NCBI GenBank assembly: GCA_977017645.1
Contig: OZ360220.1
Location: forward strand, 263,004,001-263,068,000
DNA: 64,000 bases
Reading direction: 5' to 3'
DNA from: Torpedo marmorata
Lineage: Eukaryota
The number at the start of each line of letters is the position of its first letter. Position 1 is the stretch's first letter. A program made the translations under genes and the position numbers. Below the pieces are notes generated by a model. It had not been told where the DNA came from and ran no database searches. It worked only from the letters and a program-made list of their open reading frames with translations. Positions 1 through 64,000 of the stretch are shown in pieces.

Positions 1-1461
1 CGTACCTGGCAGAGTATTGAAAATCTGCGCCAACCAACTAGCCGGAGTGTTCACGGACATTTTCAACCTCTCATTGCGGCAGTCAGATGTTCCCACCTGC
101 TTCAAAAGGGCATCAATCATCCCGGTACCCAAGAAGAGTAGTGTGAGCTGCCTCAACGACTACCGCCCAGTAGCACTAACTTCTACTGTGATGAAATGCT
201 TTGAGAGGCTGGTCATGGCCAGAATTAACACGTACCTAAGCAAAGATCTGGACCCACTGCAATTCGCCTATCGCCACAACCGCTCCACAGCAGATGCAAT
301 ATCGCTGACTCTCCACTCAGCTCTGGATCACCTCGAAAACAGCAAATCATACATACGGTTGCTCTTCATCGACTACAGCTCGGCCTTCAATACCATTATT
401 CCCTCAGTGCTGGTCAAGAAGCTACAAACTCTAGGCCTCTGTACTGGATCCTTGACTTTCTCATCGGAAGACCACAGTCAGTACGAATTGGAAACAACGT
501 CTCCTCCTCACTGATTATCAACACAGGCGCACCCCAAGGATGCGTGCTTAGTCCACTGCTCTACTCGTTATACACTCATGACTGTGTGGCCAGGCACAAT
601 TCCAATGCCATATACAAGTTTGCCGATGACACCACAGTTGTCGGCAGAATCACAAATGGCAAAGAGGAAGCGTACAGGAGGGAGATAGATCAGCTCGTTG
701 AATGGTGTACTGACAACAACCTTGAGCTCAACGTCAGCAAAACCAAGGAGATGATTGTGGACTTCCGGAGGAAGTCAGGGGAACACGACCCAGTCCTCAT
801 CGAGGGTTCAGTCGTGGAGAGGGTCAAGAACTTCAAATTCCTGGGTGTCAACATCTCCGAGGATCTGTCCTGGAGCATCCACGTGGATGCAATCACAAAG
901 AAGGCTCGTCAGCGGCTATACTTTGTGAGGTGTTTGCGGAGATTCGGTATGTCACCAAAGACTCTCGTAAACTTCTACAGGTGTACCGTGGAGAGCATTC
1001 TGGCTGGTTGCATCACTGCCTGGTATGGTGGCGCCAACTCCCAGGACAAGAGTAAACTCCAGAAGGTTGTTAACTCGGCCTGTGACATCACAGGCACCAA
1101 ACTTCACTCCATCGAGGACATCTACATGAGGCGGTGTCTTAAAAAAAGCAGCCTCTATCCTCAAGGACCCCCACCATCCAGGCCATGCCCCCTTCACTCT
1201 GCTTCCATCGGGGAAAAGGTACAGGAACCTAAAGACGAGCACTCAACGGCACAAGGACAGCTTCTTCCCCGCTGCCATCAGATTCCTGAATAATCAGTGA
1301 ACCAAAGACACTGCCTTACTTTTCGTGCACTATTGTTTATAATTTTTTATAGTCATGTCGTTAGAATGGTTAATATGAATGTTAATTGCACTATGATGCT
1401 GCCGCAAAACACCGAATTTCATGACTTGTTCATGACAATAAATTCTGATTCTGATTCTGAT
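1..1461 (+). mobile_element. Rex1/Babar-type LINE, RT region to 3' tail (runs off the window start), frameshifted; inserted into the Gypsy element that follows
   Basis: ORFs 17..514 and 544..1293 contain [33 protein letters not shown] and KFLGV. The 3' end is GACAATAAA followed by a (TTCTGA)n tail. Confidence 0.9.
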
Positions 1462-4400
1462 CTTGGGACCGAACACCCGAGCATCGCATCACCCCTACAG
1501 AATCCGACAGCGACTCTGTACTGGCCTCCATCACTCTCGATCAAGGGAGCCCCCATCAACTGGCCAGATCGATGATGGACATTGAGGTGGATGGCCACAG
1601 GACGAGCTGTCTTTTCGACAGTGGGAGCACGGAGAGCTTTATACACCCCGACACGGTACAGCGTTACCGACTTGCGGTAATGCCGGTAAGCCACAAAGTC
1701 TCCATGGCTTCCAAGTCCCACACACAGAGATCCGCGGGTATGGTGTAGTGACCCCAACTGTACTGGGCACAGAATATAAAAACTTTAAATTACTAGTCAT
1801 GACACAGCTCTGCGCAGACATGCTACTGGGGCTAGACTTCCAATGTCACCTTAAAAGTGTGACGTTGGAGTACGATGGACCCCATCCCCCTCTTACCGTC
1901 TGTAATCCGCAGTTTGTAAACTGCCATCGCAAGTCACCCACAGAAGCTCCCCGGGTCTCCCTCCCATCGCGTCCAGTCAGCGACCCACCGACCGCGCATG
2001 ACCTGCGGCCTTTCTACCCTCTGGATCGCCCCCACACCGTTGTTCGCTAATCATACCTCCGACTGCAAACCCGTGGCCACCGAAAGTAGGCAATACAGTG
2101 CCGGGGACAGAGCCTTTATCAGGTCAGAAGTGCAACGGCTGTTGAAGGAGGGGATCATCGAAGCCAGCACCAGCCCCTGGAGAGCCCAAGTGGTAGTGGT
2201 AAAAAATGGGGAAAAGAACAGGATGGTCATCGATTATAGTCAAACCATCAACAGATATACGCAGCTGGATGCGTACCCCCTCCCCCGCATAGCCGACATG
2301 CTGAACCAGATCGCCCAATACCGGGTATTCTCCACCATCGACTTAAAGTCAGCATACCACCAACTCCCCATCCGACCAGAGGACAGCCAATACACTGCCT
2401 TCGAGGCAGATGGCCGCCTCTATCATTTCCTGAGGGTCCCCTTTGGTGTCACCAATGGGGTCTCGGTCTTCCAGCGGGAGATGGACTGCATAGTCGACCA
2501 GTACGGGCTACAGGCCAAATTCCCGCATCTGGATAATATCACCATTTGCGGCCATGACCTATAGGATCATGAAGCCAACCTCCAAAAATTCCTTCAGACC
2601 GCCAAGCTCCTTAACCTTACTTATAATAAGGATAAATGCGTCTTTGGCACAACACGCCTGGCCATCCTTGGCAGTGTCATACAGGATGGAGTGATTGGCC
2701 CAGATGCAGACCGCATGCACCCCCTGTTGGAACTCCCACTTCCCCACAGCCTCAAAGCCCTGAAAAGGTGCCTGGGCTTCTTTTCCTATTATGCCCAGTG
2801 GGTCCCCAATTATGAGGACAAGGCCCGCCCCCTCGTCAAATCCACCTCTTTTCCCCTGACGTCAGAGGCCCGTGCGACTTTCAGCCACATCAAAGCGGAC
2901 ATCGCCAAGGCCGCGATGCACGCTGTGGACGAATCGACCCCTTTCCAGGTGGAGAGCGATGCGTCTGATTTTGCCGTGGCCGCCACCCTCAACCAAGCGG
3001 ACAGATCGTAGCTTTCTTTTCCCGCACCCTCCAGGGCCCAGAAATCTGACACTCCTCCGTCGAGAAAGAGGCCCAATCCATTGTTGAGGCGGTGCGGCAT
3101 TGGAGGCACTAACTCGCCGGAAAACGGTTTACCTTGCTAACTGACCAACGTTCAGTTGCGTTTATGTTCAATAACCAACAGCGAGGTAAAATTAAGAACG
3201 ACAAGATTCTGAGGTGGAGAATTGAACTATCCACCTACAATTACGATATCTTGTACCGGCCTCGTAAATTCAATGAGCCCCCAGATGCCCTTTCCCGCGG
3301 GACATGTGCCAGCGCACAAATAGACCGCCTACAAGCCCTCCACAGTGACCTCTGCCACCCCGGGGTCACCAGATTCTTCCATTTTATAAAAGCCCGCAGC
3401 CTACCTTATTCCATCGAGGAGGTCAGGACCATGACCAGGAACTGCCAAATCTGTGCAGAGTGCAAACCGCACTTCTACCGACCAGACAGAGTGCACCTGA
3501 TAAAAGCCACCTGCCCCGTTGAACGCCTGAGCATTGACTTCAAGGGACCCCTCCCCTCCTCCAACCACAACGTGTACTTCCTCAACATTATTGATGAGTA
3601 CTCATGTTTCCCATTCGCCATCCCCTGCCCAGACATGACCACAGCAACAGTCATCAAGGTCCTACGCAACCTTTTCACCCTCTTCGGGTACCCCTGCTAT
3701 ATCCATAGCGACCGGGGGTCCTCTTTTATGAGTGATGAGCTGCGTCAGTCCCTGCTGGCCAGAGGCATCGCTACGAGTAGGACCACCAGTTATAATCCCT
3801 GAGGGAAAGGGCAAGTGGAGAGGGAGAACGCTACTGTTTGGAAGGCCACCCTCCTAGCCCTAATGTCAAGAGGTCTTCCAGTCTCCCGCTGGCAAGAGGT
3901 ACTCCCCGAGGCACTCCATTCAATCAGATCACTCCTGTGCACAGCCACCAATGCCACTCTACATGAGAGAATGTTTTCCTTTCCTAGGAAGTCCGCTTCA
4001 GGGACCACGCTGCCATCCTGGCTGACGCCCCCAGGGCCGGTCCTACTCCGGAGGCATGCGAGGAGCCATAAGCAGGATCCACTGGTCGAAAGGGTCCATC
4101 TCCTCCACGCCAACCCCCAATACGCCTACATGACGTATCCTGATGGGCGGGAGGACACGGTCTCCGTTTGGGACGTGGTTCCCTCGGGAGTCCCTGACAC
4201 CACTGACGACCGCCCTGCCCCCTCCCCACCCACTGCCACCCATGATGCACCCTTACCATGGCAAGTAACCCCAGCTCCGGGGGATGGCTTGCCAGATACT
4301 TCGCTGCCACGCATCCACCAAGACAGAGCCGGCAACAACACACAGGTGGTACAATCAGGACTGGATGCAACAGCTGCGCCACAGCCGGTACTACAACGGT

Positions 4401-4726
4401 CACAGCGGCAGACCAGACCACCTGAAAGACTGAATCTGTGAGAACTTTAATTCACTTCACCCCACAGGACTCTTTTTAAAAAGGAGGGGTGAATGTGGTA
4501 AACCACTGTAAATACATGTATATATGTTTATGGTCGTCTGGACACGCCCCTTACTGGCTGTACCTGTGGCTCCTCCCACAGACCCCTGAATAAAGGCTAT
4601 TGTGCCACAGCTCCCTCCCCAGTCCAGCTCAGACGACCACCAGGAGTGTACATCCATTCCAATGTGAATAAAAGCCTATCAGTTCCTGTCTAACTTCTAG
4701 TCTTTGGAGTTATTGATGGTGCATCA
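1462..4726 (+). mobile_element. Ty3/Gypsy LTR retrotransposon, family A copy 1 (protease-RT-RNaseH-integrase, PPT, 3' LTR), disrupted
   Basis: Protease LFDSGS at ~1611-1628; RT DLKSAYHQL and HLDN; RNase H ESDASD; integrase H-C zinc finger, IDFKGP and HSDRGS; PPT AAAAAGGAGGGGTGAA; LTR TG...CA at 4494-4726. Confidence 0.93.
4494..4726 (+). repeat. 3' LTR (233 bp) of Gypsy family A copy 1
   Basis: TGTGGTAAACCACT...GCATCA directly after the PPT; homologous to the LTRs at 16104 and 18573. Confidence 0.9.
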
Positions 4727-5294
4727 CACCCTTCACCTTTTTGTGCACAACACCGATGTCCCTTGCCTTATCTTTTCAGTCCCACTCTATTGTATTGCTC
4801 CTCACACCCACAAAATGTGAAGAGGATCTTTAATACCTATCAGTGCACTTCCTCAAGTCCCTATTTATCCAACCCCACCATCACTTACCCCTTGTGCAAT
4901 GCAAAGCAAATGCTTGTTGGTCACCCTCATCAAACATACTGTTTTTACTGAGTAAAGACAAGTCGTACAGGTATTCATTGATCTGTCCTTCCCAGTTGCA
5001 GATACAAGCACAACTCCAACAAGAGGCAGATTTAAGACCAATGATGAGTAATCACCAGTACCTTTAGTTTCTTCTGAACATACATTGTCCTAGAATGCTG
5101 GGGTTTTGCCTTGTGACCCAAAGATCACAGATGAAAATGATCAGAAAGTTAGGGATTGCTGGCTTATTGATTCTATTACATATTGTTGCAAAAGGCTATT
5201 CTGAACATGCCCAGAAATTTGCTACCTTTGTGAACATAACAAATCTGTTAATCCCAATCCAAATGAAAAAAACCATGATGTTCCTGACTTTCCT

Positions 5295-6203
5295 GAATTG
5301 GAAACAACGTCTCCTCCTCACTGATGATCAACAGAGGCTCACCTCAAGGATACTTGCTTAGCCCACTGCTCTACTCACTCTACACCCATAACTGTGTGGC
5401 CAGGCACAATTCAAATGCTATCTACAAATTTGCCAATGACACCACGGTTGTCGGCAGAATCATAGACGGCAATGAGGAGGCGTACAGGAGGGAGATAGAT
5501 CAGCTCATTGAATGGTGTCATAACAACTGCCTTGCACTCAACATTAGCAAAGCCAAGGAGATGATTGTAGACTCCAGGGGAACATGACCCAGTCCTCATC
5601 GAGGGGTCAGCAGTGGAGAGTGTCAAATTCCTGGGTGTCAACATCTCCGAGGATATGTCCTGGAGTCTCCCTGTTGATGCAATCACGAAGAAGGCTCGCC
5701 AATGGCTATACTTTGTAAGGAGTTTGAGGAGATTCGGTATGTCACCAAAGACTCTCGGAAACCTCTACAGGAGCACCGTGGAAAGCATTCTGGCTGATTG
5801 TATCACTGTCTAGTATGGAAGTGCCAATGCTCAGGACAAGAAAAAGCTCCAGAGGGTTGTTAACTCGGCCTGCGACATCACGGGCACCAGTCTTCACTGC
5901 ATCGAGGACATCTACAAGAGGCAGTATCTTAAGAAAGCAGCCTTTATCCTCAAGGACCCCCACCACCCAGGCCATACCCTCTTCACACTGCTACCATCGG
6001 GATAAAGGTATCGGAGCCTGAAGACGAGCACTCAGCGGCACAAGGACAGCTTCTTCCTCTCTGCCACCATATTCCTGAATGAACAATGAACCATATACAC
6101 TACCTTACTGTGTCTTTTTCTTGCACTACTTGTATTTATTTGGTAAGGTAGTTTATATAAACAACAAATTTTGTGACATGTTCATGACAATAAATTCTGA
6201 TTC
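5295..6203 (+). mobile_element. 5'-truncated Rex1/Babar-type LINE
   Basis: Closely similar to 486-1290 ([23 protein letters not shown]); ends GACAATAAATTCTGATTC. Confidence 0.88.
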
Positions 6204-6784
6204 ACTCCTTTATTGTTTAATTAATCTCTGCATTTATATATTTTGCCACTTTGCAGATATGCCAGATTCTCATGTACAATTCCAACAGCGTTCCACCTTT
6301 TTCTTAATTGTCTGCTTGTTACCTCATTATTAATTTCATCCTTGGTCACTAATTCTACTCCTCCTCCTCTGGCAGTTGTAAGTTACAACCTGAACTATCT
6401 TCTGGTCATATCTCAGTAATCGCAAATATGCTGTACTCTCCAAGTTAACCTGCAATTCAATTAATTTATTCCTTATATTTTGTGCATTTGTTCCAGGAGC
6501 ATCTCAAAGGATCACACATTCTAAGATCTCTTTCTGCTCTAATGATTTAGTCACACATTTATAATTCATTTTACTTAACTGAATTCACAATTACCCTTAA
6601 TGCCTCAAGCATTATTTCTGACTAATATCTAATCTTTCCCTTTGTTTCTGAATTACCAGTGTTATTAATTTTTCTTTTAAGACTCTTGCCCATTCATTAT
6701 TTTAATGTTCCTTTTTCTGCCTTATTTTCTATTTTACTGGGATTCATGATGATATTCCTTTTTTACCAAAAACGGATCCAGGTG

Positions 6785-7600
6785 CTGGAATGGCGGCGCT
6801 GCCGCGGACCCGCGGGGAGCAAGGGAGCGGAGATGCAGCACTCCCGCGGGGTCCAGCCGCCCAGTCGACTACCGTCGGCTCCACACATGCTTTGAACGGC
6901 CCATTGAGGGAGCCGACAGTGGTTTTATTTGAGATCCCGCGACCGTGGGGTCTGCGCCCAAGATGGCAGCGCCTATTAATTGGCAGAAGCCACGAGGGGC
7001 TGCAGACTCTGGGGAAGCGGAGGACTGGAGCAGGGCACCAGAGGACGGAAAGATCACCCCCCCCCCCGTCTGACAAAGAGAAGCGGAGGAGACGACCCAC
7101 AGAAAGGTGACCACGGCGGCAGACCAATGAGGGGCTCTGAAGCTGAAGGACCAGTGTATGCGGCAGGCTGCTGGCGACTCGAGGCAAGGAACCTGCGGAA
7201 GCTGTGGGTTGCTGGAGACTGCTGTCGGGAGACTCGCGCCAGGCTGCGGACTGCTGGAGGCTGGCTCGAACTGGCTGGAGGAGTACCAGGTATTGGAACC
7301 GGGATGCGAGGGGGTGCCGAGGGCGCCAAAGGGTTCCTGACCGTGTCGGAGGTTTGGATCTGGAGCTCGAGTTGCCGATGGTTTGGATGACTGTGTGGCT
7401 GCGGAAGCGAATCTACGGACACTCGGTGACTCTGGGGGGGACTCTCTTTTGCTTCTCTTTCTTTGACTAAGGAATGTTAGAGGCGCTTAGGCAGTTTCTG
7501 CCGGTGGTGAATCTGTCTGCCTTACAGCAGGCAAAAATAAATTTCATGTAATATGACACTGTTTTATTACAATAACAATAAATTTAATCTTGAATCTTGA
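6785..7600 (+). mobile_element. GC/CpG-rich non-coding retroposon with a Rex1-like 3' tail
   Basis: Abrupt GC-rich block in AT-rich flanks; ends AACAATAAA-TTTAATCTTGAATCTTGA; possible AGGTG duplication at 6780-6784 and 7600-7604. Confidence 0.6.
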
Positions 7601-8784
7601 GGTGTCTCATGATATATACTTTATACCTCTTTCACCTTCAGCCTTTGATTCATCTCCAAAATGTACATATTCTTTTTCAAATTTGTATTTGTTTTGGCTA
7701 ATGAGCCAGAGATTGTAATCCTTGGGGCCTGATTTTCAATTTAGCTGCAGACTCTCAAACAGGACCTTTTACCTACTCTTTCCTACGTTGGTTCACCCCA
7801 CGTGAACACAGGAATTGCATCTTCCCCTTTCTCCAAATATCCTTTTAAACCTGTTTGAGCTATCCCTCTCACTTGTACCATTTGGTAAATATGCCACATG
7901 GCATTGTTGATCCTGTTTACAAAGGACTATCAGTCTCATTAACGTTGAATCCCATATATCTACCACTTTATCCTTATCTTCCTCCGCTCTTTGGACATCC
8001 TTCAGTATTCTGTCTGTCCTGCAAATATTTATTGTCATCCTCACAGGAAATAAGTACAATATGCCAGTAGAAGAGAGTCATTTTGTGTGCATTCTGATTC
8101 TATCTCATTTCTATCATACATTCACTTTCAATCATACCATCCTCTTCTGATGGTTCACTTGTCTATTGGATGTAACGAAGATCTGCCTTAAACTTAGTCA
8201 TGCCTCTCTCCCTAAGTGTCCATCTTTTGCTACAACTCCAGCACAATGAGTTTGGCCCTGAGAGACTGAAGGTGATGTCCTGCAGACATGATCACTCAGG
8301 ACAATCTTATAATTGCATCACATGACATTAAACTCAAACTAGCACTCACACTTGGCATCACATTATACTCATCGTTCTCTCACAATTGTAGAGCAGCATA
8401 TTCACTTTACAGTTCATTCACATTCTGCTAATATTCAATAGCAATAATTACTGTGAATATTTATTATCTATCTTATGTATTTATTGTCTTTTAATTTAAT
8501 TCAATTCGTTCACTATCATAGTTTTTCGTACTTGTTCGGCTGCAGCAAGTAAGAATTTCAATGCATATTTACATTGTACAATGTGTATGACAATAAACTC
8601 ATCATTATCATCATCAAACACACCTTATCTACAATAGATCACATAAAATAATGTCCATATCCAGTTGAACTAATTACTGCCCATTCGGGCTATTCTCAGT
8701 CAGTGGTAATGTGATGGAATCTATTGTCAACAGTGCTATCAAGTGGCACTTTAACCACTAATAATCTAATTTCTGAAGGAGATA

Positions 8785-10110
8785 TGAGAGACTGCAGATG
8801 CTGGAATCTAGAGCAAAAAACAAACTGTTGGAGGTACCTGGTGGGTCAGGAAGCATCTCCGGGGGAAATGGACAGTCAATGTCTTGGGTTGAAACACTGC
8901 TTCAGGATTGAGGAAAGAGAGGGAAGAGGCAGTATTAAAGGGAGGGGTAGCGGCTCAGTGGATGATGGGCGAAAGATGGTGGGCAGATAGAGTTAGATGG
9001 ATGGAGGTAGGAGACAGTGATAGGTGGAAACAGATGAAGATGAAGAAAAGAGGCAGGTGGAGCCAAGAGGCTGGAGGGGAGGGTGAAGTTGGAGACAGCT
9101 GCTGAAGGAAGGAGATTGGTGAAACCATGTAAGGGAGGGATGGTGGCCTGATGGGAACGGTCGGGAATGGGAGGGGTGAGGGGGTAGGTGGACCAGGTGG
9201 GGAAGGGGTAAGGAACTAGGTAACAGCGAGCTGGGGAATCGTTGTTGGAAAGATGGGGGTGTTTAAGAGAACCAAGGGAGAACAGGTTGCTTAAAATTGG
9301 AGAATTCAATATCCATGCTATTGGTTTGTAGACTACTCTGTCGGAACATGAGATGCTGCTCTTCAAATTTACATATGGCTTCACTCTGTCAACAGAGGAG
9401 GCTGAAGATAGACAGGTCAGTGTGGGGATGAGGAGGGTAATTAAAATTGGAACTGGGAACTTCAACAGATGTGTGTGGACAGAGTTCAGGTGCAGGGTCG
9501 CCTAGTCTATGCTTGGTCTTACTGATGTTGAGGGGACCAGATCAGGAGCACTGAATGCAGTTGATGAGGCTGGAGGAGGTGCATGTAAGACCCTGCCTCA
9601 CCTGGCTGTTTAGGTCCCTGGATGGAGGAGAGAGGGAGGTGTAGCGACAGGTGTTTCAGCTCCTGTGGTTGCAGCAGGGTGCCTGGTGGTTGGAGGAAAG
9701 AGCAAACAAGGGAAGGGAGCACCAATACAGTTGTGAATGTAGAGGAGAAAGAGCAGGGGAGTAGTGATGAGTAGGTTTGGAACAAAGATTGCCCCACATA
9801 GCCAACGAAAAGGCAGGTGTAGTCTGGGCCTATGCGAGTCTCTATGTCTACACATTTGATTTGAAAAAAATGGGATGTTTCAAAAGAGAAGTTGTCAAGG
9901 GTAAAACCAAATTCTGCAAGATAGAGGAAGATATTAGTAGAGGGGAAGTGGTTGGATCTTTCAGGAAAGAAACAGAAGGCCCTAAGGCCTTCCTGATGGG
10001 GAATGAACATGTATAGGGCCTGGACATCCATGGTAAATATGAGGTGGTGGGAGCTAGGGAATTGGAAGTTGTTAAAATGGTGGAGAGCATGTGAGATGTC
10101 CCACATGTAG
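8785..10110 (-). mobile_element. Decayed Penelope-like element (RT fragment, GIY-YIG region, terminal repeat)
   Basis: ORF 9519..10106 reads LIFTMDVQALY.IPHQEGL.. and TLDNFSF..HFFQIK, typical of PLE RT. The terminus CTGCAGATGCTGGAATC resembles other PLE ends in the window. Confidence 0.8.
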
Positions 10111-11428
10111 GTGGGAATGATAATGATAAACTCATTATTGTCATATACATTCTACAATGTACAGTACATGTGTACCATAATTCTTACGCTGCAGCTGAAC
10201 AGTTACTTTGTAAAAAAACCAGAAACTCATCATTCCATCCTATATAGCTCACTTTCAACATCATTCATTTGAATTTCTGGAATTCTTGACCAATCAGCTT
10301 TGTGGGTGTAGCTTCATGAGACAGATTATGGTCATCAAGAAGACTTCTGCCAGCTATGTTCACGCCGCCAAGATTGATACATTTTTAAAAAAAGGATATC
10401 AACAAAGTATGATTGGGAATGTGACAGAAAAAGTTGATGGAAAATGAAAATGTATGCCAAATGCAGACATTTACACTCAAGATTTCAGATTTGTCACATA
10501 GATATAAGAACACAGCTAATAACTTTGGGGATTAGTTTTCACAATTGAGAAAGAAAGATAATTTTTAAAGAATTTGAGAGGTAGGACTTCATCTGAGGTC
10601 ACGAGCACAACGTAACAATGAGAACAAACAGTGTTTTTGATTGGAAACAGTTGAGTTAATGTCTGGGAAGAGGCGTTCAAGAGAAAGATGGTTGTCCCAC
10701 TAATGTGGTAAAATTAGAAGCCTGAGCAATATTGTGATACAATAAGTCAGGTGGATGTGACCAGAATTGTGGAATTTTTAAAAAGAAAATGTAATACTTC
10801 ATTGAGATATTAGTTCCTTCTTGTGGCATCTTTCTTGCTCCAAATGAAGATGGGATAGCAGTGAATCTGATCCAGTAATTCTGAGCCCTGATGGTTCACA
10901 CTGTCCAGAGCTCAACAACTTAGATTTTTTTTTTTTTTTTTTTTTTTTAAGCACTGCAACTCACTTCAACATTTTTATATAATTTATTTGCATGATTTGG
11001 TTGTCACTGGTAAGGCAAGCATTTATTGTCTATTCTTATGTGTAGTGGGGAGCCGCATTCTTGAACTGCTGCAGTTCCTCTTGTGAAGGTACTGCTACTC
11101 TATACTAATGTTGGGGGTATGCCAGGATTTAGACACAGTATTCATGAAAGACCAGTGATAAATTTCCTATTTGGAATGGTTTGTAGCTTGGGGGTCCACT
11201 GGTGATCTTCTTTTCACCTTGTCATCGGAGTCTGTGATTTTAGGTTTGGGGGTTGTTGTCAGAGCAACCTGGGTGAATTTGTAAATGGTACACACTGCAG
11301 CTTCTGTGTGCAAGTGATAAACGGAATAGATATTTTGAGTGGAGGATCGGGTACCAATCAAGTGGCTGCTTTGTCCTGGATGGTCCTGCCTATTTCTTAT
11401 GCTTACTGGACACTTTCTATAATATTGC

Positions 11429-11684
11429 TTAATTTTAAATTTAAACATACAGTACGGTAACAGGCCCTTTCGGCCCACGAGCCCGTGCCGCCCAATTACA
11501 CCCAATTGACCTACATCCCTGGAACATTTTGAAGGGTGGGAGGAAACCAGAGCACATGCAGGAAACCCACGCAGACACAGCGAGAACGTACAAACTCATT
11601 ACAGACAGCGCGGGATTCGAACCCCGATCCTGGTGCTGGCGCTGTAAAAGCATTGCGCTAACTGCTACGCTAACCATGCCACCC
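11429..11684 (-). mobile_element. tRNA-derived V-SINE (HE1-like)
   Basis: A box TGGTTAGCG, B box GGTTCGAATCCC, V-core GAGTTTGTACGTTCTC..GGTTTCCTCCCAC, CR1-like 3' end and (TTTAAA)n tail. Confidence 0.85.
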
Positions 11685-11838
11685 TTCTGAAAGGAAAACT
11701 ATTTTAAATATCTTCCCACTTATTTTTGCTTCCTTGTATGCCCTCTCTTTTGCTTTTACTTTGGCTTTAACTCCCTTCGTCACAATTGTCTCATTTTCCC
11801 ATTCACAAATTTTTTTCTTTTTGGTCCTGCCTGTCCTG

Positions 11839-14800
11839 TAACCATATAACCATATAACAATTACAGCACGGAAACAGGCCATTAGGCCCTTCCAGTCCGC
11901 ACTGAACCAAACACTCCTCTCTAGTCCCACCTACCTGCACCCTGCCCATAACCCTCCACTTCCTTCTCATCCATATACCTGTCCAACTTTTTCTTAAATA
12001 ATAAAATTGACTCTGCCGCCACTACTTCTCCCGGAAGCTCATTCCACACCGCTACCACTCTCTGAGTAAAGAAGTTCCCCCTCATGTTACCTCTAAACCT
12101 CTGCCCATTAACTCTTAACTCATGTCCTCTTGTTTCAATCTCTCCTACTCTTAACGGAAATAGTCTATCCACATCCACTCTGTCTATCCCTTTCATAATC
12201 TTAAATACCTCTATCAAATCCCCTCTCAACCTTCTACGCTCCAAAGAATAAAGACCTAATCTGCTCAATCTCTCCTTGTACTCTAGATGCTTAAACCCAG
12301 GTAATATTCTGGTAAATCTTCTCTGCACTCTCTCCACTCTGTTGATATCCTTCCTATAATTTGGCGACCAGAACTGCACACAGAACTCTAAATTAGGCCG
12401 CACCAACGCCTTATATAATCTCAACATCACTTCCCAACTCCTATATTCTATGCAATGATTGATAAAGGCCAGCATACTAAAAGCCTTCTTCACCACCCTA
12501 TTCACATGAGTTTCTACCTTCAGGGAACGATGCACCGTTATTCCTAAATCTTTCTGCTCTTCTGTATTCATCAATGCTCTCCCATTTACTACGTATGTCC
12601 TGTTCTGATTCTTCTTACCAAAATGAAGCACCTCACACTTATCAGCGTTAAACTCCATTTGCCATTTTACAGCCCACTTTTCTAAGCAGCCCAAATCGCT
12701 TCTTCATTATCCACTATTCCACCTATCTTAGTATCGTCTGCATATTTACTAATCCAGTTCACCACCCCATCATCTAGATCATTAATGTATATAACGAACA
12801 ACAATGGGCCCAATACAGATCCCTGAGGCACACCGCTAGTCACCGGCCTCCAACCTGACAGACAATTATCCACTACCACTCTCTGGCCTCTCCCATTCAG
12901 CCAATGTTCAATCCATTTGACTATCTCAAAATTTATACCTAAAGACTGCACCTTCCTAACTAACCTTCCATGTGGTACCTTATTGAAGGCCTTACTGAAG
13001 TCCATATAGACAACATCCACCACGCTACCCTCATCCACATTCCTAGTCACCTCTTCAAAAAATTCAATCAGATTGGACAAACAGGACCTTCCGCTCACAA
13101 ATCCGTGTTGAGTGTTCCTGATCAGACCCTGTCTATCCAGATATTTATAAGTACTATCTCTAAGAACTTTCTCCATTAATTTACCTACCACAGACGTCAA
13201 ACTTACAGGCCGATAATTGCCAGGCTTCCTCCTTGAACCCTTTTTAAATAACGGAACCACATGCGCAATACGCCAATCCTCCGGCACTATCCCCATCTCT
13301 AATGACATTTGGAAAATCACCGTCAGAGCCTCTGCTATTTCCTCACTTACTTCTCTCAAGGTCCTGGGGAAGATCCCATCGGGTCCCGGAGACTTATCCA
13401 CCTTTATATGCCTCAAAAGCCCTAAAACTCCTCAAAAATTTTTTAAAGATTTAAATTCAATTATTAGAATATTTTTTATGGAAAAGAAAGTTAGCAAGAG
13501 TAGGTATGGAAAAATTAACTTGGAATTATGAAATGGGTGGTTTACAACTTCCTAATTTCCAAAATTATTATAAAGCAGCTCAACTAAAATTTGTTAATGA
13601 ATTATTTGACTCAACTAAATCTTCTGCTTGGATTAAAATAGATTTAAATAATATAGGAGAAGATTCCAAAGAAGAAATTATTTATAAATGGGATTCTAAA
13701 TTAATATCAACAAGAAAGAAAAATCCGCCTATTTTTAAACATTTGTTAGAAATATGGAATAAGATGGATAAGGAAATAGGAGGAAAATGATTGATTTCTT
13801 CAAGGATGCCTTTATATCAAAATGGACTTATTCCATTTACTATTAATAATCAATTATTTAAAATTTGGTTTCAAAAAGGAATTAAGAAGATTAATGATTG
13901 TTTTGAAGCTGGGAAATTTATTGCTTTTCAAAGAATGAAAGATAAATTTAATATATTAGATAATACACTTTTAGCTTATTATCAAATTAGAGCTTTTCTG
14001 ATTGAGAAATTAGGTTATGCTTTGATTTTACCAAGACAGAATGAATTAGAATTATTAGTTACTAATGGAGATGTCAATAAATTTATTTCTCAAATGTATA
14101 AATTGTTTCAGAGGAAAATGCCTAAAGTAGGATTGCATAAATCAAAATTAAAATGGGAATTAGATTTGAATGTAAGAATAGATGAAAATCATTGGAAAGA
14201 ATTATGTGAATTAAGTATGACGAAGATTTTAATGTTAGATATAGATTAGTACAATACAATTTTTTTCATCAATTATATTTAACACCTAAAAAACTAAAGA
14301 AATTTAATCCAACATTATCAGGTTTATGTTTTAGATGTAATAAAGAGGAAGGGTCTTTTGTACATTCTACATGGTTTTGTCCAAAAGTTTATGATTTTTG
14401 GTTGAAAGTTAAAAATTTTTTAGATAAAGTATTTAAGATTACATTTCCAATGGATCCTATGATATTTTTGTTTGGAGATATTAGAAAATTTAGTATTAAG
14501 ATGAAATTAAATATGTATCAAATAGAATTTTTGCGAATTGCTTTAGCTATTTCAAAGAAATGCATTGCTATTACTTGGAAATCTGATTTAGATTTAGGAT
14601 TAGAAAGATGGCATGCAGAACTTCGTTCGTGTATACCACTTGAAAAAATTACTTATAATTTACGTAATAAATATAATTTCTTCTTAAAAATTTGGAGCCC
14701 ATATATGAAAGCTGTTGGTTTCAGGATTTGAAGATCTCTGGATATTGGATCTACTGGCATACTTGACCTCCATAATAGAATTAGTTTATAGATTGGCATT

Positions 14801-15585
14801 CTCCGTACTCTATCTTTTTCTTTCTTTTTTCTTCTTCTTTTTCTATTTTTATTTTATATTTTTATTTTTATTAGATTAGTGGGTTTGGGAGGGTTGGGGA
14901 GGGGAGGGAGAGAGGGGGGGTGAAAATGTATCACAAATAACTTGATAATTTTATATTTTATTTTATGTATTTTGTGATTTAAATTTTTAAATAAAATATT
15001 TTAAAAAAAGCCCTAACACTATATCTTTCGTAATCACTATATTCTCCATATTTACCCAATTTGCTTTTTTTATCTCGCATATCCCAATATCCTTCTCCTT
15101 GGTGAATACCGAAGAAAAGAAACTGTTCAATATCTCCCCCATTTCTCTAGTCTCCACACACAGTTTTCCGCTCTGATTCTCTAAGGGACCAATTTTGTCC
15201 CTCGCTTTCCTTTTACCATTAACGTATTTATAGAAACCTTTTGGATTAATTGTCACCCTGCTTGCTATAGTCTCCTCGTACCTTCTTTTAGCTTTCCTAA
15301 TTCCTCTCTTAAGATTCCTTTTACATTCAATGTATTTTTCAAACATCTTCTTAATTCCATGCTTCTTATACTTAATGTACGCCTCCCTTTTTTTTCAAAC
15401 CATGTTTCCAATATTCCTCGAAAACCACGGCTCTCTCAAACCTTTTGCCCCTCCTTTTAACCTAACAGGAACATAAAGCTTTTGCACTCTCAAAATCTGA
15501 CCTTTAAAAGACTTCCATCTCTCTACTACATCCTGCCCATAAAACAAATTGTCCCAATGCACACCCTGTAAGTCCTTTCGCATTT
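11839..15585 (-). mobile_element. CR1 LINE ORF2 (5'-truncated), split by an L1 insertion at 13430-15005
   Basis: ORFs 15395..15583, 14987..15346, 12682..13416 and 11921..12694 ([33 protein letters not shown]); (GGTTATAT)n tail at ~11840. Confidence 0.92.
13430..15005 (+). mobile_element. AT-rich L1-clade LINE, 3' part of ORF2 plus 3' UTR, copy 1
   Basis: GGLQLPNF motif, CFRC..H..W.C zinc knuckle, G-rich 3' UTR and A tail; TSD AAAAGCCCTAA(A/C)ACT at 13415-13429 and 15006-15020. Confidence 0.9.
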
Positions 15586-16103
15586 CTCATAGATGCTACC
15601 AAATTGCAGACTGAACATTTCCCATTAGAATCCACAAGGAGTCCGGTGTCAAAGTGCAGCCAACAAGTTCAGGAATTCAGTGTTCAGTGACAATTCAGCA
15701 GTTCCGTACAGAACTGGTGGCATTTCCTAGCAAGTTTCTGGATTTATAAACATACCTTTTTTCATAAAGAGCATTGGCACATTTTCAAACATAAGAAATC
15801 AAATCTTTTGAAAAGCACTGAGCACTTTCAGCTACTTAGCTATCTGGTTCCCTTCTGTCTATAATAAAATAATAATGATGGTCCTTTGTGATCTCTTTAA
15901 AAGCACTTATGAATTATTTATCTGCAGAACAAGCCTATCTCCAACTCCTTGCCAGGACACAAAGCTCTCCTGACAGACTGACATCAGATTAAATTTAATG
16001 GAATAAAAGCCACAACTCCTGCGCTCAAACTCTTTGCGTCATTCAGGATATTATGTAGTAAATAATTGTGGAATTTCAGCAGCTGTGGTTGGAGATCTGC
16101 AGG

Positions 16104-18789
16104 TGTGGTAAACCACTATGTATAGGTTGTGGCTTGGTGATATGTCTGGACATGCCCTCTGCTGACTGTCCCAGTGGCTCCTCCCACAGACCTCCTGAAT
16201 AAAGGCCATTGTGCCACCACTCCTCCCCCAGTCCGGGACAGATTACCAGCATGGATGTGACTCCATTCTTTTGCTAATAAAAGCCTTTCAGTTCTAGTAT
16301 AACTTCTAGTCTTTTGAAGTTATTGATGGGCTCATCAATTTTATTAGCAAAATTGTAAGCATGGAAAATGTCTTGAGACCAGACAAGCTATTCTCCACCA
16401 TAGATCTTAAATCTGCCTACCATCAGCTCCCCATCCGTCGGGACGACTGCCCCAACACCGCCTTCGAGGCGGACGGCAGGCTCTATCACTTCCTGCGCGT
16501 CCCCTTCATGGTCACAAATGGGGTATCCGTCTTCCAGAGGGAGATGGACAGGATGGTGGACCAGTGCCAATTAAAGGCCACATTCCCATACCTGGACAAC
16601 ATTACTATCTGCAGTCATGACTGGCAGGACCATGATAACAATCTCCGGAAGTTCCTCCAGGCGGCCAAAGCACTTAATCTCACCTATAACAAGGATAAGT
16701 GTGTGTTCGGAACCACCTGACTCGCTATCCTGGAGTGCGTTGTGGAGAATGGAGTCATCGGCCCCGACCGCATGCGCCCCCTGCAAGAACTACCGCTCCC
16801 CCACACCCTCAGGGCTCTCAAAAGGAGCTTGGGCTTCTTCTCATACTATGCACAATGGGTCCCTAATTATGCAGACAAGGCCCGCCCCCTAGTCAAGTCC
16901 ACCACTTTTCCCCTCGCAGCGGAGGCACGAGGCCTTCAGCCTCATAAAAGGCGACATTGCCAGGGCAGCAATGCACATGGTGGACGAGTCCACTCCCTTC
17001 CAAGTAGAGAGCGACGCGTCCGACTTCGCACTGGCTGCTACCCTCAACCAGGCGGGAAGACAGGTGGCGTTTTCCTCCCGTACCCTTCAAGGCCCAGAAA
17101 TTCGGCACTCAGCAGTGGAGAAAGAGGCCCAGGCCATAGTGGAAGCTATCAGGCAACTGGAGGCACTATCGAGCCAGCAAAAGGTTTACCCTGTTGACTG
17201 ACCAGCGCTCAGTCGCATTTATATTCAGCAACCAGCAGCGGGGTAAGATCAAAAACGATAAAATCCTGAGGTGGAGAATCAAAATCTTCACCTACAGATA
17301 TGATATCATGAACCGGCCCGGGAAGCTCAACGACCCCTCCGATGCCCTATCCCGGGGGACGTGCGCCAGCGCACAGATCGACCGGTTATATGCCCTCCAC
17401 TGCGACCTCTGCCATCCCGGAGTCACCCGGCGTTTCCACTTTGTGAAAGCCCGAAACCTGCCGTACTCCCTTGAAGAGGTCAGGACGATGACCGGGAGCT
17501 GCCAAGTCTGCGCGGAGTGCAAACCGCACTTCTACCGACCTGACAAGGCACAATTGATAAAAGCAACCCGCCCATTTGAGCGACGACTTTAAGGGCCCCC
17601 TCCCCTCCACTGACTGCAATGTGTACTTTCTCAACGTCATTGACGAGTACTCGTGATTCCCTTTCGCCATTCCCTGCCCCGATACCACGACCACCTCCGT
17701 CATAAAAGCCCTCCGTAAACTCTTCATATTGTTTGGATACCCCTGCTATATCCATAGTGACTGAGGGTCCTCGTTTATGAGTGACGAGCTGCTTCAATAC
17801 CTGCTCCAATATCGCGACTAGGAGGACCACGAGCTATAACCCCCGGTGGAATGGACAAGTGGAGAGGGAGAACACCACGGTCTGGAAGGCCACACTCTTA
17901 GCCCTCAGGTCTAAGGGATTACCAGTCTCCCGCTGGCAAGAAGTCCTTCCCGAGGCACTCCACTCCATCTGCTCCCTGCTATGCACATCCACCAATGCCA
18001 CCCCTCATGAGAGACTCTTTTCCTTCCCCAGGAAGTCGGCCACCGGGACTACCCTACCAGCATGGATGACGTCCTCAGGGCCAGTGCTGCTCTGGAAACA
18101 TGTCAGGAGCAATAAATATGCCCCAACGGTCGAGAGGGTTCAACTACTACATGCAAACCCCCAGTACGCCTACGTGGTTTTTCCTGATGGGCAGGAAGAC
18201 ACGGTCTCCATCCGGGACTTGGCATCCACAGGAGCACTGGTGCCCACCCCAGAACACTCCATGGTTACTGTCACCCCTGCACCGACCATGAGAGACACAC
18301 AGGAGACACCACCCAATTCAAAACAGACACTAAACGAGACCCCCGTACTGACATACACACACGAGGTTTTGCTGACGCCAGACGTGCTGGTACCTCCAAT
18401 CAGGCAGGAGGCAACACCGCCACCTGCCCCATCACCACAAGTACTGTGCCGATCACAGTGGCGGACTCGACCGCCTGACCGACTCGACCTGTAAATATAC
18501 TAATTTGTAATTTTTTTTGTTTATATTGTTACACCCTTCACCCCATGGGACTCTTTTAAAAGGAGGGGTGAATGTGGTAAACCACTTTGTATAGGTTGAG
18601 TCTGGGTGATATGTCTGGACATGCCCTCTACTGACTGTCCCAGTGGCTCCTCCCACAGACCTCCTGAATAAAGGCCATTGTGCCACCACTCCTCCCCCAG
18701 TCCGGGACAGAATACCAACATGGATATGACTCCATTCTTTTGCTAATAAAAGCCTTTCTAGTCTTTTGAAGTTATTGATGGGCTCATCA
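16104..18789 (+). mobile_element. Gypsy family A copy 2: two-LTR provirus with a large internal deletion
   Basis: LTRs 16104-16337 and 18573-18789 (TG...CA; about 8 substitutions and a 17-bp indel by eye); 5-bp TSD GCAGG at 16099-16103 and 18790-18794; RT, RNase H and integrase remnants. Confidence 0.95.
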
Positions 18790-19422
18790 GCAGGCACAGG
18801 AGGAACCATAATAGTGTCAGGAGCTAATGCTGGAGAACAGCACTGAGCAAGGTCTATGGGCCTGAAATATTAGCAGTGGTGGGTGGGTGAGTTACCCTAT
18901 GAAGGTATATTAAGACTTACTAGTGTTTGACATGCAAGACACACTCTCCTTATGCTCACTTTCCAGCTCCCTTCTAAATGCAACATAGCTGTCTAATCCC
19001 ACTTGAGCAAATTCAGGTCTATTATCTCTGATTCAAATTGCTAAAAGAAAGCTGACAATGAGAATTCAGAGTGCTCATTGCCATCTAAAAACCCATCCAT
19101 GATCAATTTCCTATTTGAATCATCATTACAGTGTGGCTGATTCAATTTACCACATTTTGCATCAATATCTAACCCATCACTGAAATCTGACTGAAACAAA
19201 GGAGAATGAAGGGACATCTTTCTCAACAAGAAGGCAGATGCTGGCTGTGGAGGCATTTAGTAAGAGCACTGAATGTGCATAAGACAAGGGTTACAGAGGT
19301 AACAAGTAAAGATAACCTCTGTGCTTTAAAAAAAAAATCTAATTGAAATGAGTTTCAACTTTATTCAGTAAAACACAAAAGTCTGCAAACTCCGTGATTG
19401 AAGTAAAAACACAATGCTGGAG

Positions 19423-20332
19423 TGTTATGGACCATGACTGACAATTTGGACTACGGACGGTAAGCAGGAAGGATGAAGTCTTTTGGAGTACACACTGGGA
19501 CCTGGTACTGAAAGAGTTAACTTGCCCAGGACTTCTTGTATTTACCAGAGAGAGACAAACTGTGGAAAGATATACTTGGTTATGAAACTTTTGAAAAGGG
19601 AGCGAGAGAAAACTCTCTCTACAGAAATGCCTAAAGTTCAGTCGTGGAAAACTGAATCAGTGGCAGTTTTGGAGTTGCAAAGGCGGGAGAACTCAGCAGG
19701 ATCCAGGCTTGTGCATCCCAGAGAAGAAGTTGGGAGAGTAGCACAGAGTCTCTTGAATCAGAAAAATCCAGGCTTGTGTATCCCAGGGAAAAAGGCTGGG
19801 AGAAATACAAAGCCTCTTGATGATTCGGCAGAATCCTGAGTTGAGAGCAGCTTTTGTGAGGAACAAGCTGTGAAATCCAGGTGTGCGCCTCAATCCAGAA
19901 CGGATCTGAATTCGCAATCCTTGTGAAAACACCAGAATGGAAAGTCATCAGAGAAGAAAAGCAAGCCAAGTATTCGTAAGCATAAACAGTCATTGTCTCT
20001 CTCCAACGTTCATTAAGAAGTCCTGCTTGCCAGCACACAGAGCTGAATTTGGACCCTGAACATAGAGAGTGAATTTTTGTGGACTGTATTTTTGGGACTG
20101 ACTTGTTTTTATGACTGACCTGGGGTTTTTGGGGAAAGTTTTTCCATTTTTACATGAGGGTTGGGCACAGACTTTAATGGTCTGGGCTTTACACACACAC
20201 ACACCTTTTAGATAAGAATAGTGTTTATAGTGGGGTTAATTGTTGTGAAATTATATGTTTAAATAAATATAAATTTCAATTTTATGCCTTTTGCATTGAG
20301 TCTTCTGTCGTTGCTGGTTTGAATTTGTAACA
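19423..20332 (+). mobile_element. Solo LTR (910 bp) of the Gmr1-type Gypsy family, inserted into a Penelope terminal fragment
   Basis: TGTTA...TAACA termini; 4-bp TSD GGAG at 19419-19422 and 20333-20336; reverse complement of the LTRs at 33651 and 39407. The flanks rejoin as AATGCTGGAG-AAACTCAGCGGGTC. Confidence 0.93.
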
Positions 20333-20502
20333 GGAGAAACTCAGCGGGTCAAAGAGTGTACTTTTCATAGCAAAGATAAAGATACATAACCAACGATCCG
20401 GGCTTGAGCCCTTCATCAAGGTATGATCAAAATGTAGGCAGGCGTGTGATAAAATGGTGGGAGAAGGGGCTATTTTTTAAAATATATTCTTTATTCAACT
20501 AT

Positions 20503-23130
20503 TAAAAAAAAAAAAAATTTTATTTAAAATTTTTAAATCACAAAATACATAAAATAAAATATGAAATTGTCAAAATATTTGTGATAAATTTTCACCCCCC
20601 CTCCCACCCTCCCCTCCCCAACCCTCCCAACCCCACTAATCTAATAAAAATAAAATATATAAAATAAAAATAGAAAAAGAAAAAAAAAAGAAGAAAGAAA
20701 AAGATAGAGTAAGGAGAATGCCAATCTTAAAAAAAAACATACATCTATAAACTAATTCTATTATGGAGGTCAGGTATGCCAGTAGATCCGTTACGCAGAG
20801 ATCTTCAAATACTTAAACCAACAACTTTCATATATGGGCTCCAAACTTTTAAGAAAAAATGATATTTATTATGTAAATTATAAGTAATTTTTTCAAGTGG
20901 TATACACGAACGAAGTTCTGCATGCCATCTTTCTAATCCTAAATCTAAATCAGATTTCCAAGTAATAGCAATACATTTCTTTGAAACAGCTAAAGCAATT
21001 TGCAAAAATTCTATTTGATACATGTTTAATTTCATCTTAATACTAAATTTTCTAATATCTCCAAACAAAAATATCATAGGATCCATTGGAAATATAATCT
21101 TAAATACTTTATCTAAAATTTTTTTAACTTTCAACCAAAAATCATAAAGTTTTGGACCAAACCATGTAGAATGTACAAAAGAACCTTCCTCTTTATTACA
21201 TCTAAAACATAAACCTGATAATGTCGGATTAAATTTCTTTAGTTTTTTAGGTGTTAAATATAATTGATGAAAAAAATTGTATTGTACTAATTTATATCTA
21301 ACATTAATAATCTTCGTCATACTTAATTTACATAATTCTTTCCAATAATTTTCATCTATTATTACATTCAAATCTAATTCCCATTTTAATCTTGATTTAT
21401 GAATTCCTACTTTAGGAATTTTCCTCTGAAACAATTTATACATTTGAGAAATAAATTTATTTACATCTCCTATTTAGTAACTAATAATTCTAATTCATTC
21501 TGTCTTGGTAAATCAAAGCATAACCTAATTTCTCAGTCAGAAAAGCTCTAATTTGATAATAAGCAAAAAGTGTATTATCCAATATATTAAATTTATCTTT
21601 CATTCTTTGAAAAGTAATAAATTTCCCAGCTTCAAAACAATCATTTATTTTCTTAATTCCTTTTTGAAACCAAATTTTAAATAGTTGATTATTAATAGTA
21701 AATGGAATAAGTCCATTTTGATATAAAGGCATCCTTGAAGAAATCAATCCTTTTCCTCCTATTTCCTTATCCGTCTTATTCCATATTTCTAACAAATGTT
21801 TAAGAATAGGAGAATTTTTCTTTCTTGTTGATATTAATTTAGAATCCCATTTATAAATAACTTCTTCTTTGGAATCTTCTCCTATATTATTTAATTCTAT
21901 TTTAATCCAAGCAGAAGATTTAGTTGAATCAAAAAAATCATTAACAAATTTTAATTGAGCTGCTTTATAATAATTTTGGAAATTAGGAAGTTGTAAACCA
22001 CCCATTTCATAATTCCAAGTTAATTTTTCCATACCTACTCTTGCTAACTTTCCTTTCCATTAAAAATTTCTAATAATTGAATTTAAATCTTTAAAATTTT
22101 TTTGAGGAATTTCATAAGGAATTGATTGGAAAAGATATTGAATTCTTGGAAAAACATTCATTTTAATACAATTTACTCTTCCCATTAAAGTTATAGGTAA
22201 ATCTATCCAATTTTCTAAATCCTTTTTTATTTTCACAAATAATGGTAAATAATTTAATTTGTATAAATTAGCCAATTTTGTGTCAATCCTTATTCCCAAA
22301 TATTTAATTCCTTCCTTTGCCCATTTAAATTGTGTAATTTCTTTACATCTACTATAATCCCCTTGTGATAATGCCATAATTTCACTTTTATCAGAATTAA
22401 TTTTATATCCAGATATTTCCCCATATTCTCTCAATAACGCAGACAATTGTACTAAAGATGTAGTGGATTTTGTCATATATATCAATACATCATCTGCAAA
22501 TAAACTAATTTTATGTTCTTCCATTCCAACTTTAATACCAACTATTTTAGGATCTTTTCTAACTAATTCTGCCAAAGGTTCTATCGCCAAAATAAATAAC
22601 GCTGGTGACAAAGGACGTCCTTGTCTAGTAGATCGAGTCAAAGGAAATCTTGAAGAAATTTGTCCATTTGTAACTACTTTAGCAGATGGTTCTTTATATA
22701 TAGTTTTAATCCAATTAATAAATGTACTTCCAAAACCAAATTTCTCCAATACCTTAAATAAAAAATTCCACTCTAATCTATCAAAAGCCTTTTCGGCGTC
22801 TAAAGTTAAAACTAATGGTAAATCTTCCTTCTTTTTATGTAGATTAATTAAACTAATTAATCTAGCTATATTGTCTTTTGAATATCTATTTTTACTAAAA
22901 CCAGCTTGATCTACATGAATTAAATCTGGTAAATAATTAGCCATTCTATTTGCTAAAATTTTTGCCATTATCTTATAATCTACATTTAACAATGAAATAG
23001 GTCTATATGATTCAGTTTTCACTACATCTCTATCTTTTTTTTGGTATAACTGTAATTATTGCATTTAAGAAAGTATCTGGTAATGAGTGGGTTTCCGTAA
23101 TTTGATTCAATACATCCATATGTGGAGGTA
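20503..23130 (-). mobile_element. AT-rich L1-clade LINE, RT to 3' UTR, copy 2
   Basis: ORF 22060..23022 (YRPISLLNVDYK, DAEKAFD, TRQG.PLSP, LFADD, KYLG); exact TSD CTTTATTCAACTAT at 20489-20502 and 23131-23144. Confidence 0.92.
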
Positions 23131-23898
23131 CTTTATTCAACTATCTTTATTAAAATATATTACTGGGTTATGCCTGCAACATAAATGTGCTTGCTATGCA
23201 TGGAAACAACCAAGGTTCAAGGTTACATCATACATCAAAACAAGGAACATAACATTACAGTTAGGCACAGGACTTTTCAGCTGGGCATACAGGAAGCACA
23301 TTTTTGCACAAAGAGAAGTGGAAACCTGGAACTGACCCTTTCAAGAATATAGATGCTGAGACAATTGGAACTATCGAAAGCAGAGAGATTTCTAATGGTT
23401 ATGGATATCAAAACAAATCAATGCAGTTGTGGTAAAATTAAAAGGCAGACCCCAGGCCCAAGCAGTTGATGAACCTCTTCCTGTTCTCATCTTCCAATTT
23501 ATTCCTGTTTCTGTGGATAATTTTTCTTGGATCTGTGGAAAATTGTGCGATGGACAAACTGCACAATTGTGGATGCCGCCTCATGTTTTCCTGATCTGTA
23601 CACAAAGGTTCAATGATTCTGGAGCTACAGCCATCCATTCTGATAGCTCTCTAAGAAGTTCCTGTCTCTGACACTTCTCAGTGTCCTTGTGGGAATTCTG
23701 CTCCCTCTTGACTGCAGAAAATTAATCAAGGCTGGAGCAGATATGCAGAAATAAGAAATGCCTCAAGCTGGGGCTCCACTGGAGAGTTTGTAAAGCTTGT
23801 GGAGGAAGAATGGGGGTGGTTGGATTGGGATGTGGGTTTATTTTTAAAAGTTACTCCAAATTATTGCTAAATGAGATCCTATTTTGTTTCTATTTAAG

Positions 23899-24050
23899 GA
23901 ATCAAACTACAGCTGATGGAGCTTCTGCTAACACAAACCAGCTAAACAGCCCATTAAAAGTGACGGTAAAGATTAACAAAGATCCACTCCTGGATCATGG
24001 GTTTCTTCTGTCAAAAGATACACCAACATGTGTGAAGTCTGTCACTCCAG
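23899..24050 (+). CDS. FRMPD1: FRMPD1 internal coding exon A (start of PDZ domain), 152 nt, phase 2 to 1
   Basis: tttaag|G...CCAG|gtaaat; translates NQTTADGASANTNQLNSPLKVTVKINKDPLLDHGFLLSKDTPTCVKSVTPG, like the FRMPD1 TVKIDKD..DYGF..V.AG segment. Confidence 0.85.
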
Positions 24051-25147
24051 GTAAATACCTGCAAAGAGTAGGAATGCAGATGGATCTGGGAAATGACTAC
24101 GAGAAGAAGTGGATGGGAGTCAGGGCACTGTCTTATTTAGCCAATGCCAATTGTGTTTCTAATGATGTCCATCATTTCCCCTGATCCTGCATCACTGTTG
24201 CTCCAGTGCTAAATATCTGTACAGGCAATACTTTGCCAACAATTTTGTCTTGGACAATGAGGCAAAGTGGGCAATACCAAAACAACAACCTACATCTAGT
24301 GGAGTCAAAGGAAAGAAACCCTTAGGAAACAAAAGAAGTGGTCAATTCAATATTGCCCATTTTTGTACTGTAGTTCACATTTCACTTTGATATAGAAGGC
24401 AGCCATACAGACCATCAAGCATAGGCTGGCTCACAGATCAATACCATCAATCTCATTTCACGTACACACACACATCTTTCTCAATGCCCTGCTCATTCTC
24501 CTAGTTCTCTCTTATATTAGGGGAAATTAACAGTTGCAAATTACACTACTAAGCAAATTGACTTTAGGATGTAGGAAGAAACCTCAGCATCAGAGAAGTC
24601 TATGTTGTCACAGGGACAATTTGCGAACTCCATTTAGGCAGCACTGGAGGTTAGAATCGAACCAGAGATGCTGGAGCTCTGAGACAACTGCACTAGCTCC
24701 AGTTCCACAGGGTGCATTGAGCATGGAGGAGCAGGAATTGGTGTTCACTGAGCCCACTGAAGCAATATCATTTAAAATCCTAATTGGGCTTTTCAGGGGA
24801 GAGGGTAGGAAATATATCTGCATGCAGGACAAAGAAATTTAGAACTCACTTCTGCAAATGACATTTGATGATTGGTCAATTGTTAATTTGAAATCTGAAA
24901 CCAATAGATTTTTATTGATTGAAGGTATTAAGGGACATAGGGGCAAACAGATAGAAGGGGCTAGATCACACAACATCCTCAATCAAGGTGAAGTGGGAAG
25001 AGCCTCAAGGGGGGTGGCCTTCTCTTATTCTTCTGTTTTATAGTTGGTAAAGCTGTTGCTATTCTTGCCCCAATGGTTCTGAGGTTTGTTTGGCAGCAGC
25101 TGGACAGTGGAATTGGATCTGTTTAAATGTACAAGAAAAACTTAGCC

Positions 25148-27161
25148 TGGTCAACTAGACAAGGTTGTCCTTTGTCACCTGCATTGTTTATTTTAGCAAT
25201 AGAACCTTTGTCAGAATTAATTAGACAAGATACTAAGATTGCAGGTATTAAAGTTGGAAGAGAAGAGCATAAAATTAGTTTATTTGTAGATGATGTATTG
25301 ATTTATATGACAAAACCTATTACTTCTTTAATACAATTGAATGTTTTATTGAAAGAATATGGGGAAATATCTGGTTATAAGATTAATTCTGATAAAAGTG
25401 AAATTATGGCATTGACACAAGGGGATTATAGTAAATGCAAAGAAATTACACAATTTAAATGGTCAAAGGAAGGAATTAAATATTTGGGAATAAAGATTGA
25501 TACAAAATCAGCTAATTTATATAAATTAAATTATTTACCACTATTTATGAAAATTAAAAAAGATTTAGAAAGTTGGAAGGATTTACCTATAACTTTAATA
25601 GGAAGGGTAAACTGTATTAAAATGAATGTCTTTCCAAGGATTCAATATCTTTTTCAATCAATTCCTTATGAAATTCCTCCGAAATTCTTTAAGGATTTAA
25701 ATTTAATTATTAGGAAGTTTTTGTGGAAAGGAAAGTTGGCTAGAGTAGGTATGGAGAAATTAACTTGGAATTATGAAATGGGTGGTTTACAACTCCCTAA
25801 TTTTCAAAATTATTATAAAGCAGCTCAATTAAAATTTGTTAATGAAATGTTTGATTGAGGAAAATCTTCTGCTTGGATTAGAATAGAATTAAATAATATA
25901 GGAGAAGATTTGAAAGAAGTTATTTATAAATGGAATTCTAAATTATTATTAACAAGAGGGAAGAATTCTCCTATTTTTAAACATTTGTTAGAAATATGGA
26001 ATAGAGTGGATTTACTGTTGATAATCAATTATTTAAAATTTGGTTCCAAAAGGGAATTAAGAAAATAAATGATTGTTTTGAAGCTAGTAAATTTATTACT
26101 TTTCAAAGAATGAAAGAAAAGTTTAATATATTAAACAATACACTTTTTGCTTATTATCAAATCAGAGCATTTTTAGTTGAAAAGTTGGGTTATAGTTTGA
26201 TTTTACCAAGACAAGAGTGAACTGGAATTATGTAAATAAATTTATTTCTCAAATGTATAGATTGTTACAGAGGAAAATGCCTAAATTAGGAATTCACAAA
26301 TCAAGATTAAAATGGGAATCAGATTTGAATGTAACAATAGATGAAGAACATTGGAAAGAATTATGTAAACAAGTATGACGAAGATTATTGATGTTAGATA
26401 TAGATTAGTGCAATATAATTTTTTTCACCAACTATATTTAACACCTAAGAAATTAAAGAAATTTAATCCGACATTATCAGGTTTATGTTTCAGATGTAAT
26501 AGAGAGGAAGGTTCTTTTGCACATTCTACATGATTCTGTCCAAAGATATATGATTTTTGGTTGAAAGTTTAAAATTTTTTAGATAAAGTATTAAGTATTA
26601 CACTTCCAATGGACCCTATGATATTTTTGTTTGGAGATATTAAAAGAATTAGTATTAAGAGTAAATTAAATATGTATCAAATAGAATTTTTGCAAATTGC
26701 TTTAGCTGTTTCTAAGAAATGCATTGCTATTACATGGAAATCTGATGTAGATTTAGGATTAGAAAGATGGCATGCAGAACTTCGTTCAGCTATACCATTT
26801 GAAAAAATTACTTATAAATTATGTAATAAATATCATTTCTTTTTTAAAATATGGAGCCCATATATACAAACTGTTGGTTTAAGGATTTGAAGATCTCTGG
26901 ATATCAGATCTGACTGGCGAACCTATCTTCCACAATAAATTCAGTTTATAGTTGTTCTTTAGATTGACATTCTCCTTACTCTACCTTTTTCTTTTTTTCT
27001 TTCTTTCTTTTCTATTTTAGTAGATTAGTAGGGGTGGGAGGGTTAGGGAGGGGAGGGAGGGAGGGGGGGGTGAAAATGTATCACATGTATTTTGATAATT
27101 TTCCATTTTATATTATGTATTCTGTGATTTAAAAATTTTAAATAAAATATTTTAAAAAAAG
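25148..27161 (+). mobile_element. AT-rich L1-clade LINE, copy 3
   Basis: STRQGCPLSP, LFVDD, KYLG; same 3' UTR as copies 1 and 2; TSD AAGAAA(A/T)ACTTAGCC at 25133-25147 and 27162-27176. Confidence 0.92.
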
Positions 27162-28366
27162 AAGAAATACTTAGCCCCTTGCAGACTCCAGCAAGTTCTT
27201 CCATAGCCACGAGGTAGTTATTGTAGAGAAAATATTTTGTTTGATTCCCTCGGAGGTGGGCACACTTGCAGATCACTAGCATCTCCACTCTAGGCTCATT
27301 CAGCTTCCAACTAGCCTTAACCGAGGGCTAGTGCCAGAGAAGTAAATGGCCAAGCTTTATTCACCGATGCTGGGTGAGCTGCCCCTGGAACCAACATGTC
27401 TTGCCTCAGCTTAAGGACTGAGGTTGAATTTCAAGTTGGACTCCCCCCTCCAACCTCCCTCATTTCTCGTCTGCAGCACAAAGTTAGGCCCAATAAAAGA
27501 TCCATACAATCTTTCTTTTCTAGAAAAACAATCCATCACCCTGGGCATGTTCTCTTCTCGCAGCACTCAAAGTGCTGGAGAAACTGAGCAGGTTATGCTG
27601 CACCCATAGAAAGCACAAGGCATTTGACATTTTGGGCACGAGCCTGAAAAGAAGGGCCTAGGCTTGAAACATCGACGGCCTTGTGCTTTCTTTGTATGCT
27701 TTCTCGTCCTTTTGTATTTTTTTTCTCTTTGGGGCATCTTAATTATAGTTAATTTGTGTTAGTATGTTTCACGTAACTGGGAAGCTGCAACAAGTAAGTC
27801 TTTCATTGCGTCTGTACGTTGTACTTGTGTATATGACAATAAATTATTCGGTTATTCATTTACAAGAGATGTGAAATTAACCATTCCTTTCACAAACAGC
27901 ATTGAAAATAAAGAACTGTGAATATCTTTCTCCCTCTCACAGTCCATGTTAGGAGTTACAGTGCCGAGGATGCCTTGGAACAACGGATCTTTCATCACTC
28001 CGGCCAAATCCCAGAAATTCTAATGGAGCTAATTGCTAATAGACAGAAATGTGCAGGGCTTTACTGCTGCTTCTGTCTCAGGACTCATATCAACTATCAT
28101 CAAATGGAATGTTCATCTGCCAAGAATTCACTGAATCCTTCAGGGAGATTTAACATTTGTGGCTAATTGCTTCCTACACATAATGCTGTTATTGTGTCTG
28201 GTTCTCATAATGCAACTCCCTAAAACAAATATAAATATAAGATTACAATTGACTGTTTTGAATGGGGGCAAAACTTGCATCTGAGCCACACCCAGTGAAA
28301 AACCTTGCATACCTTGTACCGTGGCAAGGATTTAAACAGCCAGAGCATTTAATAGAAATTCAATGT

Positions 28367-29000
28367 GGGTGTGTAGGCTCAGTCATTGAATATATTTAAG
28401 AAAGAGACTGACTCTTGTTGGATATTTGGGAAATCAGGATCACAGGGTTAGTATTAGATAAATAGTTTTAAAATAAAAAATTCTTAATTTCTATTTCTTA
28501 TGATCTCATTTATTGCACAAACAATAATTTCTCTATCACAAAGGTTTCTTTACAAATTAATCTGTAATTTCTCCATTACACAATGACAGAAAAACCCTAT
28601 CCACATACCATGAAGTTCCTCATTACATGAATTTTTAATTTTTCCATGCCACAAATTCTTCATTACATTCACAGATGACACCTCAATTATATATCCAGCT
28701 CTGACTTTCCTTGCAAACACAATGGAATTTCTTTACATACTCATCGCAGAACTCTGTTCACAGCTAATATAGCATTTGGGGAGACTATGCAGAGTCTTCT
28801 CTTGGACTTGCTGGTTTGTAGAGAATTTTCAAAACTTTTGAATTTTAGCTTGAGAATTCAAATTTCACAAATTTAAAAGCAATTCATATCGTGTCCAAAT
28901 TTATCACCCTTGTTGGGATATTTATACAGCATCTAGTACCACTGTGAATCGGAAGCTTTGCTGATGCTATAGTTATGTGCTAAACACATGATTAAGTGCA
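28367..29000 (+). repeat. Local direct duplicate of intronic segment 41803-43619 (pre-insertion state), flanked by a 23-bp TSD
   Basis: Collinear similarity throughout; AGCATTTAA(T/C)AGAAATTCAATGT at 28344-28366 and 29001-29023. Confidence 0.9.
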
Positions 29001-30560
29001 AGCATTTAACAGAAATTCAATGTTTGTTCCTTTCCCCATAACTATATATTTGTTAAAAGCATTGGATAGAAAATTGCCTGTGTACTGATGGGTGCTCTCG
29101 GTTCATACCATGGCTTCAAAGCACTGGAAACCTCCCTGCAGGTTTCCTTCGAGATTCTTGTTCAGTGCCTCAATGCTTTTTTTTTTATATACAAGGTAAA
29201 TGTTTCAGCTCAAAGTGAAAATGTAAAAAAAAAGTCTCAAAAACAAAGCTGAAGATGCTGCAAATCTAAAGCAACAACAAAAAAATCCTGGAAGTAATCA
29301 GCAGGTTTAGCAGCATCTGTGGAAAGAGAAATAGAGAACCCTTTGTTGTTGACCTGAAACTTTAATTCTGATGTTCTTGGAGCTCCTGAGTATTTCCAGA
29401 ACCTTCAAGTTTTGCATAGTATTTTGTTTACACACATGGTTGTGCACAGCCTAATACTTAGTTTGACTGTTGTCACATGTCCCCTCCCTTTGAGTTTCTA
29501 CCATACCAAAGGATATACTTTGGAAGGGTCAATGGGATGGAAAATCAAGCAATACATTCACAATTCTTACAAACATTGGTGGCAAACTAGAACAGTTCCA
29601 TAGAATTGTTGATACACAGGAGTCTGCAGATATTGGAATGTGAAGCGATAAACAATCTGCTGCAAGAACTCAGCGGGTCAATTGGAGAAAATGGATGGTG
29701 GACATTTTGGCATTTCCAGAGGTAGAGGATTGGTAATCCTCTGTCTGTCATGTTTCACCTCTGCTTGGTCTACCAATCCCATATGGGGCCCCTGTCCCAC
29801 CCCTCCCACCCTTTCCTTTTGACTCTGGCTTCTGCACTAATTTCTTCAGTCTTGATAAAGAGCTTTGTCTCAAAACATTGACCATCCTCTTGCTCCCACT
29901 GATGTTGCTTGACCTACTGAGTTCCTCCAGCAGGTTGTATTTAGTTACATAGGGTTGTTCACAGGAAAATCACTAGTGAGTCCGAGCCATCTCTACACAC
30001 AACCTGGGCATGTCACAGATCCTTTTTGACCTCATAATGGGCAAATGTGACATATTTCCAATCACTCTGGAAACAGTTCCACATGATTTTAAAATTGGAA
30101 TCTGGGCAGTTTCAAGGAAATAACTACTAACTGGAAGAGTTTTTACAAAATGCACCAGTAAGATTGCCTATTGTTGGTGAAAGAATCAGGAACAAATAAT
30201 GTAATGAACCAGAAACTGCTGTAAACAGGCAGTGGGTCTGTTAGATGACATGTTGATGTCAGTTCTTACCCTACATCTGAGGAGTTTAGAACTGTCCAAC
30301 TCAGTCTGATCTTATCAAAATAATTTGGTCATTTTTAGTTCATCATCTTTATGATCTTTTTCCTCTTGCACCTTTACAAAGGGCTGCAGTTTTTCTGCAA
30401 ACTCCAGCTGTAACAAAGAGTCGACCTATAAAGTAGTTTCTCTTCACCTCTTTCTATCTGGACCTGCTGTGCATTTCCAACATTTACTTTTTATTTTTTA
30501 TTTCTTCAGGAATAATTAATGTTGCATCCAGCAAATTTGATTGTTTCTTTTGTTCTTTAG

Positions 30561-30663
30561 GTGGACCAGGAGAAGGAAAACTGTTCCCAGGAGATCAGGT
30601 TATAAAGATTAATAATATGCCTCTGGATTCTATTTCCCAGGAACATTTAGATGATATAATCAG
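30561..30663 (+). CDS. FRMPD1: FRMPD1 coding exon B (PDZ), 103 nt, phase 1 to 2
   Basis: ctttag|GT...CAG|gtgatg; translates GPGEGKLFPGDQVIKINNMPLDSISQEHLDDIIR. Confidence 0.93.
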
Positions 30664-32327
30664 GTGATGAACCTTTTTGTACATTCAGTGAGTAGAAAGT
30701 TTTATTTATTACCAGCAACTAAATCAATGGAAATCCTCACCAGAGGACTGGAAGAGAAATGTAAAAGGCCCTTTTTGTGTGGCTTAATATCAAACTCTGT
30801 TTAATAATTGTTTATGTTAAACTACTTAGGACATTTTACTTCAGTAAAAATGATTTTTTAAATGCAAGTTTTGGTTGAACTCCTAAATGGAAGTACTTTG
30901 ATCAAGGAATGCAACAATCTGCCTGTTCAAATATGTCATAATGAGAACTGTAACGATCATGCCTTTATTTATTTATGTGATTATCATCATCACTGTCTAG
31001 GCCTTTTCACTGACTACTCTGAAATGGCTTGCTAGGCCATTGCAGGAAGCAGTGAAGAGTTAACCATGTTGCAGTGGATGAAGAGTAACATAAAGGCCAG
31101 ACTGGGAAAAAGCAATGGATTTTGTTTCTTGAAGGGCATTAGTGAACCGTGTGTTTTTACGACAATTTGATAGTTTCAAGGTTACCTTTGCTGATATCAG
31201 AGTTATTTATTTGAATTTAAATTGTGCAGCTGCTGTGGTGAGATTTGTCTCTTCAGATCGATAGTGCAGGAGTCTGGATAGTAGCCAATAACTTAACCAC
31301 TGACAGAAAACACTGGAAGTTCTTGGCAAGCCAAGAAGCAGCTGCAGTGACAGGAACAGTGGGAACACCTCAGGTCATCAGTACTGGGAATGGCTGGAGA
31401 ATAAACAAGTTATAAGATGCAGAGAAATGTCGGACAAAAGAACAAAAGGGAAGGTTTGTGATGAATGGAAAGAAGAGCCACTAAAAGACAAAACGGATGA
31501 CTGCACGAGGAATTAGAGCGTAGAGGCGATGTATATGTGGAAGAATTATCTGAAATTATCAAAGGAATGGAAGGAAAGTTGGAAATTTGGAATAAAACAG
31601 CTGGAAATTTTCATTATCAAAAATGTTCAATAATATTGAAGCTTGAGGGGTGGAATGTTAAGGTACAGGTTTGCAACAGAAAATGCTACAACATACTTAA
31701 CAAATTAGGCAGTGTTTCTGGAGCTAGACCAGATCAGTTAACTACTGATATTCATTCCAACAGTTTACTCAACTTCTAACTGTATTCTTTACGCACTAAT
31801 GAATCATATATACAATTTAGGAGTCCATTGAGTACAGATCTAATACACTATTATATATTCTGAATTGTCCACACAACCTATTAATTGCTGCATTATATTA
31901 AGAATTGATTTCTCTACTATGTCCTTAGCTAATTCCCCTTTATGAGCTCATTTCAATAGTCATTATATACACTGTGCAAATATTGGTTGCACATTAGTCC
32001 AGAACTTGCTAGGAAATGCCACCAGTTCTGTACGGTACTGCTGAATTACCACTGAACACTGAATTCCTGAACTTGTTGGCTGCACTTTAACACCGGACTC
32101 CTTGTGGATTCTAATTGGAAATGTTCAGTCTGCAGTTTGGCAGCATCTACGAGAAATTAGGAAAGTACAGGAAAGGTAAATACCAAAAAGAAATAAATTT
32201 GTGAATGGAAAAATGAGACAATTGTGACTGATGAAGGAAGTTAAAGCCAAAGTAAAAGCAAAAGAGAGGGCATACAAGGAAGCAAAAATAAGTAGGAAGA
32301 TATTTAAAATTGTTTTTCCTTTCAGAA

Positions 32328-32564
32328 GGGTGGCATGGTTAGCGTAGTGGTTAGTGCAACACTGTTACAGCGTCAGTGACCGGGACCAGGGATCGATCCC
32401 GCGCTGTCTGTAATGAGTTTGTACGTTCTCGCCATGTCTGCGTGGGTTTTCTGCGTGTGCTCTGGTTTCCTCCCACCCTTCAAAATGTTCCAGGGATATA
32501 GGTGTAATTGGGCAGCACAGGCTTGTGGGCCAAAAGGGCCTGTTACCATGCTGTATGTCTAAAT
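32328..32564 (+). mobile_element. V-SINE (HE1-like)
   Basis: A/B boxes, V-core and CR1-like tail; shares diagnostic variants with the SINE at 11429-11684. Confidence 0.85.
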
Positions 32565-33650
32565 AAGTAAATATATAAAGAGTGAAAGAGTAACCAAAGT
32601 AGACATTGGACCAATAGAAAATGATGCTAGAGGAATTGTAATGGGAAACAAGGAGATGGCAGAGGAACTGAATGAATATTTTGGATCAGTCTTCACTGTG
32701 GAAGACATTAGTGGCTTCCACAGTGAAGACTGGCTCTCTCAGAAGAGAAGTGAGTACAGTCAAGATCAGGAGAGAGAAGGCACTTGGGAAGCTAAATGGT
32801 CTAAGGGTAAATAAGAGTGGACCGATGGAATGCACCCTCAGGTTCTGAAGGAGGTAGCTGTAGAGATTGTGGAGGGATTGGTAATGATCTTCCAGGAATC
32901 AATAGATTCTGGCATGGTTCTGGTGGAGTGGAGGATCGCGAATGTCACTCTACTTTTTAAGAAGGGAGCGAAGCAGCAGAAAGGAAATTATAGACCTATT
33001 AGCCTGATGTCAGTGTTGGGAAGCTGTTGGAGTCGATTGTCAAGGATGAGGTTACAGAACACCTGGAGGTGCATGAAAAGATAGGCCCAAGTCAGCATGG
33101 TTTCCTTAATGGAAAAACATGCATGAAAAACATGCATGAAAAACCTATTGCAATTTTTTGAAGAGATCACAAGTAGGATAGACAGGGGAGATGCAGTAGA
33201 TGTTGTGTATTTGGACTTTCAAAAGGTGCCACACGTAAGGCTGCTAAACAAGATGAGAGTCCATGGAATTACATGAACAATACTAGCATGGGTAGAGCAT
33301 TGGCTGGTCAGCAGGAAACAGAGTAGGAATAAAGGGATCCTAGTATGGTTGGCTACCGGTTACCAGTGGTATTCCGCAGGGGTCGGTGTTGGGGCCGCTT
33401 CTTTTTACGTTGTATACACTCCTGTAAATGATTTGGATTATGGAACCAATGGCTTGTGGCTAAATTTGCAGATGATACCAAAATAGGTAGTAGGGCAGGT
33501 GGTGCTAAGGATACAGGAAGGCTGCAGAGAGACTTGGATAAATTAGGAGAATGGGCAAAGAGGTGGCAGATGAAATACAATGTTGGAAAGTGTACGGTCA
33601 TGCACTTTGGTAGAAGAAATAGACGGACAGACTATTATTTAGATGGGAAG

Positions 33651-36600
33651 TGTTACAAATTCAAACCAGCAATGACAGAAGACGCAATGCAAAAGGGGTA
33701 AAATTGAAATTTATATTTATTAAAGACAATTAAACATAATATTTCACAACAATTAACCCCACTATAAACGTCTATAAACACTATTCTTATCTAAAAAGTG
33801 TGTGTGTGTGTGTGTGTGTAAAGCCAAGACCATTACAGTCTGTGCCCAACCCTCATGTAAAAATGGAAAATCTTTCCCCAAATACCCCAGGTCAGTCATA
33901 AAAACAAGTCAGTCCCAAAAATACAGTCCACAAAAATTCACTCTCTGTGTTCAGGGTCCAAATTCAGCTCTGTGTGCTGGCAAGCAGGACTTCTTAACGA
34001 ACGTTGGAGAGAGAGACAATAACTGTTTATGCTTACGAATGCTTGGCTTGCTTTTCTTCTCTGATGACTTTCCCTTCTGGTGTTTTCACAAGGATTGCGA
34101 ATCCAGATCCGTTTTGGATTGAGGCGTATACTTGAATCTCACAGTCTGTTCTTCACAAAAGCTGCTCTCAACTCAGGATTTTGCTGAATCACCAAGGTCT
34201 TGCTTTTGGTCCCAACCTTTTCCACAGGGATGCACAAGCCTGGATTTTTTTATGATTCAAAAGGCTCTGTGTTCTTCTCCCAACCTCTTCTCTGGGATGT
34301 ACAAGCCTGGGTCCTGCTGAGTTCTCCCGCCTTTGCAACTCCAAAACTGCCACTGATTCAATTTTCCATGACTGAACTTTTAAGGCTTCCTGCAGAGAGT
34401 CTCTCTGTCTTTTTTCAAAAATTCAACAACCAAGTATCTCTTTCCACAGTTTGTCTCCCCCTGGTGTCTCTCTCTGGTAAATACAAGAAGTCCTGGGCAA
34501 GTTAACTCTTTCAGTACCAGGTCCCAGTGTGTACTCCAAAAGACTTCATCCTTCCTGCTGACCGTCCGCAGTCCAAATTTTCAGTCATGGTCCATAACAC
34601 CTCCCACCCACAAAGAAAATTTTGGTCTGCAAAAACAAAATTTTGGAAATTGAGGTGTTACAATATAAACAAAACCCACAATGTTCATCCACAAACACAA
34701 AATATGAACTATTTTCATTTATAAAGTTTAACATCTAGAAAGACAATCAACAATTATATTATCTTTCCCTTTTATATGTGTTATTACCAAATCATATTCT
34801 TGCAAAATTAGACTCCAATTCAACAACCGTCGATTCTTATTTTTCATTTTACAAAGAAAAACCAATGGATTATGGTCAGTATACACTATGAGTGGTTTTT
34901 GAGCTGTACAGATATAAACATCAAAGTGTTGTAGAGCCAACACAAGAGCCAACAACTCTTTTTCTATGGTTGAATAATTCCTTTGATGATCATTGAACTT
35001 CTTCGAGAAGTAGGATACTGGATGGTCAATGTCCTCTTTGTTCTTCTTCTGTAACAACACCACGCCCACAGCTTCATCGCTGGCATCCACGGCTAAAGAA
35101 AACGGCTGTTCTAAATTAGGTGACTTAAGCACAGGTTGGTGGCATAACATGGCTTTCAATTTGACAAATGCTTCCTGACAACCTGTAGACCATACAAATT
35201 TTTCTCTCTTTCTAAGCAAATTTGTGAGAGGGAGCGCAAGGTCAGCAAAGTTTTTACAGAACTTGCGGTAGTAGCCAATCATTCCCAGGAGCCTCCTCAG
35301 AGTTTTCTTACCAGTTGGAACAGGGAACTTGGAAATAGTCACAACCTTTGCCTCTACTGGCGCCAACTGCCCCTGTCCTACTACATAACCCAGATAAATA
35401 ACAGTAGCATGTCCAAACTCACTTTTACTGAAATTAACTGTGAGATTTGCTTTGGACAGTCGTTCGAACAATTGTTTTAGCTCAAAGACATGCTCTTCCC
35501 AGGTCTCACTACTTACAATTAAATCATCAATGTAAGCACCTGTGTTTTTCAACCCTTGAATTACTGAATTAATCATTCTCTGAAATGTTCCTGGAGCATT
35601 CTTCACACCAAAAGGCATAACATTATGCTCATACAGCCCAAAAGGTGTTACGATTGCAGAAATCTCCCGAGCCCTTTTTGTCAAGGGAACACACCAGTAC
35701 CCTTTCAATAAGTCAATTTTTGTAAGAAATTTGGCCTTCCCCACCTTGTCTATACAATCGTCTATTCTAGGAATAGGATAAGCATCTGTCTTTGTTACAG
35801 CATTTACTTTCCTATAATCAGTGCAAAACCTAACCGTTCCATCAGGCTTAGGCACTAAAACACAAGGGGAACTCCAATTGGAAGTAGACTTTCAAATGAT
35901 ATTGTTCTTTACCATGTAGTCAATTTCCTGATATACCAGTTTGCACTTTTCTGCATTGATTCGATAGGGATGCTGTTTTATCGGTCTTGCATCTCCTACA
36001 TCCACATCATGATAAGCGATGGAAATTTTCTGAGGCACATCGGGAAATAAATTTATAAATTTCAAAAATAACTGACTCATCTCTTCCTTTTCTGAAGTTT
36101 TCAGATGAGCCAACTTTATCTCCAGATTGCACAAAATCATGGAATTTTCTAACCTCGGGCTTATCAATTTCTGTGTCCCATGACCCTCTCTGAAACTGGT
36201 TTTATCTGTCTCCTCCTTACCCTGATCAATAACCAGCACCTCTGGTAAATGTTCAGTCTCTGTGCGGCACCTGTTCAAAATATGGCTTAATCATATTCAC
36301 ATGACAGACCTCTGTGTCTCGTCTGCTATTAGGTGTTTCTATGACATAGGTGACATCATTAATTTTTGACTTAACTCTATAGGGTCCTGAAAATCTAGCC
36401 CTAAGAGGATTTGAATGGATGGGAAACAGAATTAATACGTTCTCACCAGGTTTAAAAGTTCTCATCTTAGCCTTTCGATCATACCAAACCTTCATTCTCT
36501 GTTGAGTGGCCTTTAAATTCTCCTTTGCCATCTCACAAGTCCTATGCAACCGATCCTTAAATTTGGAAAGAATCTAACAAATTTAAATGCACATCACTAT

Positions 36601-39600
36601 TAATCCACTGTTCTTTTAATAATCTTAAAGGACCTCTCACCTCATGTCCGAAAACTAACTCGAATGGACTAAAATCAAGTGATTCTTGGACAGACTCCCT
36701 CGCTGCAAATAACAAAAAATGAACCCCCTCATCCCAATCCTTTTCCTTCTCACAACAATAGGTTCTAATCATGTTTTTCAAAGTCGAATGGAACCTCTCC
36801 AAGTCCCCTTGACTTTCTGGATGGTATGCAGAGGATACAATCTGTTTAACTCCCAGTCCATCAACCACTTGTTGGAAAACGCCTGACGTGAAATTACTGC
36901 CGTGATCTGATTGAATTTCCCTTGGCAAACCTACCAAGGTGAAAAACTTTACCATAGCCTTTAAAATTGATTTTGCTTTAATGTTTCTCAGAGGAATGGC
37001 CTCTGGAAATCTGGTGGCTGCACACACAATTGTTAACAAATACTCATTCCCCGCTTTGGTTTTGGGCAATGGGCCAACACAGTCCACAATCACTCTCGAG
37101 AAAGGCTCACCGAAAGCAGGGATAGGTTGCAAGGGTGCCACCGGGCTACCCTGATTAGGTTTACCCACCACCTGACAAGTGTGACAGGCCCGGCAAAAGC
37201 TTACAACCTCCCTTCTCAAACTGGGCCAATAAAATTGTTTTATTATCTTCCTTTTAGTTTTCTTCACCCCAAGATGATCACCTCAGGGTGTGCTATGAGC
37301 CAAAGTTATTATTGCATCCCTATATACTTTTGGGATCACAACCTGCTGCACTACTGCCCATTCTTCATTGGCAGGAACATCACATGGTCTCCACTTTCTC
37401 ATCAACACCCCATCTTTTTCATAATAACCCACTGGCACCTTTTGAATCTCCTCTTCAGAGAGAACCTTATCCCTCACCTCAGCAAGATCAGGATCGTCCT
37501 TTTCCTTTGCTATTAGCTCCTGTTGGGATAGTGACAAATCTGTGCCTTGAGGTGTCTTATCAGTGGATGGTTGTAACACAGGAGATTGCTCAACCTTTTC
37601 CAGGTTTACTTGATTATCACTGACTTTTTCTTTCACCAATTTATTTTCCACTGCCTTCTCTACAGTGACATTTTTCTTAGACATGGCCCTGGTTATGGCA
37701 CATGCCGGATAAATATCAGAGTCTTTCTCTGACTTATCAATGACTGGCTTAGTGGTCATTCGCACTGCAGGAACTACTTTACCCTTAGCCAAGTCATTGA
37801 CTAGCAACAGTGAGACTCCTTCTACTGGCAACTCTGATCTCACTCCTATTATAACAGGTCCTTCCACCAAGTCTGAGTCCAACACTATTTTGTGCAAAGG
37901 AATGGACTCAACATCACCTCCAATTCCTTTAATTAAATTCATGTCACCAGTGTCAGTAGCTTCACAAAATTTCAAGACACTATCTAACACAAGTGACTGA
38001 GCAGCTCCAGTATCTCGCAAGATTTTCACTGGAACTTGTTTTGATCCTGCCTTAACTGAAACAAAACCATCAGTCACAAAAGGTTTAAATACATCCCTAA
38101 CTTTATCAGTAAATTTATCTCCTTCCTGGGTGTTATGCCTCTTCTCACTCTGAATACAAGCATTAGGTGTTGCATCCTTTTCTCTCTTCTTTTTCAACAC
38201 TGGACAGCTTGCTAGCATATGACCAGCCTTCTTACAGTAGTGGCAAATGGGACCCGAAGGGTTTTCCTTTTTCCACTTTCCTTCATTCCTTTCCTTAACA
38301 CCACTTCCAAATTTACTTTCCACTTGGGATTATCCACATTGACCTTTTGGAAAATTCTGCCTGACGTCCACTTAGGCTTGTGGGTTAAAGCATATTCATC
38401 TGCTAACTTAGCTGAATTTTGCCAAGTTTTCACCTCCTTTTCATCTAAGTATGCCTTAATATCCTCAGGAACACACCTTTTTATCTCCTCGATTATTATC
38501 AATTCTCTCAATTGATTGTAATCATTGTTTACTGCCTTAGATGTGCACCACCGGTCAAAACACACAACCTTTTCACAGGCAAACTCTGTGTAAGATTGGG
38601 CTGCTGATCTTTTTAAATTTCTAAACTTCTGTCTATAAGCCTCTGGAACTAGCTCATAAGCTTGGAGTATAGCCTTTTTCACCGTTTCATAATCAGCAGC
38701 TTGCTCCGTGGTAATAGTAGAATAAGCTTGCTGAGCTTTTCCTTTTATTACACTTTGTAACATAAGAGACCATTGGTCTTGTGGCTATTTTAACTTCATA
38801 GCCACCTTCTCAAAATGCTGGAAGTACTTATCTATTTCTGCCTCCTCAAATGGAGGAACCAACCTAACTTCTCTACTGGCCAAAAACCTCTCAACAGGAC
38901 CACAAATTTTATCTTGGTGCTCTTCTTGTCTCCTCTCATTTTCCAACTTAATCTTTTCCAGCTCATATTTCCTAATGTTCTCCTCTCTCTCTAAGTCTAA
39001 TCTCTTTTGTTCCCTGGCTGCCTCCAATTCCAATTTCTTTAGTTCCAACTATGTTTTCAGAAGGTTTACCCTTGGGAAACTGCTCTAACATGCTCGCCTC
39101 AAACATTTTCCCTTTTATATAGTATTTGACATTTTTTCTCCCAATCTCTGCCTTTTTCATAGATGGTTTTACAGAAGCAATGCCCAACTCTGTTGCTATA
39201 GCCACTAACTGTTCCTTTTTCTCCTTTTTTAAAGTATCAAGTTCAGGTGATTCCAAAAATGTTCTTACATCGATTGTTGCTGGTTTTTCATTACACACAC
39301 ACTAGCTTTTAATTAGCTTTACAAAAGGAATGTCTTAAACCAGACTGGGATTCCTTCAATTACCATGATGGATTTTGATTCAAATCCAAGGACGAGCCCC
39401 CAATTTTGTTACAAATTCAAACCAGCAACAACAGAAGACGCAATGCAAAAGGGGTAAAATTGAAATTTATATTTATTAAAGACAATTAAACATATAATTT
39501 CACAACAATTAACCCCACTATAAACGTCTATAAACACTATTCTTATCTAAAAGGTGTGTGTGTGTGTAAAGCCCAGACCATTACAGTCTGTGCCCAACCC

Positions 39601-40348
39601 TCATGTAAAAATGGAAAATCTTTCCCCAAATACCCCAGGTCAGTCACAAAAACAAGTCAGTCCTAAAAAAATACAGTCCACAAAAATTCACTCTCTATGT
39701 TCAGGGTCCAAATTCAGCTCTGTGTGCTGGCAAGCAGGACTTCTTAACGAACGTTGGAGAGAGAGACAATGACTGTTTATGCTTATGAATGCTTGGCTTG
39801 CTTTTCTTCTCTGATGACTTTCCCTTCTGGTGTTTTCACAAGGATTGCGAATCCAGATCCATTTTTGATTGAGGCTTATACTTGAATCTCACAGCCTGTT
39901 CTTCACAAAAGCTGCTCTCAACTCAGGATTTTGCTGAATCACCAAGGCCTTGCTTTTGGTCCCAACCTTTTCCTCTGGGATGCACAAGCCTGGATTTTTT
40001 ATGATTCAAAAGGCTCTGTGTTCTTCTCCCAACCTCTTCTCTGGGATGCACAAGCCTGGATCCTGCTGAGTTCTCACGCCTTTGCAACTCCAAAACTGCC
40101 ACTGATTCAATTTTCCATGACTGAACTTTTAAGCCTTCCTGCAGAGAGTCTCTCTGTCTTTTTTCAAAAGTTGAACAACCAAGTATATCTTTCCACAGTT
40201 TGTCTCCCCCTGGTGTCTCTCTCTGGTAAATACAAGAAGTCCTGGGCAAGTTAACTCTTTCAGTACCAGGTCCCAGTGTGTACTCCAAAAGACTTCATCC
40301 TTCCTGCTGACCATCCGCAGTCCAAATTGTCAGTCATGGTCCATAACA
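33651..40348 (-). mobile_element. Full-length Gmr1-type Gypsy LTR retrotransposon (gag with SCAN-like capsid and CCHC, protease, integrase, RT, RNase H), disrupted by stops and frameshifts
   Basis: LTRs 39407-40348 and 33651-34599; 4-bp TSD GAAG at 33647-33650 and 40349-40352; CHYCKKAGHMLASC, LRDTGA, integrase (VDCVGP, SDHGS) upstream of RT (YIDD); PPT GTGGGTGGGAGG. Confidence 0.96.
39390..39402 (-). promoter_or_regulatory. tRNA-Pro primer binding site of the Gmr1-type element
   Basis: TGGGGGCTCGTCC, 4 nt inside the 5' LTR, matching the 3' end of tRNA-Pro. Confidence 0.88.
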
Positions 40349-41344
40349 GAAGAAAATTCAGAATTCGGAGGTGCAAAGGGACTTGGAAGTCCTTATTCAG
40401 GATACCCTAAAAGCAAACCTCCAGGTTGAGTTGGTGGAGAAGAAGGCGAATGGAATGTTGGCATTCATTTCTAGAGGAATATCATAAGAGCAGGGATGTA
40501 ATGTTGAGACTCTATAAAGCACTGGTGAGGCCTCACTTAAAGTACTGTGTACAGTTTTGGGTGCCTTATTTGAGAAAAGACGTGGTGGCGTTGGAGAGGG
40601 CTCAGAGAAGATTTACTAGAATGATACCAGGAATGAAAGGGTTAGCATAAGAGGAACTATTGTCGGCTCTCGGTCTGTACTCATTGGAGTTCAGAAGGAT
40701 GAGGGGGAAAGGGGACCTCAGAGGCATTTCGAGTGCTTAAAGGCCTGGACAGAGTAGATGTGGCAAGGATGTTTCCCATGGTAGGGGATTCTAGGACAAG
40801 AGGGCATAACTTCAGGATAAAAGGGCGTCAATTTAAAACAGATGCGGAAAAATTTCTTTAGTCAGAGTGTCATGAGTGTGTGGAACATTGCCACAGGTAG
40901 CGGTGGAAGTGAGGTCATTGGGTGTATTTAAGGCAGAGATTGACAGGTATTTGATTAGTCAGGGCCTCAAGGGTTACGGGGAGAAAGCCGGGGAGTGGAG
41001 CTGAGTGGGAGGATGGGTCAGCTCATGATTAGAATGGCAGAATAGACGCAATATGCCAATGGGCCTACTTCTGTTCCTGTATCTTGTGATCTATCCTGAG
41101 AAACCTGCTTGTTAAATCTGCATCAGGTTAGACCAGTGACCCCATTCTTTTCAAAGGAGAAAGGTAGTGAATTATCTCGAATAACAGTAAGTGCAAGATG
41201 ATGTAAGCATTTAATTTTTTTTGTTTGATTGATTTTTTAAACTTTTGACTGTTAAGGAATGCTTACAAGCATTCAGAATGTTTGTTAAGTTTGACATCTG
41301 GCTAGGGTCTGATTAAATTAAAGTAAAAAAAAATGCAGACTTGG

Positions 41345-41540
41345 AAATCTAAAATAAAAATGAAAAATGCTGGAAATATTCAGCCAGTCAGGTTGCATCT
41401 GAGGGAAGAGAAACAGAGTCAACATTTCAGGACAGATACCCTTCATCAGAACTTTGACCTGAAATGTTGACTCTGTTTCTCTTTGCACAGATGTGGCCTG
41501 ACCTGCTGAGGATTTTCCAGCATTTTATGCTTTTATTTTA
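41345..41540. mobile_element. Palindromic Penelope-terminus mini-element with a hammerhead-like core on the minus strand
   Basis: Inverted arms of ~85 bp; the innermost 26 bp (41406-41431 and 41458-41483) are perfect; CTGATGA..GAAA on the minus strand at 41417-41453. Confidence 0.75.
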
Positions 41541-41884
41541 GTGCCAGAGTAATCTGCTCTGTTGGAAGTTGAATAAGATGTTTTCAGCAACTTTGAAAGT
41601 GGGGTTTGTCCTCTTGTCAGCCGGTATTGTTAAAACTACATACAAACACATTAGTTACTCTGTTAAATGCACAGCCCTTTAGTATATACTTTCATTATTC
41701 CAACACACATACACAAATTCTACATTTAGCTCAAATCTTTCAGAACTGGGGTGAAGTGGAATTTGTTCATCCAGGGGGTGTGAGAGTTAGAACTCTACCC
41801 AAGTGGGTGTGTAGGCTCAGTCACTGAATATATTTAAGAAAGTGACTGACACTTGTTGGATATTTGGGAAATCAGGATCATATG

Positions 41885-42106
41885 TGCTGTTCCCTCTAAG
41901 CTGTGCGCGTGTGCGCGCGCTCACACGTTTTGCAACCAGCGCACAGAGGAAATTAACGTGCGCAGAAAAGGTTAGTTACCTAAAATAATGTAGTGATTAA
42001 TAATTATACTTATTATACTTATTGCACATACTTTTGTACAGGAAAAAAATTTGCACAACATAAGATTTTTGTGCACACTGACTACTAAAAATTAGAGGGA
42101 ACATTG
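41885..42106. mobile_element. hAT-type MITE
   Basis: TIR TGTTCCCTCTAA / TTAGAGGGAACA; 8-bp TSD ATCATA(T/G)G; the empty site ATCACAGG is visible in the duplicate at ~28439. Confidence 0.85.
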
Positions 42107-42310
42107 ATCATAGGGTTAGTATAGATAAATTGTGTTTTTTTTAAAAAAAATTACCTAACTGAATGGTCAAATGGCCTGCTTATGTTTCTATTTCTTATGA
42201 TCTCATTTATTGCACATACAACTTAATTTCTCCATCACAAAGGTAATATTTCTCTACAAATTACTCTGTAATTTCTCATTACACAATGACAGAAATACCC
42301 CATGCACATA

Positions 42311-43245
42311 CAGTAGAAGTCCAAAAATCCGGATGCAAGAAATCCGGACCACCTGAGAATCCGGACTTTTCAAAAACTTTCAAATATTTAAAATTTAGCG
42401 GGCTTTTGTGTGCGTGTGTACATGCGTAAGCACCAAAGATGCACAGCGGCATTTTTATTTTTCTTTAAAACTGCTCGTTTTGATAAATGAAGCATGCTGT
42501 ATTTGCTAATGAATAAACTATCAAAATTTGCCTGTTCATCTCTTTTTTTTTGAATATTTTATTTAAATTTTTAATACATGTAGTATTACCCCATCCCCCC
42601 AACCCCCCTTCAAAATTATGTATTTATATCACAAATATCTATAAGTATATAAAAAAAAAGAAAAATAGAAAAAAGAAAGAAATTTTTGGATTGCATAGAG
42701 AAGCACCGCTCATGACATATCTCAAAATATCATATAAATATATTTAGAGGATGATCTTGCCGTTCTGGAGGTGTATAAAACACCTTTACAGATTTAATCT
42801 CATTATTTGGGTGCACGGGCGCCATGTTTGCAAAAAAGTAGAATATTTATTCCTCAAATTATATGTAATTTTTTCTAAAGGATGTATCAGATTTCCAAGT
42901 CACAGCAATACATTTCCTCGCTACTGCTAAAGCTAATTTAACAAATACCAGTTGATAATTTGATAGTTTCAATTTAGGTCTTGCACCCTCAATATTCCCT
43001 AAAAGAGCTAAATCAGGGGTTTGTGGAAATACAATTCCTGCAACTTGTTCTAAAAAATTTCGTATGTCTAGCCAAAAAGTTTTTACCTTGGGGCAAGACC
43101 AAGTTGAATGTATAAAAGAACCTACATCTTCACCACATCTACTGTTCATCTCTTTATTCCTCCTTAAATTTGAATTTTAAAAATACTGCCCAAAAATCCA
43201 GACCAACCCAATCCCTGAGCAGTCTGGATTTTCAGACTTCTATTG
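42311..43245. mobile_element. Tc1/mariner-pogo-type MITE carrying an L1 fragment
   Basis: TIR CAGTAGAAGTC / GACTTCTATTG with TA TSD; the empty site has a single TA at ~28606. Confidence 0.85.
42546..43141 (-). mobile_element. L1-clade 3' fragment (different subfamily)
   Basis: RCGEDVGSFIHSTWSCPK; poly(T) at the left end; TSD CTGTTCATCTCTTT at 42532-42545 and 43142-43155. Confidence 0.87.
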
Positions 43246-43802
43246 TACCGTGAAGTTCCTCATTATATAAACTTTTATAATTTTTCCATGCCACAAGTTC
43301 TCCATTACATTCACAGATGACTCCTCAATTATATATCTAGCCCTGACTTTTGTTACAAATACATAATGGGATTTCTTTATCTACTCATCCCAGAATTCTG
43401 TTCACAGCTCATATAACATTTGGGTAGACTATGCAGAGTCTTCTATCAGACTTGTTGGTTTGTAGCTTGAGAATTCAAATTTCACAAATTTAAAAACAAT
43501 TTCACATTGTGTTCAAATTTATCACCCTTGCAGGTACATTTATACAGCATCTACTACCACTGTTAAATAGAAGCTTTGCTGATGCTATAGTTATGTGCTA
43601 AACACATTATTCGGTGCAACAAAATGTGATGTAAAATTAATCTTGCACATGCTGTTTTTAGTTCAAGCTTGTTTTATATGATGTACCAACCCAATAAGTG
43701 TGACTTCATGCCACTAGCTCTAATACCCAAGATGTTACCGTAGTGCCATTTTCTCTGTCTTTACTCATCCTGTTTTAATGATTTTCCATTGATTTGTTGC
43801 AG

Positions 43803-43848
43803 GGAATGTGGTAACTCAATTACAGTCACCGTGCTTCGAAATACCTTA
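43803..43848 (+). CDS. FRMPD1: FRMPD1 coding exon C (end of PDZ), 46 nt, phase 2 to 0
   Basis: ttgcag|G...TTA|gtaagt; translates ECGNSITVTVLRNTL; phase fits both neighbours. Confidence 0.88.
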
Positions 43849-44297
43849 GTAAGTAGAAACTTTTAGGAGCAGAGCTTCCCAATTGATTAATGATTGCCAG
43901 AGTGGATTTCCTTTAGAACTTCCCATTGTACTTTTGTGAACTGAGGTTGAGCTGAACCTCGCCCAGTTTCTCTGCTGCATCATGAAAAGTCCCAACATAA
44001 TTTGCCCTTGGGAACTGCATCATGTCAGTACCTAAACTCTTCAGTCATATGCCGACCCGTTGTGTGGGAAGGGAAAAGTTCAGTGGGTTCAAAGGGCAAC
44101 AAGTCTGGACACAGGCTGAACATAGGAAGGATCTTTGTTAAAACACACATAAGGGGATCACAACAGGGATAACACACACTAGTACTCTCAATCACAAAAC
44201 ATAGTATAATTAGTCACATCTTCACCATCCACACTACACTACGCAAACAAATTTTAATGACATGATGTTTCTCTTGTAACTCAGTCAAATGCTTGCA

Positions 44298-45216
44298 ATG
44301 CAGTGGGTTGTATAAAGGAAGGGGATGAGTCAGCATACAGGATGGAGATTGAAAACTTGGCTGAATGGTGCACCAACAACAACCTTGCACTCAATGTCAC
44401 CAGAACTAAGGAGCTGATTGTTGACTTCAGGAAAGGAAAGCCAGAGGTATACAATCCAGTGATCACTGGGGGATCAGACGTGGAGAGGGTGAGCAAATTT
44501 AAGTTCTTGGGAGTCACTATCTCGGAGGATCTTTCCTGGACCCAACACACCAATGGCATCGTAAAGAAAGCACGTCAGCGCCTCTACTTCCTCAGGAGTT
44601 TGCGGAGGTTTGGTATGACACCAGAAACCCTGGCAAATTTCTACAGAGGTGTGGTGGAAAGTGTGCTGACTGGCTGCATCACGATCTGGTATGGGGACAC
44701 TAATACCCCTGAGCGTAAAACCCTCTAAAAGGTAGTGGACACAGCCCAGGACATCGCAGGCAAAACTCTCCCCACTATTGAGTACATCTACAGGGAATGC
44801 TGCCGTCAGAGTGCAGCAGCAATCATCAAAGACCCTCACCACCCAGCACACGCTCTGTTCTCGCTGCTGCCATCAGGAAAGAGGTATAGGTGCCACAAGA
44901 CTCGCACCACCAGGTTCAGGAACAGCTGCTACCCCTCCACCATCAAACTCCTCAACGACAAATTCAATCAGAGACTCATTTAAGGACTCTTACTTGTGCA
45001 CTTTATTGATTTTCTTTTTGTTCTCTCTGTATTGCACAGTTTGTTTACATTCATTATCTGTTTACAGTTCTTATATTTGTTTACATGTTTATGCCGTGTA
45101 CAGTTTATTTTTTCACTACCAATTAGTGGTAATTCTGCCGCGCCCGCAGGAAAAAGGAATCTCAGGGTTGTATGTGATGTTGTGTTTGTACTCTGACAAT
45201 AAAAAATCTGAAATCT
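44298..45216 (+). mobile_element. Rex1/Babar-type LINE 3' part (second subfamily)
   Basis: [35 protein letters not shown]; GACAATAAA plus (TCTGAAA) tail. Confidence 0.88.
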
Positions 45217-45586
45217 GTGTGTAAAATGTGAAGCCTGGAAAAGTAAGTGCTAAAATAGCCGTGAGTGTTTGAGTGGAAAGAAGAAGGTAGAGTCAAGAAT
45301 AAGATGAGGTATTCTGACCTTGACACATGCGAATGATTCACTGAACCTCTTCTAGCAGTACAGTCTATTCAATGGGAATAGAATTAAATGGGAGCTAAAC
45401 TCCTAGAATTGATTTCCTTAATTATTTTAGTAATCTGTTAACATGAGCTATGGAGCACAGGAGTCATCTCCTGTATCCTGGTATTAAAAGTGCAATTGAC
45501 AGTCTAAATTTCAGTGTCTAACCAGATCATCAATGCAAAAGTTTCCAAAAACAATCCAAACTTATTGCAGAATATCAATGCTATAA

Positions 45587-45742
<156 letters not shown>

Positions 45743-46009
45743 TAAGCTGACTGCTGGATCCACCCATACCAATACTATTAGAGCCATATTGCTCCTGGAC
45801 TAAGTACCCTTTGTTTGTGTGCATGCTGGCCATGTATCTGGATGTACTTCATCTCCCCAGAGATTAAAACTATTGATGGTGTGTGCTATGGAACTGTAGG
45901 CACTCTCTCCAACAGAGACATTCCCTCCAACAGCAATCCAGAGTACAATGTAAAATTCTTTACAAATACAAGTTTATGGTTGCACAGAACTTCAAATATT
46001 ATACAAAAA

Positions 46010-48750
46010 TGATATTTCGGTAACGGGCTTCCGTTGCTTTAGACGCGATAGAATGGGGGGGTTGAAAGGGGGAGGAGTGGCATTGCTCGTCAGGGAAAAT
46101 ATCACAGCTGTGCTCAGGCAGGACTGAGCAGAGGGCTCGTCTACTGAGGCTATATGGGTGGAGCTGAGGAACAGAAAAGGTGTGACCACATTCATGGGGT
46201 TGTATTATAGACCACTAAATAGTCAGCGAGAATTGGAGGAGCAAATCTGTAGTGAGATAGCAGACAGTTGCAGGAAACATAGAGTTGTGATAGTAGGAGA
46301 TTTTAACTTTCCACATATTGACTGGGACTCCCATACTGTAAAAGGGCTGGATGGATTGGAGTTTGTCAAATGTGTTCAGGAAAGTTTTCTAAATCAATAT
46401 ATAGAGGTACCAACTAGAGAGAGTGCAATACTGGATCTTATATTGGGGAACGAGACAGGACAGATGACAAAGGTATTTGTAGGGGAACATTTTGGGTCCA
46501 GTGATCATAATGCCATTAGTTTCAAGTTAATTATGGAAAAGGATAGGTCTGGGCCTTGGGTTGAGATTCTAAATTGGAGAAAGGCCAATTTTGAGTAAAT
46601 GAGAAAGGATCTAAAATGCGTGGATTGGGATAGGTTGTTTTCCGGCAAGGATGTGCGAGGTAAGTGGAGGACCTTCAAAGGAGAAATTTTGAGAGTACAG
46701 AGTTTGTATGTTCCTGTCAGGATCAAAGGCAAGGTTAGAAGGTTTTGGGAACTTTGGTTTTCGAGGGATATTGTGGATCTGGTTCGGAAGAAGAAAGATG
46801 TATAGCAGGTATAGGCAACATGGAGCAAATGAGGAACTTAAGGAATATAAAAAATGCAAGAAAAACCTTGAAAGAAATCAGGAAGGCTAAAAGAAGACAT
46901 GAGGTTGCTTTGGCAGATAATGTGAAGGTAAACCCGAAGGGTTTCTACAAGTATATTAAGAGTAAAAGGATAGTAAGGGACAAAATTGGTCCCCGAGAAG
47001 ATCAGAGTGGTCGTCTATGTGTGGAGCCTCATGAGATGGGGGAGATCTTAAACAGTTTTTTTGCATCAGTATTTACTCAGGAAACTGGCATAGTGTATAA
47101 GGAAGGAAGGGAAACAAGCAGTAGTGTCATGGAACATATAGAGATTAAAGAGGAGGAGGTGCTTGCTGCCTTACAGCGAATAAAGGTAGATAAATCCCCC
47201 AGGCCTGACATGATATTCCCTTGGACCTTGAGGGAGACTAGTGTAGAAATTGCAGGGGCCCTGGCAGAAATACTTAAAATGTCCTTAGCCACGGATGAGG
47301 TGCTGGAGGATTGGAGGGTAGCTCTTGTTGTTCCATTGTTTAAAAAAGGCTCCAAAAGTAAACCAGGAAATTACAGGCCGGTGAGCCTGACATCAATAGT
47401 AGGTAAATTATTGGAGGGTGTTCTGAGAGATTAGGTATACAAGTATTTGGACAGTCAAGGGCTGATTAAGGATAGTCAGCATGGCTTTGTGCGTGGTAGG
47501 TCGTATTTAACAAATCTTATAGAGTTTTTCGAGGAGGTTACCAAGAAAGTAGATGAAGGAAAGGCTGTGGATGTTGTCTACATGGACTTTAGTAAGGCCT
47601 TTGACAAGGTCCCACATGGGAGGTTAGTTCAGAAGGTTCAGACACTAGGTATCCATGGAGAGGTTGTAAATTGGATTTGAAATTGGTTGTATGGGAGAAG
47701 TCAAAGAGTGGTAGTGGATGATTGCTTTTCAGACTGGAGGCCTGTGACTAGTGGTGTGCCTCAGGGATCTGTGCTGGGACCATTGTTGTTTGTTGTCTAT
47801 ATCAATGATCTGGATGATAATGTGGTAAATTGGATCAGCAAGTTTGCTGATGACACTAAGATTGGAGGCGTTGTGGACGGTGAGGAAAGCTTTCAAAGCT
47901 TGCAGAGGGATCTGGACCATCTGGAAAACTGGGCCAGAATATGGCAGATGGAATTTAATGCAGACAAGTGTGAGGTGTTGCATTTTGGAAGGACAAACCA
48001 AGATAGGACATACACAGTAAATGGTAGGGCACTGAGGAGTGTGGAGGAGCAAAGGGATCTGGGAATACAGATACATAATTCCCTGAAAGTGGCGTCACAG
48101 GTAGACAGGGTTGTAAAGAAAGCTTTTGGCATCTTGGCCTTCATAAATCAAATTATTGAGTACAGGAGTTGGGATGTTATGGTGAGGTTGTATAAGACAT
48201 TGGTGAGGTCAAATTTGGAGTATTGTGTGCAGTTCTGGTCGCCTAACTACAGGAAGGATATCAGTAAGATTGAAAGAGTGCAGAGAAGATTTACTAGGAT
48301 GTTGCCGGGTCTTCAGGAGTTGAGTTACAGGGAAAGATTAAACAGGTTAGGACTTTATTCCTCGGAGCATAGAAGAATGAGGGGAGATTTGATAGAGGTT
48401 TACAAAATTATGAGGGGTATAGACAGAGTAAATGTGAGTAGGCTCTTTCCACTTAGATTAGGAGATAAATACGAGAGGACATGGCTTTAGGGTGAAAGGG
48501 GAAAGGTTTAGGGGAAACATTAGGGAACTTCTTCGGTCAGAGAGTGGTGGGAGTGTGGAACAAGCTGCCATCTGACGTGGTAAATGCGGGCTCACTCTTA
48601 AGTTTTAAGAATAAATTGGATAGATACATGGATGAGAGAGGTCTGGAGGGTTATGGACTGGGTGCAGGTCGATGGGACTAGCGGAATAATATTTCGGCAT
48701 GGACTAGAAGGGCCGAATGGCCTATTTTCTGTGCTGTAGTGTTCTATGGT
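46010..48750 (+). mobile_element. CR1 LINE, most of ORF2 (APE endonuclease plus RT) with stops
   Basis: [42 protein letters not shown]; CR1 3' hairpin and tail. Confidence 0.93.
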
Positions 48751-48789
48751 AAGAATCATGGAGCCATATGTTTTTATAAACCAGTTTTG

Positions 48790-49285
48790 ATGCCGCTAAA
48801 GGATATCAAGAGGTTGGAGGGGGTGCAGAGGAGATTCACCAGGATGTTGCCAGAACTGGAGTGCTTGAGGGAGAGGCTGAATAGGCTGGGTCTTTATTCT
48901 CTGTAGCATAGGAGGCTGAGGGGTGACATTATAGAGTTTTATAAAATCATGAGGGGAATGGATAAAATGAATGCTCCCAGTCTTTTCCCCAGGGTAGGTG
49001 ATTCTAGAACTCGAGGGCATAGGTTTAAGGTGAGAGGGGAGAGATGTAAAAGGGATCTGAGGGACAATTTTTAATTCAGAGTCCCCATCTGGAATGAGCT
49101 GCCTGAGCAAACTGTAGAAGCAGTAACAATTACAATATTCAATACATTTGGTCAAATATATAAACAGGAAGGGTTTGGAAGGATTTGGACCAAATACAGA
49201 CAAATAGGACTAGACCAGAATGCCATCTTGATCGGTATGGGTGAGTGGGGTGAAGTACCTGTTCAGTGCTGTATGACTCTGTGTC
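48790..49285 (+). mobile_element. Decayed CR1 3' fragment
   Basis: GTGCAGAGGAGATTCACCAGGATG and GAGGCTGAGGGGTGAC, collinear with neighbouring CR1 3' ends. Confidence 0.75.
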
Positions 49286-49924
49286 AGGATACTTGGCTCC
49301 TCTGCTGAGGGCTGATTCCAATCCACTGGGTAGATTAATTGCCTATTACACACCTGCTTGATTTACATTTCCAGACTGATAATCCAACAGCAATAAGAGG
49401 AGTTGTCACCTGCTGGATAGAAGATATAATACATGTCTGGAGACCTGCGCTGTGGGTTGGATAACAGGTCTTCTGCCAGTCATGGATGAAGACAGGTCTT
49501 GATTTTCTCTGGGTTTCTTTTACTGCAAATTGAAGACAGATTTAATTTGATGATAACATACTCCAAACTCCACTGTGTATCTCAAAGTGATTTAATCTCT
49601 GAAAGGACCATATTTATTGCTCAGCTGGACTCCTGCAGCATTGTCTAAAATCTTTTGGGACCTCCTGGATGAGAGGGGGCTTCTGAGGAATATGACCCCA
49701 CAGGATAAGAGGGGACAGTCAGCAATCTGAAATTGCACCAACCCTTCACTACACTCGCGTATTCTTAGTTCTCAAGAGATTTGGTAGATTTGCTGAGATT
49801 TCTAGCTCCTCGTTGCAGAATTAGTTTGGTAGGCTGGTGATCTGTCTTCAGTTCTCTCTTGGAATTTCATTCTATTCTCAGAGTTCCAGCAGTACTGTTG
49901 CTGGTCCCATTTCCTGCACCTTCT

Positions 49925-50735
49925 GAGAGGTGGCAGATGGAGTTCAATCCGAATAAGTGTGAAGTGATGCACTTTGGAAGATCAAACGTGAAGGCGGAGT
50001 ACATGGTTAATTGCAGGATTCTTCACAGTGTGGAAGAACAGAGAGCTCTTGGGGTCCAGGCCCATACATCCATCAAGTTGACAGGATGGTTAAGAAAGCA
50101 TATGGAGTGCTGGCCTTCATTAGTTGGGGAATTTACCTCGAGAGCTGTGAGGTAATGTTGCAGTTCTATACAGTATAACTCTGGTTAGACTACACTGGGG
50201 GAATTTCCTTCAGCTCTTGTCACCTCATTACAGAAGGGATGTAGATGCTTTAGAGAGGGTGCAGAGGAGATTTACCAGGATATTGCCTGAATTGGAGAAC
50301 AAGTGATTAAAAGCAAGGTTGACAGAGCTAGGGCTTTTTACTTTCGAGCAATGAAGGATGAGAGGTGACTTGATAGAGTATGAGGGGCATAGATAGGGTG
50401 GACAACCAGCACCCTTTTTGTGGGGGGCGACAATAGCAAATACCAGAGGACCTCTGTTGAGGGTGAGTGGATGAGATTTTATGGGAGATGACGGAGGTAA
50501 GTGTTTTATAAAGAGAGTGGTGGGTGCCTAGAATCTATTGTCGGGGGTGGTGGTGGAGGCTGATACAATGGGAACCTTCAAAAGACTCTTAGATGGGCAC
50601 ATGGGTGTAAGAGAAGTAGAGGATTATGGGTGTGAGGTGGGAAAGGATTTGATTGTTGGGGAGCTGGTTTACATAGGTTGTCATAACGTTATGGGTTGAA
50701 GGGCCTGTACTGTGATGTAATGTTCTACGTTCTCC
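49925..50735 (+). mobile_element. Decayed CR1 3' fragment
   Basis: WQMEFNPNKCEVMHFG and a CR1 3' terminus. Confidence 0.78.
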
Positions 50736-51448
50736 CCAATTCTCCTCCACCTCAAATATAGCAGCTGTAGTTCAAGTTAGATTTCATTGTCATGTGGTCC
50801 AAAGTACAGGGAGAGTTTTTTATGAGCAGTACAGCTCATACATAGTACACCAAGTAAGATATCGTACAAAAGTACATAGTTACAGAGAAGGATCAGTTAA
50901 TGCAGAGCAAAGGCAACATAATTTTACTGGTGTGGGGTTCATTCAGGAGTCTGATAACAGTGGGAAAGAAACTGTCCATTGGACACCAAATTTCCTCAAG
51001 CTTCTGATGAAGTAGAAATGCTGGTGCTTTCTTGACTATTGTGTCGACGTGGGTGGACCAGGACAAGTCATTGGAGATGTTACACCTTGGAAATTAAAGC
51101 TGTCCACTATCTCCATCTCAACACCATTGATACAGACCGGGGAGTGAGCTCCACCCAGAAATATAGAACCAGCCCCATTGGTCTTGTTGACATTGAGGTC
51201 CTGGCACCAAGCCACTAGTCCCTCTCTCTGGCTTCTACGCTCCCACTCCCCATCATTAGAGATCCTGCTGTGGTGTTGTCTGCAAACTTATAGATGGAGT
51301 TGGAGTGGAGTTTGGTCACACAATCTTGGGTGTACAGGGAATATAGTGGGCACAGCCTTGTATCAGAGTGAAACAAATATTATTGCATGACATTGTTTCT
51401 TTATTGTAATAACTAATTCTAGCAGTTGATGTTCTTTCCTTCTCACAG

Positions 51449-51544
51449 GGTAACTCACTTCTCTTCATGCCTAATGTTCTCAAGGTGTATTTGGAAAATG
51501 GACAGACTAAAGCCTTTAGATATGAGAAAAATACGACTGTGAAG
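51449..51544 (+). CDS. FRMPD1: FRMPD1 coding exon E (start of FERM domain), 96 nt
   Basis: tcacag|GGT...AAG|gtagaa; translates [32 protein letters not shown]. Confidence 0.96.
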
Positions 51545-52087
51545 GTAGAATTCTTCCTTTGTTATGTTTGTTCCTTGCTGTTTATTTTCTTCTGGAAGAT
51601 TTCCTCAGTAAAATTCCTTGTTATTTCTAATATAGATCAGTTACAAGAACGCAACGACATCGGAGCAGTGGTTGGGCATCAGATCCTTCAAGCTTGCCTC
51701 ACTATTTAATGTGATCATTGTTGATCTATTCCAGCCTCAATTCCTTCTCTGTGCTATTTCTCCAACCCCCTCTATTCCTTGATCTATCAAATATTTATTT
51801 ACCTACACTTTAAATGCTTCCAATGATCCAGGTTCCATCATCCACTGGAGCAGACAACTCCAGAGAGTCACCACCCTTTGCAAGAACAATTTTCTACATA
51901 CTGTACCTTTGTTTTAATTGACTGGTCCCGTACCTTGTAATTACATTCTCTAGTTTGACATTCTTCCACTGGGGAAAACATCTCAACACCTACCCCATCA
52001 AACTCACTTAGGATCTTAAAAGTTTAAATAAGGACACCCCTCACTATTTTAAGCTCTAAGGAATACAAGCAAAAATACTTAATAAGA

Positions 52088-53020
52088 CAATGTGGTAAAT
52101 TGGATCAGCAAGTTTGCAGATGACACTAAGATTGGAGGTGTTGTGGACAGCGAAGAAGGTTTTCACAGCTTGCAGAGGGATCTGGAACAGCTGGAAAAAT
52201 GGGCTGAAAAATGGCAGATGGAGTTTAATGCAGACAAATGTGAGGTGTTGCATTTTGGAAGGACAAACCAAGAAAGGACATACACGGTAAATGGTAGGGC
52301 ACTGAGGAGTGCGGTAGAACAGATGGATCTGGGAATACAGATACATAATTCCCTGAAAGTGGCGTCACAGGTGGATAGGGTTGTAAAGAGAGCTTTTGGC
52401 ATATTGGCCTTCATAAATCAAAGTATTGAGTACAGGAGTTGGGATGTTATGTTTAAGTTGTATAAGACATTGGTGAGGCCTAATTTGGAGTATTGTGTGC
52501 AGTTTTGGTCGCCTAAATACAGGAAAGATAAGATAGAAAGAGTGCAGAGAAGATTTACTAGGGTGTTGCCCGGACTTCAGGAACTGAGTTACAGAGTTAA
52601 ACAGGTTATTCCCTGGAGCGTAGATGAATGAGGGGAGATTTGATAGAGGTATTTAAAATTATGAGGGGGATAGACAGAGTAAATGTAGATAGACTTTTTA
52701 CACTGAGGGTAGGTGAGATACAAACCAGAGGATATGGGTTAAGAGTGAAAGGGGAAAAGTTTAGGGGGAACATGAGGGGAAACTTCTTCACACACAGAGT
52801 GGTGGGATTGTGGAACGAGCTGCCAGCTGAGGTGGTGAATGCGGGCTCAATTTTAACATTTAAGAGGAATTTGGACAGGTACATGGATGGGAGAGGTATG
52901 GAGAGCTATGGACTGGGTGCAGGTCAGTGGGACTAGGCAAAAAAAATGATTCGGCATAGACTAGAAGGGCCGAAGAGGCCTGTTTCTGTGCTGTAATGTT
53001 CTGTGGTTCTATGGTTCTAT
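52088..53020 (+). mobile_element. Young 5'-truncated CR1, same subfamily as 46010-48750
   Basis: Near-identical to 47818-48750; (GGTTCTAT)n tail. Confidence 0.92.
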
Positions 53021-54733
53021 CCCTTTCGTCCCAGGAATTAGTCTAACAAATCTTATTTGTCCTTCCTCTGATGTTACTATATGTTTATTTTAGGTAAGGG
53101 GACCACAACTGTATACCATATTCCAGGTGAAGCTTCACCAACTTCCTGTACAAGGGCAACAAAACCTCCCTGCTTTTAAACTCCAACCCCTTTGCAATGA
53201 AGACTTTAATGCCATTTGCCACCTTTACTACTTGTTGAAACCGCCTCCCAGCTTTTTATGATTCATGCATGAGAACATCTAGATCCCTCTGTGCTTCTCA
53301 CTTGCAGGCTTTCACCATTAAGCTAATAATCTGCCTTTTGATTTCTTTTACCAAAGTGACCTCACACTTCCCTGCACTAAACATCTTTTTCCCACTCAAA
53401 CAATCGATATCCCATTAACTTTAACCTCATCACCACATCCCTCCATCTATTTTTGTATCATTGGCAAATTTGGATAAATTACTCACTGTTCCTTCAATGA
53501 GCTTTAATTATATTAAGATATCCTGAATGATTAGCTATTTCCTCTTTGAATATAGACATTCATGTATTGCCAATATTAGCTGGTAAATTAACTGCCCTGT
53601 CGTTCTCCTTTTTTGAACAAGACAGTCATATTGACTCTTTTCCTCTCTTCTGGTACCATTCCCAAGTTTAGTGAGGGATGAGCATTTTTTAACCAATAGG
53701 TCCACTATCTCTGCAGCCAATTCCTTTAAAACTCTAGTGTGCAGTCGAGTTCTGGTGATCTGTCTGCTTTTAGCCCCCAACCACCCGCCCCTCCCAAGTT
53801 TCTCCAATTCTTTATCCTTTGTAATTGGGATTTTTGTACGTTTTACCATGTTATGTAAAATTAGCATGACTGATATCTTAGGGATATTACCAATGTCTTC
53901 CACAGTGAAGTCTGATGTAAAAAAAAATCAATATATCTGCTACTTTTTTTTGTTATTATTAATTCGCCATACTCATTCTCTGGAGGCCAAACATTTACCT
54001 GAGCTGCCTCTTTTTATTTACATTGACAGAAACTTTTATGGTTTGTTTTCATACTACACGCAAGGTTTCTCCCAAAATGTATTTTCTCCCTTCTTAAGAG
54101 CTTTATAGTCTTCTGATGCTCCAACTTCAAAAGCTTCCCAGTCCTCTGGTCTGCTACTGGCCTTTGCCACGTTGTGTATCCTAGTTTTCAATTTAACTTT
54201 ATTCTTTACTTCATTTGTTAACCACAGACTCTGCCTCTTTCTCATGGATTCCCTCTTTTTGATTGGGCAAAACTCTTGCTGAGCATTATAGACCAGCTGT
54301 TTGAATATGTTCCACAGTTCCTCTGCTGACCTATCTCTTAGCTTGTTTACTCACCCCACTGCTAGAAACTCCTCCTTCATACTAATATAATTGTTTTTAT
54401 TTAAATTGAAGCCATTAATTATGGATCTATGATGTTCATCCTGAAACTGTATTTGCTATTCTATCATATTGTGGTCACTACCACATTAGACCAAATCCAA
54501 AATATTCCATTTGCAGAAGAGCTCTGCAATCTACTGCTCTATAAATCATTCCGCAAATTCTTCTTTTACGATACCCTTGCCAGTTTATCCATCCACTCAA
54601 TATGTTGACCAAAATCTCCTATCACATGCCCTTGACGTTTCCCCTATGCTATGTCCTATTGGGAGGTCAAATTTTGGGCATCTATAAACCTTCCCCTGCT
54701 ACTCATAATTTCCACCCAAACCAATTCCACGTC

Positions 54734-54986
54734 ACGGTTGGCGTAGCGGTTAGCACAAAGACTTTACAGCGCCAGGAATCGGGACTGGGGTTCGAATCCC
54801 ACGCTGTCTGTAAGGAGTTTGTATGTTCTCCCCGTGCCTGTGTGGGTTTTCCCCGGGGGCTCCGGTTTCCTCCCACCGTGTAGGTTAATTGGGTGTAAAT
54901 TGGGCGGCACGGACTCGTGGGCCGAAATGGCCTGTTACCGTGCTGTATGTCTAAATTTAAATTTAATTTAAAAAATTTTTAAATTG
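54734..54986 (+). mobile_element. V-SINE (HE1-like)
   Basis: A box TGGCGTAGCGG, B box GGTTCGAATCCC, V-core and (TTTAAA) tail; flanked by a CCACGTC repeat. Confidence 0.88.
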
Positions 54987-56012
54987 CCACGTCCTTTATG
55001 CCAAGACTCAGCACTGCTCTGGTACTTTTCTTGATTAAGGAAACCATCCCACCTTCTATTTGCTTTGGCCAGATTTTTGGCAAAAATAAACTTTATTCAC
55101 AATAAAATTATGTGCAAAAGAAATAACCATTCAAAGTCTTTTCACATCCTGAGTTCACTGACATACATTACATTGCTGTCCATTGTTAAATTCGTTTTCT
55201 AATTTGCTATGTAGCACTGTTGCCACACCTGTGGCCCCTTGCAGTAACTCCCCCCTCTGTTGTTTGAGAGGCTTCCCCACCGATCTCAGCCCCTCAATGT
55301 CCTGTAGCAAAAAGACTCTAGACTGAGGTCCTTCCCCACAAAGCTCTTGCATTGGCCGTGCCAGTGAATAGCCTGGAATATTTCACACTCAGTCCGAGTC
55401 ACCCTGCGATCTCATTTCTGTAAAGCTATTGCATTTTACTCATATTTTGCTCTCTGTGCAATCAACTCATCTATCTTTTTGCAAATGTTACACATGCATT
55501 AAAATAAAGAACATTAAGCTTTGATTTTTTTTTACAGGTACAGTATTTACAACAGTAGATTTGTTTTGTTTTGCCTATTTTCAATTACATCATCTGCACT
55601 GGTCTGTTGCATGTTGACTGTCAGTTTCCTGCTATTATTCTGTGCTACTGCTCTTTAATTTCCTCCACATTTATTCAACTTTCTGCTCTTGGAGCCCTTC
55701 ATCCTCCTAGTTAGTTAAAGCTCCAGTTATTGCCATTTGCCAGGACACTGGTCCCAACAGAGCTCAGCTGGAGCCCATCCCAGTGGAACAGCTGTCTCCT
55801 TCCCGAGTCCTGGAACCAGTGTCTCATGAATCAGAACCCATTTTTCCTACACCAAACTCTGAGCCATACATTTACTTCCCTAATCGAGTTTACCATTTGC
55901 CAACTTTCACCTGGCTCAAATAATAATTCGAAGTTTATTACCCTTGTGGTTCTGCTTTTCAATTTTGTCCTGAGCTCCTCATAATCCTTTAGCACAACCT
56001 CTTTCCTCATCC

Positions 56013-56230
56013 TCAGAATCAGAATCAGAATCAGAATTTATTGTCATGAACAAGTCATGAAATTCGGTGCTTTGCGGCAGCATCATAGTGCAATTAACAT
56101 TCATATTAACCATCTAACGACATTACTATATAAAAAAAATTATAAACAATAGTGCACTAGTGTCTTTGGTTCATTGATTGTTCAGGAATCTGATGGCAGC
56201 GGGGAAGAAGCTGACCTTGTGCCGTTGAGT
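56013..56230 (-). mobile_element. Short 3' end of the same Rex1 family as 1-1461
   Basis: Reverse complement matches ~1240-1461, including the (TTCTGA)n tail. Confidence 0.9.
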
Positions 56231-57639
56231 CCTAGCTATGTCCTTGGTGCCCACATGGACTATGACCACTGGATTCTCCTCCTCCCATTCCAAATTCTTC
56301 TGCAGTCTGGAAAAAATATCCTTAACCCTAACACAAGGCAGGCAATACAGCCTTTGAAATTCTGTCTTTGCTGCAGAGAAAAGTGTCAGTTCTGGGAGAA
56401 CTGTTAATCATATGACTCGATTGTTTCAATTCTTCTGTTACTGCTCAAATCATTTGCCAGATGCAGGAGGAGCAGAGACACCATAGTTCTGTTCTATAAT
56501 GATAATTTTCATAGATATGTATCCATTTTAATTAAATATAATGTAGGCTATAAACTTCCTGAACTCAAAGGTAATTTCTGTTGTCATAATTTTGGTCAGT
56601 ATATTATTTCAACATTTAACCTGAGAATTTGCATCAGTTTTCCCCCATTTAATGGTTAAGATGCATTTGCAGGATCTGGCCATTGGATAGCTATACTCAG
56701 TGATATGTTTCACAGCTGGTAAGGCTGGGTTGTGGGGAGAGGGCCAGGGCATGACTTGACCAGTTATCAAAACATTTCTGTGGCCAGCATCTGCCATCTA
56801 TGTAAGAAGGCCTTGCATTGGCCTGGGCCTCACCAATCAGGGACCAGCTTGGGAGTTTGCTTCAGACATGAAAAGGTCTCCTCTTCTGCTAAGCCTGTCC
56901 CAAGGGCTCAGGGATGTAGCAGCTATAAACTCTGCCACATTGACTCCAAAGTTACAAAGGTTAGGTTAAACGAACTAGGGTGGCATACCCTGGAACTAAG
57001 AAGATGTAATGATGTATTTCCAAGTCAGTGGTTGGTGGAGATGTTAGAGTAGAGCAGTAAGTTTAGGGCAGACAGAAGAGTGGACTAGAGAATTTGTTGC
57101 AAGTGGAATATTGAAGAAAGGAATCCATTTTTCCAGCTTCGTCAGTCCCTTCCCTTCTCACTAGACTTTTCATGCCAAAACTCCTTTACTTTGTTTTTGC
57201 CACCATTCAAGGACTCAACCAATCCTTTCAGGTGAAGAAGTTTCTACATTTAATGCTCACAATATGGTCTCCTCTAAACTGGACATTTAGAGAGCACCTC
57301 TAAGTCAGTCCCTGAAGGTGACTCTGAACTGGGAGTTTTCTGACACTTGAATTCTCTGCTCTACTTCCTGACATATCTGTCTGTGGTCTCCTGCATTTTC
57401 AATGAAGCCCAACTTAAGCTTGAGAAGCAACATTTTATCCTCTCTTTGCACGTTGCAGCAACCAATATCAAGTTGAACAATTTCAGGTGATCCCCGTTTT
57501 CTGTTTGTATCAGAATTGCCCAGTTTTGTTGCAACATGATCCACATGCAATGTTGACTCTCTTTCCACAGTCACAGTGTGAGGCACATCCAGTATGTGCC
57601 TTTGGTTTCAGCAACACCTCTGATCTAAATTGACAAAGC

Positions 57640-59320
57640 CAGAGGTTATGGATGTGATGGGTGGTGAGGACCTGGATACAATACCTATCTCAAAAGAGGT
57701 AGTGCTGAGCAAACTTGTGGGCCTAAAGATAGATAAGTCCCCTGGTCCTGTTTCAATACATCCCAGGGTACTGAAAGAAATGGCAGAAGTTATCGTCTAG
57801 GTTTTGGTGATAATTTACCAAAATTCTCTGGACTCTGGGCAGGTCCCAGCAGATTGGAAGACGGCGAATGTCACGCCACTGTTCAAAAAATGATGTAGGC
57901 AAAAGGCAGGGAACTATAGGCCAGTTTGTTTAACATCTGTATTTGGGAAAATGCTTGAAGCTATAATTAAAGAAGAAAGAGCGAGGCATCTGGAATGAAA
58001 TTGATCCATTAGGCAGACGCAGCATGGATTCAGCAAAGGCAGGACCTGTTTGACAAACTTACTGGAGTATTTTAAGGATATAACAATGCAGTAGAAAGAG
58101 GGGAACGGATGGAGGCTGTTTACCTGGATTTCCAGAAGGTGTCCGATAAGGTGTCGCATAAAAGACTTATCCATAAGATAAGGATGCATAGAGTTCAGAG
58201 TGTTAGCATGGATAGAGGATTGGTTAACCAATAGAAAACAGAGAGTTGGGATACAGGGGTGTTTTTCTGGTTGGCAATCAGTGGTGAGCGGTGTGCTGCA
58301 TGGGTCGGTGCTGGGCCAGCAATTGTTCATGATATACATTAATGATTTGGAAGAGGGGACAGAGTGTAATGTATCTAAGTTTGCTGATGTCACTAAATGA
58401 GTGGAAAAGGAAATTGTGCAGAGGATATGGAGAGTCTGCAGAGAGATATAGATAGGTTAAGTGAGTGGGCAAAGGTGTGTCAGATGGAGTACAATGTTGG
58501 TAAATGTGAGGTTATCCACTTTGGAAGGAAAAATGGAAGATCAGATTATTATTTAAATGGCAAGCGATTGCAGCATGCTTCTGTGCAGAAGTACGTGGGA
58601 GTGCTTGTGCATGAATCGCAAAAGGTTGGTTTGCAGGTGCAGCAGGCTATCAAGAAGGCAAATGGAATGTTGCCTTCATTGCTAGAGGGATTGAATTTAG
58701 GAGCAGGGAGGTTATGCAGCAACTGTACAGGGTACTGGTGAGGCCACATCTGGAGTACTGCGTGCAGTTCTAGTCTCCTTACTTGAGGAAGGATGTACTG
58801 GCTTTGGAGGCGGTGCAGAGGAGGTTCACCAGGTTGATCCAGAGATGAGGGGGTTAGCTTATGAGGAGAAATTGAGTCGTCTGGGACTGTACTCGCTTGA
58901 ATTTAGAAGAATGAGAGGGGATCTTATAGAAACATATAAAATTATGAAAGGCAAAGATACGATAGAGGTACTGTAGGTAATTTCTTTCCACTGGTAAATG
59001 TGACAAGAACTAGGGGACATAGCCTCATGATTCAGTGTAGTAGATTTAAGATGGAGATGAGGAGGAACTGCTTTTCTCAGAGAGTGGTGATTCTGTGGAA
59101 TTCTATGTCCATTGAAGCAGTGGAAGCTACCTCTGTAAATATATTTAGGACAAAGTTGGATAGATTTTTACATAGGGGAATTAAGGGATATGGGGAAAAG
59201 ACAGGTTGGTGGAGATGAGCCTATCATCAGGTCAACCATGATCTTACTGAATGGCGGAGCAGGCTCGACAGGCCAGATGGCCTTCTCTTGCTCCTATTTC
59301 TTATGTTGTTATGTTCTTAT
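57640..59320 (+). mobile_element. CR1 LINE RT and 3' end, decayed
   Basis: WIEDWLTNRKQRV, SKFAD, QMEYNVGKCEVIHFG; (TTCTTATG)-like tail. Confidence 0.88.
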
Positions 59321-59367
59321 AGCTTAACAGGTCTCTAATTTTCACTCACTCACTCAATCTCTCCTGT

Positions 59368-59514
59368 NNNNNNNNNNNNNNNNNNNNNNNNNNNNNNNNN
59401 NNNNNNNNNNNNNNNNNNNNNNNNNNNNNNNNNNNNNNNNNNNNNNNNNNNNNNNNNNNNNNNNNNNNNNNNNNNNNNNNNNNNNNNNNNNNNNNNNNNN
59501 NNNNNNNNNNNNNN
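59368..59514. other. Assembly gap (147 N)
   Basis: Run of N. Confidence 1.
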
Positions 59515-60160
59515 CCTATCAACATTGACTGAAAACTTGAGAATCACCTGGGAAACCCTCAGCTCACCCTATCAGAGATATCTCATGTGATCTATTTACC
59601 CTCCTCCACCCTCTCTACAACTTAAAACTGGCTTGTGTTCTCTCTTCCCTTGTTCCGATGAAGGGTATTTGACCTGAAACATTAATGCTGTTTCACTTTC
59701 CACAGGTGATGCTTGACTGCTGAGTGTTTCCACCTTTTTCTGTTTTAGTTCATATTTCCAGCATCTGCAGTTTTTCTGATTTTGTATTTCGAAGTAAGAA
59801 TTGTGTGCTATTGTGTAGTAATCTTCATGTGGTGGTGTTTCTATCCTCCTGTGCTTCCAGGGAGGAGAAATCAGATTTTAGAAGAGTTCTGAGTTGGAAC
59901 AGATCATTTTGCAGCTGATAAGCTGGATAGCCACTGTACACAAGTGGTGGAATGATTGCATTTTCAAGGGTCTTGTTCTACCTACCTTGGCTCCATCCTT
60001 TTTCCTCAGTCTAGTCTTTTCCCTTTCATATCTGTGATACTTTAGTTGGCCTTTGCCTCTTCCATAGTTTCCAATTCCCTGCTCCCAGCCAGTTCACCTA
60101 CATCATGGATGTATGACCCTCTATATTTCTGTCTCACAGCAGGAGGGTCTGAATGCCCTG

Positions 60161-60370
60161 AGTGAAACACGAAAGGCTGCAGACGCTGTGATTGTGGTCA
60201 AAACTCAGAAATGCTGAAGGAACTCAGCTGGTCTCGTAGTGTCCATAGGAGGTAAAGATAACTTACTGACATTTCGGGCCTGAGCCCTTCCTCAAGGTAT
60301 TCCTCAAGATATCGTTACCTCCTGTGGACTCTGCAAAACCGGCTGAGTTCTTCCAGCATTTTTGTGTTTT
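60161..60370. mobile_element. Palindromic Penelope-terminus mini-element (210 bp) inserted into an older Penelope RT remnant
   Basis: 15-bp TSD GGTCTGAA(T/C)GCCCTG at 60146-60160 and 60371-60385; inverted arms; hammerhead-like core on the minus strand. Confidence 0.82.
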
Positions 60371-60757
60371 GGTCTGAACGCCCTGTACTTCTTTCTTGAA
60401 TAGACACTCAACTAGCTCCTCTCCAACAATTAATTTATTCACTTGGCTGAACTTGTCCTAACAATGAACTCTCACACTACTCACTTACTTTAAATTTAAG
60501 GTGCAGCTAAGGGCAGTCACATGGACCTAATTTATGTCCTTGTTGCAGGATTGTGGACAGTAGATGGAACATGGGCTGGGATATTAGGGTGTTCACTACA
60601 TCAAGGATCAGTTCTTTACTTTTCTGATGTGCCAATAATCATTGTCTGTGAAATATCTTCTGTGGTTGTATAGTTGCATTTGTCCTGCATTGTGTCTTGT
60701 GAAATTCAGAAAAAGAATGAGATTTAAGTTGAACTCCCATTCTTCTCTAATTCACAG

Positions 60758-60883
60758 GATATCATTCTAACCTTGAAATCAAAGTTGTCCATTCGCTGCA
60801 TTGAATACTTTGCGTTAGCTTTGAAGGAACGGTACAGTTTCACTAAAGTCTATCTCTTACATGAGGATGAGATCATTGAACAG
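60758..60883 (+). CDS. FRMPD1: FRMPD1 coding exon F (FERM), 126 nt
   Basis: tcacag|GAT...CAG|gtatga; translates DIILTLKSKLSIRCIEYFALALKERYSFTKVYLLHEDEIIEQ, closer to FRMPD1 than to FRMPD4 as I recall them. Confidence 0.96.
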
Positions 60884-61194
60884 GTATGAAAAAAATCAGG
60901 CCATTGTATTCCAGAGGGTCAGGTCATCTTGTAAAGTGAAGAGTTAAATCTCCCTTTCTCTGAATCTAGTTTACATTCTGTCAAGCTATCTGAACAAATA
61001 TTGATCTCATCAAGTCTGATCTTTCCAACATTTCAGCCTCCTGTAAAAGCTTGATATCCAGAGGAGTTTGGTAAAGGAATTACAAGAGATAAAATACCTT
61101 TTCTAATAAAATCAGGAATGGTAATGTTGATCAATAGCTGAATAGCTGAAATCACTGCCGTCTCCCTCTTTCCCCCCCCCATCCCCCCCCCCAC

Positions 61195-61572
61195 CATCGA
61201 CGTGATCTACCGGGATCGTTGTCTGAAGAAGGTGCGCAAAATCATTGAGGACCCCTTCCACCCCGCACACAGCATCTTTCAGCTGCTCCCGTCAGGAAAG
61301 AGATACAGGAGTATCAGAGCCAGCACCACCAGGCTGAGGAACAGCTTCTTCCCACGGGTAGTGAGAATGCTGAACGACCAAATGAACTGCTCACACTAAC
61401 ATCCGAGACTCTCATATTCATGAAACAATATTTATTTATTTATATGAATACTTGTTCTGCATATGTATTGTTTGTCTGTATGTGTGTTATGTCTGGTTGT
61501 GTGTCTGCATGTCTACTCTTTCGTCAGGTTGTACTTGTACAATCAGATGACAATAAACTTGACTTGACTTGA
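61195..61572 (+). mobile_element. Rex1/Babar-type LINE 3' fragment (third subfamily)
   Basis: [31 protein letters not shown]; GACAATAAA plus (CTTGA)n tail. Confidence 0.85.
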
Positions 61573-61597
61573 AGGATTAGATTTTCTCCATCTAAAT

Positions 61598-62637
61598 CAG
61601 GGGTGGCCAAACTTGCTTAATGTAAACTTCAGATGTTTGACAGCTGCAGGACATTAAAAAATATTACATACACGTTTTTACTCTTACATGCACATTTTGT
61701 TGCGAAACTTTTATATAAATATTAAGAAATACATGTACATAATAACATTTATTCACGTATGTAGTTTTTAAACTGCTAATTTGTATTAGTTTCAATAATC
61801 AAAATGTACACATAATGTATATACTTGTATAATAGTCGAATTTTATGGACCAATTTTTAGAGTAAAATTTAGGGGGTCAACTATTACATGCATACTACTT
61901 TTGACTGCAGTAAGTACCTGTGTTATTCAGGGTGTCTGGAGCTCGGATAGGCGGGCGGGCGGCCAGGACCAGGTGGTAAGACCGTGTTTGAGGCGTCGGG
62001 AGCCTGGGTGGGCGGGCAAGTGGCCGGGACTAGGTAGTAAGTCAGTGTTTGGGGTGTCGGAAGCTAGGATAGGAGGGCGGGCGGCCGGTGTCTAGGTGAG
62101 AGTCTGCAGTCGGGGCATCGGGAGCTCGGATGGGCGGGCGAGTGGCCGGGTGATAAGTCTGGGTTCGGTGCTTTGGAGCTCAGGTGGCTGGGTGGCCGGG
62201 GCCTAGGCGAGAGTACGCGGTCGGGGCATCAGGAGCTTGGATGGGAGGGCAGCCGGGGTGTTGGGAGCTCGGATGGGAGGGCGACTGGGGTGTCGTGAGC
62301 TTGGATTGGCGTGCAGCCGGGGCCTAGGCGAGATTCCGTGGTCGGGGCGTCGGCAGCTCTGGAGGGCGGGCGGTCTGGGCCTGGGCGAGAGACGGCAGTC
62401 GGGGCGTCGGGATCTCGGATGGGAGGGTGGCCTGGGCCAAAAATAGGGGATTGACTTTTACATGGTATTGACTATTGCACGCGTATATACGGCATACATG
62501 CCAAATATTTTCAATCACAGACCACACCCACTAAAATTACCATTGTGAGCACCTGTCTCAGCCAACATATTTCCGCAAGCCGCACATTATGTCAAAGAGT
62601 CACATGTGGCTCGTGAGCCAGGGTTTGGCCACCCCTG
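61598..62637. mobile_element. hAT/Charlie-type non-autonomous element with a nested mariner-type element
   Basis: TIR CAGGGGTGGCCAAAC / GTTTGGCCACCCCTG; TSD ATCTAAAT / ATCTAATG. Confidence 0.85.
61815..62492. mobile_element. Tc1/mariner-type MITE with an internal GC-rich degenerate tandem array
   Basis: Ends TA|ATGTATATAC..AATAGTCGA and TTGACTATT..GTATATACGG|CA; recurring GGAGCTCGGATGGG and GGCCGGGGCCTAGGCGAG units at 61930-62435. Confidence 0.7.
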
Positions 62638-62992
62638 ATCTAATGACACACTGAGCAACATGAAAATAGCTCTCTTTACCCTGACCAACTGTACAGCACT
62701 TGTGAAGATCTTTTCAAAGCTGAAAGCACTGTTGTAATCTGAACAACAAAGGAACAGTTAAAAAGTATATTGTATCAATGGAATCTGGGATTCTCTTCCC
62801 AAATCAGACACTAATAAATTAATGTTAGTAAATTTGTCAGGGATGAGACACTGGTCCTGACCATAATCTCACCTAGTGGGTGTATGCTTTGTGTTTAAAT
62901 ACGAATCTAAAGAAAATTATTTCTTAGTTATTTCACACAGGTGATAGTAATAATTCATCTGCAGGTGGAAATGTTTTCTGCCCTTGTTATAG

Positions 62993-63112
62993 GTGGTACA
63001 GAAGCGAGAACCCCGTGACTATAAATGCCTCTTCAGGGTGTGTTTCATGCCAAGAAATCCTCTGGTGGTTTTACAAGATGACCCAGTTACCTTTGAATAC
63101 CTGTACTTGCAG
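62993..63112 (+). CDS. FRMPD1: FRMPD1 coding exon G (FERM), 120 nt; the gene continues beyond the window
   Basis: ttatag|GTG...CAG|gtatgt; translates VVQKREPRDYKCLFRVCFMPRNPLVVLQDDPVTFEYLYLQ. Confidence 0.96.
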
Positions 63113-63799
63113 GTATGTGTTTGAGTTGAATGTTCTACCCTTTGTAAGCACTCTGCCGTTCAACTTGCCAGGAGTAGATTCACAACTAATCTGTGGAAAT
63201 AATATGGAGAATAGTCTCTGGGTTTGAATGGAAGTAAATGGTACTGGTTTATTTGAATACAAGTTTGACAGATTTTGTTTACGTTAACATTTTGGAAGAT
63301 TGTACATGATTAATTTGAAACACAACATTCAGTTTGTGTGGCAAGATTGGGAGAAGCAGATGCCTTTGCACCTCTATTTCCCTAAGCAATCTATCACCTG
63401 AAACTTCCTTCCCTCATATTTGCGTTTGTGGTAGTCTAAATGAGAAAGATTGAGCACATAATGAGAAGCTGGAGGAACTCAGCGGGCCAGGCAGCATCTA
63501 TGGAGGGAAATGGTCAGTCAATGTATCAAGTCAGGACCCTTTATTGATAAAGTTCCTTCAGCTTCTCATTGATTGCTCACAGATTCCAGCACCTGAACTT
63601 CTTATATTTCTTTAATTGAGAAAGATTGATTGTCACAATCAGTCACATCTTCCATCATTGTTGTATCATGTGGCTAGATAAGAAATAGGAACAGCTCTTG
63701 AGCCAGCTCCTCCATTAAATAAGATCTTGGCTGATCCTTTCAGTGCCACTTCACTCCACTGATCCGAATATCTCTTGATTCCCTTAATTTAAAAAAAAT

Positions 63800-63820
63800 T
63801 CTCTCTCTCTCTCTCTCTCT
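63800..63820. repeat. (TC)n microsatellite
   Basis: About 10 TC units. Confidence 0.9.
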
Positions 63821-64000
63821 TATTCCGAAGATTCATTGTCCTCTTAGTGAAGAATTATTTTCTCATCCCAGTTCTGAATGGTTGACCTTTTATTTAGAGA
63901 CTGTAATTTCCAGTTTTGACACTTTGAGGAAGAGAAAACATAATCTCTGCTCTTTCTTGTCCACCCTGTGGGCATTTTGCATGTTTTAAGAGATCAACTT

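Follow-up and report, generated by a model that had tools for sequence, protein, structure and literature searches.

We consider it likely, judging from sequence comparison, that in a Mag-like clade of Ty3/Gypsy retrotransposons the third catalytic position of the reverse transcriptase (RT) is naturally occupied by either Asn or Asp, and that the Asn form copied its element with two metal-binding aspartates. The Asn is fixed in whole subfamilies that keep the other two aspartates, and the substitution rates show that the RT was in all probability under strong purifying selection while it carried the Asn. Two copies of such an element lie in the window, the stretch of 64,000 nucleotides from Torpedo marmorata that was analysed here (Table 1).

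The RT motif C of copy 2 is encoded in the RT frame by TAC CTG GAC AAC and reads YLDN within FPYLDNITIC. That of copy 1, also in the RT frame, is CAT CTG GAT AAT and reads HLDN. In a family profile of 54 members the YLDN tetrapeptide falls in the column of the Ty3 RT YLDD, so the Asn occupies the position of Ty3 D214. Aligned over 1,856 nt, the two copies show 76% identity, and both are broken elements. Copy 1 lacks its 5′ end and has a stop at 2562–2564; copy 2 has a stop at 16718–16720, frameshifts and about 1.7 kb missing from early gag to early RT. YLDN is present at 28 of the 30 loci nearest to copy 1 and HLDN at two, one of them copy 1 itself. The motif (Y/H)LDN, given for both copies by the first-pass annotation, is thus confirmed, while the His is not a family trait.

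Table 1. Features of the two YLDN/HLDN element copies in the window.
Feature	Position	Strand	Basis or remark
RT motif C of copy 2, YLDN	16589..16600	+	reading frame; profile alignment with Ty3 YLDD
Motif A catalytic Asp of copy 2 (IDLKSAY)	16403..16405	+	Asp in 99/99 Asn-type foreign homologues
5′ LTR of copy 2 (TGTGG...ATCA), target duplication GCAGG just before	16104..16337	+	
LTR arm of the fold-back, contains AATAAA	16269..16282	+	14 nt, 100% complementary to 16339-16352
Fold-back arm at the primer-binding-site position, without the TGG start expected for a tRNA 3′ end	16339..16352	+	
Start of gag, fused directly to RT by the ~1.7 kb internal deletion	16361..16389	+	
Broken RT, RNase H and integrase of copy 2	16390..18494	+	
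Polypurine tract of copy 2	18553..18572	+	
3′ LTR of copy 2, followed by GCAGG	18573..18789	+	96.3% identity to 5′ LTR over 217 aligned nt
RT motif C of copy 1, HLDN (CAT CTG GAT AAT)	2526..2537	+	
Copy 1, 5′-truncated: protease region, RT, RNase H, integrase; stops and a frameshift	1460..4493	+	
3′ LTR of copy 1	4494..4726	+	

Copy 2 has the features of a Ty3/Gypsy LTR element, namely the 5-nt duplication, the LTR pair and the polypurine tract, and many other loci are alike. The fuller copies are about 4.4–4.8 kb long with LTRs of 230–260 nt, and one gag-pol frame encodes protease, RT, RNase H and integrase in this order. Ty3 is the closest RT, and Ty3 RT is the best match in both sequence and fold among solved structures. 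The fold model of the RT (pLDDT 88.5) confirms the RT fold; no active-site geometry was obtained from it. Two zinc knuckles were found in 61 of the 65 homologues long enough to score and in all five of the copies checked in this genome. No env domain was detected in three long polyproteins, and no chromodomain match in three proteins. Matches in the ESM Atlas are generic Gypsy clusters only; among named homologues, those of Hypanus, Mobula, Scyliorhinus and Narcine come nearest.

The size, LTR length, fused gag-pol, pair of zinc knuckles and domain order agree with those of Mag-type Gypsy elements, such as pufferfish Mag1 and Mag2, in the descriptive passages of PMC11117352 and PMC2577118; the latter gives two zinc knuckles for the Mag nucleocapsid. 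The LTR ends differ. TGTGGTAA...ATCA is an exact fit to neither the Mag A nor the Mag C motifs, and the TGTGG start is nearer to that of CsRN1 (PMC3601003, Table 3). The name Mag-like is given to the family for its architecture. The passages describing Mag-type elements in PMC11117352 and PMC2577118 mention no YxDN motif or fold-back. YLDN, YMDN and YIDN were absent from the searched part of the supplement files of PMC6238403, PMC8556966 and PMC3587641, and YLDN from the searched supplement files of PMC11117352.

Several other elements lie in the window. Another Gypsy occupies 33651–40348 on the minus strand, with LTRs of about 950 nt (96% identical), a YIDD RT, a SCAN domain before a zinc knuckle, and the integrase upstream of the RT, which we take to be the Gmr1-type order. 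A solo LTR at about 19422–20332 is related to it. Related LINE pieces with FADD or FVDD RT motifs, 85–94% alike, are found on both strands at 13425–15010, 20512–23055 and 25151–27161. Another set of related LINE fragments, 73–86% alike and with endonuclease and RT matches, is at 11840–13407, 47180–48750 and 52086–53016. The segments 229–1344, 5295–6141 and 44261–45224 are non-LTR RT pieces, each followed by a match to Pfam ALKBH8_N; one of them is just upstream of the truncated copy 1.

The Asn of the YLDN motif is inherited and is not a product of decay. All 30 loci nearest to copy 1 carry it, in a search whose query itself contained the Asn. The kin of copy 2 were picked by the DNA downstream of the motif, and here 27 of 30 loci have YLDN, none YLDD and three another sequence. 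A canonical YxDD RT has three catalytic aspartates. Among the best 120 of 1,298 homologues, 118 cover the motif, of which 102 have Asn in the third place (xxDN), 13 are xxDD and three are other. The named carriers of the Asn are Hypanus, Mobula, Narcine, Scyliorhinus, Oculina, Actinostola, Pocillopora, Porites, Paramuricea and Trichinella. The first-pass annotation had taken the Asn as ancestral rather than acquired after insertion, and this is borne out by both sets of kin and by the sporadic nature of decay elsewhere.

In the contrary explanation the elements had Asp when they inserted, and CpG deamination of their GAC-GAY (Asp-Asp) codons produced the Asn later, once the copies were dead. 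This process does occur, for GAC AAC is seen at eight of 25 loci of one Asp subfamily, and some Asn sites are decayed Asp copies. The eight loci represent two events, since seven of them belong to one segmental duplication. The Asn copies of this genome are also older than the Asp copies (p = 1.3e-10), as such decay would have it. Against this, decay at other Asp sites of Asn-type copies is sporadic (motif A Asp to Asn in 3/57, first integrase Asp to Asn in 7/50), whereas no Asp codon is left in the 30 + 30 kin of the window copies. Moreover, GAT AAT, the form in 28 of the 30 copy-1 kin, can not be reached by one CpG change, and the Asn is present in near-identical intact coral copies. CpG decay as a general cause is therefore contradicted for the subfamilies of both window copies, and we give it hardly any probability.

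A young Asp-to-Asn sublineage of seven near-identical loci was considered and rejected, because the loci have about 7 kb in common, flanks included, at 99% identity and constitute one segmental duplication. Contig C45 carries, at 24.1–29.3 Mb (L261–L267), seven copies of one segment, 7 kb or longer at about 99% identity and each with the same truncated element. This is a recent multi-copy segmental duplication.

Asp and Asn copies were counted over the whole genome by exact patterns, which undercount old copies and favour young ones. The totals are about 12,100 YLDN and about 23,800 YLDD sites of the family. The first pattern gave 23,697 Asp and 7,785 Asn sites, and a second, disjoint codon pattern gave 138 Asp and 4,308 Asn sites. 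A hidden old Asp family with other Leu, Ile or Met codons did not appear, the Asp sites in the codon contexts of the second pattern being those 138 only.

Ages were sampled from the first sites along contig C1, with 60 Asn and 40 Asp loci; one Asp site, inside a neighbouring stretch, was skipped. The median LTR identity is 95.2% for Asn (32 pairs) and 99.2% for Asp (35 pairs), with no identical pairs among the former and eight among the latter. Open frames of at least 1,000 aa are found at 2/60 Asn and 22/40 Asp loci. Twenty further loci of the youngest Asn subfamily have a median of 97.9% (17 pairs), and 40 Asn loci of the second pattern one of 95.2% (26 pairs, one of which is probably not an LTR pair). 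Together, the 120 Asn-type loci yielded 75 LTR pairs, of which four reach 99% and none 100%. Young YLDN copies with identical LTRs, for which the first-pass annotation had called, were not found among these pairs. The same annotation had set YLDD in the youngest copies against its own reading. The youngest copies here do carry YLDD, but they are nested in YLDN subfamilies, and other species do have young families with YxDN.

The direction of change was read from two protein trees. In the first, of 138 rows, the motif column was removed and a quick method with a long outgroup was used. It has 11 Asp/Asn changes, seven of them forced by the starred branches. In its cartilaginous-fish clade all outer branches are Asn, and the Asp copies of Torpedo marmorata are nested inside. 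The second tree has 123 rows. Of 150 representatives at 50% clustering, those of at least 50% identity comprise 43 DN, 32 DD and five other, with eight uncovered; those at 45–50% comprise nine DN and 11 DD, with one uncovered; those below 45% comprise no DN and 36 DD, with five uncovered. The tree contains a clade of 87 rows (support 98) with Asp on the basal branches and 12 changes, two of them forced. Thus the Asn is derived within the clade and unstable. The Asn does not mark a distinct lineage, as had been proposed, because the RT trees need 11–12 changes between Asp and Asn.

DNA trees of the genomic copies, rooted on the most distant Asn subfamily, give two switches to Asp, but the AU test does not reject a topology with all Asp copies in one clade (p = 0.42). 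A single switch in this genome, obtained by rooting on near subfamilies, was not upheld, as deeper outgroups give two. The main Asp clade is the sister of Asn subfamilies N2–N4, so that Asp and Asn existed side by side for a time. The dS differs between domains, which hints at recombination.

The clade has signatures, WRAQ, DYS and AFE, that are common to its Asn and Asp members and nearly absent outside; in the fingers they take the place of motifs usual in other Gypsy RTs. In the RT fingers (about 2181–2250 of the window), the R and Q of WRAQ occur in 0/36 outsiders, and the S of DYS in the clade stands where 32 of 34 outsiders carry R. No column, as a candidate compensating residue, tracks the Asn/Asp state in both the foreign homologues and the Torpedo marmorata genome. 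The best correlates among foreign homologues, for which the statistics ignore kinship, were not found in the Asp copies of Torpedo marmorata and were discarded.

The YxDN RT is very likely functional and very likely drove the mobility of its own elements, as the first-pass annotation had suggested for a naturally mobile two-aspartate enzyme. This is argued by the low dN/dS of the RT, by the Asn-carrying relatives and by near-identical intact YIDN loci in a coral. When the RT of the copy-1 subfamily is compared with that of three other Asn subfamilies, the mean pairwise dN/dS comes to 0.05, with dS at about 2.3, near saturation, and pairs beyond the correction range dropped. It is 0.09–0.15 among those three. 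In Asn-type foreign homologues the motif A Asp is kept in 99/99 and the first RNase H Asp in 86/86. Four loci of Pocillopora verrucosa, which may include haplotype duplicates, encode uninterrupted YIDN polyproteins of 1,181 aa that are 99.2–99.5% identical. In the Hypanus cluster, all nine of the listed members that cover the motif have YLDN. Contigs of four runs, whose RNA status is a guess, contain both Asn and Asp codons and say nothing for or against expression.

What speaks against a working Asn RT is that 0/75 Asn-type LTR pairs are identical, versus 8/35 of the Asp type. The YLDN elements might be weak or dead in polymerization and copied by a co-packaged YLDD sister, their Pol being retained for the protease, RNase H or integrase, or as a non-polymerising subunit of an RT dimer. 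In the Ty3 dimer only one subunit polymerises, as stated in PMC5371799; a dead subunit, however, would have no need of the motif A Asp, which all 99 Asn-type foreign homologues keep. The YLDD sisters are abundant in this genome, with their 23,697 exact sites, but no large old Asp family is seen, given that no Asp-type LTR pair among 35 falls below 96.7% identity and that Asn sites outnumber Asp sites in the second codon pattern. As the sister of N2–N4, the Asp clade has a stem that overlapped these subfamilies in time and could have supplied RT to them, yet two Asn subfamilies branch outside the entire Asp clade. The LTR and fold-back design is common to YLDD and YLDN elements, which speaks for a partner; against one, in eight foreign 90% clusters no Asp was present among the listed motif-covering members, a count of cluster members only. 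We regard copying by a YLDD partner as improbable, and retain the Asn enzyme as the one that copied its own element.

The 14 nt that follow the 5′ LTR of copy 2 are fully complementary to a stretch of that LTR which holds AATAAA (fold z = −2.1). Among 91 copies with a recognisable LTR end, self-complementarity of at least 11 nt is found in 76, versus 191 of 7,552 cross-pairs, and there are 32 sequence types. The fold-back is therefore real and co-varying. The LTR arm always spans the poly(A) hexamer (AATAAA or ATTAAA) and varies along with it from subfamily to subfamily.

The first-pass annotation went further and proposed that YLDN is co-adapted with fold-back priming, the two defining a separate lineage. 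Both traits do occur in this clade, the Asn was seen only inside it, and the fold-back co-varies over the 32 types. However, in Torpedo marmorata, the genome in which this was scored, a perfect complement of at least 11 nt is present in 41/54 Asn-type and 35/37 Asp-type copies, and Asn and Asp branches are intermingled in both protein trees, with Asp on the basal branches. Strict co-adaptation is contradicted by these observations; the fold-back is independent of the Asn, and we hold the proposal, its weaker form with fold-back priming permitting the Asn included, to be very unlikely. The geometry would suit self-priming. In the mechanism that we propose the fold-back is a trait of the clade in its own right; it likely serves as a tRNA-free primer and would at the same time hide the poly(A) signal at the 5′ end.

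In Tf1 the pairing arm is made of the first bases, at the 5′ end, of the transcript, and the integrase has a chromodomain. Here the partner arm includes the poly(A) signal, is situated 64–71 nt upstream of the LTR end and is probably not formed by the first bases of the transcript. The family has in common with Tf1/sushi elements a primer site complementary to the element's own RNA, in the 76 of 91 copies given above. As in Tf1-type self-priming LTR elements, the partner of the primer-site position is LTR sequence of the element itself and not a tRNA, and tRNA independence is ascribed to Tf1-type elements in PMC5371799.

A search of open-access full text found no Gypsy element described with YLDN, YMDN or YIDN. 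To our knowledge, the third catalytic Asp is almost always present in reverse transcriptases. Ty3 D214N still polymerises, though less processively, and the mutation abolishes transposition (PMC5371799). Ty1 D211N keeps polymerase activity in vitro, with a 223-fold lower kpol and a preference for Mn2+, and RNase H suppressors restore its transposition to 5–10% (PMC2148107). Position and substitution are the same as here, but those are laboratory mutants without transposition, whereas the present Asn is natural and appears to have been selected over long spans.

A natural counterpart, overlooked by the first-pass annotation, is known from nematodes. YVDN is found in Cer7–Cer12 of C. elegans, and the 2005 report left as a question whether enzyme activity is retained (PMC554778). 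Nematode belpaoviruses are set apart by this motif, and among them is the Atlas virus of Ancylostoma, an intact element with identical LTRs (PMC9094657). In these LTR elements, too, the last Asp of YxDD has naturally become Asn. They are, however, BEL/Pao elements with env, while the present family has a Ty3/Gypsy RT, lacks env and shows a site that flips repeatedly in one clade. An independent origin is therefore most likely, and the Asn site is a convergent counterpart of the nematode case. A Trichinella spiralis protein (P0350) with YVDN sits inside this Gypsy clade in the RT tree; YVDN thus seems to occur in two superfamilies of nematode elements.

The mutants of Ty3 and Ty1 suggest that the metals are held by the motif A Asp together with the first Asp of YxD, and that the third residue may aid positioning and turnover, which Asn could do in part. 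The clade-wide changes in fingers and palm (WRAQ, DYS, AFE) may, as a guess, form a permissive background, in which the site would flip by one transition. One or two switches to Asp gave rise to the youngest subfamilies sampled in Torpedo marmorata.

More unusual are the repeated switches between Asp and Asn and the young Asp radiation nested in older Asn subfamilies. It is conceivable, with the odds somewhat against it, that in this Gypsy clade, which ranges from corals to cartilaginous fish, the third Asp switches freely between Asp and Asn and that the return to Asp drove the largest and latest expansion of the family here. The clade would then amount to an experiment, performed by nature several times over, on a catalytic residue that the yeast Ty elements cannot do without. 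Caution about a radiation driven by the switch is advised because only one or two events are involved, exact patterns favour young copies, and young Pocillopora and Hypanus families carry the Asn.

The clade offers many natural sister pairs, about 80–97% identical, that differ at this site, with thousands of datable copies. Since the same change abolishes transposition of Ty1 and Ty3, these sister enzymes could show what makes the Asn tolerable, and the role of the third carboxylate is testable by comparing natural enzymes. Pipelines that score YxDN copies as dead will misjudge a large group of marine retrotransposons.
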